A DNA stretch of 64,000 bases. It comes from an uncultured Armatimonadetes bacterium. Its GTDB lineage: Bacteria > Armatimonadota > Hebobacteria > Hebobacterales > Hebobacteraceae. The notes under the pieces are model-generated. The model was not told the DNA's origin. It made no database searches and saw only the letters and a list, made by a program, of their open reading frames with translations. Each line of letters opens with the position of its first letter. The stretch's first letter is position 1. A program made the translations under genes and the position numbers. The DNA is taken from NCBI GenBank assembly GCA_963716175.1, contig OY970296.1, positions 2,208,001 to 2,272,000 on the forward strand. Reading direction: 5' to 3'. Below are positions 1 through 64,000 of the stretch, in pieces.

Positions 1-300
1 CCCCGTGGTCCCCGAGGAGGCGTGGATGCGCACTACCTCCTCCATGGGCACCGCGAACAGGCCGAAGGGATAAGTCTCTCGCAGATCGTCTTTGCTGGAG
101 AAAGGCAGCCGCCGGATGTCTTCCAGGCTGGCAATGTCCTCGGGCTTCACCCCGGCCGCGTCGAGCTTGGCGCGGTAGTGAGGCACCCGATGGTAGGCGC
201 GCTCGACGGTCTCCCGGAGCCGCTCCGACTGAAGCGCGCGGAGCGCAGCCGGCTCCAGGAGTTCGACTTCGCGGTTCCAGCAAGGCGCAGACTGACGCAC
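1..300 (-). CDS. paaK: Phenylacetate-CoA ligase, 5' part (runs off the window)
   Basis: My translation from GTG at 300 (GGAGGG RBS): ...[17 protein letters not shown]...[36 protein letters not shown]. Divergent from iorAB. Confidence 0.9.
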
Positions 301-500
301 GGTGCCCTCCCATGGGCCGCACCCACGGCCTCGCCCGAAGGCCGTCCGTTCAAGTGCTACTGCTTCGACGGTCCGATGACGACACCTCTTGGCCCCGATA
401 GGGGGAGACCGGCGTGCGCCTTGCCGACGGCCTGGGCCTGTGCTATGCTGAGGCAGATGCCCTGAAGAGAGGGCAAGCGCCCTCTCTCTGTGGAGCCCAC

Positions 501-2276
501 ATGATTGAAGCCGCGCCTACAACCCTGCGCGCCCTCCTCTCCGGGGATGAGGCGATTGCCCGGGGAGCCTTCGAGGCGGGCGTGCTGGTGGCCACCTCTT
601 ACCCGGGAACGCCCGCGACCGAGATCCTCGAGGCGCTGGCCCAGTGCCCCGAGATCAAAGCCGAATGGTCGCCCAACGAGAAGGTGGCGTTCGAGGTGGC
701 GCTGGGGGCCTCCCTCGCCGGGGCGCGGGCGCTGGTCTCGATGAAGCACGTGGGACTGAATGTCGCCTCCGATCCCTTGGTCACCGCCTCCTATGTCGGG
801 GTTCGCGGCGGGCTGGTGGTGGTCTCGGCCGACGATCCGGGTATGTTCAGCTCCCAGAACGAGCAGGACAACCGCCACTATGCTCGCCTGGCGAAGGTCC
901 CCATGCTGGAACCCTCTGACTCCCAGGAGGCAAAGGACTTCACGCTCGCGGCCTTCGAGCTAAGCGAGCGCTTCGACACCCCTGTGCTGCTGCGCATCAC
1001 CACCCGCATCGCTCACTCGAACTCCCTTGTCGCGCTGGGCGACCGAGTGGAGCGGCCCGCCACGGGCTTTCTCCGGGAGCCCGAGAAGACGGTGATGGTT
1101 CCCGGCAACGCGCGCCGGCGACACGAACTGGTGGAGGCGCGCATGGCTCGGCTTGCGAAGTGGGCCGAGACCTGCGCCCTCAACAGGATCGAGAAGGGCA
1201 CCGGCAGGACGGGCGTGATCTGCTCCGGCGTCGCGTACCAGTACGTGAAAGAAGTCAGACCTCGCGCCTCGATCCTCAAGCTCGGCCTCACCCACCCGCT
1301 GCCGGCCGCGCTACTCCGTGAGTTCGCTCAGAGCGTGGATCGGCTCTATGTGGTGGAGGAGCTGGACCCGTATCTGGAGGAGCAGGTCCGCGCCCTCGGC
1401 ATCCAGCTCGCCCATCCGCCCGGCCCGCCTCGCGAAGGAGAGCTGGCGCCCTCCTCCGTGGCCCGCTTCCTGGGCGCCCGCAAAGCAGCCTCGCGCGCCT
1501 CGCTGCCTGGCCTGCCTCCGCGCCCGCCTGTGCTCTGCCCTGGCTGCGGGCACCGGGCCCTGCTCACCGTGCTCAAACGGCTCAAGGTGTTCGTCTCCGG
1601 AGACATCGGATGCTACACCCTAGGCGTGCAGCCTCCGCTTCAGACCATGGACACCTGTGTCTGCATGGGCGCTTCTCTGGGCGTGGCGCTGGGGGTCGAG
1701 AAGGCGACCGGCCGCTCGGATAACATGGTCGCCGTGATCGGTGACTCCACCTTTATCCATTCCGGCATCGCGCCCCTGATAGACATCGTCTACAACCGCG
1801 GTGCCACTACTGTGATCATACTCGATAACGAGACTGTCGCCATGACCGGCCACCAGGATCACCCCGGGACCGGTAAGACCGCGACTGGTGAGCCGACGCA
1901 CCGCCTGAGCCTGGAGGAGCTGGCGCGCGCCGTCGGCGTGAGACACGTCTCGGTGGTTGATCCCTACGATATGAAGCAGACCGGGGAAGTGATCAGCGCG
2001 GCGCTGCAGCGCGGCGAGCCCTCCGTGGTCATCGCCCGCCGGCGGTGCGTGCTGCTGGACCGCGAGAGCCGACGCCCGCCCCGGCGCATTGATGTCGAGC
2101 GCTGCGTGGGCTGCGGGCAGTGCCTCACCCACGGCTGTCCGGCGATCTCCGACAGCACCCCGGCCGGCGGCCGGAAGAAGCGGGTGGAGATCATCGCTCA
2201 GCTCTGCGTCGGGTGCAATGTCTGCGGCCAGCTCTGCTCGGCCGGCGCCATCGTTGGGGAACCGCCCCGTGCCTGA
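501..2276 (+). CDS. iorA: Indolepyruvate ferredoxin oxidoreductase alpha subunit
   Basis: [52 protein letters not shown] and a C-terminal 2x[4Fe-4S]. ATG at 501 is the likely start. Confidence 0.95.
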
Positions 2277-2850
2277 TGTGACCAATGTCGCCATCGCCGG
2301 GGTGGGAGGCCAGGGCATCATCCTGGCCAGTGACATCATCGCCCAGGCCGCCCTGTGCGCGGGACATGACGTGAAGAAGAATGAAGTCCACGGGATGGCC
2401 CAGCGCGGCGGCGCCGTGGTCAGCGAAGTCCGCTTCGGCCGGCGCGTCTACTCGCCGCTCATCCCTGACGGTGCGGTTGATCTGCTCCTCGCGCTGGAAC
2501 TGCTGGAGGGCTTGCGCCATCTGCATCGGCTGCGACCCCAGGGCCTGGTGATCGCGGACGAGCTTCGCATCCGGCCCGCGGTGCGCCCTCCGGGCGCACC
2601 CGACTACCCCCAGGATGTGGCCAATCGGCTGCGGGCTGCGGGCCATCGCGCGGTGCTGATACCTGCGGGCGACCTGGCGCGTCAGGCCGGCAACGTTCGC
2701 GCCGCCAACACTGTGCTCATCGGCGCCCTCTCCCAGCACCTGGGTCTTCCGGCCGAGGCCTGGCAGACTGCCCTGCGCGCGTGCCTGCGGCCGGCGCTGG
2801 TGGAGGCGAACCTGCGCGCCTTCGAGCTGGGCCGACAGACCCAACGGTAG
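2269..2850 (+). CDS. iorB: Indolepyruvate ferredoxin oxidoreductase beta subunit
   Basis: GVGGQG, EVHGMAQRGG, NLRAFELG. GTG start overlaps the iorA stop. Confidence 0.93.
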   Translation: MPDVTNVAIAGVGGQGIILASDIIAQAALCAGHDVKKNEVHGMAQRGGAVVSEVRFGRRVYSPLIPDGAVDLLLALELLEGLRHLHRLRPQGLVIADELRIRPAVRPPGAPDYPQDVANRLRAAGHRAVLIPAGDLARQAGNVRAANTVLIGALSQHLGLPAEAWQTALRACLRPALVEANLRAFELGRQTQR

Positions 2851-2979
2851 GGCGGCCATGCGGGCAGCGGCTGCGAAGCAGCGCTGCCGGTTCGTATGCC
2901 CGCCGGTTGGTTCGCTTCCGGAACCTGCCCTTCAGCAGGAACCCCAGCAGCCGCGCCGTAGTAGCAGGACGCACCGCCA

Positions 2980-3858
2980 GTGAGACTATCCGTGAACGCC
3001 CCAGACATGCTGCAGGTGTCCGTTTCCCAGCTCCAGTGGGCCCAACCCCTGGAGCGGCTGCTTCGCCGTACGCTCGAGCACCTCGCCATCGCCGCCGACG
3101 AGGGCAGTGACATCATCCTCTTCCCGGAGGCGAGCCTCACGGGTTACGATTTCCCCTATCTGCTCGGGCTGGACCCGGTCCAGGTGGAGCAGGCGCTGGC
3201 CCAAGTTCAGGAAGCAGCGCGCGCCCGCCGCATCTACGTGATCTGCGGGACGATTCAGCGGCGGCCCGGGGGTGAGAGGCCGATCAACCTCGCCCATGTG
3301 ATAGACCCCGATGGGAATATCATCCACGAATACGCCAAGATCCAGATGGCAGGAGCAGATGAGCGAAAGTATTGTCGGCCGGGCAACAAGCTGTCACTGT
3401 TCGAAGTGAAGGGCATTCTTGCCACCATGGTGATCTGCCGGGACGGCCGCCATCCGGAGCTGTACCGGTTGCCGGCGATGGCCGGAGCGCGCATCCTCTT
3501 CCACCCCGCGTGTTCCACGGAGTCCATCGAGGCCATCTACTGGAAGCGCGCCGCCGGCCGCGCCACTCAGCCTGCGGGCCCGAATTCGTCCATCTATCAC
3601 TGCTGCGCCAACACAGTGGGGCAAGACTACCGCGGCCGGCAGAGCTCGAGCGGCGGCTCCTTCATCAAGCATCCGACCGGCCTCTCGCTGGCGGAGGCGG
3701 ATGGTTACAGCGAGATGGTGATCACTGCGCGACTCGACCTGGCGGCGGCCGACGGCCGCTACGCCCTGGCCAGCGCCGAGCACCCGGAGTTCCTTCGCCC
3801 CTACTATCGGCAGATTATCCAGGAAATCCAGGCGCGCAAGGACGAGCGGCCCGAGTAG
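2980..3858 (+). CDS. Carbon-nitrogen hydrolase family protein
   Basis: Catalytic E-K-C pattern: FPE, YAK, ICRDG. Confidence 0.85.
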   Translation: MRLSVNAPDMLQVSVSQLQWAQPLERLLRRTLEHLAIAADEGSDIILFPEASLTGYDFPYLLGLDPVQVEQALAQVQEAARARRIYVICGTIQRRPGGERPINLAHVIDPDGNIIHEYAKIQMAGADERKYCRPGNKLSLFEVKGILATMVICRDGRHPELYRLPAMAGARILFHPACSTESIEAIYWKRAAGRATQPAGPNSSIYHCCANTVGQDYRGRQSSSGGSFIKHPTGLSLAEADGYSEMVITARLDLAAADGRYALASAEHPEFLRPYYRQIIQEIQARKDERPE

Positions 3859-3929
3859 TAGGGCAGGTCCGCCCTGGCCGCCGGCCGTGTGGCGGCGACC
3901 TGCCCAGTCTGGCGGGGAGGTGACCACTG

Positions 3930-4784
3930 TTGGGGGCGATCTGGGCGTCAATCCAGAGACAGGTTCCGCTCGAAGAGGTGCTGAGGCGGGGACTAGGCAT
4001 CATCTTCGTCATCGCCATCGCCTGGCTGGCCTATTGGCTGCTGCGCCGGGCGCTGATGGGCGCGATGCGGGCCACCGCCGGCCGGGTGGAAGATAGCGCC
4101 CATCGCCAGCGCATCACCACTCTGGTGCTCCTCGTGGGGAGCATCGCCAAGTACGTGGTGATCTTCGTAGCCGCGGTGGTCATCCTGCAGCGGCTCGGCA
4201 TTGACCCCACACCCGTGCTCGCCGGTGCGGGCGTGGTCGGCCTCGCGGTTGGCTTCGGAGCCCAGAACCTGGTGCGCGACGTGGTCTCCGGCTTCTTCAT
4301 CATCATGGAGGGCCAGTATGCGGTGGGCGATCTGGTCGAGATCAACGGGGTCTTCGGCCGGGTAGAGGAGGTGGGGCTGCGCGTCACCAGACTGCGCGAC
4401 CCCAGCGGCCAGCTCCGCTACTTCCCCAATGGCGGCATCACCACCGCCAACAACTACGTAGAGCGCTACATCGCCTATCTGCTCAGCGTGCCCTTCGCCT
4501 CCCCGGAACCGGCCGGCGCCGCGGCCCTAGTGCGAGTTGCGCTGGAGGATTTCGACCGAGAGTTCCAGGTCTTCGCCCAGCCGCCTGTGCTCGGCGCGAT
4601 GGAGGATCTGCCCACCTATGCTCGCGTGCTTCGCGCGGAGATTCGCACCCTCCCAGGCCGCCAACTCATCGTCGAGCAGAAGCTCGCGGCCCGCCTCACC
4701 GCCGGGCTGGAACGCGCCGGTCATGCCCTGCCGGCGGGGGCCGATATCGGGCTCGCGCTCCGCCCCCTGCCGCCTGCGTCCTAG
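3930..4784 (+). CDS. Small-conductance mechanosensitive channel (MscS family)
   Basis: GAGVVGLAVGFGAQNLVRDVVSGFFI...GDLVEING...GLRVTRLRD...PNG. Confidence 0.9.
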   Translation: MGAIWASIQRQVPLEEVLRRGLGIIFVIAIAWLAYWLLRRALMGAMRATAGRVEDSAHRQRITTLVLLVGSIAKYVVIFVAAVVILQRLGIDPTPVLAGAGVVGLAVGFGAQNLVRDVVSGFFIIMEGQYAVGDLVEINGVFGRVEEVGLRVTRLRDPSGQLRYFPNGGITTANNYVERYIAYLLSVPFASPEPAGAAALVRVALEDFDREFQVFAQPPVLGAMEDLPTYARVLRAEIRTLPGRQLIVEQKLAARLTAGLERAGHALPAGADIGLALRPLPPAS

Positions 4785-4934
4785 CCCGCTGGCCCAGGTT
4801 TCTACCGGCCGCACCAGGCCCCACAGTGGCGTGGGTTTGTCGCGAGCACCGGGAGCGACAACCCGGGTCGCTCCCTGCCCCAGGGCCCCTCCGCCGGTAG
4901 ACGCCGATGTCCTGCCACCATCTTGGCCGCCCGG

Positions 4935-5100
4935 GACAGGCTGGGAGGCTGTGCTACTGGAGTCGGTCTGTAGGGCGGATATCCTGCGGAGCCTCGGCGA
5001 AGCAGGATGCCCGCCGGCCGTTTCATCCGCGTCTATCCATCACCCGTTGGGCAGGAGCTTGCTCCTGCCATTCCCACAGGCTGGGAGCCTGTGCTACCGG
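4935..5100. repeat. Cluster of REP-like short palindromes
   Basis: Two copies of CAGGCTGGGAG(G/C)CTGTGCTAC, plus GTTGGGCAGGAGCTTGCTCCTGCC at 5046-5069. Confidence 0.55.
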
Positions 5101-5436
5101 AGTCCGGCGGGTATGGCCGGCCGCCCGGCTCACATGAGCACTTCGAACGACCATGCACTTGCGGGGCGACAAACGGAATGCCCCTGAACCGCTGCTGTCG
5201 TTCTCCATCTTGGTGCCAAAGGACGACCTTTCGGCGGCCCGTTCGCCCCTCGGCCGGTAAGATGGTGGCCACGGCCCCGGACGCGAATCCGGGGCGACAG
5301 CACCCCGAGTGGGCTGCTTCGCCTCGTGAGAACTCGCCTTGCGGCCGTCTGGGCAGTGCCAGTGGCTTCTCGATACCTTCCCGCTCTTTGGAAGAAGGCT
5401 GGGCGATCACGCCTGGCCGTACTCCTGACGCGTCGC

Positions 5437-7350
5437 CTACAGAAACCATTCTGGCCTGATCCGCCAGTCCTTGTTCGGGAGCAACTCCGGGCTCGCCACG
5501 AGGAACCCGCGTGGGTCGAAGCCACTCACCCCGATCAGGGACGATTGCGGCCACCGTGGTATCGCTGCCCCCGGCCCCAGTTTCAGCGCGAGTCGCATGA
5601 GGAACTCTCTCGCGATCCGGGACATCTCGTGGACGCGACTCCAGATGAGGTCCTCGTGTTCGCGACGCCGCTGAGACAGGCGACCATGGGCGATCGCACT
5701 CCGCATGCTGCTGAGCGAGTAGCCGTTGCGCTTCTCGAAGAGAGCGTGCACATACTCGTGGTTAGGTCCAAAGACGTTCTCGGCCACCCCTCGGAACCGC
5801 TGGGCTAAGCCCACGACGCACTCCGAGTATGCCTCCTCTACGAAACGCGTAGGGCTGATAGCGTAGAGGTCTTCGTACTTGCGTGCGATGCATTCATCGC
5901 GTTGCTGCTCTCTCTGCTTCTTCGGAACGCGGAGAGGTGCCCACGCCATACCGAAGTCAGCCTTGCCTTCATGCAGGGCGTTTGCCACGCTCTCCATTGC
6001 GACGTAGTAGCACAGGAATTCGGTGAAGACGTTTCGCGCCGACGTGCCGCGATTGTACCAGTCAATGGCGGCGTGAAGGACGAACGCGTCGTCTGTCCGA
6101 CTCAAGTTCCCCAGCATCGAGTGCAGAGCCGAGAGCCCGTCCGCGGACGGACGTGCACAGCCCTTAGAGCGATCTCGCATCTGGTATTTGAGCTGCCAGG
6201 ACGCGCTTACCCTAAAGGCAAGTGCCATCATGTTCACGTGCAAGCCGATCTCAGAGATTGCGAGCCGAATCGCGTCCGGCTCGATTGAGTCGAGGTCCCA
6301 CCAGCCATCGTAGACATGCTGGTAGCGACTGCGCTCGGCGAGGCCTTCGAGCGGCGGGCACCTGTACAGATGTAGCCTCTCCCCGAATGTTACCTGTTCC
6401 GACGGCAGTTCTAGAGGCGCGAGTACAGCGAACTCAACGACCCAGTGTCCGGTACACATGATGTAGAAGAGTGCTCCCTGGACATCTGGGTCCGGTGACG
6501 CGGCCTCGGCCCTAGCTTTGATCGGTTCACAGTCTCCTGGGTAGGAAATCGGCTTCCACTCGCCCAGTTCATTGTAGCGCCCAGGTAGTCCGATCTCATA
6601 TAGGCGCTTCGTGCCCAGACGCCACTCATCTGGTGGCTTGGTGAACGACGTCATGCCAAAGCGTACCAGCTGCCCCGTACCTGCGACCGCACATCTCGTC
6701 GAGTCAGGGCGGCGGATGAGACCATCGGATTCCCCGTTCGGATAGTGCATCCGGACCCCATAGAGGCCAGTTTCATCGTCAACGAGGAGTTCCAAGACGT
6801 AGAAGCGCGGCAGCTTGTGGAACCTCGACCATTCGCGGTACTTGAGCCGCTCGGTCGAATAAAGCCTCAGCAAAACGGATAGAAACGAAGCGCACGCCTG
6901 CAAGGCCGCCTCAACCTCTGCCTTCGGAGGTGCAGTGCCGCCGGGAGCGGCCGCTACCAGCAACTCTGGATTGTAAGCGCGTCTCAGCAACGCCGAGATG
7001 TCCGGTCTTGCGTCTCGGTCGGCTGTTGACGCCAAGTCCTCAGCCATCTCCGCGGCCGTTGCTTTCGTATGCGGGAACTCGCTCCCACAGAGGTGCAGGA
7101 AGGGGAACATGTGATACGGTTCGCCACGTGCGCACCTGAGTAGATTGGCGACCGATTCGAGCGGTGCACCGCACGTGGCGAGCGTGCGATACTGAGACAG
7201 AAGCGCCTCCTCGCTGGCGGCTAAGTCCAGTGCATCCAGTCGGGACTGGAGTACCAGGAAGGTATCAGGAGTGTTGTAGCTCTCCCCTGAGACACGAATG
7301 AGCGTGTAGATGAACTGAATGAAGGTCGTCGTGAAATGCAGCGGCCTCAA
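5437..7350 (-). CDS. Hypothetical protein with a C-terminal HEPN-type (ApeA/MauJ-like) domain
   Basis: AIDWYNRG...FLCYYVAMES and MRSAIAHG (Rx4H). Visibly less GC-rich than its neighbours. Start uncertain. Confidence 0.65.
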   Translation of the reverse strand: MRPLHFTTTFIQFIYTLIRVSGESYNTPDTFLVLQSRLDALDLAASEEALLSQYRTLATCGAPLESVANLLRCARGEPYHMFPFLHLCGSEFPHTKATAAEMAEDLASTADRDARPDISALLRRAYNPELLVAAAPGGTAPPKAEVEAALQACASFLSVLLRLYSTERLKYREWSRFHKLPRFYVLELLVDDETGLYGVRMHYPNGESDGLIRRPDSTRCAVAGTGQLVRFGMTSFTKPPDEWRLGTKRLYEIGLPGRYNELGEWKPISYPGDCEPIKARAEAASPDPDVQGALFYIMCTGHWVVEFAVLAPLELPSEQVTFGERLHLYRCPPLEGLAERSRYQHVYDGWWDLDSIEPDAIRLAISEIGLHVNMMALAFRVSASWQLKYQMRDRSKGCARPSADGLSALHSMLGNLSRTDDAFVLHAAIDWYNRGTSARNVFTEFLCYYVAMESVANALHEGKADFGMAWAPLRVPKKQREQQRDECIARKYEDLYAISPTRFVEEAYSECVVGLAQRFRGVAENVFGPNHEYVHALFEKRNGYSLSSMRSAIAHGRLSQRRREHEDLIWSRVHEMSRIAREFLMRLALKLGPGAAIPRWPQSSLIGVSGFDPRGFLVASPELLPNKDWRIRPEWFL

Positions 7351-7510
7351 ACAGTGACGCTAGAACAGCGTCGGTAACATCCTCGCCATGGGATGCCGCT
7401 TCGCCCATTCCGTTCTCGCTCCTGTATCCATCGATGCCGAGAGCCGGTGCAGCCAGCCCGACCCTCGCAAGCTAGATCCCGAGGGATCGCGTCCTCAACA
7501 CGAGCTTCAC

Positions 7511-7679
7511 GGATGCTGGTTGGGCAGGAGCTTGCCCCCTGCCCCTAGCACGTTCCGTATCTAGATGCAGAGCAGCGGCCGGCGGCGATGCTTATGCGCC
7601 TGCGGCGCATCGCGCATGGCCGCCCTACATGCGGCAACGACGTGGCAGGAGGCAAGCTCCTTGCCCAACACTGGCATCC
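7511..7679. repeat. Inverted pair of REP-like units (REPIN/BIME-like)
   Basis: GGATGCTGGTTGGGCAGGAGCTTGCC at 7511-7536 is inverted as GGCAAGCTCCTTGCCCAACACTGGCATCC at 7651-7679. Confidence 0.6.
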
Positions 7680-7745
7680 CCTTGGGCCTTCCTGCCTTAT
7701 CCCTTTCATCTGCGTGATCCGCCTGAGGCGGATGATTCCGTCGTT

Positions 7746-8270
7746 CTACCGCCACCGGTCCCAGGAGATGAACTGCTCCAGCGGTATGCGACCTTCGGGG
7801 CCGGTGAACGGATCGCCCTTGGGATAGCCCAGCGGGGTGAGCGCCACCACGTCCACGTCCTGAGGAAGCTTGAAGTACTGCTTCAGCGCGGCGTTCTTGA
7901 AGGACCCGATCCAGCAGGTCCCTAGTCCCTCCGCCCGCGCCGCCAGGGTGAGGTGATCCACTGCGATCGCTGCATCCACGAGCACAGCATAGCGGCCCAT
8001 CCACTCCCCACGATTGTGCTTGATGTCGCGCCCGCAGGCGACGACCACCACCGGCGCGGTGGCGATGAAGGCCTGGTCATGGCACATGGGCACCAGCTCT
8101 TGCTTGATCTTGTCATCCCTGACCAGGATCAGGCGCGTGGGCTGACGATTGCTGCCGGAAGGCGCGATCCGCGCTGCCTCCAGTACGCGGTTCAGCACCT
8201 CCTGGGGGATGGGATCAGGGCGATAGGCCCGCACACTCCGGCGCGTCCGCACCACCTCGTAGAGATCCAT
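7746..8270 (-). CDS. Nitroreductase family protein
   Basis: RRSVRAY, APSGSNRQP, GLGTCWIG, LGYP. Confidence 0.93.
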   Translation of the reverse strand: MDLYEVVRTRRSVRAYRPDPIPQEVLNRVLEAARIAPSGSNRQPTRLILVRDDKIKQELVPMCHDQAFIATAPVVVVACGRDIKHNRGEWMGRYAVLVDAAIAVDHLTLAARAEGLGTCWIGSFKNAALKQYFKLPQDVDVVALTPLGYPKGDPFTGPEGRIPLEQFISWDRWR

Positions 8271-8330
8271 CGCTCTCCTCCTTACAAAGGCGGTCCGCAG
8301 ATTACGCAGATGCCGCAGATGATGCCGATC

Positions 8331-9257
8331 TCAGAACCTGTTCGCGAACACAATCCCAAGTGCCACCAGCCCGGCGCCCGTCAGCAGGCTGAGCGTCAGC
8401 GGCTCGCCAAGCGCGACCGCGCTCAAGCCCACGCCCACAAGCGGCGCGATGAAACCGAAGATCGCCACCCGGCTGGCGGCATGGCGGTTGATGAGCCAGG
8501 TCCAGATGGTGAAGCAGAAGGTGCCAATGATCAGCCCCTGGTAGAGCACCGCCGCGGTCACCTCCGTGTCCGGGCGCGACCTGGCGAGGCCCTCAAGGCC
8601 GAAGCTGTAGGCCAGGAACGCGGCCGCGCACACCACCATTTGCCACAACACCACCCGGTTCGAGTCAACGCGGGCCAGCGCATGCTTGAGAAAGACCACC
8701 TGGCCCGCCAGCAGCACCGCGCTGGAGAGCTGCACCGAATCGCCCAGCAGCTGTGTTCCTTGCCACCTTCCCCAATCACCCGCGAAGATGGCAATGATCC
8801 CCGAAAAGGCAAGCGTCAGCCCCAGCAGCTTCCCCGCGGTGGCGCGCTCTCCAGGTATCAGGAAGTGGGCCAAGGCCACCACGAAGAAGGGATACGTGTG
8901 CAGGAGCACGATGGAGTGCCCGGCCGTCCCCCAGTATACCCCCAGAGTGAAAGTCGCGATCTGCACCGCGAAGAAGAGTGCCGTTCCCGCCAGCCACCAC
9001 CCTTCACTTCGCCGGGGCCAGACTCTCACACCGGTCAGCCAGCACCAAGCCCACACTCCAGCCGCGGCAATGCCAAAGCGCAGCCCGGAAGAGCCGATCG
9101 GGGGCAGTCCTCGCAGCGCGATCTTCAGGGCTGTGGGGTTAGTCCCCCACAAGGCTGTGATCAGTGTCGCCAGCAGGGCCGCGCCTGCACTCAGCCTGCC
9201 TCCGGCTGCCTGCGGCCCAGCCTCTATCGCGCTCTCCTCCGCCAGTACTTCGGTCAT
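8331..9257 (-). CDS. DMT/EamA family transporter
   Basis: About 10 TM segments with LWG, LRF, PFFVVALAHFLIPGE and LGEPL. ATG at 9257 with RBS. Confidence 0.88.
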   Translation of the reverse strand: MTEVLAEESAIEAGPQAAGGRLSAGAALLATLITALWGTNPTALKIALRGLPPIGSSGLRFGIAAAGVWAWCWLTGVRVWPRRSEGWWLAGTALFFAVQIATFTLGVYWGTAGHSIVLLHTYPFFVVALAHFLIPGERATAGKLLGLTLAFSGIIAIFAGDWGRWQGTQLLGDSVQLSSAVLLAGQVVFLKHALARVDSNRVVLWQMVVCAAAFLAYSFGLEGLARSRPDTEVTAAVLYQGLIIGTFCFTIWTWLINRHAASRVAIFGFIAPLVGVGLSAVALGEPLTLSLLTGAGLVALGIVFANRF

Positions 9258-9496
9258 GCTGCTCCCGGCCGCCGGTGGTCTGTCGCTTCCTGACCCGCTT
9301 CTGGCCTTTCCTCTTGGGGACTCCCAGTCCTTTCGCCATCGAGCCGGCAGGATGGAAGTTAAGGCGAGCCCGACGGAGAGCCCTGATAGGCCGGCGCGGC
9401 CAGCAAGCGGAACCGCCACCTCGAGAGCGCAGGTCACAGGGATGGCCCCTGCGGGAGTGGAATCCTACCAGCATTGTCACCATTGGGAGGAGCGCC

Positions 9497-10612
9497 GTGG
9501 AGGGCCCCCGCCGAGTGCGCCGAGAGGAGGTAGCAGAGCTCTCGGCGCTGCTCTGCAGCATTTTCGGCTTCGACAGCTACCACAACATGACTTGGTCCGC
9601 CAGGTCACTCCTTCGCCCAATCCACCGGCGCGGCGCCAGGGTCATTGCCGAGGACGGCAGGCCCGTATCTCACATTCTCACCACCGTGGACGAGATTTCC
9701 CTCTACGGTTGCCGTCTCAAAGTCGCCAGCATCGGCGCGGTTGGCACTCACCCCGCGTACCGTAACCGCGGCTACGCCAGCCTGATTCTCCAGGAAAGCC
9801 TGCAGGCCGCGACGGCCGCTGGGGCGAGAGTTCTCATCGTCTCCGGCGACCGCGGCCTCTATCGCCGCAACCACTGCGCCCGGGTTGGCGACCTGCTAGC
9901 GGCGCGGGTCAGGCGAGATTCGCTTCGCCAGGCCGACGTGAAGCTCACCGCGCGCCGCGTTGCCGCCGACGACTGGCCTGTCCTGTCCCCTCTCTACTCG
10001 GCCGAACCGGTGCGCTTCATGCGCGGCGCCGACTTCTTCTCCCAGTGCTGCTGCTGGTGGGACTGCACCTCCCCGGAGGTCTGGCGCTTGAGCTCCGAGG
10101 GCAAGCCGGTGGCCTATCTCTGCCTGCTGCCTCCCTGGCGCGAGGAACACCGCCGGGTGCGCACGCTGGGCGAGTACGCGGGCTCCCGGGCCGCGATCGT
10201 AGACGCCCTGCCTATCATCTTCGAGAAGACCAACATCGAGGAGATCAACCTCACCTTCTCAGCCCAGGACGAGGAGTTCATCTATCTGCTGGGTCGTCGC
10301 GGCATGCCTCTGAAGGCCACCACCCTACCCGGGACCCATCGCCTGCTCAACCTGCCGGGGTTAATGCGCGACCTCCGACCCTACCTGGCCGCGCGCCTCC
10401 CGCGGCCGACGCTGCGGCAGCTAAGCTTCGACCAGGATGGCGAGGCCTGTCGCTTTTCCTTGGGCCAGCAGCGAACTGAGATGGATCTGTCGGGCGCGGC
10501 CAAGCTGGTTCTTGGGGCGCCTGATGCCCCGCAGGTCAGCGGCGACCTGGGGGCAGCGCTCTCGGCCCTTTTCCCTATCCCCTTCCCGATGGCCGGCTTC
10601 AACTACGTGTGA
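9497..10612 (+). CDS. GNAT acetyltransferase (Eis-like)
   Basis: IGAVGTHPAYRNRGYA acetyl-CoA motif. GGAGGAG RBS before GTG at 9497. Confidence 0.85.
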   Translation: MEGPRRVRREEVAELSALLCSIFGFDSYHNMTWSARSLLRPIHRRGARVIAEDGRPVSHILTTVDEISLYGCRLKVASIGAVGTHPAYRNRGYASLILQESLQAATAAGARVLIVSGDRGLYRRNHCARVGDLLAARVRRDSLRQADVKLTARRVAADDWPVLSPLYSAEPVRFMRGADFFSQCCCWWDCTSPEVWRLSSEGKPVAYLCLLPPWREEHRRVRTLGEYAGSRAAIVDALPIIFEKTNIEEINLTFSAQDEEFIYLLGRRGMPLKATTLPGTHRLLNLPGLMRDLRPYLAARLPRPTLRQLSFDQDGEACRFSLGQQRTEMDLSGAAKLVLGAPDAPQVSGDLGAALSALFPIPFPMAGFNYV

Positions 10613-10758
10613 GACCTGCGGCCCAGTTGGACCGCAGCTCGCACAGGGGACACACTTCCTCTGTCGCCAAGAGAGGACAGCATGGCTATGCCAGCGGGTC
10701 CAGGGCGTGGTGAGTTGACAGGCGATTGCGAGCTCTGGTAGACTCACCCCAGTCGGAC

Positions 10759-10834
10759 TGCGGGGTGGTGCAATTGGCAGCACGCCTGACTCTGGATCAG
10801 GAAGTTCTAGGTTCGAGTCCTAGCCCCGCAGCCA
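10759..10834 (+). tRNA. tRNA-Gln(CTG)
   Basis: Cloverleaf with anticodon arm CCTGA-CTCTGGA-TCAGG, GGTTCGAGTCC T-arm and encoded CCA. Confidence 0.95.
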
Positions 10835-10851
10835 GACAGGTGATGGATTAC

Positions 10852-10925
10852 GGCCCCGTCGTCTAGCGGCCTAGGATGCATGGTTCTCAGCCATGAGATC
10901 GCGGGTTCGAATCCCGCCGGGGCTA
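10852..10925 (+). tRNA. tRNA-Glu(CTC), CCA not encoded
   Basis: Acceptor GGCCCCG/CGGGGCT, anticodon arm CATGG-TTCTCAG-CCATG and GGTTCGAATCC T-arm. Confidence 0.93.
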
Positions 10926-12592
10926 TTGCCACCCTTGATTTTCTGCTCGGCCATTTGCAGTACGGCCTCCAGGTACCCTCGCAGCACCAGCACCGCCCCA
11001 GGTCGCTTCCGCCCCGGCCGCTCCTCCCCGTGAACCTCGATCTTCCCCACCAATCGCTTCAGCGCGCCCTTCACCTGGTCGACCTGGCCGGCCGCCAGCA
11101 TCCGCGGTAGGTCTGACACCATCCGCCGCACCGTTCCTGGCAGCACGCTCAGCGCGGCTGGCAGGTCGGCGCCTTCCGCTGCAGTGGTCTGCTGGCGCAG
11201 ATAATCGCGTCTCGCCTCCGCGGCCCGCATCTCCTCTTCCAGGTCCTCTACCAGAAGGCCCTTCGCTATCGCCTTCACGAGTTGCTGGATCTCCCCCTCG
11301 ACTCGGGCAAGCTCATCTCGAAGCGCCGTTAGCGATGTCTCGTGTTGGACCTGAGCCGCGCGTGCTTGCTTCCACCGCTGCTGCACCTGCTGAACTAACC
11401 TGTCAAGGAAACCGTCAGTGCAGAACAGATCCTCCAGCTCGTGCAGGATCGCGTGCTCTGCCGCGGCCGCATCCACGGTGACCATGCAGTCGCAGACCAC
11501 CTCGCCCCGGTTCTGCCGAGTGCTGCAGGAGTAGGTGTTCGCCCCGCGCAGCACATAGGTGCCGCCGCACTTGCCGCAGATCAGCAGACCACTCAACAGA
11601 CGCCGATTGCGCCAGTGTGCCGCTGACCGTGACCCCCCTCGCGACCGCTCTTGCTGCCGGGCCTTGGCCGCCTCCCACAGCTCCTGGGGCACGATGCGCA
11701 ACTCCGGCGCCTCCTGGACTACCCACTTCTCCTCGGGCAGGTCTCGCCGCACTTGCGTGGCATCTCGATCCGGGTCTCTCGGCCAGGTGCTGCGGTTCCA
11801 GATCAGCCGACCGACGTACTTCTGGTTGTTGAGGATGCCCAGGCCGTGTTTCGGATTACCGAAGATGGCTCCATGCGACCACGTGCGCCGCACCCCTTGG
11901 CGGTCTCGCCATCTGGCGCCGGGCGGCACTACCCCCTCCGCGTTCAGCAGCGCAGCAATCCGGCGCGTGCTCATCCCGTCAGCATACATGCGGAAGATCC
12001 GCCGGATCACCTCGGCCTCGCCCTCGTGGATGACATAGGCGTGCCCGATCTCCAGGCCGGTCCCGGGTGGGTCGCCAGGTTTGTCTGCGTGCACCGGCCT
12101 CGTGCGATAGCCGTAGGGCGCTCCCCCCGCGTGAAGCCCCGCCAGCACTCTCCCCGCGAGGCCCCGGCGACTGCGGTGGGCGTTCGCCTGGCCTTCGGCC
12201 TCGTTCGTGTAGCTCTTCAGCGCGATGATGGCTTTGGCAGCCTCCGGAGACATGACGGAGTCCATTCCGTCCAGCACCGCGACCAGGCCGATATCCCAGA
12301 ATCGGAGTCGCTCGGTGAGAGAGACCAACTCCGAGGATCGCCGCGCCAATCGGGAGAGCTCATCGACGACGATCACGTCGAACTCGCGTGTCTTCGCAGC
12401 CTTGAGCAGCCGCTGATAGCCGGGGCGTCCCTGGGAGACCATCCCCGGGATCTCGCTGTCCGAGTGGACAGCCACCTCCTGCCAGCCCCGGCGCGCGATC
12501 TCCGCGCGGCACTGGCGCACTTGGTCCTCAATCGAGGACGGCCGCTGGAGGTCGCTGCTATACCTTGCGTAGATTGCCGCTCGCATCGTCAT
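10871..12592 (-). CDS. Large serine recombinase (integrase)
   Basis: AIYARYSS, SRLAR, PYGY, LLSGLLICGKCG zinc ribbon and a coiled coil. The 3' end overlaps tRNA-Glu. Confidence 0.95.
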   Translation of the reverse strand: MTMRAAIYARYSSDLQRPSSIEDQVRQCRAEIARRGWQEVAVHSDSEIPGMVSQGRPGYQRLLKAAKTREFDVIVVDELSRLARRSSELVSLTERLRFWDIGLVAVLDGMDSVMSPEAAKAIIALKSYTNEAEGQANAHRSRRGLAGRVLAGLHAGGAPYGYRTRPVHADKPGDPPGTGLEIGHAYVIHEGEAEVIRRIFRMYADGMSTRRIAALLNAEGVVPPGARWRDRQGVRRTWSHGAIFGNPKHGLGILNNQKYVGRLIWNRSTWPRDPDRDATQVRRDLPEEKWVVQEAPELRIVPQELWEAAKARQQERSRGGSRSAAHWRNRRLLSGLLICGKCGGTYVLRGANTYSCSTRQNRGEVVCDCMVTVDAAAAEHAILHELEDLFCTDGFLDRLVQQVQQRWKQARAAQVQHETSLTALRDELARVEGEIQQLVKAIAKGLLVEDLEEEMRAAEARRDYLRQQTTAAEGADLPAALSVLPGTVRRMVSDLPRMLAAGQVDQVKGALKRLVGKIEVHGEERPGRKRPGAVLVLRGYLEAVLQMAEQKIKGGNSPGGIRTRDLMAENHAS

Positions 12593-12830
12593 CTTCGTTT
12601 GGCTCGGCCGCCGCCTGGCTCAGCAACATGGCCACCACCGCCTCCGCTATGTCCTGGACCAATTGATCCATAACGTCCGCGGGAAGTCCAGCGAGAACCT
12701 CCTCGGGTGGGCGCCTATTCGTGCTGATGTTGCGCGCTTTCACTGGTCTTCCCAAAGGAAAACGCCGAGGAGGCTGCTCCCCGGCGCCTTTCGCCATCAC
12801 ACATTGGTGGCCGCAGGCCGCCCGCGTCAT
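12558..12830 (-). CDS. Small hypothetical protein immediately upstream of the integrase
   Basis: Its 3' end overlaps the integrase start. Helical DQLVQDIAEAVVAMLL segment. Confidence 0.4.
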   Translation of the reverse strand: MTRAACGHQCVMAKGAGEQPPRRFPLGRPVKARNISTNRRPPEEVLAGLPADVMDQLVQDIAEAVVAMLLSQAAAEPNEDDDASGNLRKV

Positions 12831-12898
12831 CGCATCATCTCAGGGCTTGCGCTCTGGGCTCACTCCCGCTGAGCGCGTTCCACTGACTGTTTCCTCCG

Positions 12899-13186
12899 TC
12901 ACTCTCGCCTGCTCAGGCCGCCTCGCCCCGCTTTCGCCATTCGTGCCCGCTTCATGTTCTTCACCAACCATCTTCTGGCGGCGGCGTCGATCGTGCCCTT
13001 GACCCCCAGCAGCAGGTGCTCGTCATTCCCGAAGTGGTAATCCATCTCGGGGGTCACGATCATCTGCACCCCGCCCTCCTCGAGCGCGTCGTAGATCTCG
13101 TAGAAGGCGCCTTCCTTCCTGGCGAGTCTGTTTGTGTCGAGCAAATCGCGCACCGCGTCTGCTTCTCGTCGCTTATTTCCCCACAC
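12899..13186 (-). pseudogene. Serine recombinase catalytic-domain fragment
   Basis: DTNRLAR...YDALEEGGV...LLLGVKGTI...KRARMAKAGRG resembles the DRLAR/helix-E region of a resolvase. The N-terminal YxRxS is absent. Confidence 0.5.
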
Positions 13187-13257
13187 TTTCTGGCCCCGGC
13201 CGGTCGGGTGTGCGGGGACCTGCCGACCGGGGCCGAATCTGATCTGGCGCGCCTGGT

Positions 13258-14112
13258 CTAGACCTCGCCTACGGCCTTCGCCAACTCAGACCGAGTGAGC
13301 GTGGTGGTGTAGATGCAACGGATTTCGGTGTTGTCCTCGGGCATTACCTCGCGCCAGAGTTCGCGGTCTCCCTGACTCACCAAGTCCGCCAGCGCGCTTG
13401 CAACGCCTTTGCGGGCCCACTTGCTGTGCCGTTCCTCTGCTGCCAGGAACCCGCCCTCAACCATATCATCGAGGAGCTCGTCCACATCGATATCCCGCAC
13501 CTCATCGAGTAGGGTTTTGCTGATTGACCTTCCTTCAGGGTCCATCCGCCCCGCCAGGATCGCCACCGCTTTGTCGAATGGAACCTTCTCGATTAGCTCC
13601 ACGAATCGAAACACATCACCCCCGGTCTTGCAGGCGGAGCAATACCAGAGGCCGGTCTCGGGGTCAACCTGGAACAGAGAGGGAATGTCCTGCGGACAGA
13701 AGGGGCAGAGGCCGCTCAGGCGTCGCCCGGTCTTGCGCAGCTGGACGTGAGTCGAGATGAGGTCGACGATGTCCGTGCGTTCACGGATCGCCTCCAGGTC
13801 TCGAGCTGAACCGGGTCTGCGATCCGAATCGGCGTCGGTGCAGGGGCAGCTCGAGAGGTGGAGCACTGCCTCCCGCGATCCCACGGCCCGGCCGACTGCC
13901 GCGATAAGGCGCTCCACCCAGGCCTGCGCTGTCTCGACTGTGAGAATGGCCGTGGCGAGCCCACCCCCTTCTATCTCCATCACGACATACACGCCGGCGG
14001 CCTGGTCTGGCGCTCGTGTGTCTCCCGGCCATGGTGAGGCGGGGTCGGCCAGGGGTATGGCCGTCATCCTGATCTCTTCCGTGCGCTCATAGTCCTTCTG
14101 GAACCACGCCAT
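13258..14112 (-). CDS. CHC2 zinc-finger (DnaG ZBD-like) domain protein
   Basis: IRERTDIVDLI...LRKTG...GLCPFC...WYCSACKTGGDVFRFV...FDKAV. No TOPRIM domain. Confidence 0.8.
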   Translation of the reverse strand: MAWFQKDYERTEEIRMTAIPLADPASPWPGDTRAPDQAAGVYVVMEIEGGGLATAILTVETAQAWVERLIAAVGRAVGSREAVLHLSSCPCTDADSDRRPGSARDLEAIRERTDIVDLISTHVQLRKTGRRLSGLCPFCPQDIPSLFQVDPETGLWYCSACKTGGDVFRFVELIEKVPFDKAVAILAGRMDPEGRSISKTLLDEVRDIDVDELLDDMVEGGFLAAEERHSKWARKGVASALADLVSQGDRELWREVMPEDNTEIRCIYTTTLTRSELAKAVGEV

Positions 14113-14537
14113 GCTATCGCTCCTTCCCGTAGGGTCGGGGCCGGCAGCCCCGCCGTATGCTCTCCGTTGACCGTTCCCTCCGCCACTCTCGCCTGCTGAG
14201 GCCGCCTCGCTCGGCCTTCACCGGCGATTCGCGACGACGCCGCGCTCGGTTTAGGGCCAGCTGCAGCGTAGGGCCGGGCAGATACCCATTGGTGTGCAAG
14301 TATTCACCCACATAGTTGATGTCATCGTCGGCACACGACCGACCATAGACACCCAGGTTGAGGTCTGATGCCTTACCGCGAACCACGCGTGGTTCGTACA
14401 CTGATATTGCTCCCGTCGTGCCTCACGAGGAGGCCGCGTCTGCAGATTGACCGCTCCGCGACAAGGCCGGTTATGAGAAGCGAAGGTCCTTCGTATTGGC
14501 GGCGCCCAGACTACGCTCATCGCCTCTGCCTTCGGGC

Positions 14538-14708
14538 CTATCCCTCGTCGGCCCACCTCTCGCGCTGTAGCCGGTTCACTTCGGTTGCCGGGATCGCGCG
14601 CTGCCGTCCGATCCGCACGAATCGGACTCGACCCGACGCCGACCACCGTCTGATCGTTGCCGGGTGCACACAGAGTCGTTCGGCCGCCTGTTTCGTAGAA
14701 AGCAGCAT
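14538..14708 (-). CDS. Excisionase-family HTH protein
   Basis: MLLSTKQAAERLCVHPATIRRWSASG...RIGRQRAIP..EV. Confidence 0.8.
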   Translation of the reverse strand: MLLSTKQAAERLCVHPATIRRWSASGRVRFVRIGRQRAIPATEVNRLQRERWADEG

Positions 14709-14854
14709 CCTACGCCCTTTCTCGGTGCTTGCGTGTAACCGTGCACTGGTTATAGAATTGGGGCGCAAAGCGCGTGTGCGCTTGCGCGCATCAGACATCG
14801 GTCAAGTACCTCGGCGGCAGCGGCGTACCAGTGCCAGATTTCATAAGCACGAAA

Positions 14855-15793
14855 ATGACACCCCTTCCCGCAGCAAGGAAGCCTGACGCGTATCGTAAGG
14901 TGCGGCAGAGCTATGAACGCAGGTACGGTGTGCGCTTCAGCGACGAGCAGTGGCTTGTAGTCGTCGACGAAGCGATGTCCATGTCGGGCCCGTCCACCAG
15001 ATCAGACGCTTATCTGCTACGCCTTCACCAGACGGCTGATTCGTACGCGAAGTTCCTGAGCCTCGGGACCCGCAAAGCGAAGGGCCGTCGCAAGCGGAAA
15101 ACCGTGAAAGGGAAGAAGCGAGGCCCGTATGCTCGACCGCTGCTCGAACGCATCGACTTGGTGCTGCACGTGAACGGGTGCAGGAGTATGGCCAGGCAAC
15201 TGGGGATTCGATGGCTCTGGCGGGACTTCGCAGAGGCACACTGGAAACAGACAGGTAAAGAGGAGAGCCCCGGCGTGCTGAGACGTCGCCACCAATCTGC
15301 GAAGAAGCGGCTCTACACCGCCGTGCCTGTCAACCTACGCTGGCTGCTATGGCCCGAGCACAGGGCCGAGTTGCTGAGACTCCTGGGCGTGCGCAACCTC
15401 AAGGCCTTGGCTGAAGAGCAGGAGAGGCCGACCGAGTGGGTGCGTGGACTTGAGGCGCGGCTTGCTGCGGACCAGGCCCATGTGAAATCAGTTCCTGCTG
15501 CGCGGCGCGAGCGTACCCGTACCCTACTCGAGAAACAGCACGCGCGGGCCATTGCTTTCACCAAGGCCCAGGGTCTCAAGCCCTACCATCTGCCAACTGC
15601 GTGGGAGCCGAAACTCAAGGCTCAGCACGACGCCGACCTTGTTTACCTGAGATCCCTGCCGCCCGTCGACCCCAAGCAGAGGAAGGCAGACCGCCAGGCT
15701 CGGACTGCCAGAGCCGCTGCCGCCCGCAAGCGCTTGAAGAAGCAGCTGTGCGAAGAAGACCTCGCCTATCTGAGATCCATCTCTCGAGAGTAG
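14855..15793 (+). CDS. Basic hypothetical protein, divergent from the excisionase
   Basis: Long K/R-rich ORF with an internal repeat DLVYLRSL/DLAYLRSI. Start uncertain. Confidence 0.5.
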   Translation: MTPLPAARKPDAYRKVRQSYERRYGVRFSDEQWLVVVDEAMSMSGPSTRSDAYLLRLHQTADSYAKFLSLGTRKAKGRRKRKTVKGKKRGPYARPLLERIDLVLHVNGCRSMARQLGIRWLWRDFAEAHWKQTGKEESPGVLRRRHQSAKKRLYTAVPVNLRWLLWPEHRAELLRLLGVRNLKALAEEQERPTEWVRGLEARLAADQAHVKSVPAARRERTRTLLEKQHARAIAFTKAQGLKPYHLPTAWEPKLKAQHDADLVYLRSLPPVDPKQRKADRQARTARAAAARKRLKKQLCEEDLAYLRSISRE

Positions 15794-16001
15794 ATCGCCC
15801 TACGGCGCAGGGTCTACTTGGCCGAGCGAGCCACCTCCCGATTGCGCCCGCCCGGCTGGCTGGAAGTCTTGCCGAACCCCGTGGATCACCCTTCCATCTT
15901 CCTCCCGAATGGCCGCGCGAGCACCAAGCTCTCGTTCTGCTGTACCATCAGCGGTTCGATAGCCACCACACCTTGCACAAGCCAGCGGGCGGTGGATCAG
16001 T

Positions 16002-16030
16002 TTGACGAGGAGGCCACCGCGTGGTAATCT
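16002..16030 (+). promoter_or_regulatory. Sigma70-type promoter
   Basis: TTGACG-17 bp-TAATCT with an extended TG. Confidence 0.5.
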
Positions 16031-16117
16031 TCCGCTGGCGAGGGGGGATGGCTAAGGTGGGGTGTCTAGGGGTGAACAGAGATACCCACGCCTCTCGACA
16101 AGCTCACCGTCGGTCAT

Positions 16118-16552
16118 GTGGGGCAGTTCATCGCAGCCGAGAAGACTGCTGACCTCGCTTCTGCGATCCGTCGGGGACGCGGAGGCAGGTGGTGTCCACG
16201 CGTTCCGATACTTGGCGCGAGAGTTGCTCAGTACCGCGCGGAGTTACTCCTTGTTCTTGATCCCGGCGATGTCTGCGAGAGTTCATGCAGGATTGTGTTC
16301 GCGGGAACTATAGAACGTGTTCGGGCTGTGAATTGGAAGGAAAGCTATCCCAGTGCTCTTGACCCCTCGGTATTCTGCTCCGGCTGGCATGAGCATAGGT
16401 GGGACCCGGTCAATCGCGACCGGAATCATTATCCCGTTCCCGATCTCCAGGAGCCCAGGTCTTTCCGTGAGGTTTTGCAGTGGGCACAACTACAATGGGG
16501 CCTCGAGATCAGCGGGTTATACTTGATACCCCAGTCACTTATGAAAGGCTGA
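16118..16552 (+). CDS. Hypothetical protein (DUF6978-like)
   Basis: RVRAVNW...GWHEHRW motif, located directly upstream of a DUF1828-like gene. Confidence 0.5.
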   Translation: MGQFIAAEKTADLASAIRRGRGGRWCPRVPILGARVAQYRAELLLVLDPGDVCESSCRIVFAGTIERVRAVNWKESYPSALDPSVFCSGWHEHRWDPVNRDRNHYPVPDLQEPRSFREVLQWAQLQWGLEISGLYLIPQSLMKG

Positions 16553-16554
16553 AA

Positions 16555-17400
16555 ATGGATATCATGGAGGAAGCTAAGGGTCTGTGTGAGGACCTACGCA
16601 GAGTGTACGAGAATCGCGTGCGGGTTGTTGTCCGGCCAGACGGCAAGCACGTCGTGACCGTCCCTCACTCTACGCTGGAAGGAGGCGATACTTCGCTGTT
16701 TGTGGATGCCGTGGACGGCTTACTGTTCCTGCACGATAACGCGCGAACTGCTGTGTTCCTGGAATCTCTTGGTGTTGATCCGCGGGCCAGCGGCCGTAGA
16801 ACCCATATTGAGACCTTGGCCCGCGAGCGTGGTTGCGAATACAGAGTCGGACGGCTTCAAGTCCTCGTGCGAGCAACCAAGGATCGAGCTTCGTCTGCGG
16901 CGGGCCTTGCAGACCTGATCAAGACCGTGTCCGACCTAGGGCTCCAGTCCAGGCCCAAGCCGATTCAAGATCGGGCACTGGTGAGTCGAGTCAGGAAGAG
17001 GTTGTCCGAATGGTATCCTCCGACCACTCGGACTGCGGTGCATGCTCCTTATCGGGTACGTGGAGAAGTGGCGGAGCATACAGTGGAGTTCGCTGTCGCA
17101 AGAGGTGGGCGTTGGTGCGCCGTGAAGCCCGTTCAGGGCAGACAAATGGTAATGCAGGCCGCGAGCTGGCTGGGTACATGGCGGGATATCTGGTTAGGGC
17201 GCTCATCTGAGGCGAACGGAAATGGCCTCGTGGGAGCTGTCAGTATCTATCCGACCGCGGATGTGTCAACGACAGAAGTTGATGTCGTTAAAGACATCTT
17301 AGGAAGGTTTGGCAGCGAACACATTCCTGTTGCGGAGGAAAGCTCGCAGGGCGTACACGATGCCATTGAATCGGTGCTGCGGGTCGGCATGCTACAGTGA
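16555..17400 (+). CDS. DUF1828-like protein with a possible degenerate restriction-endonuclease fold
   Basis: VTVPH..LEGGDTSLFV...LFLHDNART and C-terminal VRGEVAEHTVEFAV. Confidence 0.55.
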   Translation: MDIMEEAKGLCEDLRRVYENRVRVVVRPDGKHVVTVPHSTLEGGDTSLFVDAVDGLLFLHDNARTAVFLESLGVDPRASGRRTHIETLARERGCEYRVGRLQVLVRATKDRASSAAGLADLIKTVSDLGLQSRPKPIQDRALVSRVRKRLSEWYPPTTRTAVHAPYRVRGEVAEHTVEFAVARGGRWCAVKPVQGRQMVMQAASWLGTWRDIWLGRSSEANGNGLVGAVSIYPTADVSTTEVDVVKDILGRFGSEHIPVAEESSQGVHDAIESVLRVGMLQ

Positions 17401-17439
17401 ATGCTGGACGGCCGATGGTGTCTGTGGTATCGTACTGTT

Positions 17440-17694
17440 ATGCCTAAACGCTCAAGCAAGCACAAGCAGGGACCTGAGGACGTGAACGAGATCGCCTTCC
17501 GGGTGACGCAGAGGGCGGCGGGGGAAGCACCGCAGGAAGCGTCAAGTGGGAAGAACCCCGCGGCAGTCGCACTCGGCAAGCTCGGCGGCGCGAAGGGCGG
17601 CAAGGCGCGGGCCGCTAGACTCAGTGCGGATCAAAGGAGAAGTATTGCAGTGAGAGCCGCGCGCATTCGCTGGGGAGAGTCTCGTGAAGCCTAA
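17440..17694 (+). CDS. Small basic protein of the 'KNPAAVALG-GG-KGG' type
   Basis: PEDVNEIA...KNPAAVALGKLGGAKGGKARAARLS..QRRSIA..AA.IRW. A TGGTATCGT -10 box sits just before the ATG (leaderless). Confidence 0.75.
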   Translation: MPKRSSKHKQGPEDVNEIAFRVTQRAAGEAPQEASSGKNPAAVALGKLGGAKGGKARAARLSADQRRSIAVRAARIRWGESREA

Positions 17695-17930
17695 CCCTGC
17701 GACTGCTTGATTGCAGCCAACTTGTCCTTGTCTATAAGGTTGTTTGCTTTTCCTTGCATGATAATGTAAGGCTGCATGAGCGGGTTCATGAACCGAAATC
17801 TGTAGCGGTAAGCGGTCCCGGTCTTTTGTAACACAGGTCCTCTCTCACTCCCGCAGAAGTCATTCAGGTGGCGCGAGAAGCTGGCAATTCCATAGCTTTT
17901 CGCCATGACAGTACTTGACCTTGCTTCCCA
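17691..17930 (-). pseudogene. C-terminal fragment of an AAA/ORC-type ATPase
   Basis: FSRHLNDFC...GPVLQKTG..YRFRFMNPLMQPY. No upstream portion present. Confidence 0.4.
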
Positions 17931-18020
17931 GGCGATTCGCCCGTACACTTGGCGCGATCTTGCTCCCGCCTGTGTATCTTGAGGTAGTCATTCCAGGCCA
18001 AAGCGATAACGACTACGGCG

Positions 18021-18836
18021 ATGATGCACATACTGACCACGAAGGCGGCAACCGTTATGTCAATGACTCGACCATCAAGCTTGTCGCCCATTGATACTGC
18101 GGCAAGGGCGCAGACCGTCTGGTTTGTCGTGGAGACTGTCCTTCTCCTGGCGACAGTCGTGGTGTCCGTGTTGGTGTGGCGGTCCACCAACCGATACCAG
18201 GATCTTGTGAGGCGCGAGGCTGATGCCCGGATTGCAGAAGCTACCCTTGGAGCGGCCCAAGCGAACGAAAGGGCCAAGGCCCTAGAGGCCAGCAACCTCA
18301 TCCTGCGCAAGGACGTGAATGAGGCAAGCGCCAAAGTCGCCAGCGCCCAACGGGACGCCGCAGATGCGCAGAAAGCTGCTGCCGAAGCAATAACACGCCA
18401 GCAGAGGGTCGAGATCTTGCTGGCCAGACAGCAGGAGCGCGCAGCAAGAGCAGAAGCGGAACTGGCGAAACTACAGCCTCGCTTCCTCTCTAGTAGGCAG
18501 CGCGGCCTCTTGCTAGAGGCCTTGACGGCCTCCCGCAAAGGCCCGGTAGAAGTCTTCTGCCTCGTCAATGATGCCGACGGGGAGCAGTACGCAACACAGA
18601 TCAAGGAGGCGCTACTAACATCCGGATGGCCGACCGCTGGCGTCACTATGGCGAGGCTGATACCCGGACCGCCTCCAGGTCTCTCCATCGCCGTACGTGA
18701 CAGGGCGTCTCTGCCGCCCCACGCCCAGAGTCTGCTGCACGCGTTGGCCACCGCAGGACTTCGTACGAACTTGGACGAGGAGCCTGATGTACCCGCAGGA
18801 GTGGTTAGAGTGATCGTTGGCCACAAGCCGCAATGA
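18021..18836 (+). CDS. Single-pass membrane coiled-coil hypothetical protein
   Basis: One TM segment, an A/E/Q-rich coiled coil, and C-terminal PRFLS...VIVGHKP. Confidence 0.6.
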   Translation: MMHILTTKAATVMSMTRPSSLSPIDTAARAQTVWFVVETVLLLATVVVSVLVWRSTNRYQDLVRREADARIAEATLGAAQANERAKALEASNLILRKDVNEASAKVASAQRDAADAQKAAAEAITRQQRVEILLARQQERAARAEAELAKLQPRFLSSRQRGLLLEALTASRKGPVEVFCLVNDADGEQYATQIKEALLTSGWPTAGVTMARLIPGPPPGLSIAVRDRASLPPHAQSLLHALATAGLRTNLDEEPDVPAGVVRVIVGHKPQ

Positions 18837-18900
18837 GCGCGTGTCTCTATTCTCAGCGCCTTCCCCCTCATCTTAGGACACCACCAGCCAGCGAGGGGCC

Positions 18901-18928
18901 TTTACGGCCGCGCGTTTCGTGGTATACT
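18901..18928 (+). promoter_or_regulatory. Promoter of the ParB-MTase-terminase operon
   Basis: TTTACG...CGTGG-TATACT. Confidence 0.55.
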
Positions 18929-19075
18929 CTGAGCGGACAGTAAGGCCCCTGGCCCTGGTGGGTTTGGGGTGAAGAGCTGGCGGATATCAGCCGGCGTCTG
19001 ATGCGAGATAGGAAGGGACGCCTTCCAAATCTGGCACCAGGGGCCGGCTTCGTCTTTCTGCCAGGAGATATCGAA

Positions 19076-19708
19076 ATGGACCAGTCGCCAGGACGCGCAA
19101 CGACCGAGACCGCCAGAGAAGTGGAAGTCGTCTATGCCTCCGGCATTCCTGTGCATTGCGCGCATGATCAGATCGCCGATGTCGATGTACTCGTCCCCAA
19201 TCCGCGCAACCCCAACCGTCACTCGGACGAACAGATTCGCCTGCTGGCGAAGATCATCAAGCACCAAGGCTGGCGGGCCCCAATCACGGTCTCGAACCGC
19301 TCCGGCTTCATCGTCCGCGGCCACGGGCGCCTGACAGCGGCCAAGCTGCTGGGTGTTGACCTCGTGCCCGTGGACCGCCAGGACTACGCCACCGAAGCGG
19401 AGGAGTGGGCCGATCTCATCGCCGATAACCGACTCTCGGAGCTCAACGAGATGGACGGCGCCAGCCTCACGGAGTTGCTCCGGGAACTCGATGCCGGGAT
19501 GCTGGCGGTCCTGGGCGCGGACATGGAGTTGACCGGCTTCACGGAGGCCGCTCTGGCTGAGGTGATGAGCCAGCTCCAGCCGGAGGAGGAGCTGGAGGAG
19601 GTGGAGGCCCCGGAGCCGCCTGCCCAGCCGGTAACGCGGCCGGGCGATCTCTGGCTGCTGGGTCGGGTCGTGCAGTGTCCTCGTTGCGGGAGGCTGACTG
19701 ATGTCTGA
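19076..19708 (+). CDS. ParB/Srx N-terminal domain protein ending in a CxxC motif
   Basis: PNPRNPN.H, GWRAPI, IVRGHGRL, ADNRL, then PVTRPGDLWLLGR followed by VVQCPRCG. Confidence 0.88.
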   Translation: MDQSPGRATTETAREVEVVYASGIPVHCAHDQIADVDVLVPNPRNPNRHSDEQIRLLAKIIKHQGWRAPITVSNRSGFIVRGHGRLTAAKLLGVDLVPVDRQDYATEAEEWADLIADNRLSELNEMDGASLTELLRELDAGMLAVLGADMELTGFTEAALAEVMSQLQPEEELEEVEAPEPPAQPVTRPGDLWLLGRVVQCPRCGRLTDV

Positions 19709-20453
19709 ATGCGTCTGTCAGCACTGCCGACATCGATTCGAAGCGGAGCCGAAGGTGAAGCATCGCGTCCTCTGCGGCGATGCCACCAGTGACGCGGATC
19801 TCGCGACGCTGACTTCCGGCGAAGCCTGTCAGTTGCTGACGACAGATCCGCCATACAACGTGGGCATGGACTACCGCGAGGAGACGGACGATGACAAGAG
19901 CGGGGAGTCCTATCGGGAGTTCACACAGCAGTGGTTTGAGGCGACGCGTGCCCTCACCGAAAGGCAGATCGTGACCCCCGGCTGCAACAACCTGGCGATG
20001 TGGCTCCGGCTCTACGGCCCCTACCACGTGGCGCCGTGGACGAAGACCAACGCCATGACCAACGGCAAGGTCTCCCGTTTCTGGTGCTGGGAGCCGATCC
20101 TGTTCTTCGGGGAGAAGTGGCCACGAACACGGCCCAACGACGTTTTCGACTTCCCGGCTGGCACCCACAAAGATACCGGAGGGCATCCCTGCCCCAAGCC
20201 TCTGAGGATGTGGGCCGATCTGCTGACCCACTATGCAGCTGAGGGGGGAACCGTCCTGGAGCCATTCCTGGGCAGCGGCACGACCTTGGTAGCGGCCGAG
20301 CAGGTGGGCCGGAGGTGCATGGGCCTGGACATCTCGCCGGCCTATGTGGATGTCGCACTGATACGCTGGATGAAGCTCACCACCAAGCAGCCGATCCTTG
20401 CGGCCACCGGCCAGACCTTCGAGGAGGTGCACGATGAGCGAAGCAGTTCCTGA
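19701..20453 (+). CDS. N4/N6 DNA methyltransferase (beta class), copy 1
   Basis: HRVLCGD, TDPPYN, HPCPKP, VLEPFLGSGTT, with N-terminal CVCQHC. Confidence 0.9.
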   Translation: MSECVCQHCRHRFEAEPKVKHRVLCGDATSDADLATLTSGEACQLLTTDPPYNVGMDYREETDDDKSGESYREFTQQWFEATRALTERQIVTPGCNNLAMWLRLYGPYHVAPWTKTNAMTNGKVSRFWCWEPILFFGEKWPRTRPNDVFDFPAGTHKDTGGHPCPKPLRMWADLLTHYAAEGGTVLEPFLGSGTTLVAAEQVGRRCMGLDISPAYVDVALIRWMKLTTKQPILAATGQTFEEVHDERSSS

Positions 20454-21312
20454 GCCGGCAGGCCGGGATGGCGGCCCGCAGGGCCCAGCCATTGCGTGCA
20501 CCTGCGCCCACTGTGGCAAGCGGTTCGAGGCCGTCCCGATGCCACAGCATCGCATCATGTGCGGAGACTCCACCGATCCGGCCGCGGTCGCGGCGCTGAT
20601 GGCGGGCCAGCAGGCGAGGCTGCTTGCCAGCGACCCGCCCTATGGCGTGCGCTATGACGGCAACGCGCACCGGCGGGAACACAGCGGGGGCAGAGTCTAC
20701 GATCCCATCGCCAACGACGATCTCGACGGACCTGCGCTGGAGGCATTCCTGACGGCCGCCTTCCGCGCGGCCTTGCCCCACCTCTCCGACGATGCCGCCT
20801 GGTATGTCTGGCACGCCTCCAGCACGCGTCCCCACTTCCTGGCGGCGCTAGCCTCTGTGGGGGTGGAAGTGCACCAGGAGATCGTCTGGGTCAAGGAGGG
20901 CTTCCAGTTCAGCCGCTCCGATTACCACTGGCAGCACGAACCCTGCCTGTATGGCTGGCGCGAGGGTCACGTCTTCCTGGGGGAGCGCAATCAGTCGACG
21001 GTGTGGCCGATCGCCCGGCAGAGCGAGCATAGGCATCCGACCTCAAAGCCGACGGAACTCTGGCGCATCCCGATCCGCAATCACTTGCCACCCGGCGAGA
21101 TCGTGCTGGATCTGTTCCTCGGCAGCGGAACCGCGATCATCGCCGCCGAGCAGTTGGAACGGCGCGGCTTCGCAATGGAGATCGGCGCCGCCTACGTGGA
21201 CGTGTCCGTGCTCCGCTGGCAGGCGCTGACTGGCAAGGAGGCCATCCTGGAGGCGACGGGGCAGAGCTTCTCCGAGGCGGCCGCGGCGCGGGGGGTGGAG
21301 ATCGAGTGCTGA
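20434..21312 (+). CDS. N4/N6 DNA methyltransferase (beta class), copy 2
   Basis: HRIMCGDST, SDPPYG, HPTSKP, VLDLFLGSGT, with N-terminal CTCAHC. GAGGAGG RBS. Confidence 0.9.
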   Translation: MSEAVPEPAGRDGGPQGPAIACTCAHCGKRFEAVPMPQHRIMCGDSTDPAAVAALMAGQQARLLASDPPYGVRYDGNAHRREHSGGRVYDPIANDDLDGPALEAFLTAAFRAALPHLSDDAAWYVWHASSTRPHFLAALASVGVEVHQEIVWVKEGFQFSRSDYHWQHEPCLYGWREGHVFLGERNQSTVWPIARQSEHRHPTSKPTELWRIPIRNHLPPGEIVLDLFLGSGTAIIAAEQLERRGFAMEIGAAYVDVSVLRWQALTGKEAILEATGQSFSEAAAARGVEIEC

Positions 21313-21313
21313 C

Positions 21314-21748
21314 ATGGCCGATGAGGTTCAGGAACAACCGAAGAGCAACGTGGGCGGCATTACCGGCAAGGGGTTCACTCCCGGCCGCTCCGGCAACCCC
21401 GGGGGACGGCCTCGGGGCAGCAAGAGCCTGCGGAATCTGCTGATCGAGGCGCTGCGCAAGAAGGCCAAGGACGGCAAGGGCGGTGAGAAGGAGTTCTACG
21501 AGCTGCTCACCGAGTCCATCGTGGTGAACGCGGCCAAGGGCAATGCGGCCCTGGTGAAGCTCATCTTCGACTACCACGAGGGACCGCCGCCGCAGAAGCA
21601 TGAGCTGACCGAGTTCGTCTATCAGGCGACGGAGCTGCGTGAGACCGTCCGCAAGGTGGCGGAACTGATGCGGGACTTCGTCCCGCCGGAGCGATGGGAT
21701 GAGCTCGCCGCTCGTCTCGACGAGATCGACAGAGCCAGCGCCGCGTAG
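21314..21748 (+). CDS. Terminase small subunit-like protein (DUF5681 motif)
   Basis: GFTPGRSGNPGGRP, directly upstream of the large subunit. Confidence 0.75.
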   Translation: MADEVQEQPKSNVGGITGKGFTPGRSGNPGGRPRGSKSLRNLLIEALRKKAKDGKGGEKEFYELLTESIVVNAAKGNAALVKLIFDYHEGPPPQKHELTEFVYQATELRETVRKVAELMRDFVPPERWDELAARLDEIDRASAA

Positions 21749-23195
21749 CCTCCTGGGCGTGCTCGCCCGGGAGTTCAGGGCCCAGGCATCCGAGGCCTCC
21801 TTCGCACGCTACCGGGATGACCCGGCGCGGTTCGTACTGGACATCTTCGACTGGCGAGAGGGCGAGGGGCCGACGGCCTACCAGCGGGAGGCGCTGCGCG
21901 AGTTCCCGCGGCGGCGCCGAGTCTGCCTGCGGTCCCCACACTCAGCAGGCAAGACGGCCCTGGCGGCATGGATCGTGCTTTGGTTCGCGTTATCCAGGGA
22001 GCGCATGGAAGGCGATTGGAAGGCCGTGTTGACCGCCAGCGCATGGCGGCAACTATCGCACTACCTGATGCCCGAGATCCGCAAGTGGGTCGGACGCCTG
22101 GATTGGGCGAAGGTCGGCCGGCGGCCATTCGACCAGCGCACCGAACTGCTGGCACTCAACCTGAAGCTCTCCCGGGGTGAGGCCTTCGCGGTCGCCTCGG
22201 ACAAGCCGGAGCTGATCGAGGGGGCCCACGCCGACCGGCTGCTCTACATCTTCGATGAGGCCAAGGCCATCCCATCTGCCACCTGGGACGCGGCGGAAGG
22301 CGCGCTGGCGTCGGGCGACTGCCTCGCGCTGGCGATCTCTACGCCGAGCGAGCCGCAGGGGCGATTCTACGAGATTCAATCGCGGAAGCCGGGCACCGAG
22401 GATTGGTGGGTGCGCCACGTCACGCGGGACGAGTGTCTGGAGTCCGGGCGCATGGACCCGGAATGGGCGGAGCAAAGGAAGGTGCAATGGGGAGAGGGCT
22501 CGGCCGTCTACCAGAACCGCGTGCTGGGCGAGTTCGCGTCATTGGAGGAGGATGGTGTGATTCCCCTGGCGTGGGTCGAGGCGGCGAACGAGAAATGGCG
22601 GGCGCTGGAGGAATCGGGGGAGTGGGGAGGGTTCAGCTGCTGCGGGGTGGACGTGGCAAGAGGGGGTGAGGACCGGACGGTCATCGCCCTCCGGTACGGC
22701 GACGCCATCCGGGAGCTTCGGCGGTCCTCGAAGCGGGACACGATGGAGACCACGGGCGCGGTGGCGGGGATCCTCCAGGCACACGGGGGCGAGGCTATCG
22801 TGGACGTGATCGGGATCGGCGCCGGCGTGGTGGACCGGCTCAAGGAGCAGAGGAAGGCGGTGAGGGCATTCAACGCCTCCGAGCACACCGATGCGAAGGA
22901 CCGATCGGGCGAGCTGGGCTTCGTGAACAAGCGCAGCGCGGCCTGGTGGCACCTGCGGGAACTACTCGACCTGGCCTCCGACAGGCAGATCGCCCTTCCG
23001 CCAGACGACCTGCTGACCGGGGACCTGACGGCGCCGCATTGGCATCCCATGTCCGCGGGAAAGATCCAGGTCGAGGCCAAAGACGATATCAAGAAGCGCA
23101 TTGGCCGCTCCACCGACGACGGCGACGCGGTGGTGATGGCGTTCTGGAAAGAGCCAGCAGTAGTGTATCCGAAGTTCAGGATCGCGAGGGCGTGA
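21699..23195 (+). CDS. Phage terminase large subunit
   Basis: Walker A SPHSAGKT, Walker B YIFDEA, ISTP, RVLGEF, nuclease GVDVARGGED and STDDGDA. Confidence 0.88.
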   Translation: MSSPLVSTRSTEPAPRSLLGVLAREFRAQASEASFARYRDDPARFVLDIFDWREGEGPTAYQREALREFPRRRRVCLRSPHSAGKTALAAWIVLWFALSRERMEGDWKAVLTASAWRQLSHYLMPEIRKWVGRLDWAKVGRRPFDQRTELLALNLKLSRGEAFAVASDKPELIEGAHADRLLYIFDEAKAIPSATWDAAEGALASGDCLALAISTPSEPQGRFYEIQSRKPGTEDWWVRHVTRDECLESGRMDPEWAEQRKVQWGEGSAVYQNRVLGEFASLEEDGVIPLAWVEAANEKWRALEESGEWGGFSCCGVDVARGGEDRTVIALRYGDAIRELRRSSKRDTMETTGAVAGILQAHGGEAIVDVIGIGAGVVDRLKEQRKAVRAFNASEHTDAKDRSGELGFVNKRSAAWWHLRELLDLASDRQIALPPDDLLTGDLTAPHWHPMSAGKIQVEAKDDIKKRIGRSTDDGDAVVMAFWKEPAVVYPKFRIARA

Positions 23196-23228
23196 GGTTG
23201 GGAAGCAGAGACGGCGTCTCGCGCGGTA

Positions 23229-23300
23229 GCGACAGCCCCCGGGCGTGGACTGAGCTAGAGGGGGCATACCCGACGTCCGTGGATCGCCTGCGTCGCTGTC
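23229..23300 (+). repeat. Hairpin repeat family, degenerate copy
   Basis: GACAGC...GCTGTC outer stem around a GAGGGGG core. Confidence 0.5.
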
Positions 23301-23301
23301 T

Positions 23302-24141
23302 CTATCGGCGAGCTTCATGCGAGCGTCCGCCGGGATCAGCACGCAAGGCCTGCATTGCAGATCTCAACTCCAGCACCTCCACCGGGCAGCCGAAGTAGTC
23401 ATTCTCCCAGCACACCACGTAGTCGCAGCGAATGTCACGGTGCCGTGGGCTATCCACGTGCTGCCGAAATCCACTCGCCCGGTATTCGAACTCGATGAAC
23501 TTGCGCGTGAAGGTCGTACCCACTCGCTGGATGGCGCAGGCATCCGGGAAGCCTGCCCTGATGAACTCCAGCTTCTCGAAGCCCAGTTGCTTCATGTAGT
23601 AGACGAAGATCGCGACCACGCCCTGCTCGCTGGTCGGCGCGTAGTTCAGGACGCCGTAGTCGCCTGGCTCGCCCAATCCCGCGTCGTTCTGCGGCCCTCT
23701 GAAGTACTCGGTATCAGGTGGCTGATACTGGCGAATGTACCTGGATACCATGTCGAAATCGCGCTTGGTCAGCGGAAGCAGGGTCCGCCCCTTCAGTCGG
23801 ACTCCCCGGACCAGCCGCTCAGGGAACAGGGAGAGCGCGTGCGGCAGCGCCGCCAGCATCGGACGTACCGGCACCGGGCGCCTGTCACGCGGGACGGCTA
23901 CAGGCTGTATCTCTGCTACGGTATAGGGCCCTCTCCAGTACTCATCGTCATTGATCTGGCGCGCCCGTCGCTTGACCTTGAAGGTGCCAGCAACTGCAGC
24001 ATCTCCCGTGCAGTAGTAGACGATGCCGTCGCCGGCCCTGAGTCGCTCGAACTCGACCGGGATTCGGTCGCCGGCCTTGCCGATCCAGTTGGGGTGCTGG
24101 TGATAGGACTTGGCATCATGGACCACGAGCCAGTATTTCAT
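23302..24141 (-). CDS. EVE domain fused to a PD-(D/E)XK-type nuclease
   Basis: MKYWLVV...LRAGDGIVYY (EVE/PUA-like) and EQGVV...FPDA...IEFE..AS.F..H...CDYVVCWE. Confidence 0.8.
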   Translation of the reverse strand: MKYWLVVHDAKSYHQHPNWIGKAGDRIPVEFERLRAGDGIVYYCTGDAAVAGTFKVKRRARQINDDEYWRGPYTVAEIQPVAVPRDRRPVPVRPMLAALPHALSLFPERLVRGVRLKGRTLLPLTKRDFDMVSRYIRQYQPPDTEYFRGPQNDAGLGEPGDYGVLNYAPTSEQGVVAIFVYYMKQLGFEKLEFIRAGFPDACAIQRVGTTFTRKFIEFEYRASGFRQHVDSPRHRDIRCDYVVCWENDYFGCPVEVLELRSAMQALRADPGGRSHEARR

Positions 24142-24391
24142 CTGACACCCCCCCGGCGCAATCGCAGGGATGCGGAGCGTCCGGGTTCCTCGCGCGGTAC
24201 CACTTGGGTCGCGGGTGGGCCATCGTTGCACCCGTCTGTGAGGGGGGAGATAATGGTCACTGTCGCGGGGTAGAGGCCAGCTAGGTGCTGCACCCATGTC
24301 GGCACGATTCGCCACCTCTTGCTCGGCTGGTGGCGGCAATCCGGGTCTGCCTGGGCCAAAGAGAGCCCGCGGCAGCCTGGCCGCCAGCCTT

Positions 24392-24469
24392 GCTACAGGA
24401 GTGGCGTTGGCCACCGCGGGCAAGCCCGCGTGGCCAGCGGCCATCGAAAAGAAACACCACTCCTGTAGC
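24392..24469. repeat. Nested inverted repeat (REP-doublet-like hairpin)
   Basis: GCTACAGGAGTGG / CCACTCCTGTAGC 13-bp arms enclosing TGGCCAC-CGCGGGC-AA-GCCCGCG-TGGCCA. Confidence 0.6.
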
Positions 24470-24721
24470 GGCATGACTATATCAGACTGAAACCTGCGCG
24501 TCCACTTCCCGGCCAACCTGCGGATTGATCCTTCGTCGGTCTATTCCCAGCGAGGGTCGTCGGCTGGCATGCTCGTCCCGACCGTCGGCAGCTGTGGATT
24601 CCAGTCCGCGCGGTGGCTCGTTCTACTTCCCCGAAGTGTCCCCGAGACGGCGCTCCACGTCGGCTTCAGGGGCGCGCTCGGCAGCGAGGTGGCGATGGGG
24701 GTGCGACTACCTCCCCCAGGC

Positions 24722-24793
24722 GCGACAGACCCCCGGGCGAGGGACCAGAGCCGAGGGGGTTGGCCCGGATCCCGGGGGTGCCCAGGGGCTGTC
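24722..24793 (+). repeat. Hairpin repeat family copy
   Basis: GACAG..CCCC..AGCCGAGGGGGT..GGGG..CTGTC. Confidence 0.65.
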
Positions 24794-25176
24794 TGCCAGA
24801 ATAGCTTCGGCGGCCTGGGGGCGGCTCCTCCCCCTGTGTGGAACCATGGGCCGACAGCGAACAGCCGCGGGCTCGCGGTGCTTGCCATGCACAGGCTGCT
24901 GCGGCAGCCCGGTTATCTCGATCTTCCGCTCTCCTCCTGGCGCGAATACGCGTCCGATAGTGCCCCTTACTGGACGCAGACCCGGGGCGCCGCCACAGCG
25001 CAGATCACAGTGTGCTCCGCGATGGCCGCACCCGCCGGCCGGCCATCGAAGCGGATGCCCCGGCGAGTCAGGATGGTCCAGAAGGACCAGAGGACGCGGG
25101 GTGTGAACTTCAGGAATCATGGCGGCCTCTCCAGGCCGTCGCGGCGGAGCGAGCCCGGACAGAGGAGGATCGCCAC

Positions 25177-26112
25177 GTGGACTACACTACCCTTGGACGC
25201 ACGGGCCTGCGCGTCAGTGTCATGGGGCTCGGGTGCGGAGGACACAGTCGGCTCGGCCAGAGCTACGGCAGGAGCGAAGAGGAGTCTGCGGAGGTCGTGC
25301 AGGCCGCGCTCGCCCATGGGATCACGTTCTTCGACACCGCCGAGGCCTACGGCACGGAGAGTATCCTCGGCACGGGCCTGAGTCGGGAGCGGCGCGAGAG
25401 CGTGGTTATCTCGACCAAGATGACCTCATCCGTGGGCGACCGTCTGGTGCCTCGCGAGCAGGTGGGTTCCGGGCTGGAAGGGAGTCTGCGCCGGCTGCGC
25501 ACTGACTATGTGGATGTCTACCTCATCCACGGCCTGAGGGCCAAGCACTACCAGGAAGCCGTCAGTGAACTTGTCCCAGAACTGGTGAAGCTGCGAGACC
25601 AGGGCAAGCTAAGGTTCCTGGGAGTGACGGAGGCGTTTGCGTCCGATCCTGGACACAACATGCTGCGACGGGCGGTCCAGGACGACTGCTGGGACGTGAT
25701 CATGGTCGGGTTCAACATCCTGAATCAGGCCGCCCGTGAGCGAGTGCTGCCCGCCTGTCGGGAGAAAGCGATTGGCGTGCTGAACATGTTCGCGGTGAGG
25801 CGGGCGCTCGGCGATTGGGCGTGCCTGGAAGACGTCCTCGCCGACCTGGGGAAGAGAGAACTGGTGGACGGGCGAGCTGTCAAGGACACTCTCGACTCCC
25901 TAATCCGCGAGGGCGGAGCAACCAGTTTGCAGGACGCCGCCTATCGGTTCTGCCGATACGAGCCAGGCATCCACATCGTCCTGTCTGGAACCGGGAACCT
26001 GGGGCATTTGAAGGAGAACGTGGACTCCCTCGCGCGGCCTCCTTTGCCAGCAGAACATGCGGCGCGCCTCCGGGGGCTGCTGGTGAGGGTGGATGACATC
26101 TCGGGGAACTAG
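25177..26112 (+). CDS. Aldo/keto reductase
   Basis: LGRTGLRVS.MGLG, FDTAEAYG, ISTK, SLRRLRTDYVDVYLIH. Confidence 0.92.
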   Translation: MDYTTLGRTGLRVSVMGLGCGGHSRLGQSYGRSEEESAEVVQAALAHGITFFDTAEAYGTESILGTGLSRERRESVVISTKMTSSVGDRLVPREQVGSGLEGSLRRLRTDYVDVYLIHGLRAKHYQEAVSELVPELVKLRDQGKLRFLGVTEAFASDPGHNMLRRAVQDDCWDVIMVGFNILNQAARERVLPACREKAIGVLNMFAVRRALGDWACLEDVLADLGKRELVDGRAVKDTLDSLIREGGATSLQDAAYRFCRYEPGIHIVLSGTGNLGHLKENVDSLARPPLPAEHAARLRGLLVRVDDISGN

Positions 26113-26279
26113 CACCTGAGGTGGAGCACTGCTGAGGGGGTCGCGCCGGCTCTGTCCGTGCGTGAATCGCTCTTGATCCCTCGCGTTCTGTATTCGGGGG
26201 TGATGGACGGCGCGTCGTGCCGGAACCTACTCTCTCCAGGAATGCCGCGCCACGCTTGTCAGCCTCTGACTGGTTGGCC

Positions 26280-27011
26280 TCAGTGCCGCGCTCGGGAGCG
26301 GGGTGGTGATGCAGCCGCTGGATGCAGGAGCGGCACGAACTTGACCGGAGTGACGGCGGTGGTGACCAGCTTGCCCCTTCGCTTCTCCAGCAGACAGAGC
26401 GTCTGAGGCCCGCCTTCTGGCCCCACCGGGATCACCATGCGCCCCCCATCCTTGAGCTGGTCCACAAGCGGCTCGGGCACATGGTCGGGTGCGCAGGTGA
26501 CGATGATCGCGTCAAATGGCGCATACTCGGGCCGGCCCTGGTAGCCGTCTCCGGTGCTCACCTGCACTGCGGCGTAGCCCAATCGCTTCAGTCTGTCCCG
26601 AGCTGCGCTGGCGAGCTCGGGCACGATCTCGATGCTGTAGACATTCCGCGTGAGTTCCGCCAGTATCGCCGCCTGGTAGCCGGAGCCGGTGCCGATCTCC
26701 AGCACCTTGTCCTCGGGGCCGATCCGGAGCAGGTCGGTCATCAGCGCGACAAGCGAGGGCTGGGTGATGCGTTGGCCCCGGCCGATAGGCAGGGATCGGT
26801 CCTCGCAGGCATGCTTCCGCTGATCCTGCGGTACGAACTCCTCCCGCGGGACCTTTCCCAGAGCCCCCAGCACGCGCCCGTCCCTCACGCCGTTCGCCCT
26901 CGCGGCCGCGACCAGGCGCTCGCGAACCTGCCTCGCCCCGGAGGACCGTTTCGCGCAGCAGACCAGCAGCGCGGGCAGCGCCAGCAGGCATGCGATCAGC
27001 CCTGCCCGCAT
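26280..27011 (-). CDS. pcm: Protein-L-isoaspartate O-methyltransferase with an N-terminal signal
   Basis: VPREEF, VLEIGTGSGYQAA, APFDAIIVT, LKDGGRMVIPVG, FVPL. Confidence 0.9.
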   Translation of the reverse strand: MRAGLIACLLALPALLVCCAKRSSGARQVRERLVAAARANGVRDGRVLGALGKVPREEFVPQDQRKHACEDRSLPIGRGQRITQPSLVALMTDLLRIGPEDKVLEIGTGSGYQAAILAELTRNVYSIEIVPELASAARDRLKRLGYAAVQVSTGDGYQGRPEYAPFDAIIVTCAPDHVPEPLVDQLKDGGRMVIPVGPEGGPQTLCLLEKRRGKLVTTAVTPVKFVPLLHPAAASPPRSRARH

Positions 27012-27159
27012 CAGGGGGGATTGGATGCTCAACCGATGTCGCGTGGTGTCACCTCCGAGCGTGTTCACTGCCTGGCGACGTGAGCGACCGCGCAAGGGTG
27101 TACTGCCAGAAGCGGCATCATGCCTGACGCGGAGATAGCAGTTTCGCCCGTTCGGTGGC

Positions 27160-27729
27160 CTATGGACGAACCGCCAGACCGATGAAAGCGGTGATCACTC
27201 CCAGCACCGCATAGGACCCAGCATTCGCGGCGAGAACCGCCTTGATGGTCGTCTCGAAGTCCCGCTGCTTGCGCAGCAGAAGCATAACGACCACCGTTTC
27301 CTCCGCCACCGTGATGGTGAAGGAGCGAAGCAGGAGCCACGCGACCATCCGGAACTGCCCCTGTATCAGCGCCGTCTTCCACCCCACCTGCCCGCCGGCA
27401 TGATACCAGATCAGACCCAGGCCCATCGAGACGAGATTCGCCACCACTGCGTACCAGAAACACCGCCGGTAGCCGAGCTTGAGGAAGTGGTCCATCAGAG
27501 CCGCTTCCAGGAGACACACCCCCGCGGTGAAGCCCCCCACTGCCGCGACAGCGACGAGAGCCCCTACTCCGAGGATCAGCAGCGCACCGCCAAGATTCCC
27601 CATGATCATGTCGTCCGCGAGAACCGCGGTGGGCAGCAACACGAGCAGCGCTGAGAACCCCAGGAATGGTCGGACGGGCAACGGCCTCTTCACCCTATCG
27701 GGTGGCAGACCAGCAGTTCCAGCAGGCAT
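27160..27729 (-). CDS. Multi-pass membrane hypothetical protein
   Basis: Five hydrophobic segments with ANLVS and ANAGSY motifs. Start uncertain. Confidence 0.6.
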   Translation of the reverse strand: MPAGTAGLPPDRVKRPLPVRPFLGFSALLVLLPTAVLADDMIMGNLGGALLILGVGALVAVAAVGGFTAGVCLLEAALMDHFLKLGYRRCFWYAVVANLVSMGLGLIWYHAGGQVGWKTALIQGQFRMVAWLLLRSFTITVAEETVVVMLLLRKQRDFETTIKAVLAANAGSYAVLGVITAFIGLAVRP

Positions 27730-28337
27730 CTCGGACCCCCTCCTCTCGCGCCGCTCTGCGCCGTGGGCGTCATCGCCTCAATCCGGGCGAGCCCGTGCTT
27801 GGGCTGGACCATCGCCCGGCATTGTAACAGGTGCGAAGACGGAGAGCAATCTCCAGCGGGGATCGGGGCTGCTGACCGCGGGGCGACGGGTAGCGGGTCC
27901 GGCACCAGCTGTGGCTAGCTGCGAATCTGGGCAGGGCCCCCCGGTCCGGCACACCCGTTAGCCCAGCGTCCCGCCGCGGCCAGCGCTGCACCGCAGGCAC
28001 CCCTGAGGCTGCGGCAGAATGGCGCACGAGGTTGGCATCAGGGCCGCGCTTGGGAGCGGGGTGGAGGTGGGGCCGCGGGGCCCCTAGGCCCACCCGAACG
28101 CGGAGCTGCCAGCTGCCGCGCTGCTCAAACGCGCACTGCGCCGTCACTAGTGCTGGGACTTGCAGCGTGTGTAAGTTCGCGCTATCCTGGTGCTGCCGCT
28201 AGCGGAATGCCGGACGCTCCGAGGGGCACTTGTACCCGGGGCGGTACGCGCGGGGGAGGCCGTGATGAGCGGCAAGTGCTCATCGCGGCGCATGCCCATG
28301 TCTCGTGTGCGCCCTTTCTTCATCTGCTGAGTGAGAC

Positions 28338-31300
28338 ATGACCGATCTCCTGGCCGAACTCAGAAAGCCAGCGGATGCCGTGGTTGATCCGCCTGTCCAG
28401 CCACGTCTACAGGCGCTACCGTTCCAGCAGCTGACTTGGCAGAACTTCGAGCGTCTATGCCTTCGTCTTGCTAGCGCAGAGTCTGACGTCAGGTCGGCTC
28501 GCCCCTATGGAGGGCCGGGTCAGTCCCAAGAGGGGATCGATTTCGTCGCCTCCCCCAAGGACGCCCCTGGAAAGGTGACCTGGGTCTACCAGTGCAAGCG
28601 GTGGGGACACGTCACCGCTCCCGATCTCGCTGGATGGGTGAACGTGTTCCTCGAATCCTGGCGGGGCTCTTTGCCGACAAGATTCACCGTCTGCGTGAGC
28701 CAGGCGCTTACCGCGCCTGACGTAATCAGAGAGATAGCCGCCCAAGAGCGCAGGCTTGCGGAAGGCCAGGTTGAGTTCGACGTGTGGGATGGCGAGCATC
28801 TCAACCAAAGGCTGAAGCAGCGCTCTGACTTGGTGGACGACTTCTTCGGTCGCGCTTGGGTCGAGGCCTTCAACGGGAGTGACGCTGCCTCCGCTCTCTC
28901 GGCCCGGCTCGCGGGCGCAGACGCACTTCAGTTGCGCCGTAGGCTACTGGCGCTGTATGAGCGCCTCTTCGGTCAGCACGATCCCGGTATTGCGCCAGTG
29001 TCGGCGCGCGCCCTCCCGCTGCGCTCCCGCTATGTCTGGCCGGACGTTCTTGTCGAGCGCGAGGTCGCGACCTCTGCCGCCGATGGAACCGGCGCTCTGA
29101 CAGCGGGGGCACGGGATGCTGGTGGCGACCTACTGGCCGCTCGTGAGAGGAGGGAAGGCGCCGCGCGGCCGTCGCGTTCTCAGGCTGTCCGAATTCCCGT
29201 GGCGCAGTGGCTGGCACGCCAGCATAGAGCCGTGGTGTTGGGTGACCTCGGCACGGGGAAGAGTTCGCTGCTTCGAAGCGTGGCGCTGGAGATCCTGTCT
29301 GCGGATGCCAAGGCTCCTGAGCTTTCCGGTGCGTGGGACGAGTTTGTGCCGATCTGGGTGCCGTTCGCCGGCTGGACTAAGGCCGTCCTTGAGGCACAGC
29401 CAGGGGTCAGCCTAGTTGACTATGTGACGACCTGGTTGCACCGGCATGGCGCCGATGACATTGCTGACATCGTCAGCCGGTTGGTCGGTGATGGACGGTT
29501 ACTGCTCCTGGTTGACGGCCTCGATGAGCGCAGGAGCGACGAGGCCGGCATGATAGCACTCGATCTGCTGGAGGCATTCCTCGCGAACCACGATGTCCCA
29601 GTCATCATGACGAGCAGGCCGGTAGGCTATGAGATGGTCGCTCGGGCAGAGTCAGAGTGGGCTCATGCTCACCTTGCTCCGCTATCTGAAGAGCAACAGC
29701 GTCACTTCGCACTCTTCTGGTTTCGCTGGCTCAGTGACTCCGGCAAGGATCTGAAGGCGCAGACTCTGGCAGACCGAGAGGCGGACTCCCTACTCGCGGA
29801 GGTCACCTCTAGGTCGGAGCTGTCAGCCCTAGCAGAGGTGCCGCTCACGCTCGGAATGCTGATAGAGCTGCGACGGCGCGGGGTGACGATTCCGCAGAGG
29901 CGCTTTGAGGTCTACAGCAAGCTGGTTGACTGCCTACTCGAGGAGCAGCCCGCACATCGCCGCCGCGCGGCTGGTCAGATCTCGGACGGTGACCTCGATC
30001 TGACGGATCGTCGGAACCTGCTGGCCTGCCTGGCACTCGAATTCCAGACACCGAGTGGTGCGGGCACTATGGCGGAGCAGCAGTGTGTGGAGTTGATTGC
30101 TGCTCGGCTCAGTGATCTGAACCATGTATGGGGCTACGACCGCGCTCGAGCGCGGCAAGTGGCGCGTGCGTTGATCGAAGAGGCGGTGCGAGAGGCTGGT
30201 ATCCTCACGAAACAGCCGCCGGACGGAATCGCCTTCTCTCACCTTGGTCTGCAGCACTGGCTGGCAGCGGTTGGCCTTTCGCTGCGACGTGCGGAGGAGC
30301 AGTCGCGATGCATCTCTCAACACTACCTGGAGCCCCAATGGCGAGAGGTCGTATTGTCCTTTCTGGAGATCCGATGCAGCACCGAGGACGGGCGCCAGTT
30401 CGCCGTCAAGCTCCTTGACGATCTGAAGGCCCGAACTACATCAACCTTCAGTCGGTGCCAGCTCGACATACTGCTGGCGGATGCTGTGTTCGCTGGCCTG
30501 GGGCTTCCAGCACTGTATGCCCGTACTGAGGCTCAGCGCCTGCTAGATCTAGTGCAGAAGTCGCCTTTCCCAGACCAGGCAGCCGACCTTGCCCAGGCCG
30601 CAGTCTCAGGTCTCAACAGCAGAGCGGTCAAAGAGGTCGTGGCGCGCAGCGCGTACAGGTGGTTCCCTGCTTGGAGCGAGCTCAGCCGGGCGTCGATCGT
30701 TGAGCGGCTCGGCAAGTGGGACGCGGCACCGGATGTCCGGGAGACTCTCATCGGGGCGTTGTACGACGAGGACTCGGGATGTCGCGCTGTGGCAGGGCAA
30801 TCCATCAGTCGCGTCTACGGCGGTGACGAATCTCTTGGTGGCGAGTTGCTGCAGATCGCGTGCCACTCGGTGGCGCCCGGCCCGCGGGAGGGAGCACTGC
30901 TGGCGCTGGCATTCGGGTGGCCTGATAGGCCCGAACTACCTGACCTGCTTGCGCAGAGCACACAGGATGGGGATCAGGGCGTCCGCCTGTCCGCCATCGA
31001 GGCCAGAATCCATCTCTCGCTTCACACAGACGAGGATCGACAGGTCCTGTGGTCACTTGTCAAAGAGAATACTGCCCTCGATTACTGGCGGCGGGATGAA
31101 GTGGGACCTGCGCTGCTTCTGGGCTGGCCGTCGAGTGACGATCTGCGGAGAGAGTGCTTCGACGTGCTCCCACGCGCCGCAGGCTTCCTTCACGGTGACC
31201 TGGCGGAGCAGGCCGTCTTCGTGCTCCTAACCGGATGGCCTGGCGACGATGAGATAGCGGCGCGCTTCGCTCACTGGTTGTCGTCAGACGAGCGCGACCC

Positions 31301-33218
31301 ATTCAGCATGCTGCATCTGCCTGGGTGGACAAGTGTCTGGGATCTTCTGGCGCGGAACTTCAGAGGGCATGCGGCCCTCGTTCCCGCGATCTTAGGCTAC
31401 CTCAGGAGATACCCGAGCTGGTACTTCTCAGACCGTGGCAGAGCGGTAGTTGCGTGCGGTACCGATGAAGCCAGAGAGTTCGCGCTTGGGTGTTTCCCGA
31501 CTAACCAGGGCATCCTCACCGACTCCATCGTGGCAGCGAACCTGCTTACAGGCTGGCCCGAAGACTGTGCTGTTCTCGACCGCGTCAAGGAGTGGGTGGA
31601 GCAGAACCCTCTGCACGCAGAAAGCCTGACCCGGTTCCTCAGGCTAATCTACCCTGACTCCCAGCACAGGAGGGAACTCCTGCTCTCGCTGTTGAGGGCC
31701 GAGCATCGGCGTGAGCCACACATGGTGCTTCAGGCATTGCTCGATGAGGACGTTCAGTGGGACCCAGACGAGCTGATCGACCTGGCCCTGCAAGGGCTCG
31801 ACAAGGTTTGGGAGCCGGCAGCCGAGGCTGTACAGGGGATCATCATTGAGACCTTCCCCTGCCATCCAAGGGCGAGGGAGGCGGCACGGACGCTGTTGCA
31901 GAGGTCCACGGCACTCTTCCCCGTGGCGCTCGCGAGAGTCTATGAGGATGATGACGAGTTCAGGCCGGTCATCCTGCGCGCGGCCATGTCCGCTCCGACC
32001 CCCATACGGCGCCTGGTGGCCGAGCAGTTGTCGCGGCGGTCCACGTCCGCTGAGTCGGCCCTGCCGCTTCTCGGCGCGCTCTGTTCAGAGGATGACGCTC
32101 TCGCTCGCAGTTCGGCCGCGGTGGGACTGGTCATGCAGACGGCAGCCGCTGGCAAGAGCACCGACAGTGTGATCGAGTTCCTGCAAACGGAAGCGACCTG
32201 CCTTGGGTTCGAGATGAACAAGCGTAGACCTGCTGGTGTAGCTGGACTGCTCGAGGGAGGTAAGGGCACGGACTTGCTGCAGTACGTGACCGAGTCTCGG
32301 GTCGGGAACCCATTCGAAGCAGTCTTCAACGTCCTTCCTCCCAACCTGCCTGCTCTTCGCCTCCTGGCGTCACAATGGCCAATGATGAAGGCAGATCTGC
32401 CGACGGGTGCCTCCGCAACTCTCGGCATCAGCGAGGACCGGTTCTGGGAGTTCATGTCGTCATGGGTCGAGGAGTTCCCCGACCTGCGCTCTGACTTCGA
32501 GACATACGCCGTGGACGCGTGCCAGAGGCCGCTCGCCGCTGCTACGCTAACAGCAATTGCCAACGTCAGGCCCCAGTCCGAGGTCCTCCGAAGGGCCTGT
32601 CTCTCGACGCTGAAGGCGGTCGAGGAGAACCGCGGCTGGCTGTCGTGGGGAGTTGCTGCTCGCCTGATCGGCAGTCACTTCGGTGGGCAAGATGCCGTTC
32701 TGCGCGAGCTAACGGAGATCGACGCGTCTGGTCGCAACTGGGTGGTCACACTTGCCCTGTCGTGGGGCTGGCCGGACTCGGAGGCGTTCAGGAGGCGCGT
32801 CGAAGCAGTTCAGGGTCAACGCATGCCCTGGCTGCTGTACCTGCACCTGGCGCGCGTTCTCAAAGAGCCGACTCGCCTAGTCGATGGCGCGATGGAGTAC
32901 GTAACACAGTGCGCACAGGGCGCAGTCCACAGGGATCCCGAGGTCGTTCATGCTGTCGCGCTCGGCATCCAGGAATCCGACGTGGTGAGGGGCGGGATCA
33001 TCAGTTGGCTATCGGAGGCACCGGATCTGGCCGTGACAGCGATAGGCCTTCTTCGAGGCGCGGAGATGATCACTCCTGGGCTGCGCGACGAGTTCGCTCG
33101 CATCCTGCACAACGAGGCTACCGAGTCGGTACCGCCTGTGGTCGGGTACGATCTGGTTTCCGGATCTCGTCGATCGCTGGCAGAGGCCGCGTACGCGGCC
33201 CTCGCCGGGGCCCGCTGA
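28338..33218 (+). CDS. STAND/NACHT NTPase with an N-terminal Mrr-like nuclease (NLR/Avs-like defence protein)
   Basis: FERLC...QEGID...YQCK nuclease, Walker A GDLGTGKS, Walker B LLLVDGLDE, MTSR, PLTL, FSH, and a long helical-repeat C-terminus. Confidence 0.88.
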   Translation: MTDLLAELRKPADAVVDPPVQPRLQALPFQQLTWQNFERLCLRLASAESDVRSARPYGGPGQSQEGIDFVASPKDAPGKVTWVYQCKRWGHVTAPDLAGWVNVFLESWRGSLPTRFTVCVSQALTAPDVIREIAAQERRLAEGQVEFDVWDGEHLNQRLKQRSDLVDDFFGRAWVEAFNGSDAASALSARLAGADALQLRRRLLALYERLFGQHDPGIAPVSARALPLRSRYVWPDVLVEREVATSAADGTGALTAGARDAGGDLLAARERREGAARPSRSQAVRIPVAQWLARQHRAVVLGDLGTGKSSLLRSVALEILSADAKAPELSGAWDEFVPIWVPFAGWTKAVLEAQPGVSLVDYVTTWLHRHGADDIADIVSRLVGDGRLLLLVDGLDERRSDEAGMIALDLLEAFLANHDVPVIMTSRPVGYEMVARAESEWAHAHLAPLSEEQQRHFALFWFRWLSDSGKDLKAQTLADREADSLLAEVTSRSELSALAEVPLTLGMLIELRRRGVTIPQRRFEVYSKLVDCLLEEQPAHRRRAAGQISDGDLDLTDRRNLLACLALEFQTPSGAGTMAEQQCVELIAARLSDLNHVWGYDRARARQVARALIEEAVREAGILTKQPPDGIAFSHLGLQHWLAAVGLSLRRAEEQSRCISQHYLEPQWREVVLSFLEIRCSTEDGRQFAVKLLDDLKARTTSTFSRCQLDILLADAVFAGLGLPALYARTEAQRLLDLVQKSPFPDQAADLAQAAVSGLNSRAVKEVVARSAYRWFPAWSELSRASIVERLGKWDAAPDVRETLIGALYDEDSGCRAVAGQSISRVYGGDESLGGELLQIACHSVAPGPREGALLALAFGWPDRPELPDLLAQSTQDGDQGVRLSAIEARIHLSLHTDEDRQVLWSLVKENTALDYWRRDEVGPALLLGWPSSDDLRRECFDVLPRAAGFLHGDLAEQAVFVLLTGWPGDDEIAARFAHWLSSDERDPFSMLHLPGWTSVWDLLARNFRGHAALVPAILGYLRRYPSWYFSDRGRAVVACGTDEAREFALGCFPTNQGILTDSIVAANLLTGWPEDCAVLDRVKEWVEQNPLHAESLTRFLRLIYPDSQHRRELLLSLLRAEHRREPHMVLQALLDEDVQWDPDELIDLALQGLDKVWEPAAEAVQGIIIETFPCHPRAREAARTLLQRSTALFPVALARVYEDDDEFRPVILRAAMSAPTPIRRLVAEQLSRRSTSAESALPLLGALCSEDDALARSSAAVGLVMQTAAAGKSTDSVIEFLQTEATCLGFEMNKRRPAGVAGLLEGGKGTDLLQYVTESRVGNPFEAVFNVLPPNLPALRLLASQWPMMKADLPTGASATLGISEDRFWEFMSSWVEEFPDLRSDFETYAVDACQRPLAAATLTAIANVRPQSEVLRRACLSTLKAVEENRGWLSWGVAARLIGSHFGGQDAVLRELTEIDASGRNWVVTLALSWGWPDSEAFRRRVEAVQGQRMPWLLYLHLARVLKEPTRLVDGAMEYVTQCAQGAVHRDPEVVHAVALGIQESDVVRGGIISWLSEAPDLAVTAIGLLRGAEMITPGLRDEFARILHNEATESVPPVVGYDLVSGSRRSLAEAAYAALAGAR

Positions 33219-33441
33219 CGGGTTGGTCACGAGCGCGCGATGCTTGGCGAGGGCCGTGGAGCGACTGGTGAGCAGTGGCCGCGCACGGCATTCCACACCG
33301 GCTCGACAACCGGCCCCAGGGGCCCAGGGGTGCTGTTCCACCTTGGCGCGGAGGCAACCACGTGTGGCACAGTCTCGCCCGGCAGCCGACAGTCAGTGTC
33401 AGCCATGGTGTCAGTCGATGGCTGTCCGGTCGCGGCAGGTC

Positions 33442-33573
33442 CTAGCCGACGCCCTGGAGGCGATTCGCCGGCAGGTCGGCAACCTGAGCCTGCAGGTCCT
33501 CTACCTCCAGGTGGGTGTAGCGCTGGGTGGTGGTGACCCAGGCGTGGCCCAGCAGCTCCTGCACTGCCCGCAG
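33442..33573 (-). pseudogene. Displaced 3' end of the tyrosine recombinase
   Basis: Translates LRAVQELLGHAWVTTTQRYTHLEVEDLQAQVADLPANRLQGVG*, paralogous to 34359-34484. Confidence 0.85.
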
Positions 33574-33601
33574 CCGGGCGATGCCTGCAGGCATTCGCTT
33601 T

Positions 33602-34252
33602 CTAACGGCTATGGCGTGCTTCCATTTCTCGCGCGGCGACCTCGAATGCCTTTATCCTGGCGCGACATTGGCGTATGGACTCCCGGTGCCACTCTGCTTC
33701 TTCAGGATGCAGGCGCATGTTGTCCCTCGTTTCCAGCAGACGATCCTCCAGCCAAGAGATTAGCCCTCTGGCAAATCCCCATTTTGCCGCATAGGCGTCT
33801 GCCTCCAGTTGCATCCGAAACTGCTCGGTGTCTGAGTACTCGTCCGCGTCTATCGTGCATTGATGTCCGGCTATCGCATGACCCATCTCATGTGCAAGCA
33901 TGCCAACAGCCGCGGTCAAGTCCCCATCAAAGTAACCTAACTCGAGAGGAAGCCACCCTATGGTAATGTGATAGGTTCGCCCATAGGGGCCTGTCACCTC
34001 AGCGTTTCCGGGGTCGCGGAGACCATCGGGCAACAGCATGCAAACATAGATTGCCGGCCGGCCAACACGAATCCGCTGCCAATCTTCGTCTGGGAGAGCA
34101 GTCACAAGCTCCACCAGTGCGGGGTTGATTCTCCGGCGAGCTATGGCCCCCAAGCGTCGGTACTCGGGCGTGATCTTTTTGCGACATAGGCCCATCAAGG
34201 GTCGGAAGTGCCTGCGAACCCATTGCCGACGCGCAAGGTCGCGTGTGCGCAT
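33602..34252 (-). CDS. HExxH metallopeptidase-like protein
   Basis: LAHEMGH...QLEADAYAAKWGF. Confidence 0.65.
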   Translation of the reverse strand: MRTRDLARRQWVRRHFRPLMGLCRKKITPEYRRLGAIARRRINPALVELVTALPDEDWQRIRVGRPAIYVCMLLPDGLRDPGNAEVTGPYGRTYHITIGWLPLELGYFDGDLTAAVGMLAHEMGHAIAGHQCTIDADEYSDTEQFRMQLEADAYAAKWGFARGLISWLEDRLLETRDNMRLHPEEAEWHRESIRQCRARIKAFEVAAREMEARHSR

Positions 34253-34358
34253 CTTGTATGCCTCCTACGCTATCAGACTGAACTACTCCTCGGACACCGA
34301 TCATTGTAGCAGACAGACATGGAGTGGGGGTGGCAAACGAACTGCCGTTGCTCGCTCG

Positions 34359-35312
34359 TCACAGCCGGCAGTGGTTGGCAGGTAGCTCTGCCACCTGTGC
34401 CTGCAGGTCCTCCACTTCCAGATGAGTGTAGCGCTGAGTGGTCGTCACCCAGGCATGTCCCAGCAATTCCTGCACCGCCCGCAGGTTGGGCCGGGCGCGC
34501 AGGGCGTGGGTGGCGAAGGTGTGGCGCAGCAGGTGGGGGCCGGAGCGATCGGTGATGCCGGCCGCCCGCAGGTATCGGTTCACCAAGAGGGCAATGCCCC
34601 GCGCCGAGAAGCGCCCCCCGCTGCGGTTCAGGAAGAGCGCCGGCTCCGTCCCTAGACCTGACGGCCGGGATGGCGGCCCGCTGGGCCTGGCCACATCATC
34701 GCGGTCCGCGAGGTAGGCCAGGAGCGCGTCGGCCGCCGGGCGGTTGATGGGCAGCCGGTGTAGCCGTCGGCCCTTGCCCACTACCTGCAGGGCGCCCCAG
34801 CCCTGGGCGGGCAGGCTCACGTCCTCACGGCTGAGGGCGCACAGCTCCCCCACTCGCAGGCCGGTGTTGTAGAGCAGCATCAGGATCGCCCGGTCCCGCC
34901 GGCCCCTGGGGATATCGGGGGAGGGCAGGGAGAGCAGGCGCTGGACCTCGGCGACGGTGAGGTGCTTGGGCGCCAGCGGCGGACCCAGGCGGATGGAGCG
35001 CAGCGCCTGGGCGGGGTTAGCCTCCAGCCGACCTTCCTCGAATAGGAAGCGGCAGAACGAGCGCACCGCAGCAATGGCGCGGTTGATGCTGGATGGCGAT
35101 CGGCCCGCCTGCTGCTGATGGCGGAAACACTCGCGCAGGTCCGCCGGCCGCACTTGGTCGAGCGGCCCGGGCAGGGCAGCGAGCACTGCTTCCAGGTCCC
35201 TGCGGTAGGCCCGCACCGAGTGGGCCGACCGCCCCTCCAGCGCCAGCGCCCCCAGGAACTCCTCCAGCTCCCGCTCGTCCGACTGCCGATCACGCCGCTG
35301 CTTTCTCGCCAC
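34359..35312 (-). CDS. Tyrosine recombinase (XerC/D-like)
   Basis: RAY.RDL, RDRAIL..LYNTGLRVGEL, GKG, HLLRHTFAT, LLGH, RYTH. GTG start with AGGAGG RBS. Confidence 0.92.
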   Translation of the reverse strand: MARKQRRDRQSDERELEEFLGALALEGRSAHSVRAYRRDLEAVLAALPGPLDQVRPADLRECFRHQQQAGRSPSSINRAIAAVRSFCRFLFEEGRLEANPAQALRSIRLGPPLAPKHLTVAEVQRLLSLPSPDIPRGRRDRAILMLLYNTGLRVGELCALSREDVSLPAQGWGALQVVGKGRRLHRLPINRPAADALLAYLADRDDVARPSGPPSRPSGLGTEPALFLNRSGGRFSARGIALLVNRYLRAAGITDRSGPHLLRHTFATHALRARPNLRAVQELLGHAWVTTTQRYTHLEVEDLQAQVAELPANHCRL

Positions 35313-35555
35313 CTTCGCCTCCTTCTGACTCAGGCCGTAGTTCCGATAAGACATAGGGGCGGATGTTGGCCAACCCGTCAAGGCGGTCTTGCTCGCGATG
35401 ATGCGGGAACTGGCCCACAGACGGCACGACACGCCGCCCCCACGCGGCGAGAACGCCGCGAATGGTGGAAGGCCGAGGCGCAGCACCAACCGGCCGCCGA
35501 AAGCCCAACACAGGCGCCCACGGCGCGCCGTTCGCGGCCCCGGGCGCACCCCGAG

Positions 35556-35750
35556 ATGGTCACAGTAGCGATCCGCGGGCCACTGGCGAGGAGAATGCGG
35601 GATATGGCTGAGAGTCACGGGATGAGCTTGTCCAAGTTCCTCAGGGACGCGATCTTGGTGTACGAGCGCGACGTCGATGCCGGGTACGAGCCGGGCACGT
35701 CGCTGGCGAACTGGACCGCGCGGCAGGGCGATCAGGGAACCGGCGCCTGA
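35556..35750 (+). CDS. Ribbon-helix-helix DNA-binding protein
   Basis: VTVAIRGPLARRMRDMAESHGMSLSKFLRDAI. Start uncertain. Confidence 0.55.
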   Translation: MVTVAIRGPLARRMRDMAESHGMSLSKFLRDAILVYERDVDAGYEPGTSLANWTARQGDQGTGA

Positions 35751-35904
35751 GCTGCTCCCGGCGAACGAAGGCGAGTCGGGGCGGCCTGACGCGTGCGACG
35801 AGGTGGAGCACAATTGTATCGGCGCGTCAACGATGCCCATGGGGGACTGCGTGAAGCTATGCGAAGGGGTGGGATGTCCGGCCGCGCTCTGGCACCCGCA
35901 GTGG

Positions 35905-38895
35905 TCACCTCGGGCTCTCCTCCGAGGCCCCCGATAGGTCGTGCTGAGGCGGCTGTAGATCGGCTACGCAGACGGCTTCGGCAGGCGGTGCGTCGAACCT
36001 GATCTTCTCCTCGACCACAACGCGGGCAAGCGTCCGCAGTCGGGTCTCGTCCGCGTCCGGGTAGTGCTGCTTGGCAGCATCCACGTGGTCGGGAACGACC
36101 TGCTCGACCGACAGGATGAGAGGTCGGATGTCATGCAGTGTGCAGTTCCCGACGAGTTGCGCCACGATCACCTGGCCGTTGATCTCCAGTGACGCGATGA
36201 CGGGAATCTGCCCGAGAATCCCCACCAGATCGGGCTCGACGTCTTGGTGTCTCACCTGCCAGCCTGGGGTGATGCCGGGCAATGCAAGGCACTCGTCGTG
36301 CAACTGCCAAGGCACAAGTATCGTGTCTGGGCGGAAGTGCTTCCCTACTCGTGTCACCCCAGCATCGATCGCGGCAGCCAGTGACGCGGCGGTAGTGCGC
36401 TCAGGAGCACTCATAAGGCCCTTGATGATGAGATCGGTCTCGCGTGCGGCGACTGACCTGCCGAAGTTGTCAGTAAGGTTGATGCAGTGCGCTTTCGGGT
36501 CATCCGTGAAGGGGTCTTTGTCCATGATAAGGGCGAATCCGACCTTGGTCTGGTGTGAGCTGTCGAGTTCCGGACTGCTTCTAACACAGCCGAATCTGCG
36601 CAGCCATGATCGGATGCTACTGGCCTCAGCAGCACGCAGCCTGATCTCAGATTCGATGCCACGAACCTTCGCTTCGGAGATCGGCATAGCGGCTCTGCGC
36701 TGCGCCTCGTGCAGCTCATAGGCGGCAGCACTAGCGTGGACCCAAGCCTTGAATGCCGAGACTCGGATGGGGACGGGTGGCCCGATCACCCGACCCCATA
36801 TCTCGGCTTCCCCCCCGATTTGGTCAGCAACCTCCCCCAGAAGCTTCGCTGAGTGTGCGAGGGCCTCCGCGGGGATCGCCGGGGGAGAGGTTACCTGTTC
36901 GTCTTGCAGAGACAACGCTCTCATGGCCGAGACCGCCAGGGCCCATGTAGGTCCGGTAGTCGTGTCGACCCAGTGCCCTCGCCTGGTATCATACTCTGGC
37001 GAGTCCTCCAGCATTCGTCTCACGGAACCTGGCATGTCCACCACTTCGGATACCGTCTCGAATGAACGTGTAAGGTCCTCCACGCTGTGGGGCAGAGGCT
37101 GCGTCGCGTTGAGCAGACGCTGCGCCTGCTCCGCATCAATCTGCTTCTGACTGAATCTACCGACGATGAACCCTGCCAGAGCCAGTGCGTAGAGCCGCGG
37201 GAGCGCGGTCATCTTCTCTCCAAAGTCACGGACGGCGTCCGCTAACGCGCCTGTGTCACGTGACGACTGTACTGACCTGAGACTGCGGTCACCGCTTTCC
37301 GCGATATGAACACACAGCTGCATCAACTCATCGGTGTCCCGAAACTCGACCGCGAGCTTAGCCATGTCAGCCAGGACGTCCATGGCATGAAGTGTCATCG
37401 CGCCGATATTGACCAGATGCGTCAGCCTGGACTCGTCCAGTCTGCGCCACTCGGAGAGCTGAGGGCGTAGGTGATAGTCAAGCAGATCGCGTACGTACCT
37501 GTGGCATCTGTCCTTCGTGATCACGCTACCGGCCTGGAGGCCCTCGTAGTACATCCCCAGGTAGATCCCGCAGAATCGAGTGAAAGTCATCAGGTCGCCG
37601 CGGGTAACTGCCGCCTGAAGCATGCCGTAGAGGTCGTACGTAAGCTGGCCGATGAAGTCGGGTTCGCCTGACTTGACGACCGCCCGACCAAGGTCCCGTA
37701 GATGAATCTCCACAAGGCGGACACAGTGGAACTCGGAGAAGGGCTCCGACACTTGATCCGGCCCAAACATCAGCCCGACCCGCTCCAGCCGGGCCCCCAG
37801 GTCCTCGATAGCACTCGTCATCGTGCGTACCGCGGTCCTGAACGCAGGTATATCCGCCGACCGCAACGCGTTCATTGCCATAAGCTTCAGTACGTCCAAG
37901 CAGGGCCGCACGTCGGGCCCGGTGTATGACCTGCTTAGCACGACGCACCGGTCCACGAGCCGCTCCAGCCTGGCAACCAATGGCTGTGCGTGGAACGTGG
38001 CAAGAGCATCGCTCCCGGCCTTGATAGATTGTCCGAGCCTCACTAGGAGAGCCGGCTTCTGTCCAGTCTGTGAGTCGTCGGGCCGCGCTCCTACGACCTT
38101 CGCTAACCGACGCAGAGCGCCGAGATCCACATCAACTACGGTGCCACTGCGCCGAGCTACGACACGTGTTTGGTCCGCAGTGGCTGGCTCGGAGCCGAAC
38201 AGGTTCCAGCGGATGCCGACGCTTTCACACTCCCCGCGAAGGATGTTGTGTGCGGCCCTGAAGAGGATGTCATGGTAGACGTGGTTGCGAACCGCCCTTT
38301 CCGTCCGAGCAGAGATTGCACGCGCGGCGTAATCGTGGTCCAGCAGCCTTAGCACTCGCGCGGTGAACGCGACGGTACGCAAGGCTAGTGCAAGAGCCAC
38401 CAGCGGTGCTAGTATCAGCGCGTCACAGAGGACCGCGGAGTCATCAGGCTTCAGCCCAGTGGCTGCCCTCGTAGCGCCGAGGAAGGCAACGACCGCGATC
38501 ACATACCCGATCAACTCTATTGGACGCCGCGCTGCCAGCGGGCCGAATGCAAGGCCCAGTTGCGGCTGCCTCTCAACCCAACCTGCGAGGAAGATCGTGA
38601 ACGGTATCACCAACCCGACGAATGTCACCGTCACCTGGGTCCAGAATTGGACGAGTTCTGATACCGCCGACAGACGCCACTCCGCGGGGATGACTGCCAG
38701 ACGCGGGAACTCAACCCAGCGCGCCGCCACAAACCAGACCGCGGCCAGCAGCCAGAGACTCCAGCCTAGCCAGAAGTCCAGGTCGTCGCGCAGCTTGGCC
38801 AGGAACTGACCGCGTGCGAGTTCCTCGTAGATGCCGTGCTGTTTCAGCAGCTTGACGGCCGCGCCTCGTGCTGTCCTGCGCCGTCGCCAAGTCAC
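35905..38895 (-). CDS. Large membrane protein: DUF2254-like N-terminus and putative HK97-fold C-terminus
   Basis: About 4 TM segments, SGTVVDVD.GAL and a DVR..L.VL..MA.NAL pattern (DUF2254-like). See finding for the C-terminus. Confidence 0.7.
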   Translation of the reverse strand: MTWRRRRTARGAAVKLLKQHGIYEELARGQFLAKLRDDLDFWLGWSLWLLAAVWFVAARWVEFPRLAVIPAEWRLSAVSELVQFWTQVTVTFVGLVIPFTIFLAGWVERQPQLGLAFGPLAARRPIELIGYVIAVVAFLGATRAATGLKPDDSAVLCDALILAPLVALALALRTVAFTARVLRLLDHDYAARAISARTERAVRNHVYHDILFRAAHNILRGECESVGIRWNLFGSEPATADQTRVVARRSGTVVDVDLGALRRLAKVVGARPDDSQTGQKPALLVRLGQSIKAGSDALATFHAQPLVARLERLVDRCVVLSRSYTGPDVRPCLDVLKLMAMNALRSADIPAFRTAVRTMTSAIEDLGARLERVGLMFGPDQVSEPFSEFHCVRLVEIHLRDLGRAVVKSGEPDFIGQLTYDLYGMLQAAVTRGDLMTFTRFCGIYLGMYYEGLQAGSVITKDRCHRYVRDLLDYHLRPQLSEWRRLDESRLTHLVNIGAMTLHAMDVLADMAKLAVEFRDTDELMQLCVHIAESGDRSLRSVQSSRDTGALADAVRDFGEKMTALPRLYALALAGFIVGRFSQKQIDAEQAQRLLNATQPLPHSVEDLTRSFETVSEVVDMPGSVRRMLEDSPEYDTRRGHWVDTTTGPTWALAVSAMRALSLQDEQVTSPPAIPAEALAHSAKLLGEVADQIGGEAEIWGRVIGPPVPIRVSAFKAWVHASAAAYELHEAQRRAAMPISEAKVRGIESEIRLRAAEASSIRSWLRRFGCVRSSPELDSSHQTKVGFALIMDKDPFTDDPKAHCINLTDNFGRSVAARETDLIIKGLMSAPERTTAASLAAAIDAGVTRVGKHFRPDTILVPWQLHDECLALPGITPGWQVRHQDVEPDLVGILGQIPVIASLEINGQVIVAQLVGNCTLHDIRPLILSVEQVVPDHVDAAKQHYPDADETRLRTLARVVVEEKIRFDAPPAEAVCVADLQPPQHDLSGASEESPR

Positions 38896-38928
38896 TGAGT
38901 GGCTCGATCCATGCCGGCGTCTCCTTGG

Positions 38929-41616
38929 CTAAGGCAGTTCCTGCGCGCTAGTCACGACCTTGTAGTTCACCCCAAGTGCGCCCCCAAAATGCTTCTCCCC
39001 GCATTCGATCTTCCGGCGTTCGTCGGGCCTGAGTCTGGAGCGGTCGGTCGTGTCCTTCGTTTCGCGGACCAGGTACAGGAGAGGCCGGCCGCGTGCGTCG
39101 CCGTGCTCATCACGATCCTCCATGACGATGGCCCAGTCGGGGTTGTACTCGCCCACCGGCGTCGGCACCGTGAACCACGAGGGCAGCTTGAGATACAGGC
39201 GCACATCGTCTCGCCGCTCCAGCCCTCGCACGAACTCGCGCTCCGTCTCGGACTCGAAGATCACGTGGTCATACACAGAGCGTTTGGCCGGCACCAGGTA
39301 CTGCTCCCAACTCTCGATCTCGCCATCGAACTGGCACATCTCATACCACTCGTCGATCCGCTCGTACTGGATTCCGGCGACGAGCTGGTCGGCCAGCTTC
39401 TCCTTGGCGATGCGAACCGCCTCGGTGGCGAAGCCGTGGGGGTTGTCGAGCGCGGCCTGCTTCTGCGCACTGCGACGGAAGATCTCCAGCAGCGTCCGCC
39501 GAGTCAGCCGAACGGGCGGCGTAGTGTGAAGCAGAAGATGCTCCATCAGCCCGACCAGATTGGGTGAGACGTACCTCCCACGCAGCTCGATAACCGTCCT
39601 GGTCGCGGTTGCCTGGCGTGCCACGAACTCGTCTGCGCCTTCGACTTCCAGCTGCGCCTTGGTGATGGTGACCCGGGGTGGCGCAATGGTGATCCTGTCC
39701 AACTCCGCCACGACCTCGGCGATCAGGCGCTCGGAGTCGATCCTGACGGCGTAGCGCGTCTTCTGCTTGATCTTGTCCCACAGATCTCTGAACTCGGGCC
39801 GCAGCGTGTATTGCTTGCGCAGTCGAGCGGTTCGGCGCTTCCGCGCGTTGGCCGGCTTCGGCGGCAGACCTTCCATGCCGTACTCCGCCTCGATCTCGGA
39901 TTGCAGACGCTCGACATAGCGCTCGTAGCTCTCGTTCGCGACCACAGTCAGGACGTTGATCTGCTCATCGTGTACTCTGTCGCCGTTCTGGTTGACGGCA
40001 AGGCGCACGCCCCTGCCCACCTCCTGCCGCTTCTTCATCTCTGAGACAGTCTGGTTGAGCGTACAGATCTGGAAGACGTTTGGGTTGTCCCACCCCTCGC
40101 GGAGCGCCGAGTGCGAGAAGATGAACGCGGTCGGCTCATCAAATGAGAGCAGGCGTTCTTTCTCCTGCATGATCAGTTCGTATGCTTCTCGGTCCCGTTC
40201 GGCTTCGCCGGTCCTGCTGTCCTCGTAGACGACCTGACCGGCGCGGGTGCGGCGCTGAGCGAAGTAGGCTGCTTGGACAGCGGCCGCGTCGACCTCCCGG
40301 AAGCCTGAATGCTGGGCCTTCAGGTCAGTGAACGCCTCGTTGAAGAGCCGACGGATGATACCGTCCTCCCGAACATAGTTGTCGACTCGGTCGATGAAGA
40401 ACAGAGAGAGCACTTTGATGCCGGCGGCGCGCAGTCGCGCCTGCTTGCGCATGTGCGCTTCCACCGTGTACCGGATCTGGGCCGCGAAGATAGCGTCCTT
40501 GTCGGCGCCTTTGGTCTCGCCGAGGCGGAGTTCGTCGTCATTCGCGAAGGTCACCACGCCCGCGGCCGCGTCGATCTCGTCCACCACAAACGGGGCGTAC
40601 TCCGGTCGCCCGGCCTTCTCCTCAAGGCGGTCGCCAGGGTGGGCCGTGACCACCTGCTCCTTGACCGTACCGTTCTTCATCAGCTTGTGGAGCGCGATGC
40701 GCGCGGTAAGCGTTCGCTTTTCGGCGCGAATCTGGTCCAGGCGAAGGAAGGGAAGGTTCTCATCGTCTGACTGGACGACCGACCCTACCTCTATCCGCTT
40801 GACCAGTCCCTGTCGGTAGGCCTCGAACGGCGTGAGTCGGTAGACGACGTTGTAGGGATTGCGATGGGTGGCGCTGTAGCGCAGGGCAAATAGCGGATCG
40901 AGCGCGGCCAGCGCGCGCACGCGCAGTTCGCTCTCCATATTCTGGGGTTCGTCCAATATCAACACGGGGCGGGCTGCCTGAACCAAGTGGATCGGCGTCT
41001 CGCCCTGCAAACGATCGGTGCTCTGGCGGATGACATTCGACGCCTTGTTGAAGGAGTCAATCGTCATCACCATGATCTCGACACCGTCGGAAAGAGCGAA
41101 CTGCCGCACCTGGGAAAGATTGGCCGAGTCGTACACGTAGTAGCGGTAGGGCGTATTCCCGTAGAGCTCGCGTAGATGCTTCTCCGTTACCTTGAGCGCC
41201 TTGAGCACGCCCTCCCTCACGGCCACGGACGGCACCACGGCGATGAACTTCCGCAGACCATATCGCCGGTGGAGCTCGAGCGCCGTGCGCAGGTAAACGT
41301 AGGTCTTTCCGGTTCCGGTCTCCATCTCCACGGAGAAGTTCCCGAAGCGCACCTGCTTGTTGCCCTCGACCGTCTCGATGCTCTCCTCGATGACCTGCAA
41401 CGCGTCGTCGGTGGGCAGCCCGTTCTCGCGCTGGACGGCCTGGAGGTTGGAGAGTAGGGCCGCCTCGTCCAGGTCAAGCCGGTTCGGCACGGCGGCGAAG
41501 CCACCGAGCGAGAACGACAGGTCGGCCTCGTTGCGAGGCTGGCCCTCGAGCAGCCCCGCCACTGCCTCGATGGCCCGGATTTGGTATTCCTGGTTGGCGT
41601 CGAACTTGAACTGCAT
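38929..41616 (-). CDS. res: Type III restriction enzyme Res subunit
   Basis: EMETGTGKT, ILDEPQ, RYSAT, LREGWDNPN, QEVGRG, YNPDW..VRETK. Confidence 0.95.
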   Translation of the reverse strand: MQFKFDANQEYQIRAIEAVAGLLEGQPRNEADLSFSLGGFAAVPNRLDLDEAALLSNLQAVQRENGLPTDDALQVIEESIETVEGNKQVRFGNFSVEMETGTGKTYVYLRTALELHRRYGLRKFIAVVPSVAVREGVLKALKVTEKHLRELYGNTPYRYYVYDSANLSQVRQFALSDGVEIMVMTIDSFNKASNVIRQSTDRLQGETPIHLVQAARPVLILDEPQNMESELRVRALAALDPLFALRYSATHRNPYNVVYRLTPFEAYRQGLVKRIEVGSVVQSDDENLPFLRLDQIRAEKRTLTARIALHKLMKNGTVKEQVVTAHPGDRLEEKAGRPEYAPFVVDEIDAAAGVVTFANDDELRLGETKGADKDAIFAAQIRYTVEAHMRKQARLRAAGIKVLSLFFIDRVDNYVREDGIIRRLFNEAFTDLKAQHSGFREVDAAAVQAAYFAQRRTRAGQVVYEDSRTGEAERDREAYELIMQEKERLLSFDEPTAFIFSHSALREGWDNPNVFQICTLNQTVSEMKKRQEVGRGVRLAVNQNGDRVHDEQINVLTVVANESYERYVERLQSEIEAEYGMEGLPPKPANARKRRTARLRKQYTLRPEFRDLWDKIKQKTRYAVRIDSERLIAEVVAELDRITIAPPRVTITKAQLEVEGADEFVARQATATRTVIELRGRYVSPNLVGLMEHLLLHTTPPVRLTRRTLLEIFRRSAQKQAALDNPHGFATEAVRIAKEKLADQLVAGIQYERIDEWYEMCQFDGEIESWEQYLVPAKRSVYDHVIFESETEREFVRGLERRDDVRLYLKLPSWFTVPTPVGEYNPDWAIVMEDRDEHGDARGRPLLYLVRETKDTTDRSRLRPDERRKIECGEKHFGGALGVNYKVVTSAQELP

Positions 41617-41626
41617 CCCAGGTCCC

Positions 41627-43519
41627 TCAGATCGCCTTCAGCCTGCACTGCAGGGCCAGGTTCGCTGCCAGGCTGTCGTCGAGCGCGACGTCCCGGCAGA
41701 TGAACAGATCATCCCTCTCAAGATTGAGGCTTCGGATCGCCTCGGGGTCAAGCGTAGCATCCAGGCAGATACGGAAGCTCTGCTCCTTGTCTGGGTCGGT
41801 CACTCGCCAAAATGTGTTGCCAGAAGTATCCTCGACTCGCTCGACCTGGCAGTTCAGACCGAAGCCCTCTTTGACCGCGACCTCCCAGATCACCCGCTCA
41901 GGCATCCAGCCGTCCACCAGGGGGTCGGAGAGCATGCCCATCTGCGACGCGTAAGTCTCAGGTGCGTCGCCGGAGGGCGGCGTCCATTGTCGGAAGCTCG
42001 ACTCGGTCAGTCTGTAGACGCGGAATCCCAGATCCTCGGGACTCTCACGCTGGTCGAGGCTTTGCTGGCCACCGTCAGCGTTCTCAAACTTCCGGATCAC
42101 GCGTCGAATGCGCTCCCTGCCGATATCGGCGATGGTGCGCAGTTCGACTCCGTTGTCCAGTGGTTTCGGAGCATCGAGCGGCTCGGGTAACTGCACCATG
42201 ACGAAACGCCTGTCGCCACCGTCTTCGCGGTTCTGCTCAAGGACGGCCTGGGCCGTTGTGCAGGAGCCGGCAAAGAAATCGAGTACGACATCTCCGTGCT
42301 CAGCGTCCATCCCAATGTTAAGCAAGCGCTTCATGAGGGCGACCGGCTTCGGGAACTGCATCACGACCTGACCATCGAATAGGCTGGTCAGGTCGTCCGT
42401 CCCGTGCTGTGTGTATATGCCGTCGATTATGGAGAACGGCTTCATGCCACGTTTCTCCCCGCTCTCGTCTCTCAGGTACTGCTTGTACGACACAGTGACT
42501 GAGTCCCCGTCTCCAGTGAAGACGATCTCGTCGTTCGCCACAGCGCGCATCACGCGATCTTTGCCCCACCACCACTGACGCCTCGGCCAGACTTCACCGC
42601 CCTGCGGAAGCGGGATCGGGAACACCAGGTTGTCCCGCCTGTCCATGCTTTTCGTCGCCTCGAGCGGCTTCAAGCGGTACGGACCTCTGGTTTCGATCTT
42701 GCCATCTCGGTACTTGTAGTACCGCCGCTCCGTTTCAGGGTCGGGGGGCAGCCACAGATCCTCAAGGAGATCGCCTGCACGGGCATAGAGAAGGATGTAC
42801 TCGTGCTGGGTAACCGCGTACTTCTCTTTGGCACCGCCACCGTAGCTCTTCTTCCAGACGAAACACTCGATGCGGTTCTCCTCCCCGAACACCTCGTTCA
42901 TCAGCATGCGAAGATTGTGGACTTCGTTGTCGTCTACGGAGGCGAAGATCACGCCATCCTCGCAAAGCAACTGGCGCGCTAGGAAGAGCCGTGGGTACAT
43001 CATGGACAGCCATGCCGAGTGATAGCGGCCGCTCGTCTCTGGATTCGTGTTGAGGAGATTGCCTTCGGTATCCTTCTGGCCGGTGAGCTGAAGGTACCTG
43101 TCCAGCGGGTCGGCATAGTTATCGGGGTACACGAAGTCGTTGCCCGTGTTATACGGCGGGTCAATGTAGATCATCTTCACCCGCCCGAAGTAGGCCTTAT
43201 AGAGGAGCTTGAGCACCTCCAGGTTCTCGCCCTCGATGAACGCATGCTGCGTGTTCTCCCAGTTCGCCGACTCTTCGGGGCACGGATTCAGAGCGGCCCG
43301 GCTGGGGGTCTGGAGAGCGCGAATGGCGTCCTGCTTGCCCGCCCATGTGAAGGAGTAACGCTCGGGCCGTTCGTCCACGATCTCGCCGAGCGTGGCGCGC
43401 AGGCGGTCCCAATCCACTCGTCCCTCGGAGAAGGCATCGGGGAAGATAGCACTCAACCGCTCGATCTGGTCAGCGATCAGATCGGGCGAAGTCCTTGCGA
43501 CCTTCTCGGCTTTGCTCAT
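41627..43519 (-). CDS. mod: Type III R-M Mod (adenine methyltransferase)
   Basis: IEGENL, IYIDPPYNTG, FPKP, VLDFFAGS. Confidence 0.95.
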   Translation of the reverse strand: MSKAEKVARTSPDLIADQIERLSAIFPDAFSEGRVDWDRLRATLGEIVDERPERYSFTWAGKQDAIRALQTPSRAALNPCPEESANWENTQHAFIEGENLEVLKLLYKAYFGRVKMIYIDPPYNTGNDFVYPDNYADPLDRYLQLTGQKDTEGNLLNTNPETSGRYHSAWLSMMYPRLFLARQLLCEDGVIFASVDDNEVHNLRMLMNEVFGEENRIECFVWKKSYGGGAKEKYAVTQHEYILLYARAGDLLEDLWLPPDPETERRYYKYRDGKIETRGPYRLKPLEATKSMDRRDNLVFPIPLPQGGEVWPRRQWWWGKDRVMRAVANDEIVFTGDGDSVTVSYKQYLRDESGEKRGMKPFSIIDGIYTQHGTDDLTSLFDGQVVMQFPKPVALMKRLLNIGMDAEHGDVVLDFFAGSCTTAQAVLEQNREDGGDRRFVMVQLPEPLDAPKPLDNGVELRTIADIGRERIRRVIRKFENADGGQQSLDQRESPEDLGFRVYRLTESSFRQWTPPSGDAPETYASQMGMLSDPLVDGWMPERVIWEVAVKEGFGLNCQVERVEDTSGNTFWRVTDPDKEQSFRICLDATLDPEAIRSLNLERDDLFICRDVALDDSLAANLALQCRLKAI

Positions 43520-43749
43520 GCTCGCCTCCTTCGTGCAGACTGCGCGGGCACGTTCGCCTGCGCAAGTTGCACCAGGAACGCTTCAAGGTCCTCGCGCCGG
43601 TAGAGTCGGTAGCGGTTCATCGGGTTGCGGATCGCGGTGAGTTTCCCGGCGCGATCCCACGCACGCAGAGTGCTGGTCGAAACTCCGAGCAACTCCGCCG
43701 CTTCATGAATCGTCAGGTAGTCCTGGATCGTGCGCACGATCTCCCTCAC
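43516..43749 (-). CDS. MerR-type HTH regulator, translationally coupled to mod
   Basis: YLTIHEAAELLGVSTSTLRAWD..GKL...RNP.NRYRLY. ATGA overlap with mod. Confidence 0.85.
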   Translation of the reverse strand: MREIVRTIQDYLTIHEAAELLGVSTSTLRAWDRAGKLTAIRNPMNRYRLYRREDLEAFLVQLAQANVPAQSARRRRA

Positions 43750-43767
43750 ACCCCCTCGTAGCTTGGG

Positions 43768-43800
43768 TGACATTATGTGAGGTTGCACGCGCAATGTCAA
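43768..43800 (-). promoter_or_regulatory. Promoter with an overlapping inverted-repeat operator
   Basis: TTGACA-17 bp-CATAAT on the minus strand. TGACATT(43768)/AATGTCA(43793) arms cover the -10 and -35. Confidence 0.7.
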
Positions 43801-44036
43801 ACGCTGCCAGCGAGGCGCCGGGTGGCCGCCGTGACCGGCCGGTCTCGGAACACGCGAGTCGCGGTCGGACGCGGGGCTCGGCGTATCAGAACCCGGTGAT
43901 CACAGTTGGCGCGCTCCATTAGCAGGACTGCCACTCATCCCGCCGAAGCGTCCTCGGCGACGGCCCCGCGGTTCCCTTAGCTCCGGCTGGCGGCGCTCGG
44001 GGGTACCCACGAGCTGAGGCAGGAGGGGGAGACAGA

Positions 44037-46454
44037 ATGGCTGTTGCCAAGCCACGCTCGTTTCCGCTGTACGATAGGGCCCGCCAGGCTGGTGTCCTGG
44101 ACGACGGCAGCGCTCTTATCGTTGCACCAACAGCGACGGGCAAGAGCTACATCGGCCGCATGATTCTTCGCCAAGCAGTGGGGAACCACGAGCCGGGCAC
44201 CCATGCCTATCTTGTCCCGTATCGCGCCCTGGCGGCCGAGATGTATGACTCCTTCCAGCATGAGTTAGCGGCTGACCAGCTGGAGGCTCGCGTACGGGTG
44301 GCGACAGGAGACTACACAGACCCCATCCAGCCTCAGGAGACCGATATCCTGATCGCCACCTACGAACGATTCGCGGCGCTGATGCGCATGCCAGAGCTAG
44401 CGCTTGGGCGGGTGGTGGTAGATGAGGTCCATTTGGTGGCCGATCAGACGCGCGGGCCGGTGCTGGAGGGGCTGCTGGCGCGCATGGAGAGCCACAAGCG
44501 GCCACGCTCGTTGTGCGCGCTTTCGGCGGTGGTAGCGAATCCGGAGGCGTTGGGCCAATGGCTAGGGGTGCCGGTGTTGCTCGGCACCGCGGAGGACCGC
44601 GCGGTGGCGGTGGACATGCACTGCGAGGAGACCGATGACCTGGATACCGCCCTAGGTCAGGAAGTGCAGTCTGTGCTGCAGCACGGAGATCAGGCCGTCA
44701 TCTTCTGTCACTCTAAGGCCTCGTCGCAGCGCCTGGCGCGTGACTTGCAGCAGGTCGTGGCAGGATACCTCACAGATGACGACAGAGGGGAACTGCGCGA
44801 TCTGGTGGCGCGGGTTTCCGAGGATGATGAAGACGCAAAAGACCTGCACGCATTGCTATCAGGTGGCGTCGCCTTCCACCATGCCGGACTCTCCCGCGAG
44901 TCACGTGCGGCGGTAGAGAGCGCCTTTCGCGAGCGACACCTCAAGGTGATCGCGTGCACGCCCACGCTCGCCGCAGGGGTGAATCTTCCAGCGCGCCTAG
45001 TGGTTGTGCGCGACGTGTTCCGCACAGAGTTCACCCGCGGTTTCCCGCAGGCGGTGATGCTGTCGACGGGGGAGCTGCTCAACATGCTGGGCCGAGCGGG
45101 ACGCCCAGGGCAGGTCGAGAGCGGACGCGGTGTGGCCCTCGTCAAGAACGGTGATCTGGAGAAGGACGAACTGCGGGAGCTTCAGGTGGCGATCCGGGAA
45201 GGCCGCGGCAATCCCGTGACGAGCCGTCTGCCAGACTCCTTCGACGCGCTGATGCGGTTCCTGCTCTCCGTGGCGGCCGACCGTGGCGAGGCAACGCTGG
45301 CGGACCTGGCGGCGGCGGTGAAGGGCACGCTCTGGTTCCGGGAAGACCCGGACGAGATCGTCTTCGACCGGCCCTTCGAGGCCGATATCATGGAGGACAT
45401 CGAGTCGTACGCTCGCGTCACGCCGGACATGCGCGTCGAACGAGCCTGGCCCGTAGCGGACGGAGTGGCGGGGTCCGTGGCCTCTGGCGACAAACTCTAC
45501 AACTTCAGCCTCCGTTTCAGCGGAGAGGACTGCACGTGCCCGGCGAAAGCCAAGTGGCAGCGGCGCAACATCTGCAAGCACCTCGCCTGCGCTATCCACA
45601 ACCTGCTGTTCGGCACCGGCGTCGATGCGGAAGTGCGCAGCCGCGCCATCTATGCCTCCGCGCACCGGTTCCGGCGGACGCTCAATCTGGGCACGAAGAT
45701 CCAGCAGGCAGTGCGACTGCTCGACGCATGGAAACTGCTTGAGCCCGTGCCGGGCGCCTACCAGGCAACGCCGGTCGGCGCGCTCGCGGCGAACTCGAGC
45801 CTCGACTTGCTTCTCATACGTGTCGCTGATGAACGCATCCGCGGGTGCCGCCGCGTGCCGACGCCGAAGGAGGTGGCAGGCTGGATCGTGGAGGATTACT
45901 TCGGCGATACTGCCAAACGCGAGCGTTGGGAGCGAGCAGTGGAGCCCTGGGTCGACGAGGTGGAGGAGCGGCGCATCAAGCTCCCCGAAAAGTACCGCGG
46001 CGACTTTGAGCGGGGTCTGGAGCAGCTCGGCCAAGTGGCCTCGCTCTATGGCGAGATCGCAGAGAGCCTGGGTAAGCCGGAGGTGGCCCAGGTGTGCCGG
46101 CTCACCCGCGGCTGTCTCCAGTATGGCGTGGCGCTAGAGCTGATCCCGCTGGCCGCGCTGCGCATCCCGCAACTCGGTCGCGCACGCTGCCGCTTCCTCT
46201 ACGACGACCGCGGCATTCGTGGCCTAGAGGAGCTGGCACACGCCGATCCGCAGGCGCTGGCGGGCCCGCGTGCCCCTGCCAGCATTGCGCAACAGTGGGT
46301 GGAGACGGCGCGAGGCATGTGGCAAGCGCGTGGGCATGTGCTCAGGCTGCCAGAGGAAGACCGGGCCAGGGGCATCGACGACTTCCTCTCGCAGTTCCAG
46401 GTCGATCAGCTCTCGCTCTTCGGCGAGAACGGCGTGATGGGTGAGGCGGCGTGA
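44037..46454 (+). CDS. Ski2/Hel308-like SF2 helicase with an internal SWIM zinc finger
   Basis: APTATGKS, DEVH, HHAG, TPTLAAGVNLPA, MLGRAGRP, CTCP...CKH and a C-terminal HhH-like segment. Confidence 0.88.
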   Translation: MAVAKPRSFPLYDRARQAGVLDDGSALIVAPTATGKSYIGRMILRQAVGNHEPGTHAYLVPYRALAAEMYDSFQHELAADQLEARVRVATGDYTDPIQPQETDILIATYERFAALMRMPELALGRVVVDEVHLVADQTRGPVLEGLLARMESHKRPRSLCALSAVVANPEALGQWLGVPVLLGTAEDRAVAVDMHCEETDDLDTALGQEVQSVLQHGDQAVIFCHSKASSQRLARDLQQVVAGYLTDDDRGELRDLVARVSEDDEDAKDLHALLSGGVAFHHAGLSRESRAAVESAFRERHLKVIACTPTLAAGVNLPARLVVVRDVFRTEFTRGFPQAVMLSTGELLNMLGRAGRPGQVESGRGVALVKNGDLEKDELRELQVAIREGRGNPVTSRLPDSFDALMRFLLSVAADRGEATLADLAAAVKGTLWFREDPDEIVFDRPFEADIMEDIESYARVTPDMRVERAWPVADGVAGSVASGDKLYNFSLRFSGEDCTCPAKAKWQRRNICKHLACAIHNLLFGTGVDAEVRSRAIYASAHRFRRTLNLGTKIQQAVRLLDAWKLLEPVPGAYQATPVGALAANSSLDLLLIRVADERIRGCRRVPTPKEVAGWIVEDYFGDTAKRERWERAVEPWVDEVEERRIKLPEKYRGDFERGLEQLGQVASLYGEIAESLGKPEVAQVCRLTRGCLQYGVALELIPLAALRIPQLGRARCRFLYDDRGIRGLEELAHADPQALAGPRAPASIAQQWVETARGMWQARGHVLRLPEEDRARGIDDFLSQFQVDQLSLFGENGVMGEAA

Positions 46455-49275
46455 TGAACCTGACGGAGGCCCAGCAGAGGATCATCGGCATCTCAGCTCC
46501 GGCGCTGCAGATCCTCGCTTGTGCCGGCTCCGGGAAAACTGAAGTGCTGGCCCGGCGAACGGTGCGGTACCTCCTTGAAGGTACGCCTCCAGAGACCATC
46601 GTCGCCTTCACCTTCACCGAGAAGGCGGCGGGCGAACTCAAGGACCGCATCGAGCGCCGCGCCGCCGAAGCCGATGTCCGCTTCGCGGCGCTGCCGCCCT
46701 CGGCTTCGGGGATGTTCGTCGGGACTATCCACAGCTATTGCCTGCGAGTGCTCCAGCAGTATGGCGGCCACTACGAGGCCTACGAGCCGCTCACGGAAGA
46801 GCGGGAATGGGCGCTGCTGCATCGGTTCGCGCGGCGGCTGGGCATGGTCGATCTGATGGAGCAGGCCTGGCCGGGCGCGCCGGTCTCGGTGCGGCGGGCG
46901 GTGGAAGTGTTCCGGCGGAGCATGGCCGTCGTCTGCAATGAACGCATCTCACCCGAAGTCCTGGAACAGCGCGCACCAGGGCTCGCAGAGGTGATGCGTC
47001 GCTACCGCGAGCTGCTTTCCGGGATGCGACTTCTCTCCTTCGATGAGATGGTCGACTCGGCCTGCGAGGAGCTAAGGCCGGGGGAAGACTCAGGGCAGTG
47101 CTCGATGGGAAGCTGCGGGAGGTGCTGGTGGATGAGTACCAGGACTTGAACCGAGCGCAGGAGGAGCTGCTGCAGCGCTTCCTGGAGATGGGCGCGCGGC
47201 TGACTGTGGTCGGCGATGATGACCAGGCGATCTACCAGTGGCGCGGTGGAGATGTCTCGCTGTTCCTCCGGTTCGTCGAGCGCTACGATTCGGCCCAGCG
47301 GCATGAGCTAGCAGAAAACCATCGCAGCTTGCCTGCCATCGTGCACACCGCGGCCGGCTTCGCGGAGAGTATTCATGAGCGAGTATGCAAGGCGATGTCC
47401 CCGGCGCGTGCGGAGGAATGCCCTGCGGTGGAGATGATGGCGGCCGGCACCGTGGAGGCGGAAGCCGAAGCCCTAACGCGGCGCATCTGCACACTCATCC
47501 AGAACGGCCATCGACCTGCCGACATCGTTGCGCTCTTCCGCTCTGTGCGCACGTCCGCGCGGCCGTTCGTGGCGGCGCTAAGGCGAGCGGGTGTGAGGGT
47601 GGCGTTAGTCGGAAAGCTCTCGCTGCTGGATCGCCCTGAGATGGCGCTGCTCGCGCGTATCTTCGTGCTCTGGGTCGGCGGCACATGGTACCCCGACGAG
47701 GCGCAGGAGGTGGTCACGCCAGAGCGGCTCGCCAGGGACACTGCAGACCTCACCGGCGTCAGCGATGTGGACGCCACACGCATCGTCGGCAAGCTAGAGC
47801 GGATGGGCGAGGAGCTACGGGCGACCGAGGTTCGCGACCTGGTCGGCACGTACCTGACGATGCTCCAGCTCATCGGCCTTCCGATCGATGAACCAGAGCG
47901 CGCTCGACAGGAGCAGGGCCTGGGACGCCTCTCGGAGCTGCTGGCGGACTTCGAGCACGCGCAGCGCCGACTCATACCGGCGGGGCTGTTCGCACAACCT
48001 CAGCCGTCTGCGGCTGAGGAGACTGCTGAGGACAATCTGCTGCTGGCTGAGGCCGAGGCAGCACCGTCCATTCGTATGGAGCGGACGCGCGGCGAGGTGT
48101 TCCTCGTGCGCCTGCGAGTCTTCCTGGAGGAGTTCGCGGCGCAAGCAGCGGAAGAGGCGCCCGAGCGCCCGACGCTCGACGAAGGCGCGGTGAACGTAAT
48201 GACCGTTCACCAGTCCAAGGGACTGGAGTTCCCCATTGTCTTCGTCCCGTGCCTGGTGGAGCGGCGCTTCCCATCCGCCCGGATGGGGCAGGCGCAACGC
48301 TGGCACATACCCGACGACCTCTTCGACAGAGCGCGCTATGAGGGCCGCGAGGACGACGAGCGGCGCCTCCTCTACGTGGCTATGACTCGGGCCCAGGAGC
48401 TGCTGGTGCTGAGCTGGTTCACCCAGTACGCGAGCGGGCCGGCAACGCCCTCACGCTTCCTGCAGGATCTCATGCCTGCGCGACAGCACTTGGCGCATCC
48501 TGGCATGTGCACCCCAACTGTCCGTCCTGGCCCCGAGGGTGGCGAGGCCGTCATCGACACCGACTTCGCAGCCCTCCTTACCTTCAGCGAATGTCCCTAC
48601 CGATACCGTCTTCGCTATGTGTGCGGGTTCCAGCCGCCCATCGATCCAGCCCTGGGCTTCGGCCGTCTCTTGCATCACACAGTGGCCGAGCTTGCTCGCC
48701 TGGGGCAGCGCGGCCGCGCACCGACAACTGAGGATGTGGACGAGATCCTGCAGAGGTCGTTCTACCTGCCGTTCGCCGGGCTCGGCTCGCGGGAGCGCCT
48801 CTACCGGTCGGCCCGGCAACGCCTGAGGAAGTACGTCCGGAGATACGGCGAGGAACTCGTGCGCACAGCCGAGCCGGAGCGGCGCTTCGAGGTTCCATTG
48901 GAGGCCGCTCGTGTCCGCGGTCGCATCGATCTGGTCTTGAGCGCGGACGGGGGCAGTCGAGAGGTGGAGCTGATCGATTTCAAGACGGCCGTCAACCGTC
49001 CCCCAAGCGAGCATCACAAGAACCAGCTCCGCGTCTACGCGGCTGCGATGCGGACGCTGGGTTACCGGCCAGTGCGTCTCTGGATTCATGACCTTGACAG
49101 CGATGAAAGCCGGCGCGTGCTTGTCGAAGAAGACGAGAGGCAGGCCGCGCAATTCCGAGGCCTGATGCAGGGGTGGATCAACGGCGTCCGCGGGGGCCAG
49201 TTCCCCCGCGTCAAGGATCGGGCAGCTTGCAGGGGCTGCGACTTCACGCGCCTCTGCCCTCGACCGTTCGAGTAG
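46451..49275 (+). pseudogene. UvrD/REP helicase fused to a PD-(D/E)XK Fe-S nuclease, split by a 1-nt frameshift
   Basis: ACAGSGKT and FTEKAA in one frame. DEYQD, GDDDQAIY, TVHQSKGLE, YVAMTRA, GRID..DFK and CxxCxxxxxC in the other. One extra G in the run at 47080-47084 joins them. Confidence 0.85.
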
Positions 49276-49488
49276 CGCAGGCGGATCTGAGTGGCACGAG
49301 AGCCAGCGCTGGTGAACGCCGCCATGATGCTAGTTCCGCACCTCGCGAGAGAACTGGCGTTATGTGCCAGCCGCTAGTCCGCTCACGGGCGCCGTGGACA
49401 GGACCCCTGGTCGACGTAGCCGCACGCAGGAGCACGGCCTCACGGGGCGAACAGGAAATGCACTTATAGCATCTTCGGAGGGAATGGC

Positions 49489-50712
49489 ATGACGTCGCTC
49501 TGTTCGCGCAGCGCCCGAGTTGTCTGCATCGCGCTTGTTCTGACGCTACTTCTGACCGTGCTGGTTGTCGCTGCCCCGTTGCCAGACGGGGCGCGAGTCG
49601 TGTTTCTTGGCGACTCCATTACCGAGCAGCTGATCTACACGCGTTACGTCATGGACTACTTCGCCTTGCGCTACCCGGACCTGAAGATCACGTTTCGCAA
49701 TGCCGGCTGGAGCGGGGATACCGCGTCTGGCGGGCTGGAGAGGCTGCAGCGCGATGTGCTCAGCCTCGAGCCAACTGTCGTGACGATCTGCTTCGGCATG
49801 AACGACGGCGGCTACACCAGTTTCGAGCAGGACCGCTATGACCGATATCTCAAGGCCATGACCGGGCTGGTACAGACACTAAAGAGCAGAGGCGTTCGGG
49901 TGATCCTCCTCACGCCAGGTGTAGTGGATGAAGACATCGACAACAAAGGTTACAATGCGACGCTCGCCCGCTACGCGCAGGGCGTCATGGAGCTGGCCGG
50001 GCAGAACCAAGTGGCAGTCTTCGACATCAACGCCCTGATGGATGACGTGCAGGCGCAGGCGAAGCGCGACGATCCCAAGTTCACCATGATTCCCGATTCG
50101 GTACACCCGGACGCGCCGGGGCAGGCTCTGATGGCCTACGGGCTGCTCAGGGCGCTCGGCGCCGATCAGCCAGCTGCCAGCGCGAGCATCGACGCGGTCG
50201 CGAAGCGGGTGGCGGTCGACCGGGCGGTGGTGAAGGACCTGAAGGTCACTCCCCAGTCCATCACATTCACGCGCATTGACCGCTCCTTTCCCGCCTACTT
50301 CGATTCCGGGGCAGCCGCCGTGTTTCCGTATGCGCCGATCCAGCAGGATCTGAACCGGTATTGGTTCCAGGTGACCGGGCTGCAGCCTGGAAGCTGGAGG
50401 CTCACCGTGGAAGGTTTCGAGGTCGGCGTCTTCTCGGCCGAAGATCTGGCGAAAGGCGTAGAGCTAGGTTCCCGGCCCGGCCCCTGGAAGAGACTCGGGG
50501 AGCGAGTGGACGAGACGGTGGCCAGGCAGGAGTGGATCTACCGCGCACGCTGGAAACAGCTCGAAGTGTTGCTGCGCGTACCTAAGGAGGCTCAGCCGGA
50601 GAAGGTGGCCCTGGAGCGGAAGCTCGATCAGGCTCTGAGCCAACAGGAGGACGAGCGCGCGGGCTTGGTCGCGCCGCATCCCTGGCAATGGGGGCTCGCG
50701 CTCGTTCGATGA
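49489..50712 (+). CDS. Secreted SGNH/GDSL hydrolase
   Basis: Signal peptide, FLGDSIT, NAGWSG, FGMND, DSVHP. Confidence 0.9.
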   Translation: MTSLCSRSARVVCIALVLTLLLTVLVVAAPLPDGARVVFLGDSITEQLIYTRYVMDYFALRYPDLKITFRNAGWSGDTASGGLERLQRDVLSLEPTVVTICFGMNDGGYTSFEQDRYDRYLKAMTGLVQTLKSRGVRVILLTPGVVDEDIDNKGYNATLARYAQGVMELAGQNQVAVFDINALMDDVQAQAKRDDPKFTMIPDSVHPDAPGQALMAYGLLRALGADQPAASASIDAVAKRVAVDRAVVKDLKVTPQSITFTRIDRSFPAYFDSGAAAVFPYAPIQQDLNRYWFQVTGLQPGSWRLTVEGFEVGVFSAEDLAKGVELGSRPGPWKRLGERVDETVARQEWIYRARWKQLEVLLRVPKEAQPEKVALERKLDQALSQQEDERAGLVAPHPWQWGLALVR

Positions 50713-50932
50713 CCGGATCGGCTGTGTGATCGCTCTGCGGTGACATTGCCCGCAACGTCTCCAGCAGGGCATACCCTCTTGCTTCAGATCACTGCCTCCT
50801 CTGGGGTGAGGCGTTGCCCAAGGAGACGGAGGGTGGCCGACCGAGTTGAGAGCAGGTGTTCGTCCCAGCGTCAGCACGTACAACGCGGCTTGGCAGTTGC
50901 ACTGTTGCACGACGTCCAAGCGCATCGCCGAT

Positions 50933-50976
50933 GCCCCGGCCACCCTCCGACTCCGGCTACCCCCTCGGCTGGGAGT
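50933..50976 (-). repeat. Hairpin repeat family copy
   Basis: GCCCCGGCCACCCTCCGACTCCGGCTACCCCCTCGGCTGGGAGT. Confidence 0.75.
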
Positions 50977-51157
50977 GGTGCGGACCGGATACACTTGCAA
51001 GAGCAGCAGGGAAGCCCTGGGCTCAGCAGAAGCGAAGCCCCCGTCTGGGCACGGGTGACCGCGGCGTGTGGTCTGCCTTGGCGCGGGATTCCAGCCCGGC
51101 ATCAGGAGGGGCTTCCTCCCAGCAATCAGTGCTCAGGAGAATGAGGAGGGTGTACAG

Positions 51158-51649
51158 ATGAAAGGGCTACGTTCGGTCGCGTTGGTGCTTGGGCTGGCCG
51201 CCGCTTTGGCGGCCCCGGCCCTGTCCGGTCAGCGGGGTGGTGGCGGCCGTCGGGGCGGAGGTGGTGGACAGGGCGACAGCATGAAGGCCCTGCTCGACCG
51301 CCTTGGGTTCACCGAGCAGGAGCTGGCCGCGGTGCAGAAGAGCATGGAGGCCAAGTCCAAGGCTCGTCAGACACTCGAGGACGAACTCGGTAAGCTGCGC
51401 GAGGTCGCCGGCAATGACAAGTCCACCGACCAGCAGCTGCGTGGGGCCATCGACAGCTACACCAAGGCCCTGGCGCGATACCGGGAGACAGTGCGGACCG
51501 AGGATCGCTCCCTCTCAGGCCGCCTCTCAGTAAGGAGCCGGGCGCGCTGCCTAGCAGCCGGGGCCCTTGACAACGGACTTGGCATGGGTGGTGGAGGGCG
51601 CGGCGGTGGAGGCGGAAGGCGTGAAGGTGGGGGCGGACGGCGGCCATAG
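51158..51649 (+). CDS. Exported Gly-rich helical protein (Spy/CpxP-like architecture)
   Basis: Signal peptide, GGGGR termini, LGFTEQE helical core, strong RBS. Confidence 0.6.
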   Translation: MKGLRSVALVLGLAAALAAPALSGQRGGGGRRGGGGGQGDSMKALLDRLGFTEQELAAVQKSMEAKSKARQTLEDELGKLREVAGNDKSTDQQLRGAIDSYTKALARYRETVRTEDRSLSGRLSVRSRARCLAAGALDNGLGMGGGGRGGGGGRREGGGGRRP

Positions 51650-51775
51650 CCCACTCCTCCAAGAGCCAGCCTGAAGGCGACTGCCGAGCCGACGGGGTGA
51701 ACGACTGGAGAGCTGTGGCAGCCGGTCGCGGGCGCCAGCGGTTCTGCCCCCAGTGCCCGGTTGCACCTGTCGGCC

Positions 51776-51853
51776 GCCCGTGAAGCCGGTCCCGGCCGCC
51801 CCCAACTCCGGTTACCCCCTCGGCTTGGAGTCGTTGACTCCGGGTTTCGTCGC
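51776..51853 (-). repeat. Hairpin repeat family copy, gene-downstream subtype
   Basis: GCCCGTGAAGCCGG + CCCGGCCGCCCCCAACTCCGGTTACCCCCTCGGCTTGGAGTC. Confidence 0.8.
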
Positions 51854-51864
51854 GGATGCGTCCG

Positions 51865-52761
51865 TCAGAGCTTCCACCTGTCTCGCTCAATCAACGGGGT
51901 CTTGAAGCTAGCTGAGATGCGCCCGGTTCTCTCGAGATGATCCAGGCAGGCGCGCACGCACCCGCGACCGACGCAGATGGCGAGATGCCGGAATCGGTCT
52001 AGCAGGAACTGATTGTAGCTTGGCTGTTCACCCTCGGATTCCGAGCCCGCCCAGAAGGGCGAGAAGCGCGGGTCGCGCCCCGCGTGCACGCGTCCACATG
52101 CCTCGGCGTCCAGGGGCGCGTGGGAGAACTCACGTCCCTCAATTGCGAATCGGACCTCCCGGCAGGTGCCGATGGCGTGGGCCTCGCACTCGTTGACGCA
52201 GGCCAGGCAACCGTCGCAGATCTGTTCCCTGGAAAGCGGGGTCGGGCAAAGCTGGGCATCCGTCAGGACCGCAAACACACGCTGCCGCGGGCCGTACTGG
52301 GGGGTCAGCAAGAGCTTCGAATGGCCCAACTCGCCCAACCCAGCCGCAACCCCGGCCACCCGCAGAGACATCATGCCATCGGGCCCTGCCGGCTGGTCAG
52401 CCCGCACCCGTCTGCCGACGTGCGACATGAAGGGATTGTGGACCGGCACGCTGGTGAAACCAGATTCCTCCAGGAGCAGGACTACCTCTCGCAGCACTCG
52501 GGGCGCGATGACCTCATTGAGGTACCAGTACGAGTCGCAATTGTACGCCTGCCAGTAGGTGCCCTCCTCCACCGCCTTGAGTGTGCCCCGCGGCTGCCGC
52601 ATGGCCACCGCCACCACCGTTTCCGTCTGGGGGAAGATGGTGTGTGGGTGCAACTCGGGTGGCGCGCCCGCGAAGCGAGAGATGGGGGCAAAGCCAACAA
52701 GGTCAGCGCCAGCGGCGGCGGCGACATTCCGCACCTCGTCGGTCAGGCTCTGCACGGTCAT
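51865..52761 (-). CDS. Epoxyqueuosine reductase-like Fe-S protein
   Basis: GADLVGFA, AAGLGELG.S.LLLTP.YGPRQR..VLTDA, CDGC.AC..EC, C.GCVRAC. Confidence 0.8.
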   Translation of the reverse strand: MTVQSLTDEVRNVAAAAGADLVGFAPISRFAGAPPELHPHTIFPQTETVVAVAMRQPRGTLKAVEEGTYWQAYNCDSYWYLNEVIAPRVLREVVLLLEESGFTSVPVHNPFMSHVGRRVRADQPAGPDGMMSLRVAGVAAGLGELGHSKLLLTPQYGPRQRVFAVLTDAQLCPTPLSREQICDGCLACVNECEAHAIGTCREVRFAIEGREFSHAPLDAEACGRVHAGRDPRFSPFWAGSESEGEQPSYNQFLLDRFRHLAICVGRGCVRACLDHLERTGRISASFKTPLIERDRWKL

Positions 52762-52899
52762 CCGGAAGCCTCCGTGGTGAGTCTGCGTCTTCCTGGATTC
52801 TCGCGCGGCCAGGCCCAACTGTCAAAAGACCGTCTGCGTATGGTGTCCGCCATGCTATCAGAAGGAGTGCCTGCTCCTGCCGGAAAAGGGCTATGCCCA

Positions 52900-53141
52900 A
52901 CGGCCCCGGCACCCCGACTCCGGCTGCCCCCTCCACGCGGGGTCACGCTCTGGGGTTCCATCGCGCCTGGGCACAGCAGCCGCGCCACGGCGGCGATCAC
53001 CGGCAGCCCCCCAGCCGAATCCTGCGTCGCTGCCCGTCTGTATGTTCTATCCCTCGCGGAACAGAGGTGCCAGTGAGTGCCGAGAATACCACGAGAGAGG
53101 GTGTGCGAGCGTCCTGAAAGCCAGATGAGTCTCTGGACAGC
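52900..53141 (-). repeat. Long repeat unit (promoter + leader + hairpin), copy A
   Basis: Shares the hairpin, GAACAG.GGT, GAGAATACCACGA and GATGAGT..GACAGC blocks with the units at 54971 and 59669. Confidence 0.8.
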
Positions 53142-53275
53142 GCGGGCATACCGCCGCGTTGGTTGGTCTCGTCGGGCCGCACTCAGCGAGAGCGGGATGA
53201 GGTAACGGCCCTCTCCACCCTCGGGGCCTGGGCGCGCGCCCCGTGGGCAACGCGGTACAGGCTTCCGGGGGGGTA

Positions 53276-53536
53276 TCAGTAGGTACTCGTCCAGCTACTC
53301 GAGTCGGGCTCGGGCGGAGGAAGATCGCGCGGGGCAGCGACGTGGACCTGGGAAACCAACTCCGTGACGCTCCGATCCTGGTCAGGGGAGCGCCCGCCCA
53401 GATCCTTCTCTGTGGGTTCTTCTTCGAGCTCCTTGAGACGGCAGCAGCAACACAGAAGCCGACCGTCGTTCGCCTCCGCGAGCTCGTAATCGGGGACTTG
53501 CTTACCGCACTCCCAGCACTCGGTTCCGGCGCTCAT
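53276..53536 (-). CDS. Small Cys-rich hypothetical protein
   Basis: CWECG...LLCCCC. GAGGAAGG RBS and a TGGTATAAT -10 box at about 53609-53617. Confidence 0.45.
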   Translation of the reverse strand: MSAGTECWECGKQVPDYELAEANDGRLLCCCCRLKELEEEPTEKDLGGRSPDQDRSVTELVSQVHVAAPRDLPPPEPDSSSWTSTY

Positions 53537-53698
53537 GGCCCTTCCTCAAGCTGCTGGCAACACGGGTGGGAGAAGGCTGCAGTAGTGCTGCGGCGTAGGC
53601 TAGTCTGCATTATACCACGGCGTGCCTGAGACTGCCACGGGCTAGGAGAAGAACTTGCCGGCGAGCCCGCTGAGGTGCATCCACGTGTCTTTCCAACT

Positions 53699-53751
53699 GC
53701 CCGTGAAGCCGGCCCCGGCCACCCCCTCGGCTGGAGTCACTGTCCGGGGTT
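53699..53751 (-). repeat. Hairpin repeat family copy, gene-downstream subtype (internally deleted)
   Basis: GCCCGTGAAGCCGGCCCCGGCCACCCCCTCGGCTGGAGTC...GGGGTT, abutting the stop codon. Confidence 0.8.
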
Positions 53752-54921
53752 CTAGGACTGCACGCGCTCCGTAATCCGCAGCACGCGATCGAAGCTCCCC
53801 TCCGCCGGCATGGTGTCGGCGATCCCGAGGATCAGGCGGGTGCAGCCGCGCGCCAGGGAGACGGCCTCGTCGACGAGGCGCTCGAAGTCGGCCTCGCTCA
53901 TCGCGCCCTCTATCATGGCAACAGAGGGGATTCCGCCCCAGATGGTGGTGCCGGGGAGTTCGCCGATCAACCGTGAGAGCGAGAGCTTCGTCATCGGCGC
54001 CGGGCAGAGCGAATCGGCGATGTCGAAGCCGGCGCGGCGGTAAAGCGGTAGCAGGCCCGCGTTCTCCCCGTCGGTGTGGGTGAGCAAGAGCCTGCCGTGT
54101 GCGTGGGCGAGGTCCGCCGCCTTTCGGAGCCATGGCAGAATGTGCCTCTCGAAAAACGGCGGATAGGTGATGGTGTCGTCGTAGTTGCCGCCCCAGAAGA
54201 TGATCTCCGAGGGGCTCGCCACCAGCGCCTGCAGGGTGGCGTCGAACCAGGGCGACATGCTTTCCGCCAACACGCTCATCTCGTCAGGCCGGTCGTGCAG
54301 CTCCAAGAAGAAATCCGTCATGGGGATCAGATCGCGCATGATCTGGTGCATTGGCGAAGCCGCGCCGTTGCCGAATGCCACCGCGACCCCGTCCTCTCCA
54401 ACCCAGTCGCGCCAGGCGCGGTAGCCCGCGTCGGCCAGCGCCGTCTCTAGGTTCTCGAAGATGTACCTCAGTACTCGATAGTCGTCGGGCCTCTTCAGGA
54501 CGTGTTCATCCACCCAGGCGATCGTGACACCGGACCGTTTCATCTCGTCGGTGTAGGTGAAACGGCAGGTCACGTCGCCCACGGGTGTGTGATAGGTCAC
54601 GCGGGTGGCGCCGCCGTCGCGGTGGACCTCGCGCTCGACATTGTACATACGCGTCTCGAAGGGCATTTCCGTGAGCCGGTAGATGCCCAGGCCGCGGTCA
54701 ACGACATCCTCGGGCCAATCTCCCAGGAAGTTCGGCACCACCGCGTGATAGCCGACGCCAAGCGACCTCGTGATCTCCCGCAGAGATAGGCCGCGATAGG
54801 CCTGCGGCAGAGTGCCTGACCGGGACCGCGCGTTGTACCAGAGATCGAGCCGCGGCACCCAGAGAACGCGATCAGAAGGCTGGCCGCGGCAGGCGGCGAG
54901 GATTCGCTGCCTATGGGTCAT
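53752..54921 (-). CDS. Uroporphyrinogen decarboxylase / MtaA-like family protein
   Basis: MTHRQRILAA.RG..SDR, YHTPVG, PPFFE..ILPW, HTDG, IWGGIP. Confidence 0.82.
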   Translation of the reverse strand: MTHRQRILAACRGQPSDRVLWVPRLDLWYNARSRSGTLPQAYRGLSLREITRSLGVGYHAVVPNFLGDWPEDVVDRGLGIYRLTEMPFETRMYNVEREVHRDGGATRVTYHTPVGDVTCRFTYTDEMKRSGVTIAWVDEHVLKRPDDYRVLRYIFENLETALADAGYRAWRDWVGEDGVAVAFGNGAASPMHQIMRDLIPMTDFFLELHDRPDEMSVLAESMSPWFDATLQALVASPSEIIFWGGNYDDTITYPPFFERHILPWLRKAADLAHAHGRLLLTHTDGENAGLLPLYRRAGFDIADSLCPAPMTKLSLSRLIGELPGTTIWGGIPSVAMIEGAMSEADFERLVDEAVSLARGCTRLILGIADTMPAEGSFDRVLRITERVQS

Positions 54922-54970
54922 GCTGTCTGCTTCGTTCTCCTGGGCGCGCCTGCCTGCCGAACCCTCCTGG

Positions 54971-55228
54971 GCGACGGCCCCGGCCATCCCCCGACTCCGG
55001 CTACCGCCTCAGTTTGGAGTCAACGCTCGGGGTTCAGTCGCGTGTGGGATGTGACCAGCCGGGGCACAATAGGGGCCGGAGCGCTCGAGGCCCTACCCGG
55101 TCCAGTCCGGGATCGACATCCTCGCCTATCCTCTGTGCCTCCCGGAACAGGGGTATCAGTGGATGCAGAGAATACCACGACTGAGGCTGCAGGTGGCGTC
55201 CTGGGAGCCGGATGAGTTGCTGGACGGC
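54971..55228 (-). repeat. Long repeat unit, copy B
   Basis: Same blocks as copies A and C. Confidence 0.8.
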
Positions 55229-55478
55229 GCGGGACGCGCATGGCGGCGAGATCATCGTCGATAGCACCGCGGACGTGGGCACGAGATTCCGCATCAGATT
55301 GCCTCTGTCTCGGCCCGCGCGCTGACGTTCCCAGCGGGCGCGAACAGCTAGCGGACGCTCGCGAAGACAGAATCTGGCTGCAGCATGCAGAAGCTACTGC
55401 CTGGAAGGTTCGATGCCGGGCTTGGTCACCTACCGTTCGTGGTTAGGTGCAGGGCTAGACTCAGTAGGAGGGCTCCAA

Positions 55479-55925
55479 ATGCTCAAGGACTTCAAGGAGT
55501 TTGCGCTACGGGGAAGCGTCGTTGACATGGCCGTCGGGATCATTGTTGGCGCGGCTTTCGGCGTGATCATCAAGTCCTTGGTCTCGGACATCATCATGCC
55601 GCCCATCGGCCTGCTCTTGGGTAAGGTCGACTTCACCAACCTCTTCGTGGTCCTCAAGGCCGGCAAGGAGGCGGGACCCTACCTGTCGTTGGCTGACGCC
55701 CAAAGAGTTGGCGCGGTCACCCTGAACTACGGGGCCTTCATCAACACCATCATCAGTTTCGTCATCATTGCCTTTGCGGTCTTTCTGCTGATACGACAGG
55801 TGAACAGACTCAAGCGGGAAGCGGCGCCTGCGCCGGCTACCAAGGAGTGCCCATACTGCTTCTCCTCAGTCGCACTCAAGGCCACCCGCTGCCCACACTG
55901 CACCTCTGAGCTGCGTTCTGCCTAG
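55479..55925 (+). CDS. mscL: Large-conductance mechanosensitive channel with a C-terminal zinc ribbon
   Basis: [23 protein letters not shown]...[17 protein letters not shown]...CPHC. Confidence 0.95.
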
Positions 55926-56135
55926 AGAGGGACAGGTGTCAGTGGGCCGAGCAGGGCCGCAGTCAGGAGTGGCCCTGCCGCCTGTCAACTGAGGTGAATG
56001 GGATATTCGCCGCTCGGGCTGGTTCGGGGATCATCAGGCTGAGTTAGCCGGCGGCCGAGTGGCGAGGATTCTGTCGCCGTGAAGACGGCCGGGTTCTGTG
56101 AGTCCGGGCATACGGCTGCGAAAGGAGGTTCACCG

Positions 56136-56879
56136 ATGTCTAGGCGTGTGCAGAGAGTAGTCCTTGGCAGCGTCTTGCTACTGGCGCTGCTCGGAGTCGC
56201 TGCGGTGTTCGCGGCTCCCCCGGTATCGTTCGGTTCAGCCACGCGTGATGGGCGCCGGGTAGGCGAGGTGGTGATTGGGAACAGCGCGGTCATCGTGCTC
56301 CGTACCACCGAGTCCGGCCGCTCTCCTCTGGAGCGCGCGGAGATCGTGGCCAACAGATTGCGGGCTGCATTGGCTGCCGAGGCCAAGCCGGAACAGGTGC
56401 AGGTACGCTCGGTTCGTTCCACGCCCACAGTGTACGTAAGCGACATGCCCATCGTCCCGGTGAGCAAACAGGAGGCGAAGGCGAACCGCGCAACGCCGGC
56501 CGGCCTGGCGAAGCGCTGGCGTGACAACCTAGTTCTCGCCCTGGGAGGAAAAGCGGGAGAGAAGGCGGCGCCGACAGCTACCCCGCCCGCTCCAGTGAGC
56601 GTGCAGACCGCGGCAACGGACTGGAATTCGACCGCTCAGAAGTGGGTGCCGATCTTCAGCTTGGAGAGCGAGGGGGTCTACCTGGGGGCCGCACAAGTGG
56701 CAGGGCCCAAGTCACAAGTCGAGAAGGTGAAGGGCGTAGCTGAGCTCAGGCTGAACGTCGAGGGATTCGCCCGAGTGTACGCTTATGTCCCGGTCTCCAC
56801 CATCAGCGTGAGCAAGCTGTCGCGAGTGCAGGGCGTCAGCGTATGGGCGGTGGGCGATCTCGCCCTGGCGAAGTTCTGA
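56136..56879 (+). CDS. Exported hypothetical protein
   Basis: Signal peptide. The C-terminus (VPIFS..GVYLGAAQVAG...V) is paralogous to the next gene. Confidence 0.7.
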   Translation: MSRRVQRVVLGSVLLLALLGVAAVFAAPPVSFGSATRDGRRVGEVVIGNSAVIVLRTTESGRSPLERAEIVANRLRAALAAEAKPEQVQVRSVRSTPTVYVSDMPIVPVSKQEAKANRATPAGLAKRWRDNLVLALGGKAGEKAAPTATPPAPVSVQTAATDWNSTAQKWVPIFSLESEGVYLGAAQVAGPKSQVEKVKGVAELRLNVEGFARVYAYVPVSTISVSKLSRVQGVSVWAVGDLALAKF

Positions 56880-56898
56880 GGCATACGGGGAGACAGAA

Positions 56899-57330
56899 AT
56901 GGGAATACATCGCGTCATTGCTATCGCGCTCTTGCTCTGTCTGGTCCTGGGCATGGCTACCGTGGCGGCGGCCAAGCTCGACCTGGGAGGCCTGCTGAAG
57001 ATCGGCGGGATCGCCTTCCTGGTGACCCAGTATGGGGACAAGATCAACAGCGTCATAGATGGAGCCCTCGGCGAACGAGAGGCCGCGGCGAAGGGCGCGA
57101 CCAAGGTGGTGCCTATCCTCTCCCTGGGAGGAGGCGGCTACATCGGCGCCGCCCAAGTCGTGGGGAGCCCGGAGAGCGTGAGCCGGGTGAAGGCGGTGTT
57201 CCAGGTAGAGGGCCGCATCGGCAGCTTCCGACCCCGCATCTTCATCCCGACCTATGTCGAGAAAGCGGCTGGCACCCCGGAGCGGGCGAAAGGCGTGGGC
57301 ATCTCGGCCGTGATCGAGTTCAAGATCTGA
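56899..57330 (+). CDS. Exported hypothetical protein
   Basis: Signal peptide and TKVVPILSLG.GGYIGAAQVVG...GVGISAVI. Confidence 0.75.
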   Translation: MGIHRVIAIALLLCLVLGMATVAAAKLDLGGLLKIGGIAFLVTQYGDKINSVIDGALGEREAAAKGATKVVPILSLGGGGYIGAAQVVGSPESVSRVKAVFQVEGRIGSFRPRIFIPTYVEKAAGTPERAKGVGISAVIEFKI

Positions 57331-57587
57331 GACGCCGCCGGAAGTATCCGTTGTGGAAATGGTGCCGGCATGCGCGGCGCCGCGTCTGGTGAGGTCGCCG
57401 CGCGTGGCTTCACGCGCCCATCATCATCCGTCCTGTCCAGGGGCTCGTCGGTCTGACCCGCAGGCGCCGGGGGGCGGCAGAGCGGCGGTCAGCGCCGACA
57501 CTTCGTGGGGGCTCGTTCTAGGGCAAGGCGAAACGGGATAACATGCCGCCTGGAAAGACCCTGACAGTCGGCGCAGGAGGCAAGACA

Positions 57588-58313
57588 ATGCGATGGGTGT
57601 GGTTTGTGCTGGTGATGCTCGCCAGCCTGGCGGCGGGCTGCGACAACCCGGTGCAGATCGATCGTGATACCGAGATCGCCATCGGTCGCCAAGGCGCGGC
57701 CGACCTCGAGAAGCAGTACGGCCTGGTCGGGAACTCGGCCATGCAGCAGCGGCTAGATGGGATCGGGAGGCGACTCGCTTCCGTCTCGGCTGAACCCTCG
57801 TTCCCCTGGACCTTCAGGATCCTCAACTCGAAGGAGGTTAATGCGGTCTGCCTGCCTGGCGGGTTCGTCTACGTCTTCAGGGGCATGATGGAGTACGTGA
57901 AGAGCGACGACGAGCTCGCGGGCGTGGTCGGTCACGAGGTCGTACACGCAGACCACCACCATTCGAAGGCGGCTATCGAGAAGGCGATGACGGCGGGCCT
58001 ATTGGTCGAGCTGGTCACCCAGAAGAGCTCCGCCTCAATCCAGCAGGCCGCCAAGATCGCTCTCAATCTGGAGATGCAGCAGGGATACCGGGAGAAGGAG
58101 TACGAGGCCGACCATTTCGGAACGGGGTATGCCTTCCGGGCAGGCTACCGGGCCAGCGGCCTGCGAAGCCTGCTGGAGTACCTCTACAAAAAGGAGGGCG
58201 ACCCGGCGCGGATCACCTGGCTGCTCCAGAGCCACCCTCCGCTGGTCAAACGCATCGAACGCCTCGACCAGTATGTCCCGACGCTCACCGGGAAACCGCT
58301 CGCGGAGAGCTGA
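57588..58313 (+). CDS. M48 family metallopeptidase lipoprotein
   Basis: Lipobox LAAGC, VNAVCLPGG, ELAGVVGHEVVH, EYEAD, SHP...RI. Confidence 0.9.
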   Translation: MRWVWFVLVMLASLAAGCDNPVQIDRDTEIAIGRQGAADLEKQYGLVGNSAMQQRLDGIGRRLASVSAEPSFPWTFRILNSKEVNAVCLPGGFVYVFRGMMEYVKSDDELAGVVGHEVVHADHHHSKAAIEKAMTAGLLVELVTQKSSASIQQAAKIALNLEMQQGYREKEYEADHFGTGYAFRAGYRASGLRSLLEYLYKKEGDPARITWLLQSHPPLVKRIERLDQYVPTLTGKPLAES

Positions 58314-58649
58314 CCACGTAACAGTTTATTTTTGGTGAGAGTGATTCTGCGGGGCAGTGGCAGGAATCAGGGCACAGGGGTGGGGAGCAGCAGTTCCTGG
58401 CAGCTGCTCAGGAGCGGCTTGCCTTGCGCAATCCGCGTGCTCAAGAGACTCATCGGCCCCATCTCGGTATCGGATCCTTTGTGGGAGCGCGTGCCCCCTG
58501 ATCTTGCGCGTTATCACCGTCGGTGGGTGGAAGAGTGCGCTGGCCGAGCGAACGCTCAGGGCATGATTGGCCAGGGAGTACGCAGGGAACCGACTCCAAC
58601 GCACCCTTCTTGACGGTCTTCCGGGCCGCTAGCCGGAGCCTGCTAACCG

Positions 58650-59315
58650 CTACAGGAGATCCTGGCGCCCCACGGCGTCGGGCAAGTCAGCCGCGAAGAA
58701 CGGGCTATGGCGGATAGTCTCGCCCAGGATGACAATGGGGTGAGTGCGAAGGGCAGCGGCAATAAGCGAAGATGGGAAAAGGCGGCGATCATATTGGCAG
58801 ACTGCGACCACAGGAGCACCCGCGGCATGCCGGGTGACCTCCTCTTCATAGGTCTCCCATAGCGCAGTGTCTACGGGCCTGTCGCGAAGAAACGAAGCCT
58901 CGCCAGCAACTCGCATGGCAGTCCAGCCGGCGCGCCGGCCGTCTTCGAGCAAGGCTAGCCCGAGCTGGAGAGTCCGGCTGGGGTCGAAGAGCCCGTTCTG
59001 GAGATAGAACTCAATGTCTGAGACAATGATCAGCTGACCAGAGGCCTCCAGCGTCGGAAGGTCACCCCCGGCATGGGCGAGGGCTTGCCGGAACCTGGAG
59101 GCACCGGCAGGCGCGGATATCCAGACGCAACGCTGTTCCGCGCGCAGTCCGTGGGTTACAAAGGGCAGCATCACTGCCATCTGCTGATCGGGGTGGTCGA
59201 AGACGGCACAGATGTGATCGCCCCAGGAGAAGTTGAAGTCGCCATACCCGAACGCCGTCGGGTCGGCAGCTCTGCACGGTCCCGCTCGGGTGGCTGCCGT
59301 GAGTGCACTCTCCAT
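58650..59315 (-). CDS. Stand-alone MEDS domain protein
   Basis: GDHICAVF, FVTHGL..EQRC, MRVAGE, YE, VCQYDRR.F...THP. Confidence 0.82.
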   Translation of the reverse strand: MESALTAATRAGPCRAADPTAFGYGDFNFSWGDHICAVFDHPDQQMAVMLPFVTHGLRAEQRCVWISAPAGASRFRQALAHAGGDLPTLEASGQLIIVSDIEFYLQNGLFDPSRTLQLGLALLEDGRRAGWTAMRVAGEASFLRDRPVDTALWETYEEEVTRHAAGAPVVAVCQYDRRLFPSSLIAAALRTHPIVILGETIRHSPFFAADLPDAVGRQDLL

Positions 59316-59668
59316 CCTTGAGTCCTCCTCTTCGAAGGCTTCTCTGGCCCTCACGTTCCGGACCCGCCCTTGCACCCGCAGACACCACATGCACTCTTTG
59401 GTATGCCCAGACTCACCTGTTCCGAAACACTGCTTACCTCCTATCCGGGCAGCTTTCGGTAAGCTCCGACGTCCAATCGCACAATCCCGGATCGCCCGCG
59501 GGCATGAGCGCCTGGCCGAGGATGCAACCGCACTCTGCGTTTCGCGCGGCTGTGCCCAGCATGGCTTCATTGCCAAGGAGCCAGCTTGCTCTGTTACTCG
59601 CCAATGAACACTCCTTGAAGCTCGGCGCGGTGGTGACGGCCATGGTCGTGCGCCATGCCATAGATGGC

Positions 59669-59917
59669 CGACGGCCCCGGGCACCCCCGACTCCGGCTAC
59701 CCGCTCGGCTTGGAGTCACTGGCTGGGGGTGTGTCGCGTACGGCGGCGGGAGCCGCGCCACGGCGGCAATGACCGGCAGGCGCACCCAGTCGAATCCCCG
59801 CTCGGTGTTCTCGTTCATCCTCGCTGATCTCCCAGAACAGGGGTATGCACGGAGGCAGAGAATACCACGAGACGAGCAGGAGGGGCGGCCCGGGAGGCAG
59901 ATGAGTTTTCGAACAGC
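59669..59917 (-). repeat. Long repeat unit, copy C
   Basis: Same blocks as copies A and B. Confidence 0.8.
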
Positions 59918-59984
59918 ACGGGCAACGAAGAAGCGACGGCTAAGAGGTGCGAGAGAATACGCCCATCCTTGCACTACGGTTGGG

Positions 59985-62900
59985 ATGCAATCCGCGGACA
60001 CTGCGCCTTACTGCTGTCTTGGTGTGACTTCGCACGGCGGTTCCAGTGCCGTGCAGCAGAGGAGTCTGGCAGTGGGTTTCCTGCGCTTCGCGGTGACAGT
60101 AGTGATGGCGGTGACGGCAAGCACCCTCGTACTCGCGGAGCCGATCATCGAGACCTGGCGGAGTTCCTTCGGCGAGTGCCGGTCCGTCGCCGTCGATCCA
60201 GAAGATGGCTCAGTGTGGGTGGCAGCCGGGGCGAGCGTCGTTCATCTCTCGCGCGAGGGGACAATCCTCGCACTGGGCAGGGGATTCGGCTTTCCTTCCT
60301 CTGTATCGCTGAACGCGAGCGACGGATCGTGCTGGGTGGCGGATGCGGGCACCGGCGAGGTCGTGCACCTCTCAGCGGATGGACTCGAGCTCTGGCGGGG
60401 GGGAGGCTTCGGGGGGCCGGAATCTGTCTCAGTGAACGCCGCGGACGGTTCCTGCTGGATCGCCGACACCGCGCTTCACCGTGTGGTCCACTTATCCTCG
60501 ACGGGCGGGGTGCTCTGGGAGGGAGGTGACCTCTACTATCCAGCGTCAGTGTCCGTGAGCCCGGATGATGGCTCTTGCTGGGTGGCAGACACAGGTCACG
60601 ATTCCGTGGTGCGCCTGGCGGCCGATGGTTCAGAGGTGTGGCGGGGGACGAGCTTCCGAGGACCCAGGAGTGTCGCGGCGGGGGCTAACGACGGTTCGTG
60701 TTGGGTGTCGGACACAGCCCACCATCAGGTCGTCCGACTTGCTGCCTCCGGGGCCGAAGCGTGCCGCGTTGGTGGATTCGATTATCCCGAGTCTGTCTCT
60801 GCTCGCGCGGATGATGGCTCCTGCTGGGTCGCGGATACCCAGAATCACCAGGTGGTCCACCTGTCGGCTGCTGGTGTGGAGCTGTTCCGGGGAGGGCGCT
60901 TCGAGTATCCGCAGTCGGTGGCCGTGGCGGAGGACGGTGGCTCGTGCTGGGTCGCGGATTCGTCTCCTGACCAACTGGTGCACCTAGCCGCGGACGGGAC
61001 CGAACAGTGGCGCGGAGGCGGCATCGGATATCCTTGCTGCGTGTCCGCCGACCTCGTTGATGGCTCCTGCTGGGTCGCCGACGCCTCCGGCAAACAGGTT
61101 GCCCACTTCGCTGATGACGGAACGGAGCTTGGGCGGGGAGGAGGGATCCAATACCCGCACAGTGTCTCCGCAGACGCTCGCGATGCGTCGTGCTGGGTCG
61201 CCGATACGTGGGGTCACCAGGTGGTACACCTCGCGGCGGACGGAGCAGAGCTGTGGCGAGGAGGCGTCTTCTCCTACCCCTATGGTGTGTCCGTGAATGC
61301 CACCGACGGGTCGTGTTGGGTTGCAGACACCGGACACGACGAGGTGGCGCACCTGAGCGCGACGGGGGCAGAGCTCTGGCGGGGCGGAGGCTTCAGCGCT
61401 CCCCGCTCGGTATCTACCAACGCGGTTGACGGGTCCTGCTGGGTTGCAGACACCGGGCACGACGAGGTGGCGCACCTGAGCGCGACGGGGGTAGAGCTAT
61501 GGCGGGATGGAGGCTTCAGCGCTCCCCGCTCGGTATCTGCCAACGCGGGTGACGGGTCCTGCTGGGTTGCGGACACCGGGCACGACGAGGTGGCGCACCT
61601 GAGCGCGACGGGGGCAGAGCTCTGGCGGGGCGGAGGCTTCGGTTGCCCTTACTCAGTTGCTGTCAACGCCACTAATGGGAGCTGCTGGATCGCGAGCACA
61701 GATGATAACCTGGTTGCGCTGGTCGACCTGGATGGGCAGGAGCAGTGGCGAGGAGGGTACTTCTCCCGACCGTGGGCTGTGTCGGCGAGCGCGCTAGATA
61801 GCGCTTGTTGGGTAGCCGACACTGGTGACCGCCAAGTGGTCCGCATCCAGGTCGCCGCGAAGAGGTTCGCTGATGTGACAGTGGACCATTGGGCCTACTG
61901 CGAGGTCGAGGCCTGCTACAGTGCTGACATAGTACGCGGCTATGGTGACGGCACCTATGGTCCGGACGGCACTGTGACGCGGGACCAGATGGCAGTGTAC
62001 ATCGCGCGGGCGCTAGCCAGCGGCGAGGAGAATGTGCCAGACCCCGACTGTTCGGTTGCGCCCTTCACCGATGTGCCTTGCGACCACTGGGCGAGGAAGC
62101 ACATCGCCTACTGTGTCGATCAGGGCGTCGTGCAGGGCTATCAGGAGGGCGACTACAGGCCGGGCATGGCGGTAACGCGGGATCAGATGGCCGTGTACAT
62201 GGCCCGGGCGATGGTGGCGCCAACTGGCGAGGCCGCGCTCACCGACTACGTCCCCTCTAACCCGCGCAATTTCCCTGACGTCGCGTCGAGCTTCTGGTCC
62301 TACCGCCATATCGAATACTGCGTCGAGAACGGTGTTGTGAAGGGCTACGAGGATGGCCTCTATCACCCCGAGTGGACTGTCACGCGGGATCAGATGGCCG
62401 TCTATGTCGCGCGGTCGTTCCATCTCGCGATGCCGCTTCGCCTCCTCTCCAGGCCCTTTGAGCCTGTGTCCTTGCTCGGGCCATACCCGGACCAGACAGC
62501 GCTTGCGGGCCCTGCCTTCCACGGGCGGGTGCCGATAGCTGCGAGAAACCGAGGCCAGGTCGAGTGGACATTGGTGGGAGCTCCTGCGGGAATGACGGCG
62601 GATTCCCGTACCGGCCGGCCAGCCTGGGAGAACCCGGCCGAAGGGCTCTACACCATTGTGCTGCGCGCAACTGCGGGAGCTGAATCTGCGGAGGTGACGT
62701 GGCACCTTCGGGTTGTAGCCAACGACTTCCCTGACCCGCGCGTATACTCCACGCGCCACATAGACTTCGTAGCTCCCCGGGACTACACTGACTGGATGTC
62801 CCGGTGGGAGGTTTCTGCCTACGTAGACACATGGTGGGAGTGGATGCAGGACATCGTGGGCCGGGACCCAACGACCTGCAAGCAGGTCGTCAGGTACGAT

Positions 62901-64000
62901 CCCGACGCGGGTGGTGGAGCCCACTCCTGCAACCCGGTCGAGGCGGGACCGGGCTGGTGGAGCACAGATCCCATCGATGGCTGGAGCATGGGGGTCTGGG
63001 CGCATGAGGTGGCGCACAACTTCAACGCGCAGACCAACGTGGGACGCATCACCGGCGACAATTGGGCCGACCCCTACTTCCATCATCTGACTGAGTTCAT
63101 GCAGGTGCCGGCGGAGCAGCGGGCATTGCAGTTCCCGGATGCCTTCGGTCTTCGCGGCGCGACACTCGCGATGTTCCGTGCCCGTGCCTATCGGGAGAAG
63201 CAGGAGTTTCGGCGGCGGACAGGGGCCTACCTGGAGTGGCTCTCCCAGGGGGGCCGAGCTGACACCTTCACCGGTGACACTTACGGCCCCTGGGCAACCA
63301 TTGCCTACGAACTGGCCGACCGATTTGGCCCCGAGGTGCTGGAGGACACTATGCGCTCCCTGCGCCCCGATGCTCTTCCCGCGTCTATCTACGATCTTGC
63401 TGACAGCGACCTGAGGAAGAATACACTCCTGTTCGCCATCCTGTCAGCGGTGGCGGGAACCGACCTCAGAGGGTACTTCGGCACCTGGGGCTTCGACAAC
63501 GATGCAGCCTTCTTCGATCAGGTGTTGCCAGTCGCATCGCAGACTATCGCCGATGTCCGCGCGTGGCCGAGCGCCCAGCCATTGGGCCATGGTCTCGTGC
63601 CGCAGAGGTCGCTGCCGATGCCGACCGAGACGTGCTTCGCCTCAGCATGCGAGGTGGGCGAAGGCTCGTTCTGGACCCAGGAAGTGTGGGGAGGATCGGC
63701 CTCGTTCAGTTACTCCCCTGTCGCGCACTCCGGTCTGGGCAGCCTCTCTACCGTCTCAGTCCCAGGGGTGAATGCTGCTTGGGTGCACGCCGAGGGCGTC
63801 CGGCCGCAGTCGTACTACCTGCTGAGCGCATGGGTCAAGACGGACAATCTGGTCCCCCTCGACGGGCTCGGCGCGTGGCTTGATATGCATCCTCTGGGTG
63901 ACTGCCACACCATACCACTGGTGGGAACCAGCGACTGGACGAAGCTGCAGGCAATGGTATATACAGGTGATGTGGCCGACATAGAGGTGAACTGCATCCT
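59985..64000 (+). CDS. Large surface protein: beta-propeller repeats + 3 SLH + HExxH peptidase-like domain + CBM-like domain (runs off the window)
   Basis: My translation (frame checked at several points, no stop before 64000): 41-aa DGSCWVADT repeats, three F.DV...HWA...V.GY.DG.Y.P...VTRDQMAVY units, and VWAHEVAHNF. Confidence 0.85.
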   Translation, partial: MQSADTAPYCCLGVTSHGGSSAVQQRSLAVGFLRFAVTVVMAVTASTLVLAEPIIETWRSSFGECRSVAVDPEDGSVWVAAGASVVHLSREGTILALGRGFGFPSSVSLNASDGSCWVADAGTGEVVHLSADGLELWRGGGFGGPESVSVNAADGSCWIADTALHRVVHLSSTGGVLWEGGDLYYPASVSVSPDDGSCWVADTGHDSVVRLAADGSEVWRGTSFRGPRSVAAGANDGSCWVSDTAHHQVVRLAASGAEACRVGGFDYPESVSARADDGSCWVADTQNHQVVHLSAAGVELFRGGRFEYPQSVAVAEDGGSCWVADSSPDQLVHLAADGTEQWRGGGIGYPCCVSADLVDGSCWVADASGKQVAHFADDGTELGRGGGIQYPHSVSADARDASCWVADTWGHQVVHLAADGAELWRGGVFSYPYGVSVNATDGSCWVADTGHDEVAHLSATGAELWRGGGFSAPRSVSTNAVDGSCWVADTGHDEVAHLSATGVELWRDGGFSAPRSVSANAGDGSCWVADTGHDEVAHLSATGAELWRGGGFGCPYSVAVNATNGSCWIASTDDNLVALVDLDGQEQWRGGYFSRPWAVSASALDSACWVADTGDRQVVRIQVAAKRFADVTVDHWAYCEVEACYSADIVRGYGDGTYGPDGTVTRDQMAVYIARALASGEENVPDPDCSVAPFTDVPCDHWARKHIAYCVDQGVVQGYQEGDYRPGMAVTRDQMAVYMARAMVAPTGEAALTDYVPSNPRNFPDVASSFWSYRHIEYCVENGVVKGYEDGLYHPEWTVTRDQMAVYVARSFHLAMPLRLLSRPFEPVSLLGPYPDQTALAGPAFHGRVPIAARNRGQVEWTLVGAPAGMTADSRTGRPAWENPAEGLYTIVLRATAGAESAEVTWHLRVVANDFPDPRVYSTRHIDFVAPRDYTDWMSRWEVSAYVDTWWEWMQDIVGRDPTTCKQVVRYDPDAGGGAHSCNPVEAGPGWWSTDPIDGWSMGVWAHEVAHNFNAQTNVGRITGDNWADPYFHHLTEFMQVPAEQRALQFPDAFGLRGATLAMFRARAYREKQEFRRRTGAYLEWLSQGGRADTFTGDTYGPWATIAYELADRFGPEVLEDTMRSLRPDALPASIYDLADSDLRKNTLLFAILSAVAGTDLRGYFGTWGFDNDAAFFDQVLPVASQTIADVRAWPSAQPLGHGLVPQRSLPMPTETCFASACEVGEGSFWTQEVWGGSASFSYSPVAHSGLGSLSTVSVPGVNAAWVHAEGVRPQSYYLLSAWVKTDNLVPLDGLGAWLDMHPLGDCHTIPLVGTSDWTKLQAMVYTGDVADIEVNCI

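Follow-up and report, generated by a model that had tools for sequence, protein, structure and literature searches.

Fusions of a ParB domain to a DNA methyltransferase (MTase) are common in phages, and the role of their ParB domain is unsettled. Fused ParB-N6_N4 DNA methyltransferases have been described from phages and prophages, for example Bce_0392 of Bacillus cereus (PMC3592412, PMC5512222), and have been surveyed (PMC12704722); the passages of these three papers covered here mention neither a split form nor a four-Cys module. The two domains of such enzymes meet in a beta-hairpin of the form GDLWxLG-x-HRLLCGD. The locus analyzed here lies in a stretch of 64,000 nucleotides (the window) from an uncultured Armatimonadetes bacterium. 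It resembles the fused enzymes in having the same two domains in the same order, the hairpin halves GDLWxLG and HRLLCGD, and a position beside terminase genes, and its proteins are homologous to them at 50-70% identity. It differs in that separate genes encode the domains, the turn of the hairpin contains a four-Cys module, and two MTase genes follow a single ParB gene. The locus is best explained as a phage ParB-DNA methyltransferase divided into two catalytic subunits and a ParB subunit that they share.

Interprotein Cys4 zinc sites are represented by the Rad50 zinc hook and the CD4/CD8alpha-Lck zinc clasp (PMC5093744, PMC9569753, PMC12198760). Two Cys residues per chain share one metal in those sites, as is predicted here, but they do not derive from a broken single-chain module and involve neither strand complementation nor a link to DNA methylation. 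Trm112 is a small protein that binds zinc and serves as an activating hub for several methyltransferases (PMC3152332, PMC4678810). It too is one small partner for several class I MTases; however, its zinc is held within one chain, it has no kinship to ParB, and its clients are eukaryotic and archaeal RNA and protein MTases. On docking, Trm112 extends the sheet of the MTase with a beta-strand of its own, which resembles the docking predicted by our model of ParB with the first of the two MTases (MTase1). The 5-methylpyrimidine dioxygenases of phages need a separately encoded ParB-like partner (bioRxiv 10.1101/2025.08.14.668559). There also, a phage DNA-modifying enzyme is served in trans by an adjacently encoded ParB-like protein, but the enzyme belongs to another family, a contact through the C-termini is proposed, and the passages of that preprint covered here contain no shared metal module. 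The two-subunit DNA methyltransferases M.AquI and M.EcoHK31I likewise divide DNA MTase function over two overlapping genes, although in their case the catalytic C5-MTase fold itself is split, and they are not known to involve ParB, a metal module, or alternative catalytic subunits. A literature search, largely of articles from outside the subscription journals, found no description of this ParB-MTase split or of a split zinc ribbon.

All of the features given below are on the forward strand. The gene for the ParB-like subunit (19076..19708) encodes 210 amino acids, from an ATG at 19076 to a TGA at 19706-19708, and a Shine-Dalgarno sequence, AGGAG, is read at 19063-19067. Its match to ParB_N (PF02195), at 22.4 bits (E 1.3e-4), is under the Pfam gathering cut-off of 26.3. 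Despite this score, phmmer matches to fused ParB-MTases (E 1e-60 to 1e-42), some of which are annotated with PF02195, point to a clear homologue of PF02195-bearing proteins; in the GxxR motif, G82 is invariant and R85 nearly so. The strand GDLWLLG (19643..19663, residues 190-196) corresponds to the first hairpin strand of the fused enzymes, which read GDLWLLGxHRLLCGD. The Cys pair CPRCG (knuckle 1; 19676..19690; C201, C204, and G205) always follows four residues past this strand, and ParB stops five residues further on. The C-terminus is GDLWLLGRVVQCPRCGRLTDV, or in a longer reading of the same end PVTRPGDLWLLGRVVQCPRCGRLTDV, each directly before the stop. Across 26 ParBs of the same layout (type A, below), G190, G196, C201, C204, and G205 are invariant.

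The MTase1 gene (19701..20453) encodes 250 amino acids, a predicted beta-class N6/N4 DNA methyltransferase, and the MTase2 gene (20434..21312) encodes a predicted second N6/N4 methyltransferase of 292 amino acids. Their scores against N6_N4_Mtase (PF01555) are 81.7 and 67.1 bits, respectively, for a cut-off of 26.7, and they are 39% identical in alignment A1 and 34% in A3. Motif IV, (D/S)PPY, precedes motif I, FxGxG, in both: MTase1 has TDPPYN (residues 48-53; DPPY at 19845-19856) and then FLGSGTT (residues 189-195), and MTase2 has SDPPYG and FLGSGTA. Close to the C-terminus, MTase1 has a strand, PILAATGQTF (20391..20420, residues 231-240), whose MTase2 counterpart is AILEATGQSF. The ATG of MTase1 at 19701 overlaps the ParB stop (ATGTCTGA), a longer N-terminus is ruled out because there is an in-frame TGA at 19695-19697, and the Shine-Dalgarno sequence, GGGAGG (19688..19693), lies inside ParB codons G205-R206. 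MTase2 starts at an ATG at 20434, overlapping MTase1 by 20 nt, with GAGGAGG read at 20421-20427.

Directly upstream of HRxxCGD, both MTases read CxCxHC(G/R)xRFEAxP. The N-terminal sequence of MTase1 is MSECVCQHCRHRFEAEPKVKHRVLCGD; its head tag, CVCQHCRHRFEAEP (19710..19751, residues 4-17), contains knuckle 2 (C6 and C9), and HRVLCGD (19761..19781, residues 21-27) is the second strand of the shared hairpin. MTase2 begins with a 21-residue leader, absent from relatives, followed by CTCAHCGKRFEAVPMPQHRIMCGDS; its head tag, CTCAHCGKRFEAVP, spans 20497..20538 (residues 22-35), and HRIMCGD (20548-20568) follows the tag. The same second MTase gene is also present in L081, L097, L115, L131, and L145. 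Among 42 tagged MTases, C9 is invariant, and C6 and the Cys25 of HRxxCGD are nearly invariant. The sequence-only reading had described the tag as CxCxHC; its Cys pair is indeed conserved, but the first Cys of CxC is not. That reading had also placed the break in the chain exactly at the stretch PGDLWLLG-x-HRLLCGDS and given each MTase gene its own ribosome-binding site, and both are found: ParB ends in the GDLWLLG tail, a CxxC, and a stop, the MTases open with the tag and then HRxxCGD, and AGGAG, GGGAGG, and GAGGAGG serve the three genes. ParB terminates at 19706 and MTase1 has its own start at 19701; both hairpin strands are present but on different chains, and the locus is not a single-chain fusion with GDxWxLGxHRxxCGD in one polypeptide.

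The split is not an artifact. Seven distinct close sequences have a gap-free junction with the same overlap, and synonymous TGC/TGT changes occur among them at ParB C201 and C204 and at MTase1 C6; contigs from other runs and studies bridge positions 19700-19708 without the indel that the sequence-only reading had named as a possible refutation. Nor are the close homologues fused. Those nearest to MTase1 (P0002-P0016, 15 protein clusters at 68-85% identity) have for the most part a length of about 249 amino acids and are split likewise: with P0003, P0005, P0006, and P0014 left out of the inspection, the tag opened 10/10 of the full-length proteins examined, and an eleventh, P0011 (232 amino acids), starts after the tag. 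It is only at 66-70% identity and below that fused forms are seen. Set against these observations, and against the same architecture at 25-35% identity in unrelated phages, a misassembly or a pseudogene decaying within a defunct prophage is extremely improbable, even though the element looks truncated beyond its terminase gene and a relative (L009/L190) carries frameshifts.

It is also very improbable that programmed frameshifting, or reinitiation across the stop codon of ParB, still yields a fused product. The two genes do overlap by 8 nt in different frames, and in L123 the MTase start is in frame, 6 nt past the ParB stop. However, the window usable for a frameshift comprises 8 nt (19698-19705) and holds no slippery heptamer, the junction geometry varies across loci (-8, -5, -1, and +4 to +7 nt), and there is a strong Shine-Dalgarno site at each gene. 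In addition, such a fusion is impossible for second and third tagged MTases, whose starts are 500-1100 nt away from ParB, so that the second MTase gene argues against a simple frameshift, as had been proposed from the sequence.

The wider distribution of the split was taken from a motif scan for ParB tails in viral contigs, which gave 103 stretches; 80 were examined, and the removal of 21 chance matches left 59 true ParB tails. Thirty-six are of type A, with one CxxC knuckle on ParB and then the stop. Downstream DNA was available for 35 of the 36, and an MTase head occurs within 1.5 kb in every one (35/35), with two heads in 24 type A loci; the further loci of a ParB-CxxC-stop gene and Cys-tagged MTases that the sequence-only reading had suggested looking for are thus many, usually with two tagged MTases. 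C-x(1-2)-C is present in 58/59 MTase heads downstream of type A tails, and at L100, which is of type A, one MTase head contains only a single Cys. Type B tails (22/59) have both knuckles on ParB, as CxxCG-x11-17-CxCG, and their MTase heads, which start (M/V)GxLxLKSxHRLLCGD, contain a Cys pair in 0/36 cases; 12 type B loci have two heads and one has three. One tail in 59 (L112, the same as P0272) belongs to a fused protein with an intact four-Cys module. The strict complementarity of tail and head was seen again in 58 of the 59 true tails, a pattern far beyond chance, and the type B layout, whose MTases have no Cys pair, strengthens the idea of half-sites. The split systems occur in viral contigs and in prophages of Planctomycetota, Lentisphaerota, Acidobacteriota, and others. 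The census loci are kin to one another. In L100, L107, and L109, HNH genes starting MxCxxCxKxF lie between ParB and the tagged MTase; these were considered as additional ParB clients and rejected, being HNH endonucleases with two N-terminal Cys pairs of their own.

The search was also run in reverse, from the MTase heads. A one-knuckle ParB tail lies upstream of 29 of the 30 distinct head sets in viral contigs, and the other has no upstream DNA; of 13 distinct sets in bacterial genomes, nine have the tail, three have no upstream DNA, and one is a chance match. The two halves might nevertheless never meet: the MTases would then be autonomous, with a Cys site within the chain (completed, for example, by a His or by Cys25), and the ParB knuckle would serve otherwise, for instance in a ParB homodimer resembling the Rad50 hook. 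Dimerization through CxxC motifs from two identical chains is known from that hook (PMC5093744, PMC9569753), some heads do have an extra His or Cys (such as MICNCGHEF...C), and one control of the complex model described below scored 0.71. Cys25 is nearly invariant, as such a site would have it, but it is just as conserved in fusions that have no other Cys. In addition, tagged heads always come with a one-knuckle ParB upstream in the informative cases (29/29 viral and 9/9 genome), the second Cys pair of type B loci sits on ParB beside the first and never on the MTase head, and the fused P0272 (CQHCG-x7-CDSCG) has all four Cys inside one 20-residue stretch. The type B layout and P0272 indicate the four Cys as one unit, and halves that never meet are judged unlikely.

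The single-chain forms have two Cys pairs (CxxC or CxC) about 10-20 residues apart, as in a zinc ribbon or rubredoxin-like module, and the corresponding pairs in the window, CPRCG of ParB and CQHC of MTase1, are on two chains. Eighty MTase-centred viral loci comprised 69 fused, six split, and five that were unmatched by the regular expression; the 69 fusions read GDxWxLGxHRxxCGD in one ORF, in keeping with the premise that the usual ParB-MTase is one chain, and all are free of the Cys module. Among the 120 listed relatives of P0272, the only fusion with the module is P0272 itself, and no further fused form with an intact module was found among these relatives and the 59 tails. On these comparisons, the Cys module goes with the split. 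A ParB-domain tree of 97 rows, which is a quick tree with long-branch warnings, gives at least 11 changes for type A (seven of them forced by starred branches) and four for type B, and the association of the module with the split has therefore come up repeatedly, on many branches.

A model of the ParB-MTase1 complex scored 0.91, above its mark by the minimum margin only; the mark is reached by 58/80 solved complexes and by 2/110 mismatched pairs, and the halves of split genes tend to pass such tests anyway. The best of three controls, an unrelated one of 54 residues, scored 0.71, and replacement of MTase1 gave 0.59. The runs agree in at least 98% of contacts, with a partner pLDDT of at least 90. 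No solved structure covering the ParB/MTase junction by sequence was found; the pass is thus unlikely to reflect a similar complex already known to the predictor, and the model likewise has no template for comparison. In the docking geometry suggested by the model, the ParB strand 191-195 is paired with two strands of MTase1, 21-25 and 232-234, the latter in PILAATGQTF, as the strand pairing expected by the sequence-only reading would require; MTase1 residues 4-9, 11, and 13 are predicted to contact the ParB tail. The model also included Zn, outside its score. With this model, all of the computational checks suggested by the sequence-only reading agree with it. In an AF2 model of the type B ParB of L101, strands 162-164 and 171-173 flank C165/C168, and C183/C185 follow a short helix (174-179) and no second hairpin (pLDDT of the tail moderate, 75-80); because the second Cys pair follows a helix, the module may not be a zinc ribbon in the narrow meaning of the term.

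The contacts of lowest error in the complex model are strand pairs, not knuckles, and type B systems would dock with no Cys on the MTase. Docking might thus proceed by beta-strand complementation alone, with the Cys residues binding another metal (Fe, as in rubredoxin, whose pattern also includes CxxCG and CPxCG), forming disulfides, or acting as a redox switch. This is quite unlikely, however: in each knuckle the two Cys are invariant or almost invariant and are kept under synonymous change, and the module is nearly absent from unsplit enzymes, which argues for a role of the module in making up for the covalent link that was lost.

Our reading, to which we give a probability of about 0.7, is instead that one ParB docks to two or three MTases by means of strand complementation and a metal-knuckle module assembled in trans. 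A small predicted four-Cys metal module would sit in the hairpin turn, with the chain broken between its two knuckles, such that ParB retains strand 1 and knuckle 1, and each MTase opens with knuckle 2 (CxxC), a short strand, and then strand 2 (HRxxCGD). All three genes would be translated from one coupled operon. The GDLWLL strand of the ParB tail may then slot into an MTase between two of its strands, the N-terminal HRVLC and the C-terminal PILAA, and both knuckles would close on one metal ion, with two Cys per chain. Homology to the single-chain forms and the complex model point to such an interprotein 2+2 site. The metal is probably Zn; Fe is possible because the Cys pattern is also that of rubredoxin. 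One ParB species would therefore be able to carry either MTase, and a ParB dimer, if formed, may carry both in one particle. The activity of the MTases may depend on ParB, whose domain would supply a DNA- or NTP-dependent function as in the fused enzymes. If the two MTases have different targets, the phage genome would receive methyl groups at sites of two kinds near the time of packaging, presumably for escape from host restriction.

The same cut, recurring in dozens of phages, suggests that one ParB plugs into several methylases. We consider it fairly probable that the Cys module acts as a portable plug and socket, which permits a cut in the gene either before or after the second knuckle and leaves a hub ParB with two or three interchangeable MTases. 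Found almost only where the chain is split, and on many ParB branches, the module would therefore be a repeatedly used natural split-protein assembly tag with a 2+2 metal site. To our knowledge, interprotein 2+2 metal sites are an interface class with few studied examples, and if the site is real, the mere handful of recorded interprotein Cys4 sites gains a widespread family. This would also show gene fission without loss of assembly, explain several methylation specificities per phage at the cost of one ParB domain, and provide a small natural heterodimerization tag of about 20 plus 20 residues. With ParB and the catalytic proteins naturally separate, the role of the ParB domain becomes directly testable.

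Downstream of MTase2 lies a DUF5681 gene (21314..21748; PF18932, 47.6 bits), which by its position may encode the small terminase subunit, and then a gene resembling that for a large terminase subunit (21699..23195), with a weak match to Terminase_6N (E 0.0068) below the cut-off. Beyond the terminase gene, the prophage in the window seems to be cut off, and this copy may therefore no longer be used. The viral contig L001 has the same gene order, including the large terminase-like gene.

On the plus strand of the window, ParB, MTase1, and MTase2 are consecutive genes with overlapping ends. ParB runs from an ATG at 19076 to a TGA at 19706-19708 and encodes 210 amino acids ending in ...PVTRPGDLWLLGRVVQCPRCGRLTDV. 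MTase1 (19701 to 20453) has its ATG within ATGTCTGA, and its N-terminus reads MSECVCQHCRHRFEAEPKVKHRVLCGD; a longer one is forbidden by an in-frame TGA at 19695-19697. MTase2 starts at an ATG at 20434, 20 nt before the MTase1 stop, ends at 21312, and carries CTCAHCGKRFEAVPMPQHRIMCGDS after a 21-residue leader. A strong Shine-Dalgarno site lies 6-8 nt 5' of each start, also on the plus strand (AGGAG at 19063-19067, GGGAGG at 19688-19693, and GAGGAGG at 20421-20427, respectively); that of MTase1 coincides with ParB codons Gly205-Arg206, and the conserved Gly following the ParB knuckle (a Cys pair, CxxC or CxC) and the ribosome site thus constrain each other. The features described by the sequence-only reading were all confirmed in the window. 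Both components fall into known families, ParB/Srx and the beta-class N6/N4 MTases: Pfam N6_N4_Mtase scored 81.7 bits on MTase1 and 67.1 on MTase2 (cut-off 26.7), ParB_N scored 22.4 bits on ParB, below its cut-off of 26.3, and a phmmer search of 1.8 billion representatives with ParB matched fused ParB-MTases at E values of 1e-60 and below. The MTase2 leader (20440-20503) is Pro/Gly-rich and precedes the tag, the segment before HRxxCGD; it is absent in several relatives (e.g., those at loci L097 and L131, which begin MSE(L/M)VECECAHCG), and contigs from two public sequencing runs, X2 and X5, omit 62-107 nt there.

The split architecture is genuine, and as a variant of phage ParB-MTases it is both conserved and widespread. 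The 15 protein clusters closest to MTase1 (P0002-P0016) are 68-85% identical to it and mostly ~249 amino acids long; 11 were fetched, and the tag, typically MSECTCQHCGHRFEAEP, is at the N-terminus of all 10 that are full length, the start of P0011 (232 amino acids) lying downstream of it. Fused ParB-MTases, which read GDLWLLGEHRLLCGD, are first met at 66-70% identity, so that the nearest homologues are split alike and are not the single ORFs that would have spoken against the earlier proposal. A gap-free junction with an identical 8-nt overlap is common to the window and six distinct viral-contig sequences, among which the codons of ParB C201 and C204 and MTase1 C6 and C25 vary between TGC and TGT while Cys is kept. 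Nor did bridging contigs from public runs contain an indel at 19700-19708, their table of inserted and deleted letters being empty: one X1 record spans 19622-20117 with zero differences, though it is possibly the source sample, and an X3 record spans 19652-19960 with four substitutions and zero gaps. Together, the split-keeping homologues, the gap-free junction, and the indel-free contigs exclude assembly error and recent decay, making an artefact or pseudogene the least probable of the alternatives.

Among the best 80 of 595 MTase-centered viral loci, 69 were ordinary fusions, reading GDxWxLGxHRxxCGD in one ORF and lacking junction cysteines, and six were split; the remaining five lay outside the junction regex used. 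Because the spacing GDLWxLG-x4-CxxCG was constant among these split loci, it was used as a degenerate DNA scan of viral contigs. This matched 103 stretches, of which 80 were fetched; 21 of these were discarded as chance matches (a recombinase, for instance, or very short frames or repeats rich in Gly and Cys), and 59 genuine ParB tails remained. Thirty-six are of the window's type (type A), with a single knuckle and a stop 4-11 residues on. In every one of the 35 such loci with downstream DNA, an MTase-like head lies within the fetched 1.5 kb; 24 have two. C-x(1-2)-C occurs in the 24 residues preceding HRxxCGD in 58 of the 59 type A heads (L100 has a single Cys), so the further loci with Cys-tagged MTases that the sequence-only reading had called for exist in number. 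Both knuckles are on ParB in 22 tails (type B; CxxCG-x11-17-CxCG, then stop); MTase heads follow in all 22, two in 12 loci and three in one, and none of these 36 heads, which begin (M/V)GxLxLKSxHRLLCGD, has a Cys pair. The last tail, L112 (protein P0272), is a fusion containing the whole module and reads GDLWLLGAREVCQHCGEDSNGGKCDSCGKEYTPERLHRLLCGD. No mixed-type locus was seen among the 59 tails (54 distinct combinations). A frameshift joining ParB to an MTase is very improbable: a slippery site is absent, junction geometry varies among loci, and second and third MTases are distant from ParB.

Some type A loci have an HNH endonuclease gene between ParB and the tagged MTase (L100:853-1452, minus strand; L107:1618-2247; L109:1616-2245; L152:967-1479, minus strand), and three of the four endonucleases carry two CxxC motifs of their own at the N-terminus. 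L009 and L190, on the same viral contig, represent a decayed type A system in which frameshifts fall ahead of the tail in ParB and between tag and body in the first tagged MTase. P0296, a called protein of 325 amino acids, runs from the C-terminal end of one MTase into the tagged head of the following one (...GAGMICKCCGREF...HRVLCGD) and could reflect either read-through across two tandem MTases or an artefact of gene calling.

The reverse search, using a degenerate MTase-head pattern, covered viral contigs and one-per-species bacterial genomes. A one-knuckle ParB tail precedes 29 of the 30 distinct viral head sets, the other having too little upstream DNA; the tail adjoins the first head in 25 and lies ~760-1120 nt upstream, behind another MTase, in four. 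In 11 of these tails, CxxC is followed by H, R, K, E, N, or Q and not G, which placed them beyond the reach of the tail-motif scan. The genomes yielded 13 distinct sets, with a tail in nine (one, with GDLCLLG, recognized by eye), no upstream DNA in three, and one chance match; record titles include Planctomycetota, Lentisphaerales, Solibacteraceae, and others. It is unlikely that the MTases are autonomous and the ParB knuckle has a separate role, because in informative loci a tagged head is always accompanied by a one-knuckle ParB, and type B and the fused form indicate that the four Cys are one unit.

Whatever the position of the break, ParB tail and MTase head together always make up a single complete module and both strands of the hairpin, and the module is found almost exclusively in split systems. 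Among the 120 P0272 relatives listed, the only module-bearing fusion is P0272 itself, whose MTase domain is 63-67% identical to tagged stand-alone MTases versus 53-57% to module-less fusions. A tree was made of 97 ParB domains (28 type A, 15 type B, 53 plain fusions, and one fusion with module), the fusions being chosen from the best matches of the ParB phmmer search and of P0272 relatives. On this quick, unrooted tree, which carried long-branch warnings, type A requires at least 11 changes (seven forced by well-supported branches), type B four, and plain fusions 10. Evidently, split and module have come to be associated on many branches, and closely related ParBs change between types A and B, as would be expected of a module that stands in for the missing covalent link.

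ParB residues 171-210 (25 alignment rows), MTase1 (42 rows), and a zinc ion were modeled together. The complex scored 0.91 (runs 0.90, 0.92, and 0.91) against 0.71 for the best of three controls, a margin that is exactly the minimum required, under a mark that 58 of 80 solved complexes and two of 110 mismatched pairs attained; our own alignments and the riding ion depart from that calibration. Contacts agreed between runs at ≥98%, and partner pLDDT was ≥90. The lowest-error contacts place ParB 191-195 (DLWLL) antiparallel to MTase1 21-25 (HRVLC) and beside 232-234 (ILA of PILAATGQTF), a predicted strand pairing of the kind the earlier proposal anticipated; MTase1 4-9, 11, and 13 are modeled in contact with the ParB tail. 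All three docking elements are kept in MTase2 (tag, HRIMCGD, and AILEATGQSF). No solved structure covering the junction was found by sequence. An AF2 model of the type B ParB of L101 (15 rows, mean pLDDT 75.6) has C165/C168 in the turn joining strands 162-164 and 171-173, and C183/C185 after a short helix; we accordingly describe the unit as a Cys4 knuckle module, a classical zinc ribbon being unproven. Docking without structural zinc is an improbable alternative, slightly more so than autonomous MTases.

Comparative evidence argues strongly for assembly in trans by way of half metal-sites. Coupled translation of the operon would yield one ParB and two MTases, the ParB tail strand would slot in between the N-terminal strand and the C-terminal strand of an MTase, as modeled, and the two knuckles, one per chain, would close on a single metal ion at a predicted site. 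The ParB domain would then serve either MTase as in fusions; published accounts ascribe non-specific nicking to that of the B. cereus ParB-MTase (PMC3592412, PMC5512222), NTP binding to the ParB fold more widely (PMC12704722), and to a phage dioxygenase a requirement for a ParB-like partner in trans (bioRxiv 10.1101/2025.08.14.668559). One ParB for two or three MTases would save coding space and make MTase cassettes exchangeable, and the purpose is likely phage genome methylation against host restriction. As a system it would unite an interprotein Cys4 site, as in the Rad50 hook and the CD4/CD8-Lck clasp, with a hub for several MTases, as in Trm112. Not being one chain, the system falls outside the single-chain ParB-MTase architecture, and no description of a split ParB-MTase or split zinc ribbon was found in the part of the literature that was searched.

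The element at 10871-23195 looks like a short or truncated prophage, containing a serine recombinase (10871-12592, minus strand), a CHC2 zinc-finger primase-like gene (13258-14112, minus strand), the ParB and MTase genes, and, downstream of MTase2, a DUF5681 gene and then a terminase-large-subunit-like gene. Beyond the terminase, the window showed neither a portal nor a capsid gene; next come an unassigned ORF on the minus strand and an aldo-keto reductase (25012-26112). Elsewhere on the 4.56-Mb chromosome, four further ParB-like matches (815145-815699, minus strand; 2845916-2846416; 2879364-2879864; 2963611-2964114) lie in open frames of 448-460 amino acids and are probably ordinary fused ParB-MTases in other prophages. 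A 1626-amino acid ORF at window 28338-33218, with a NACHT/STAND NTPase domain and HEAT-like repeats, may be a defense or signaling ATPase.
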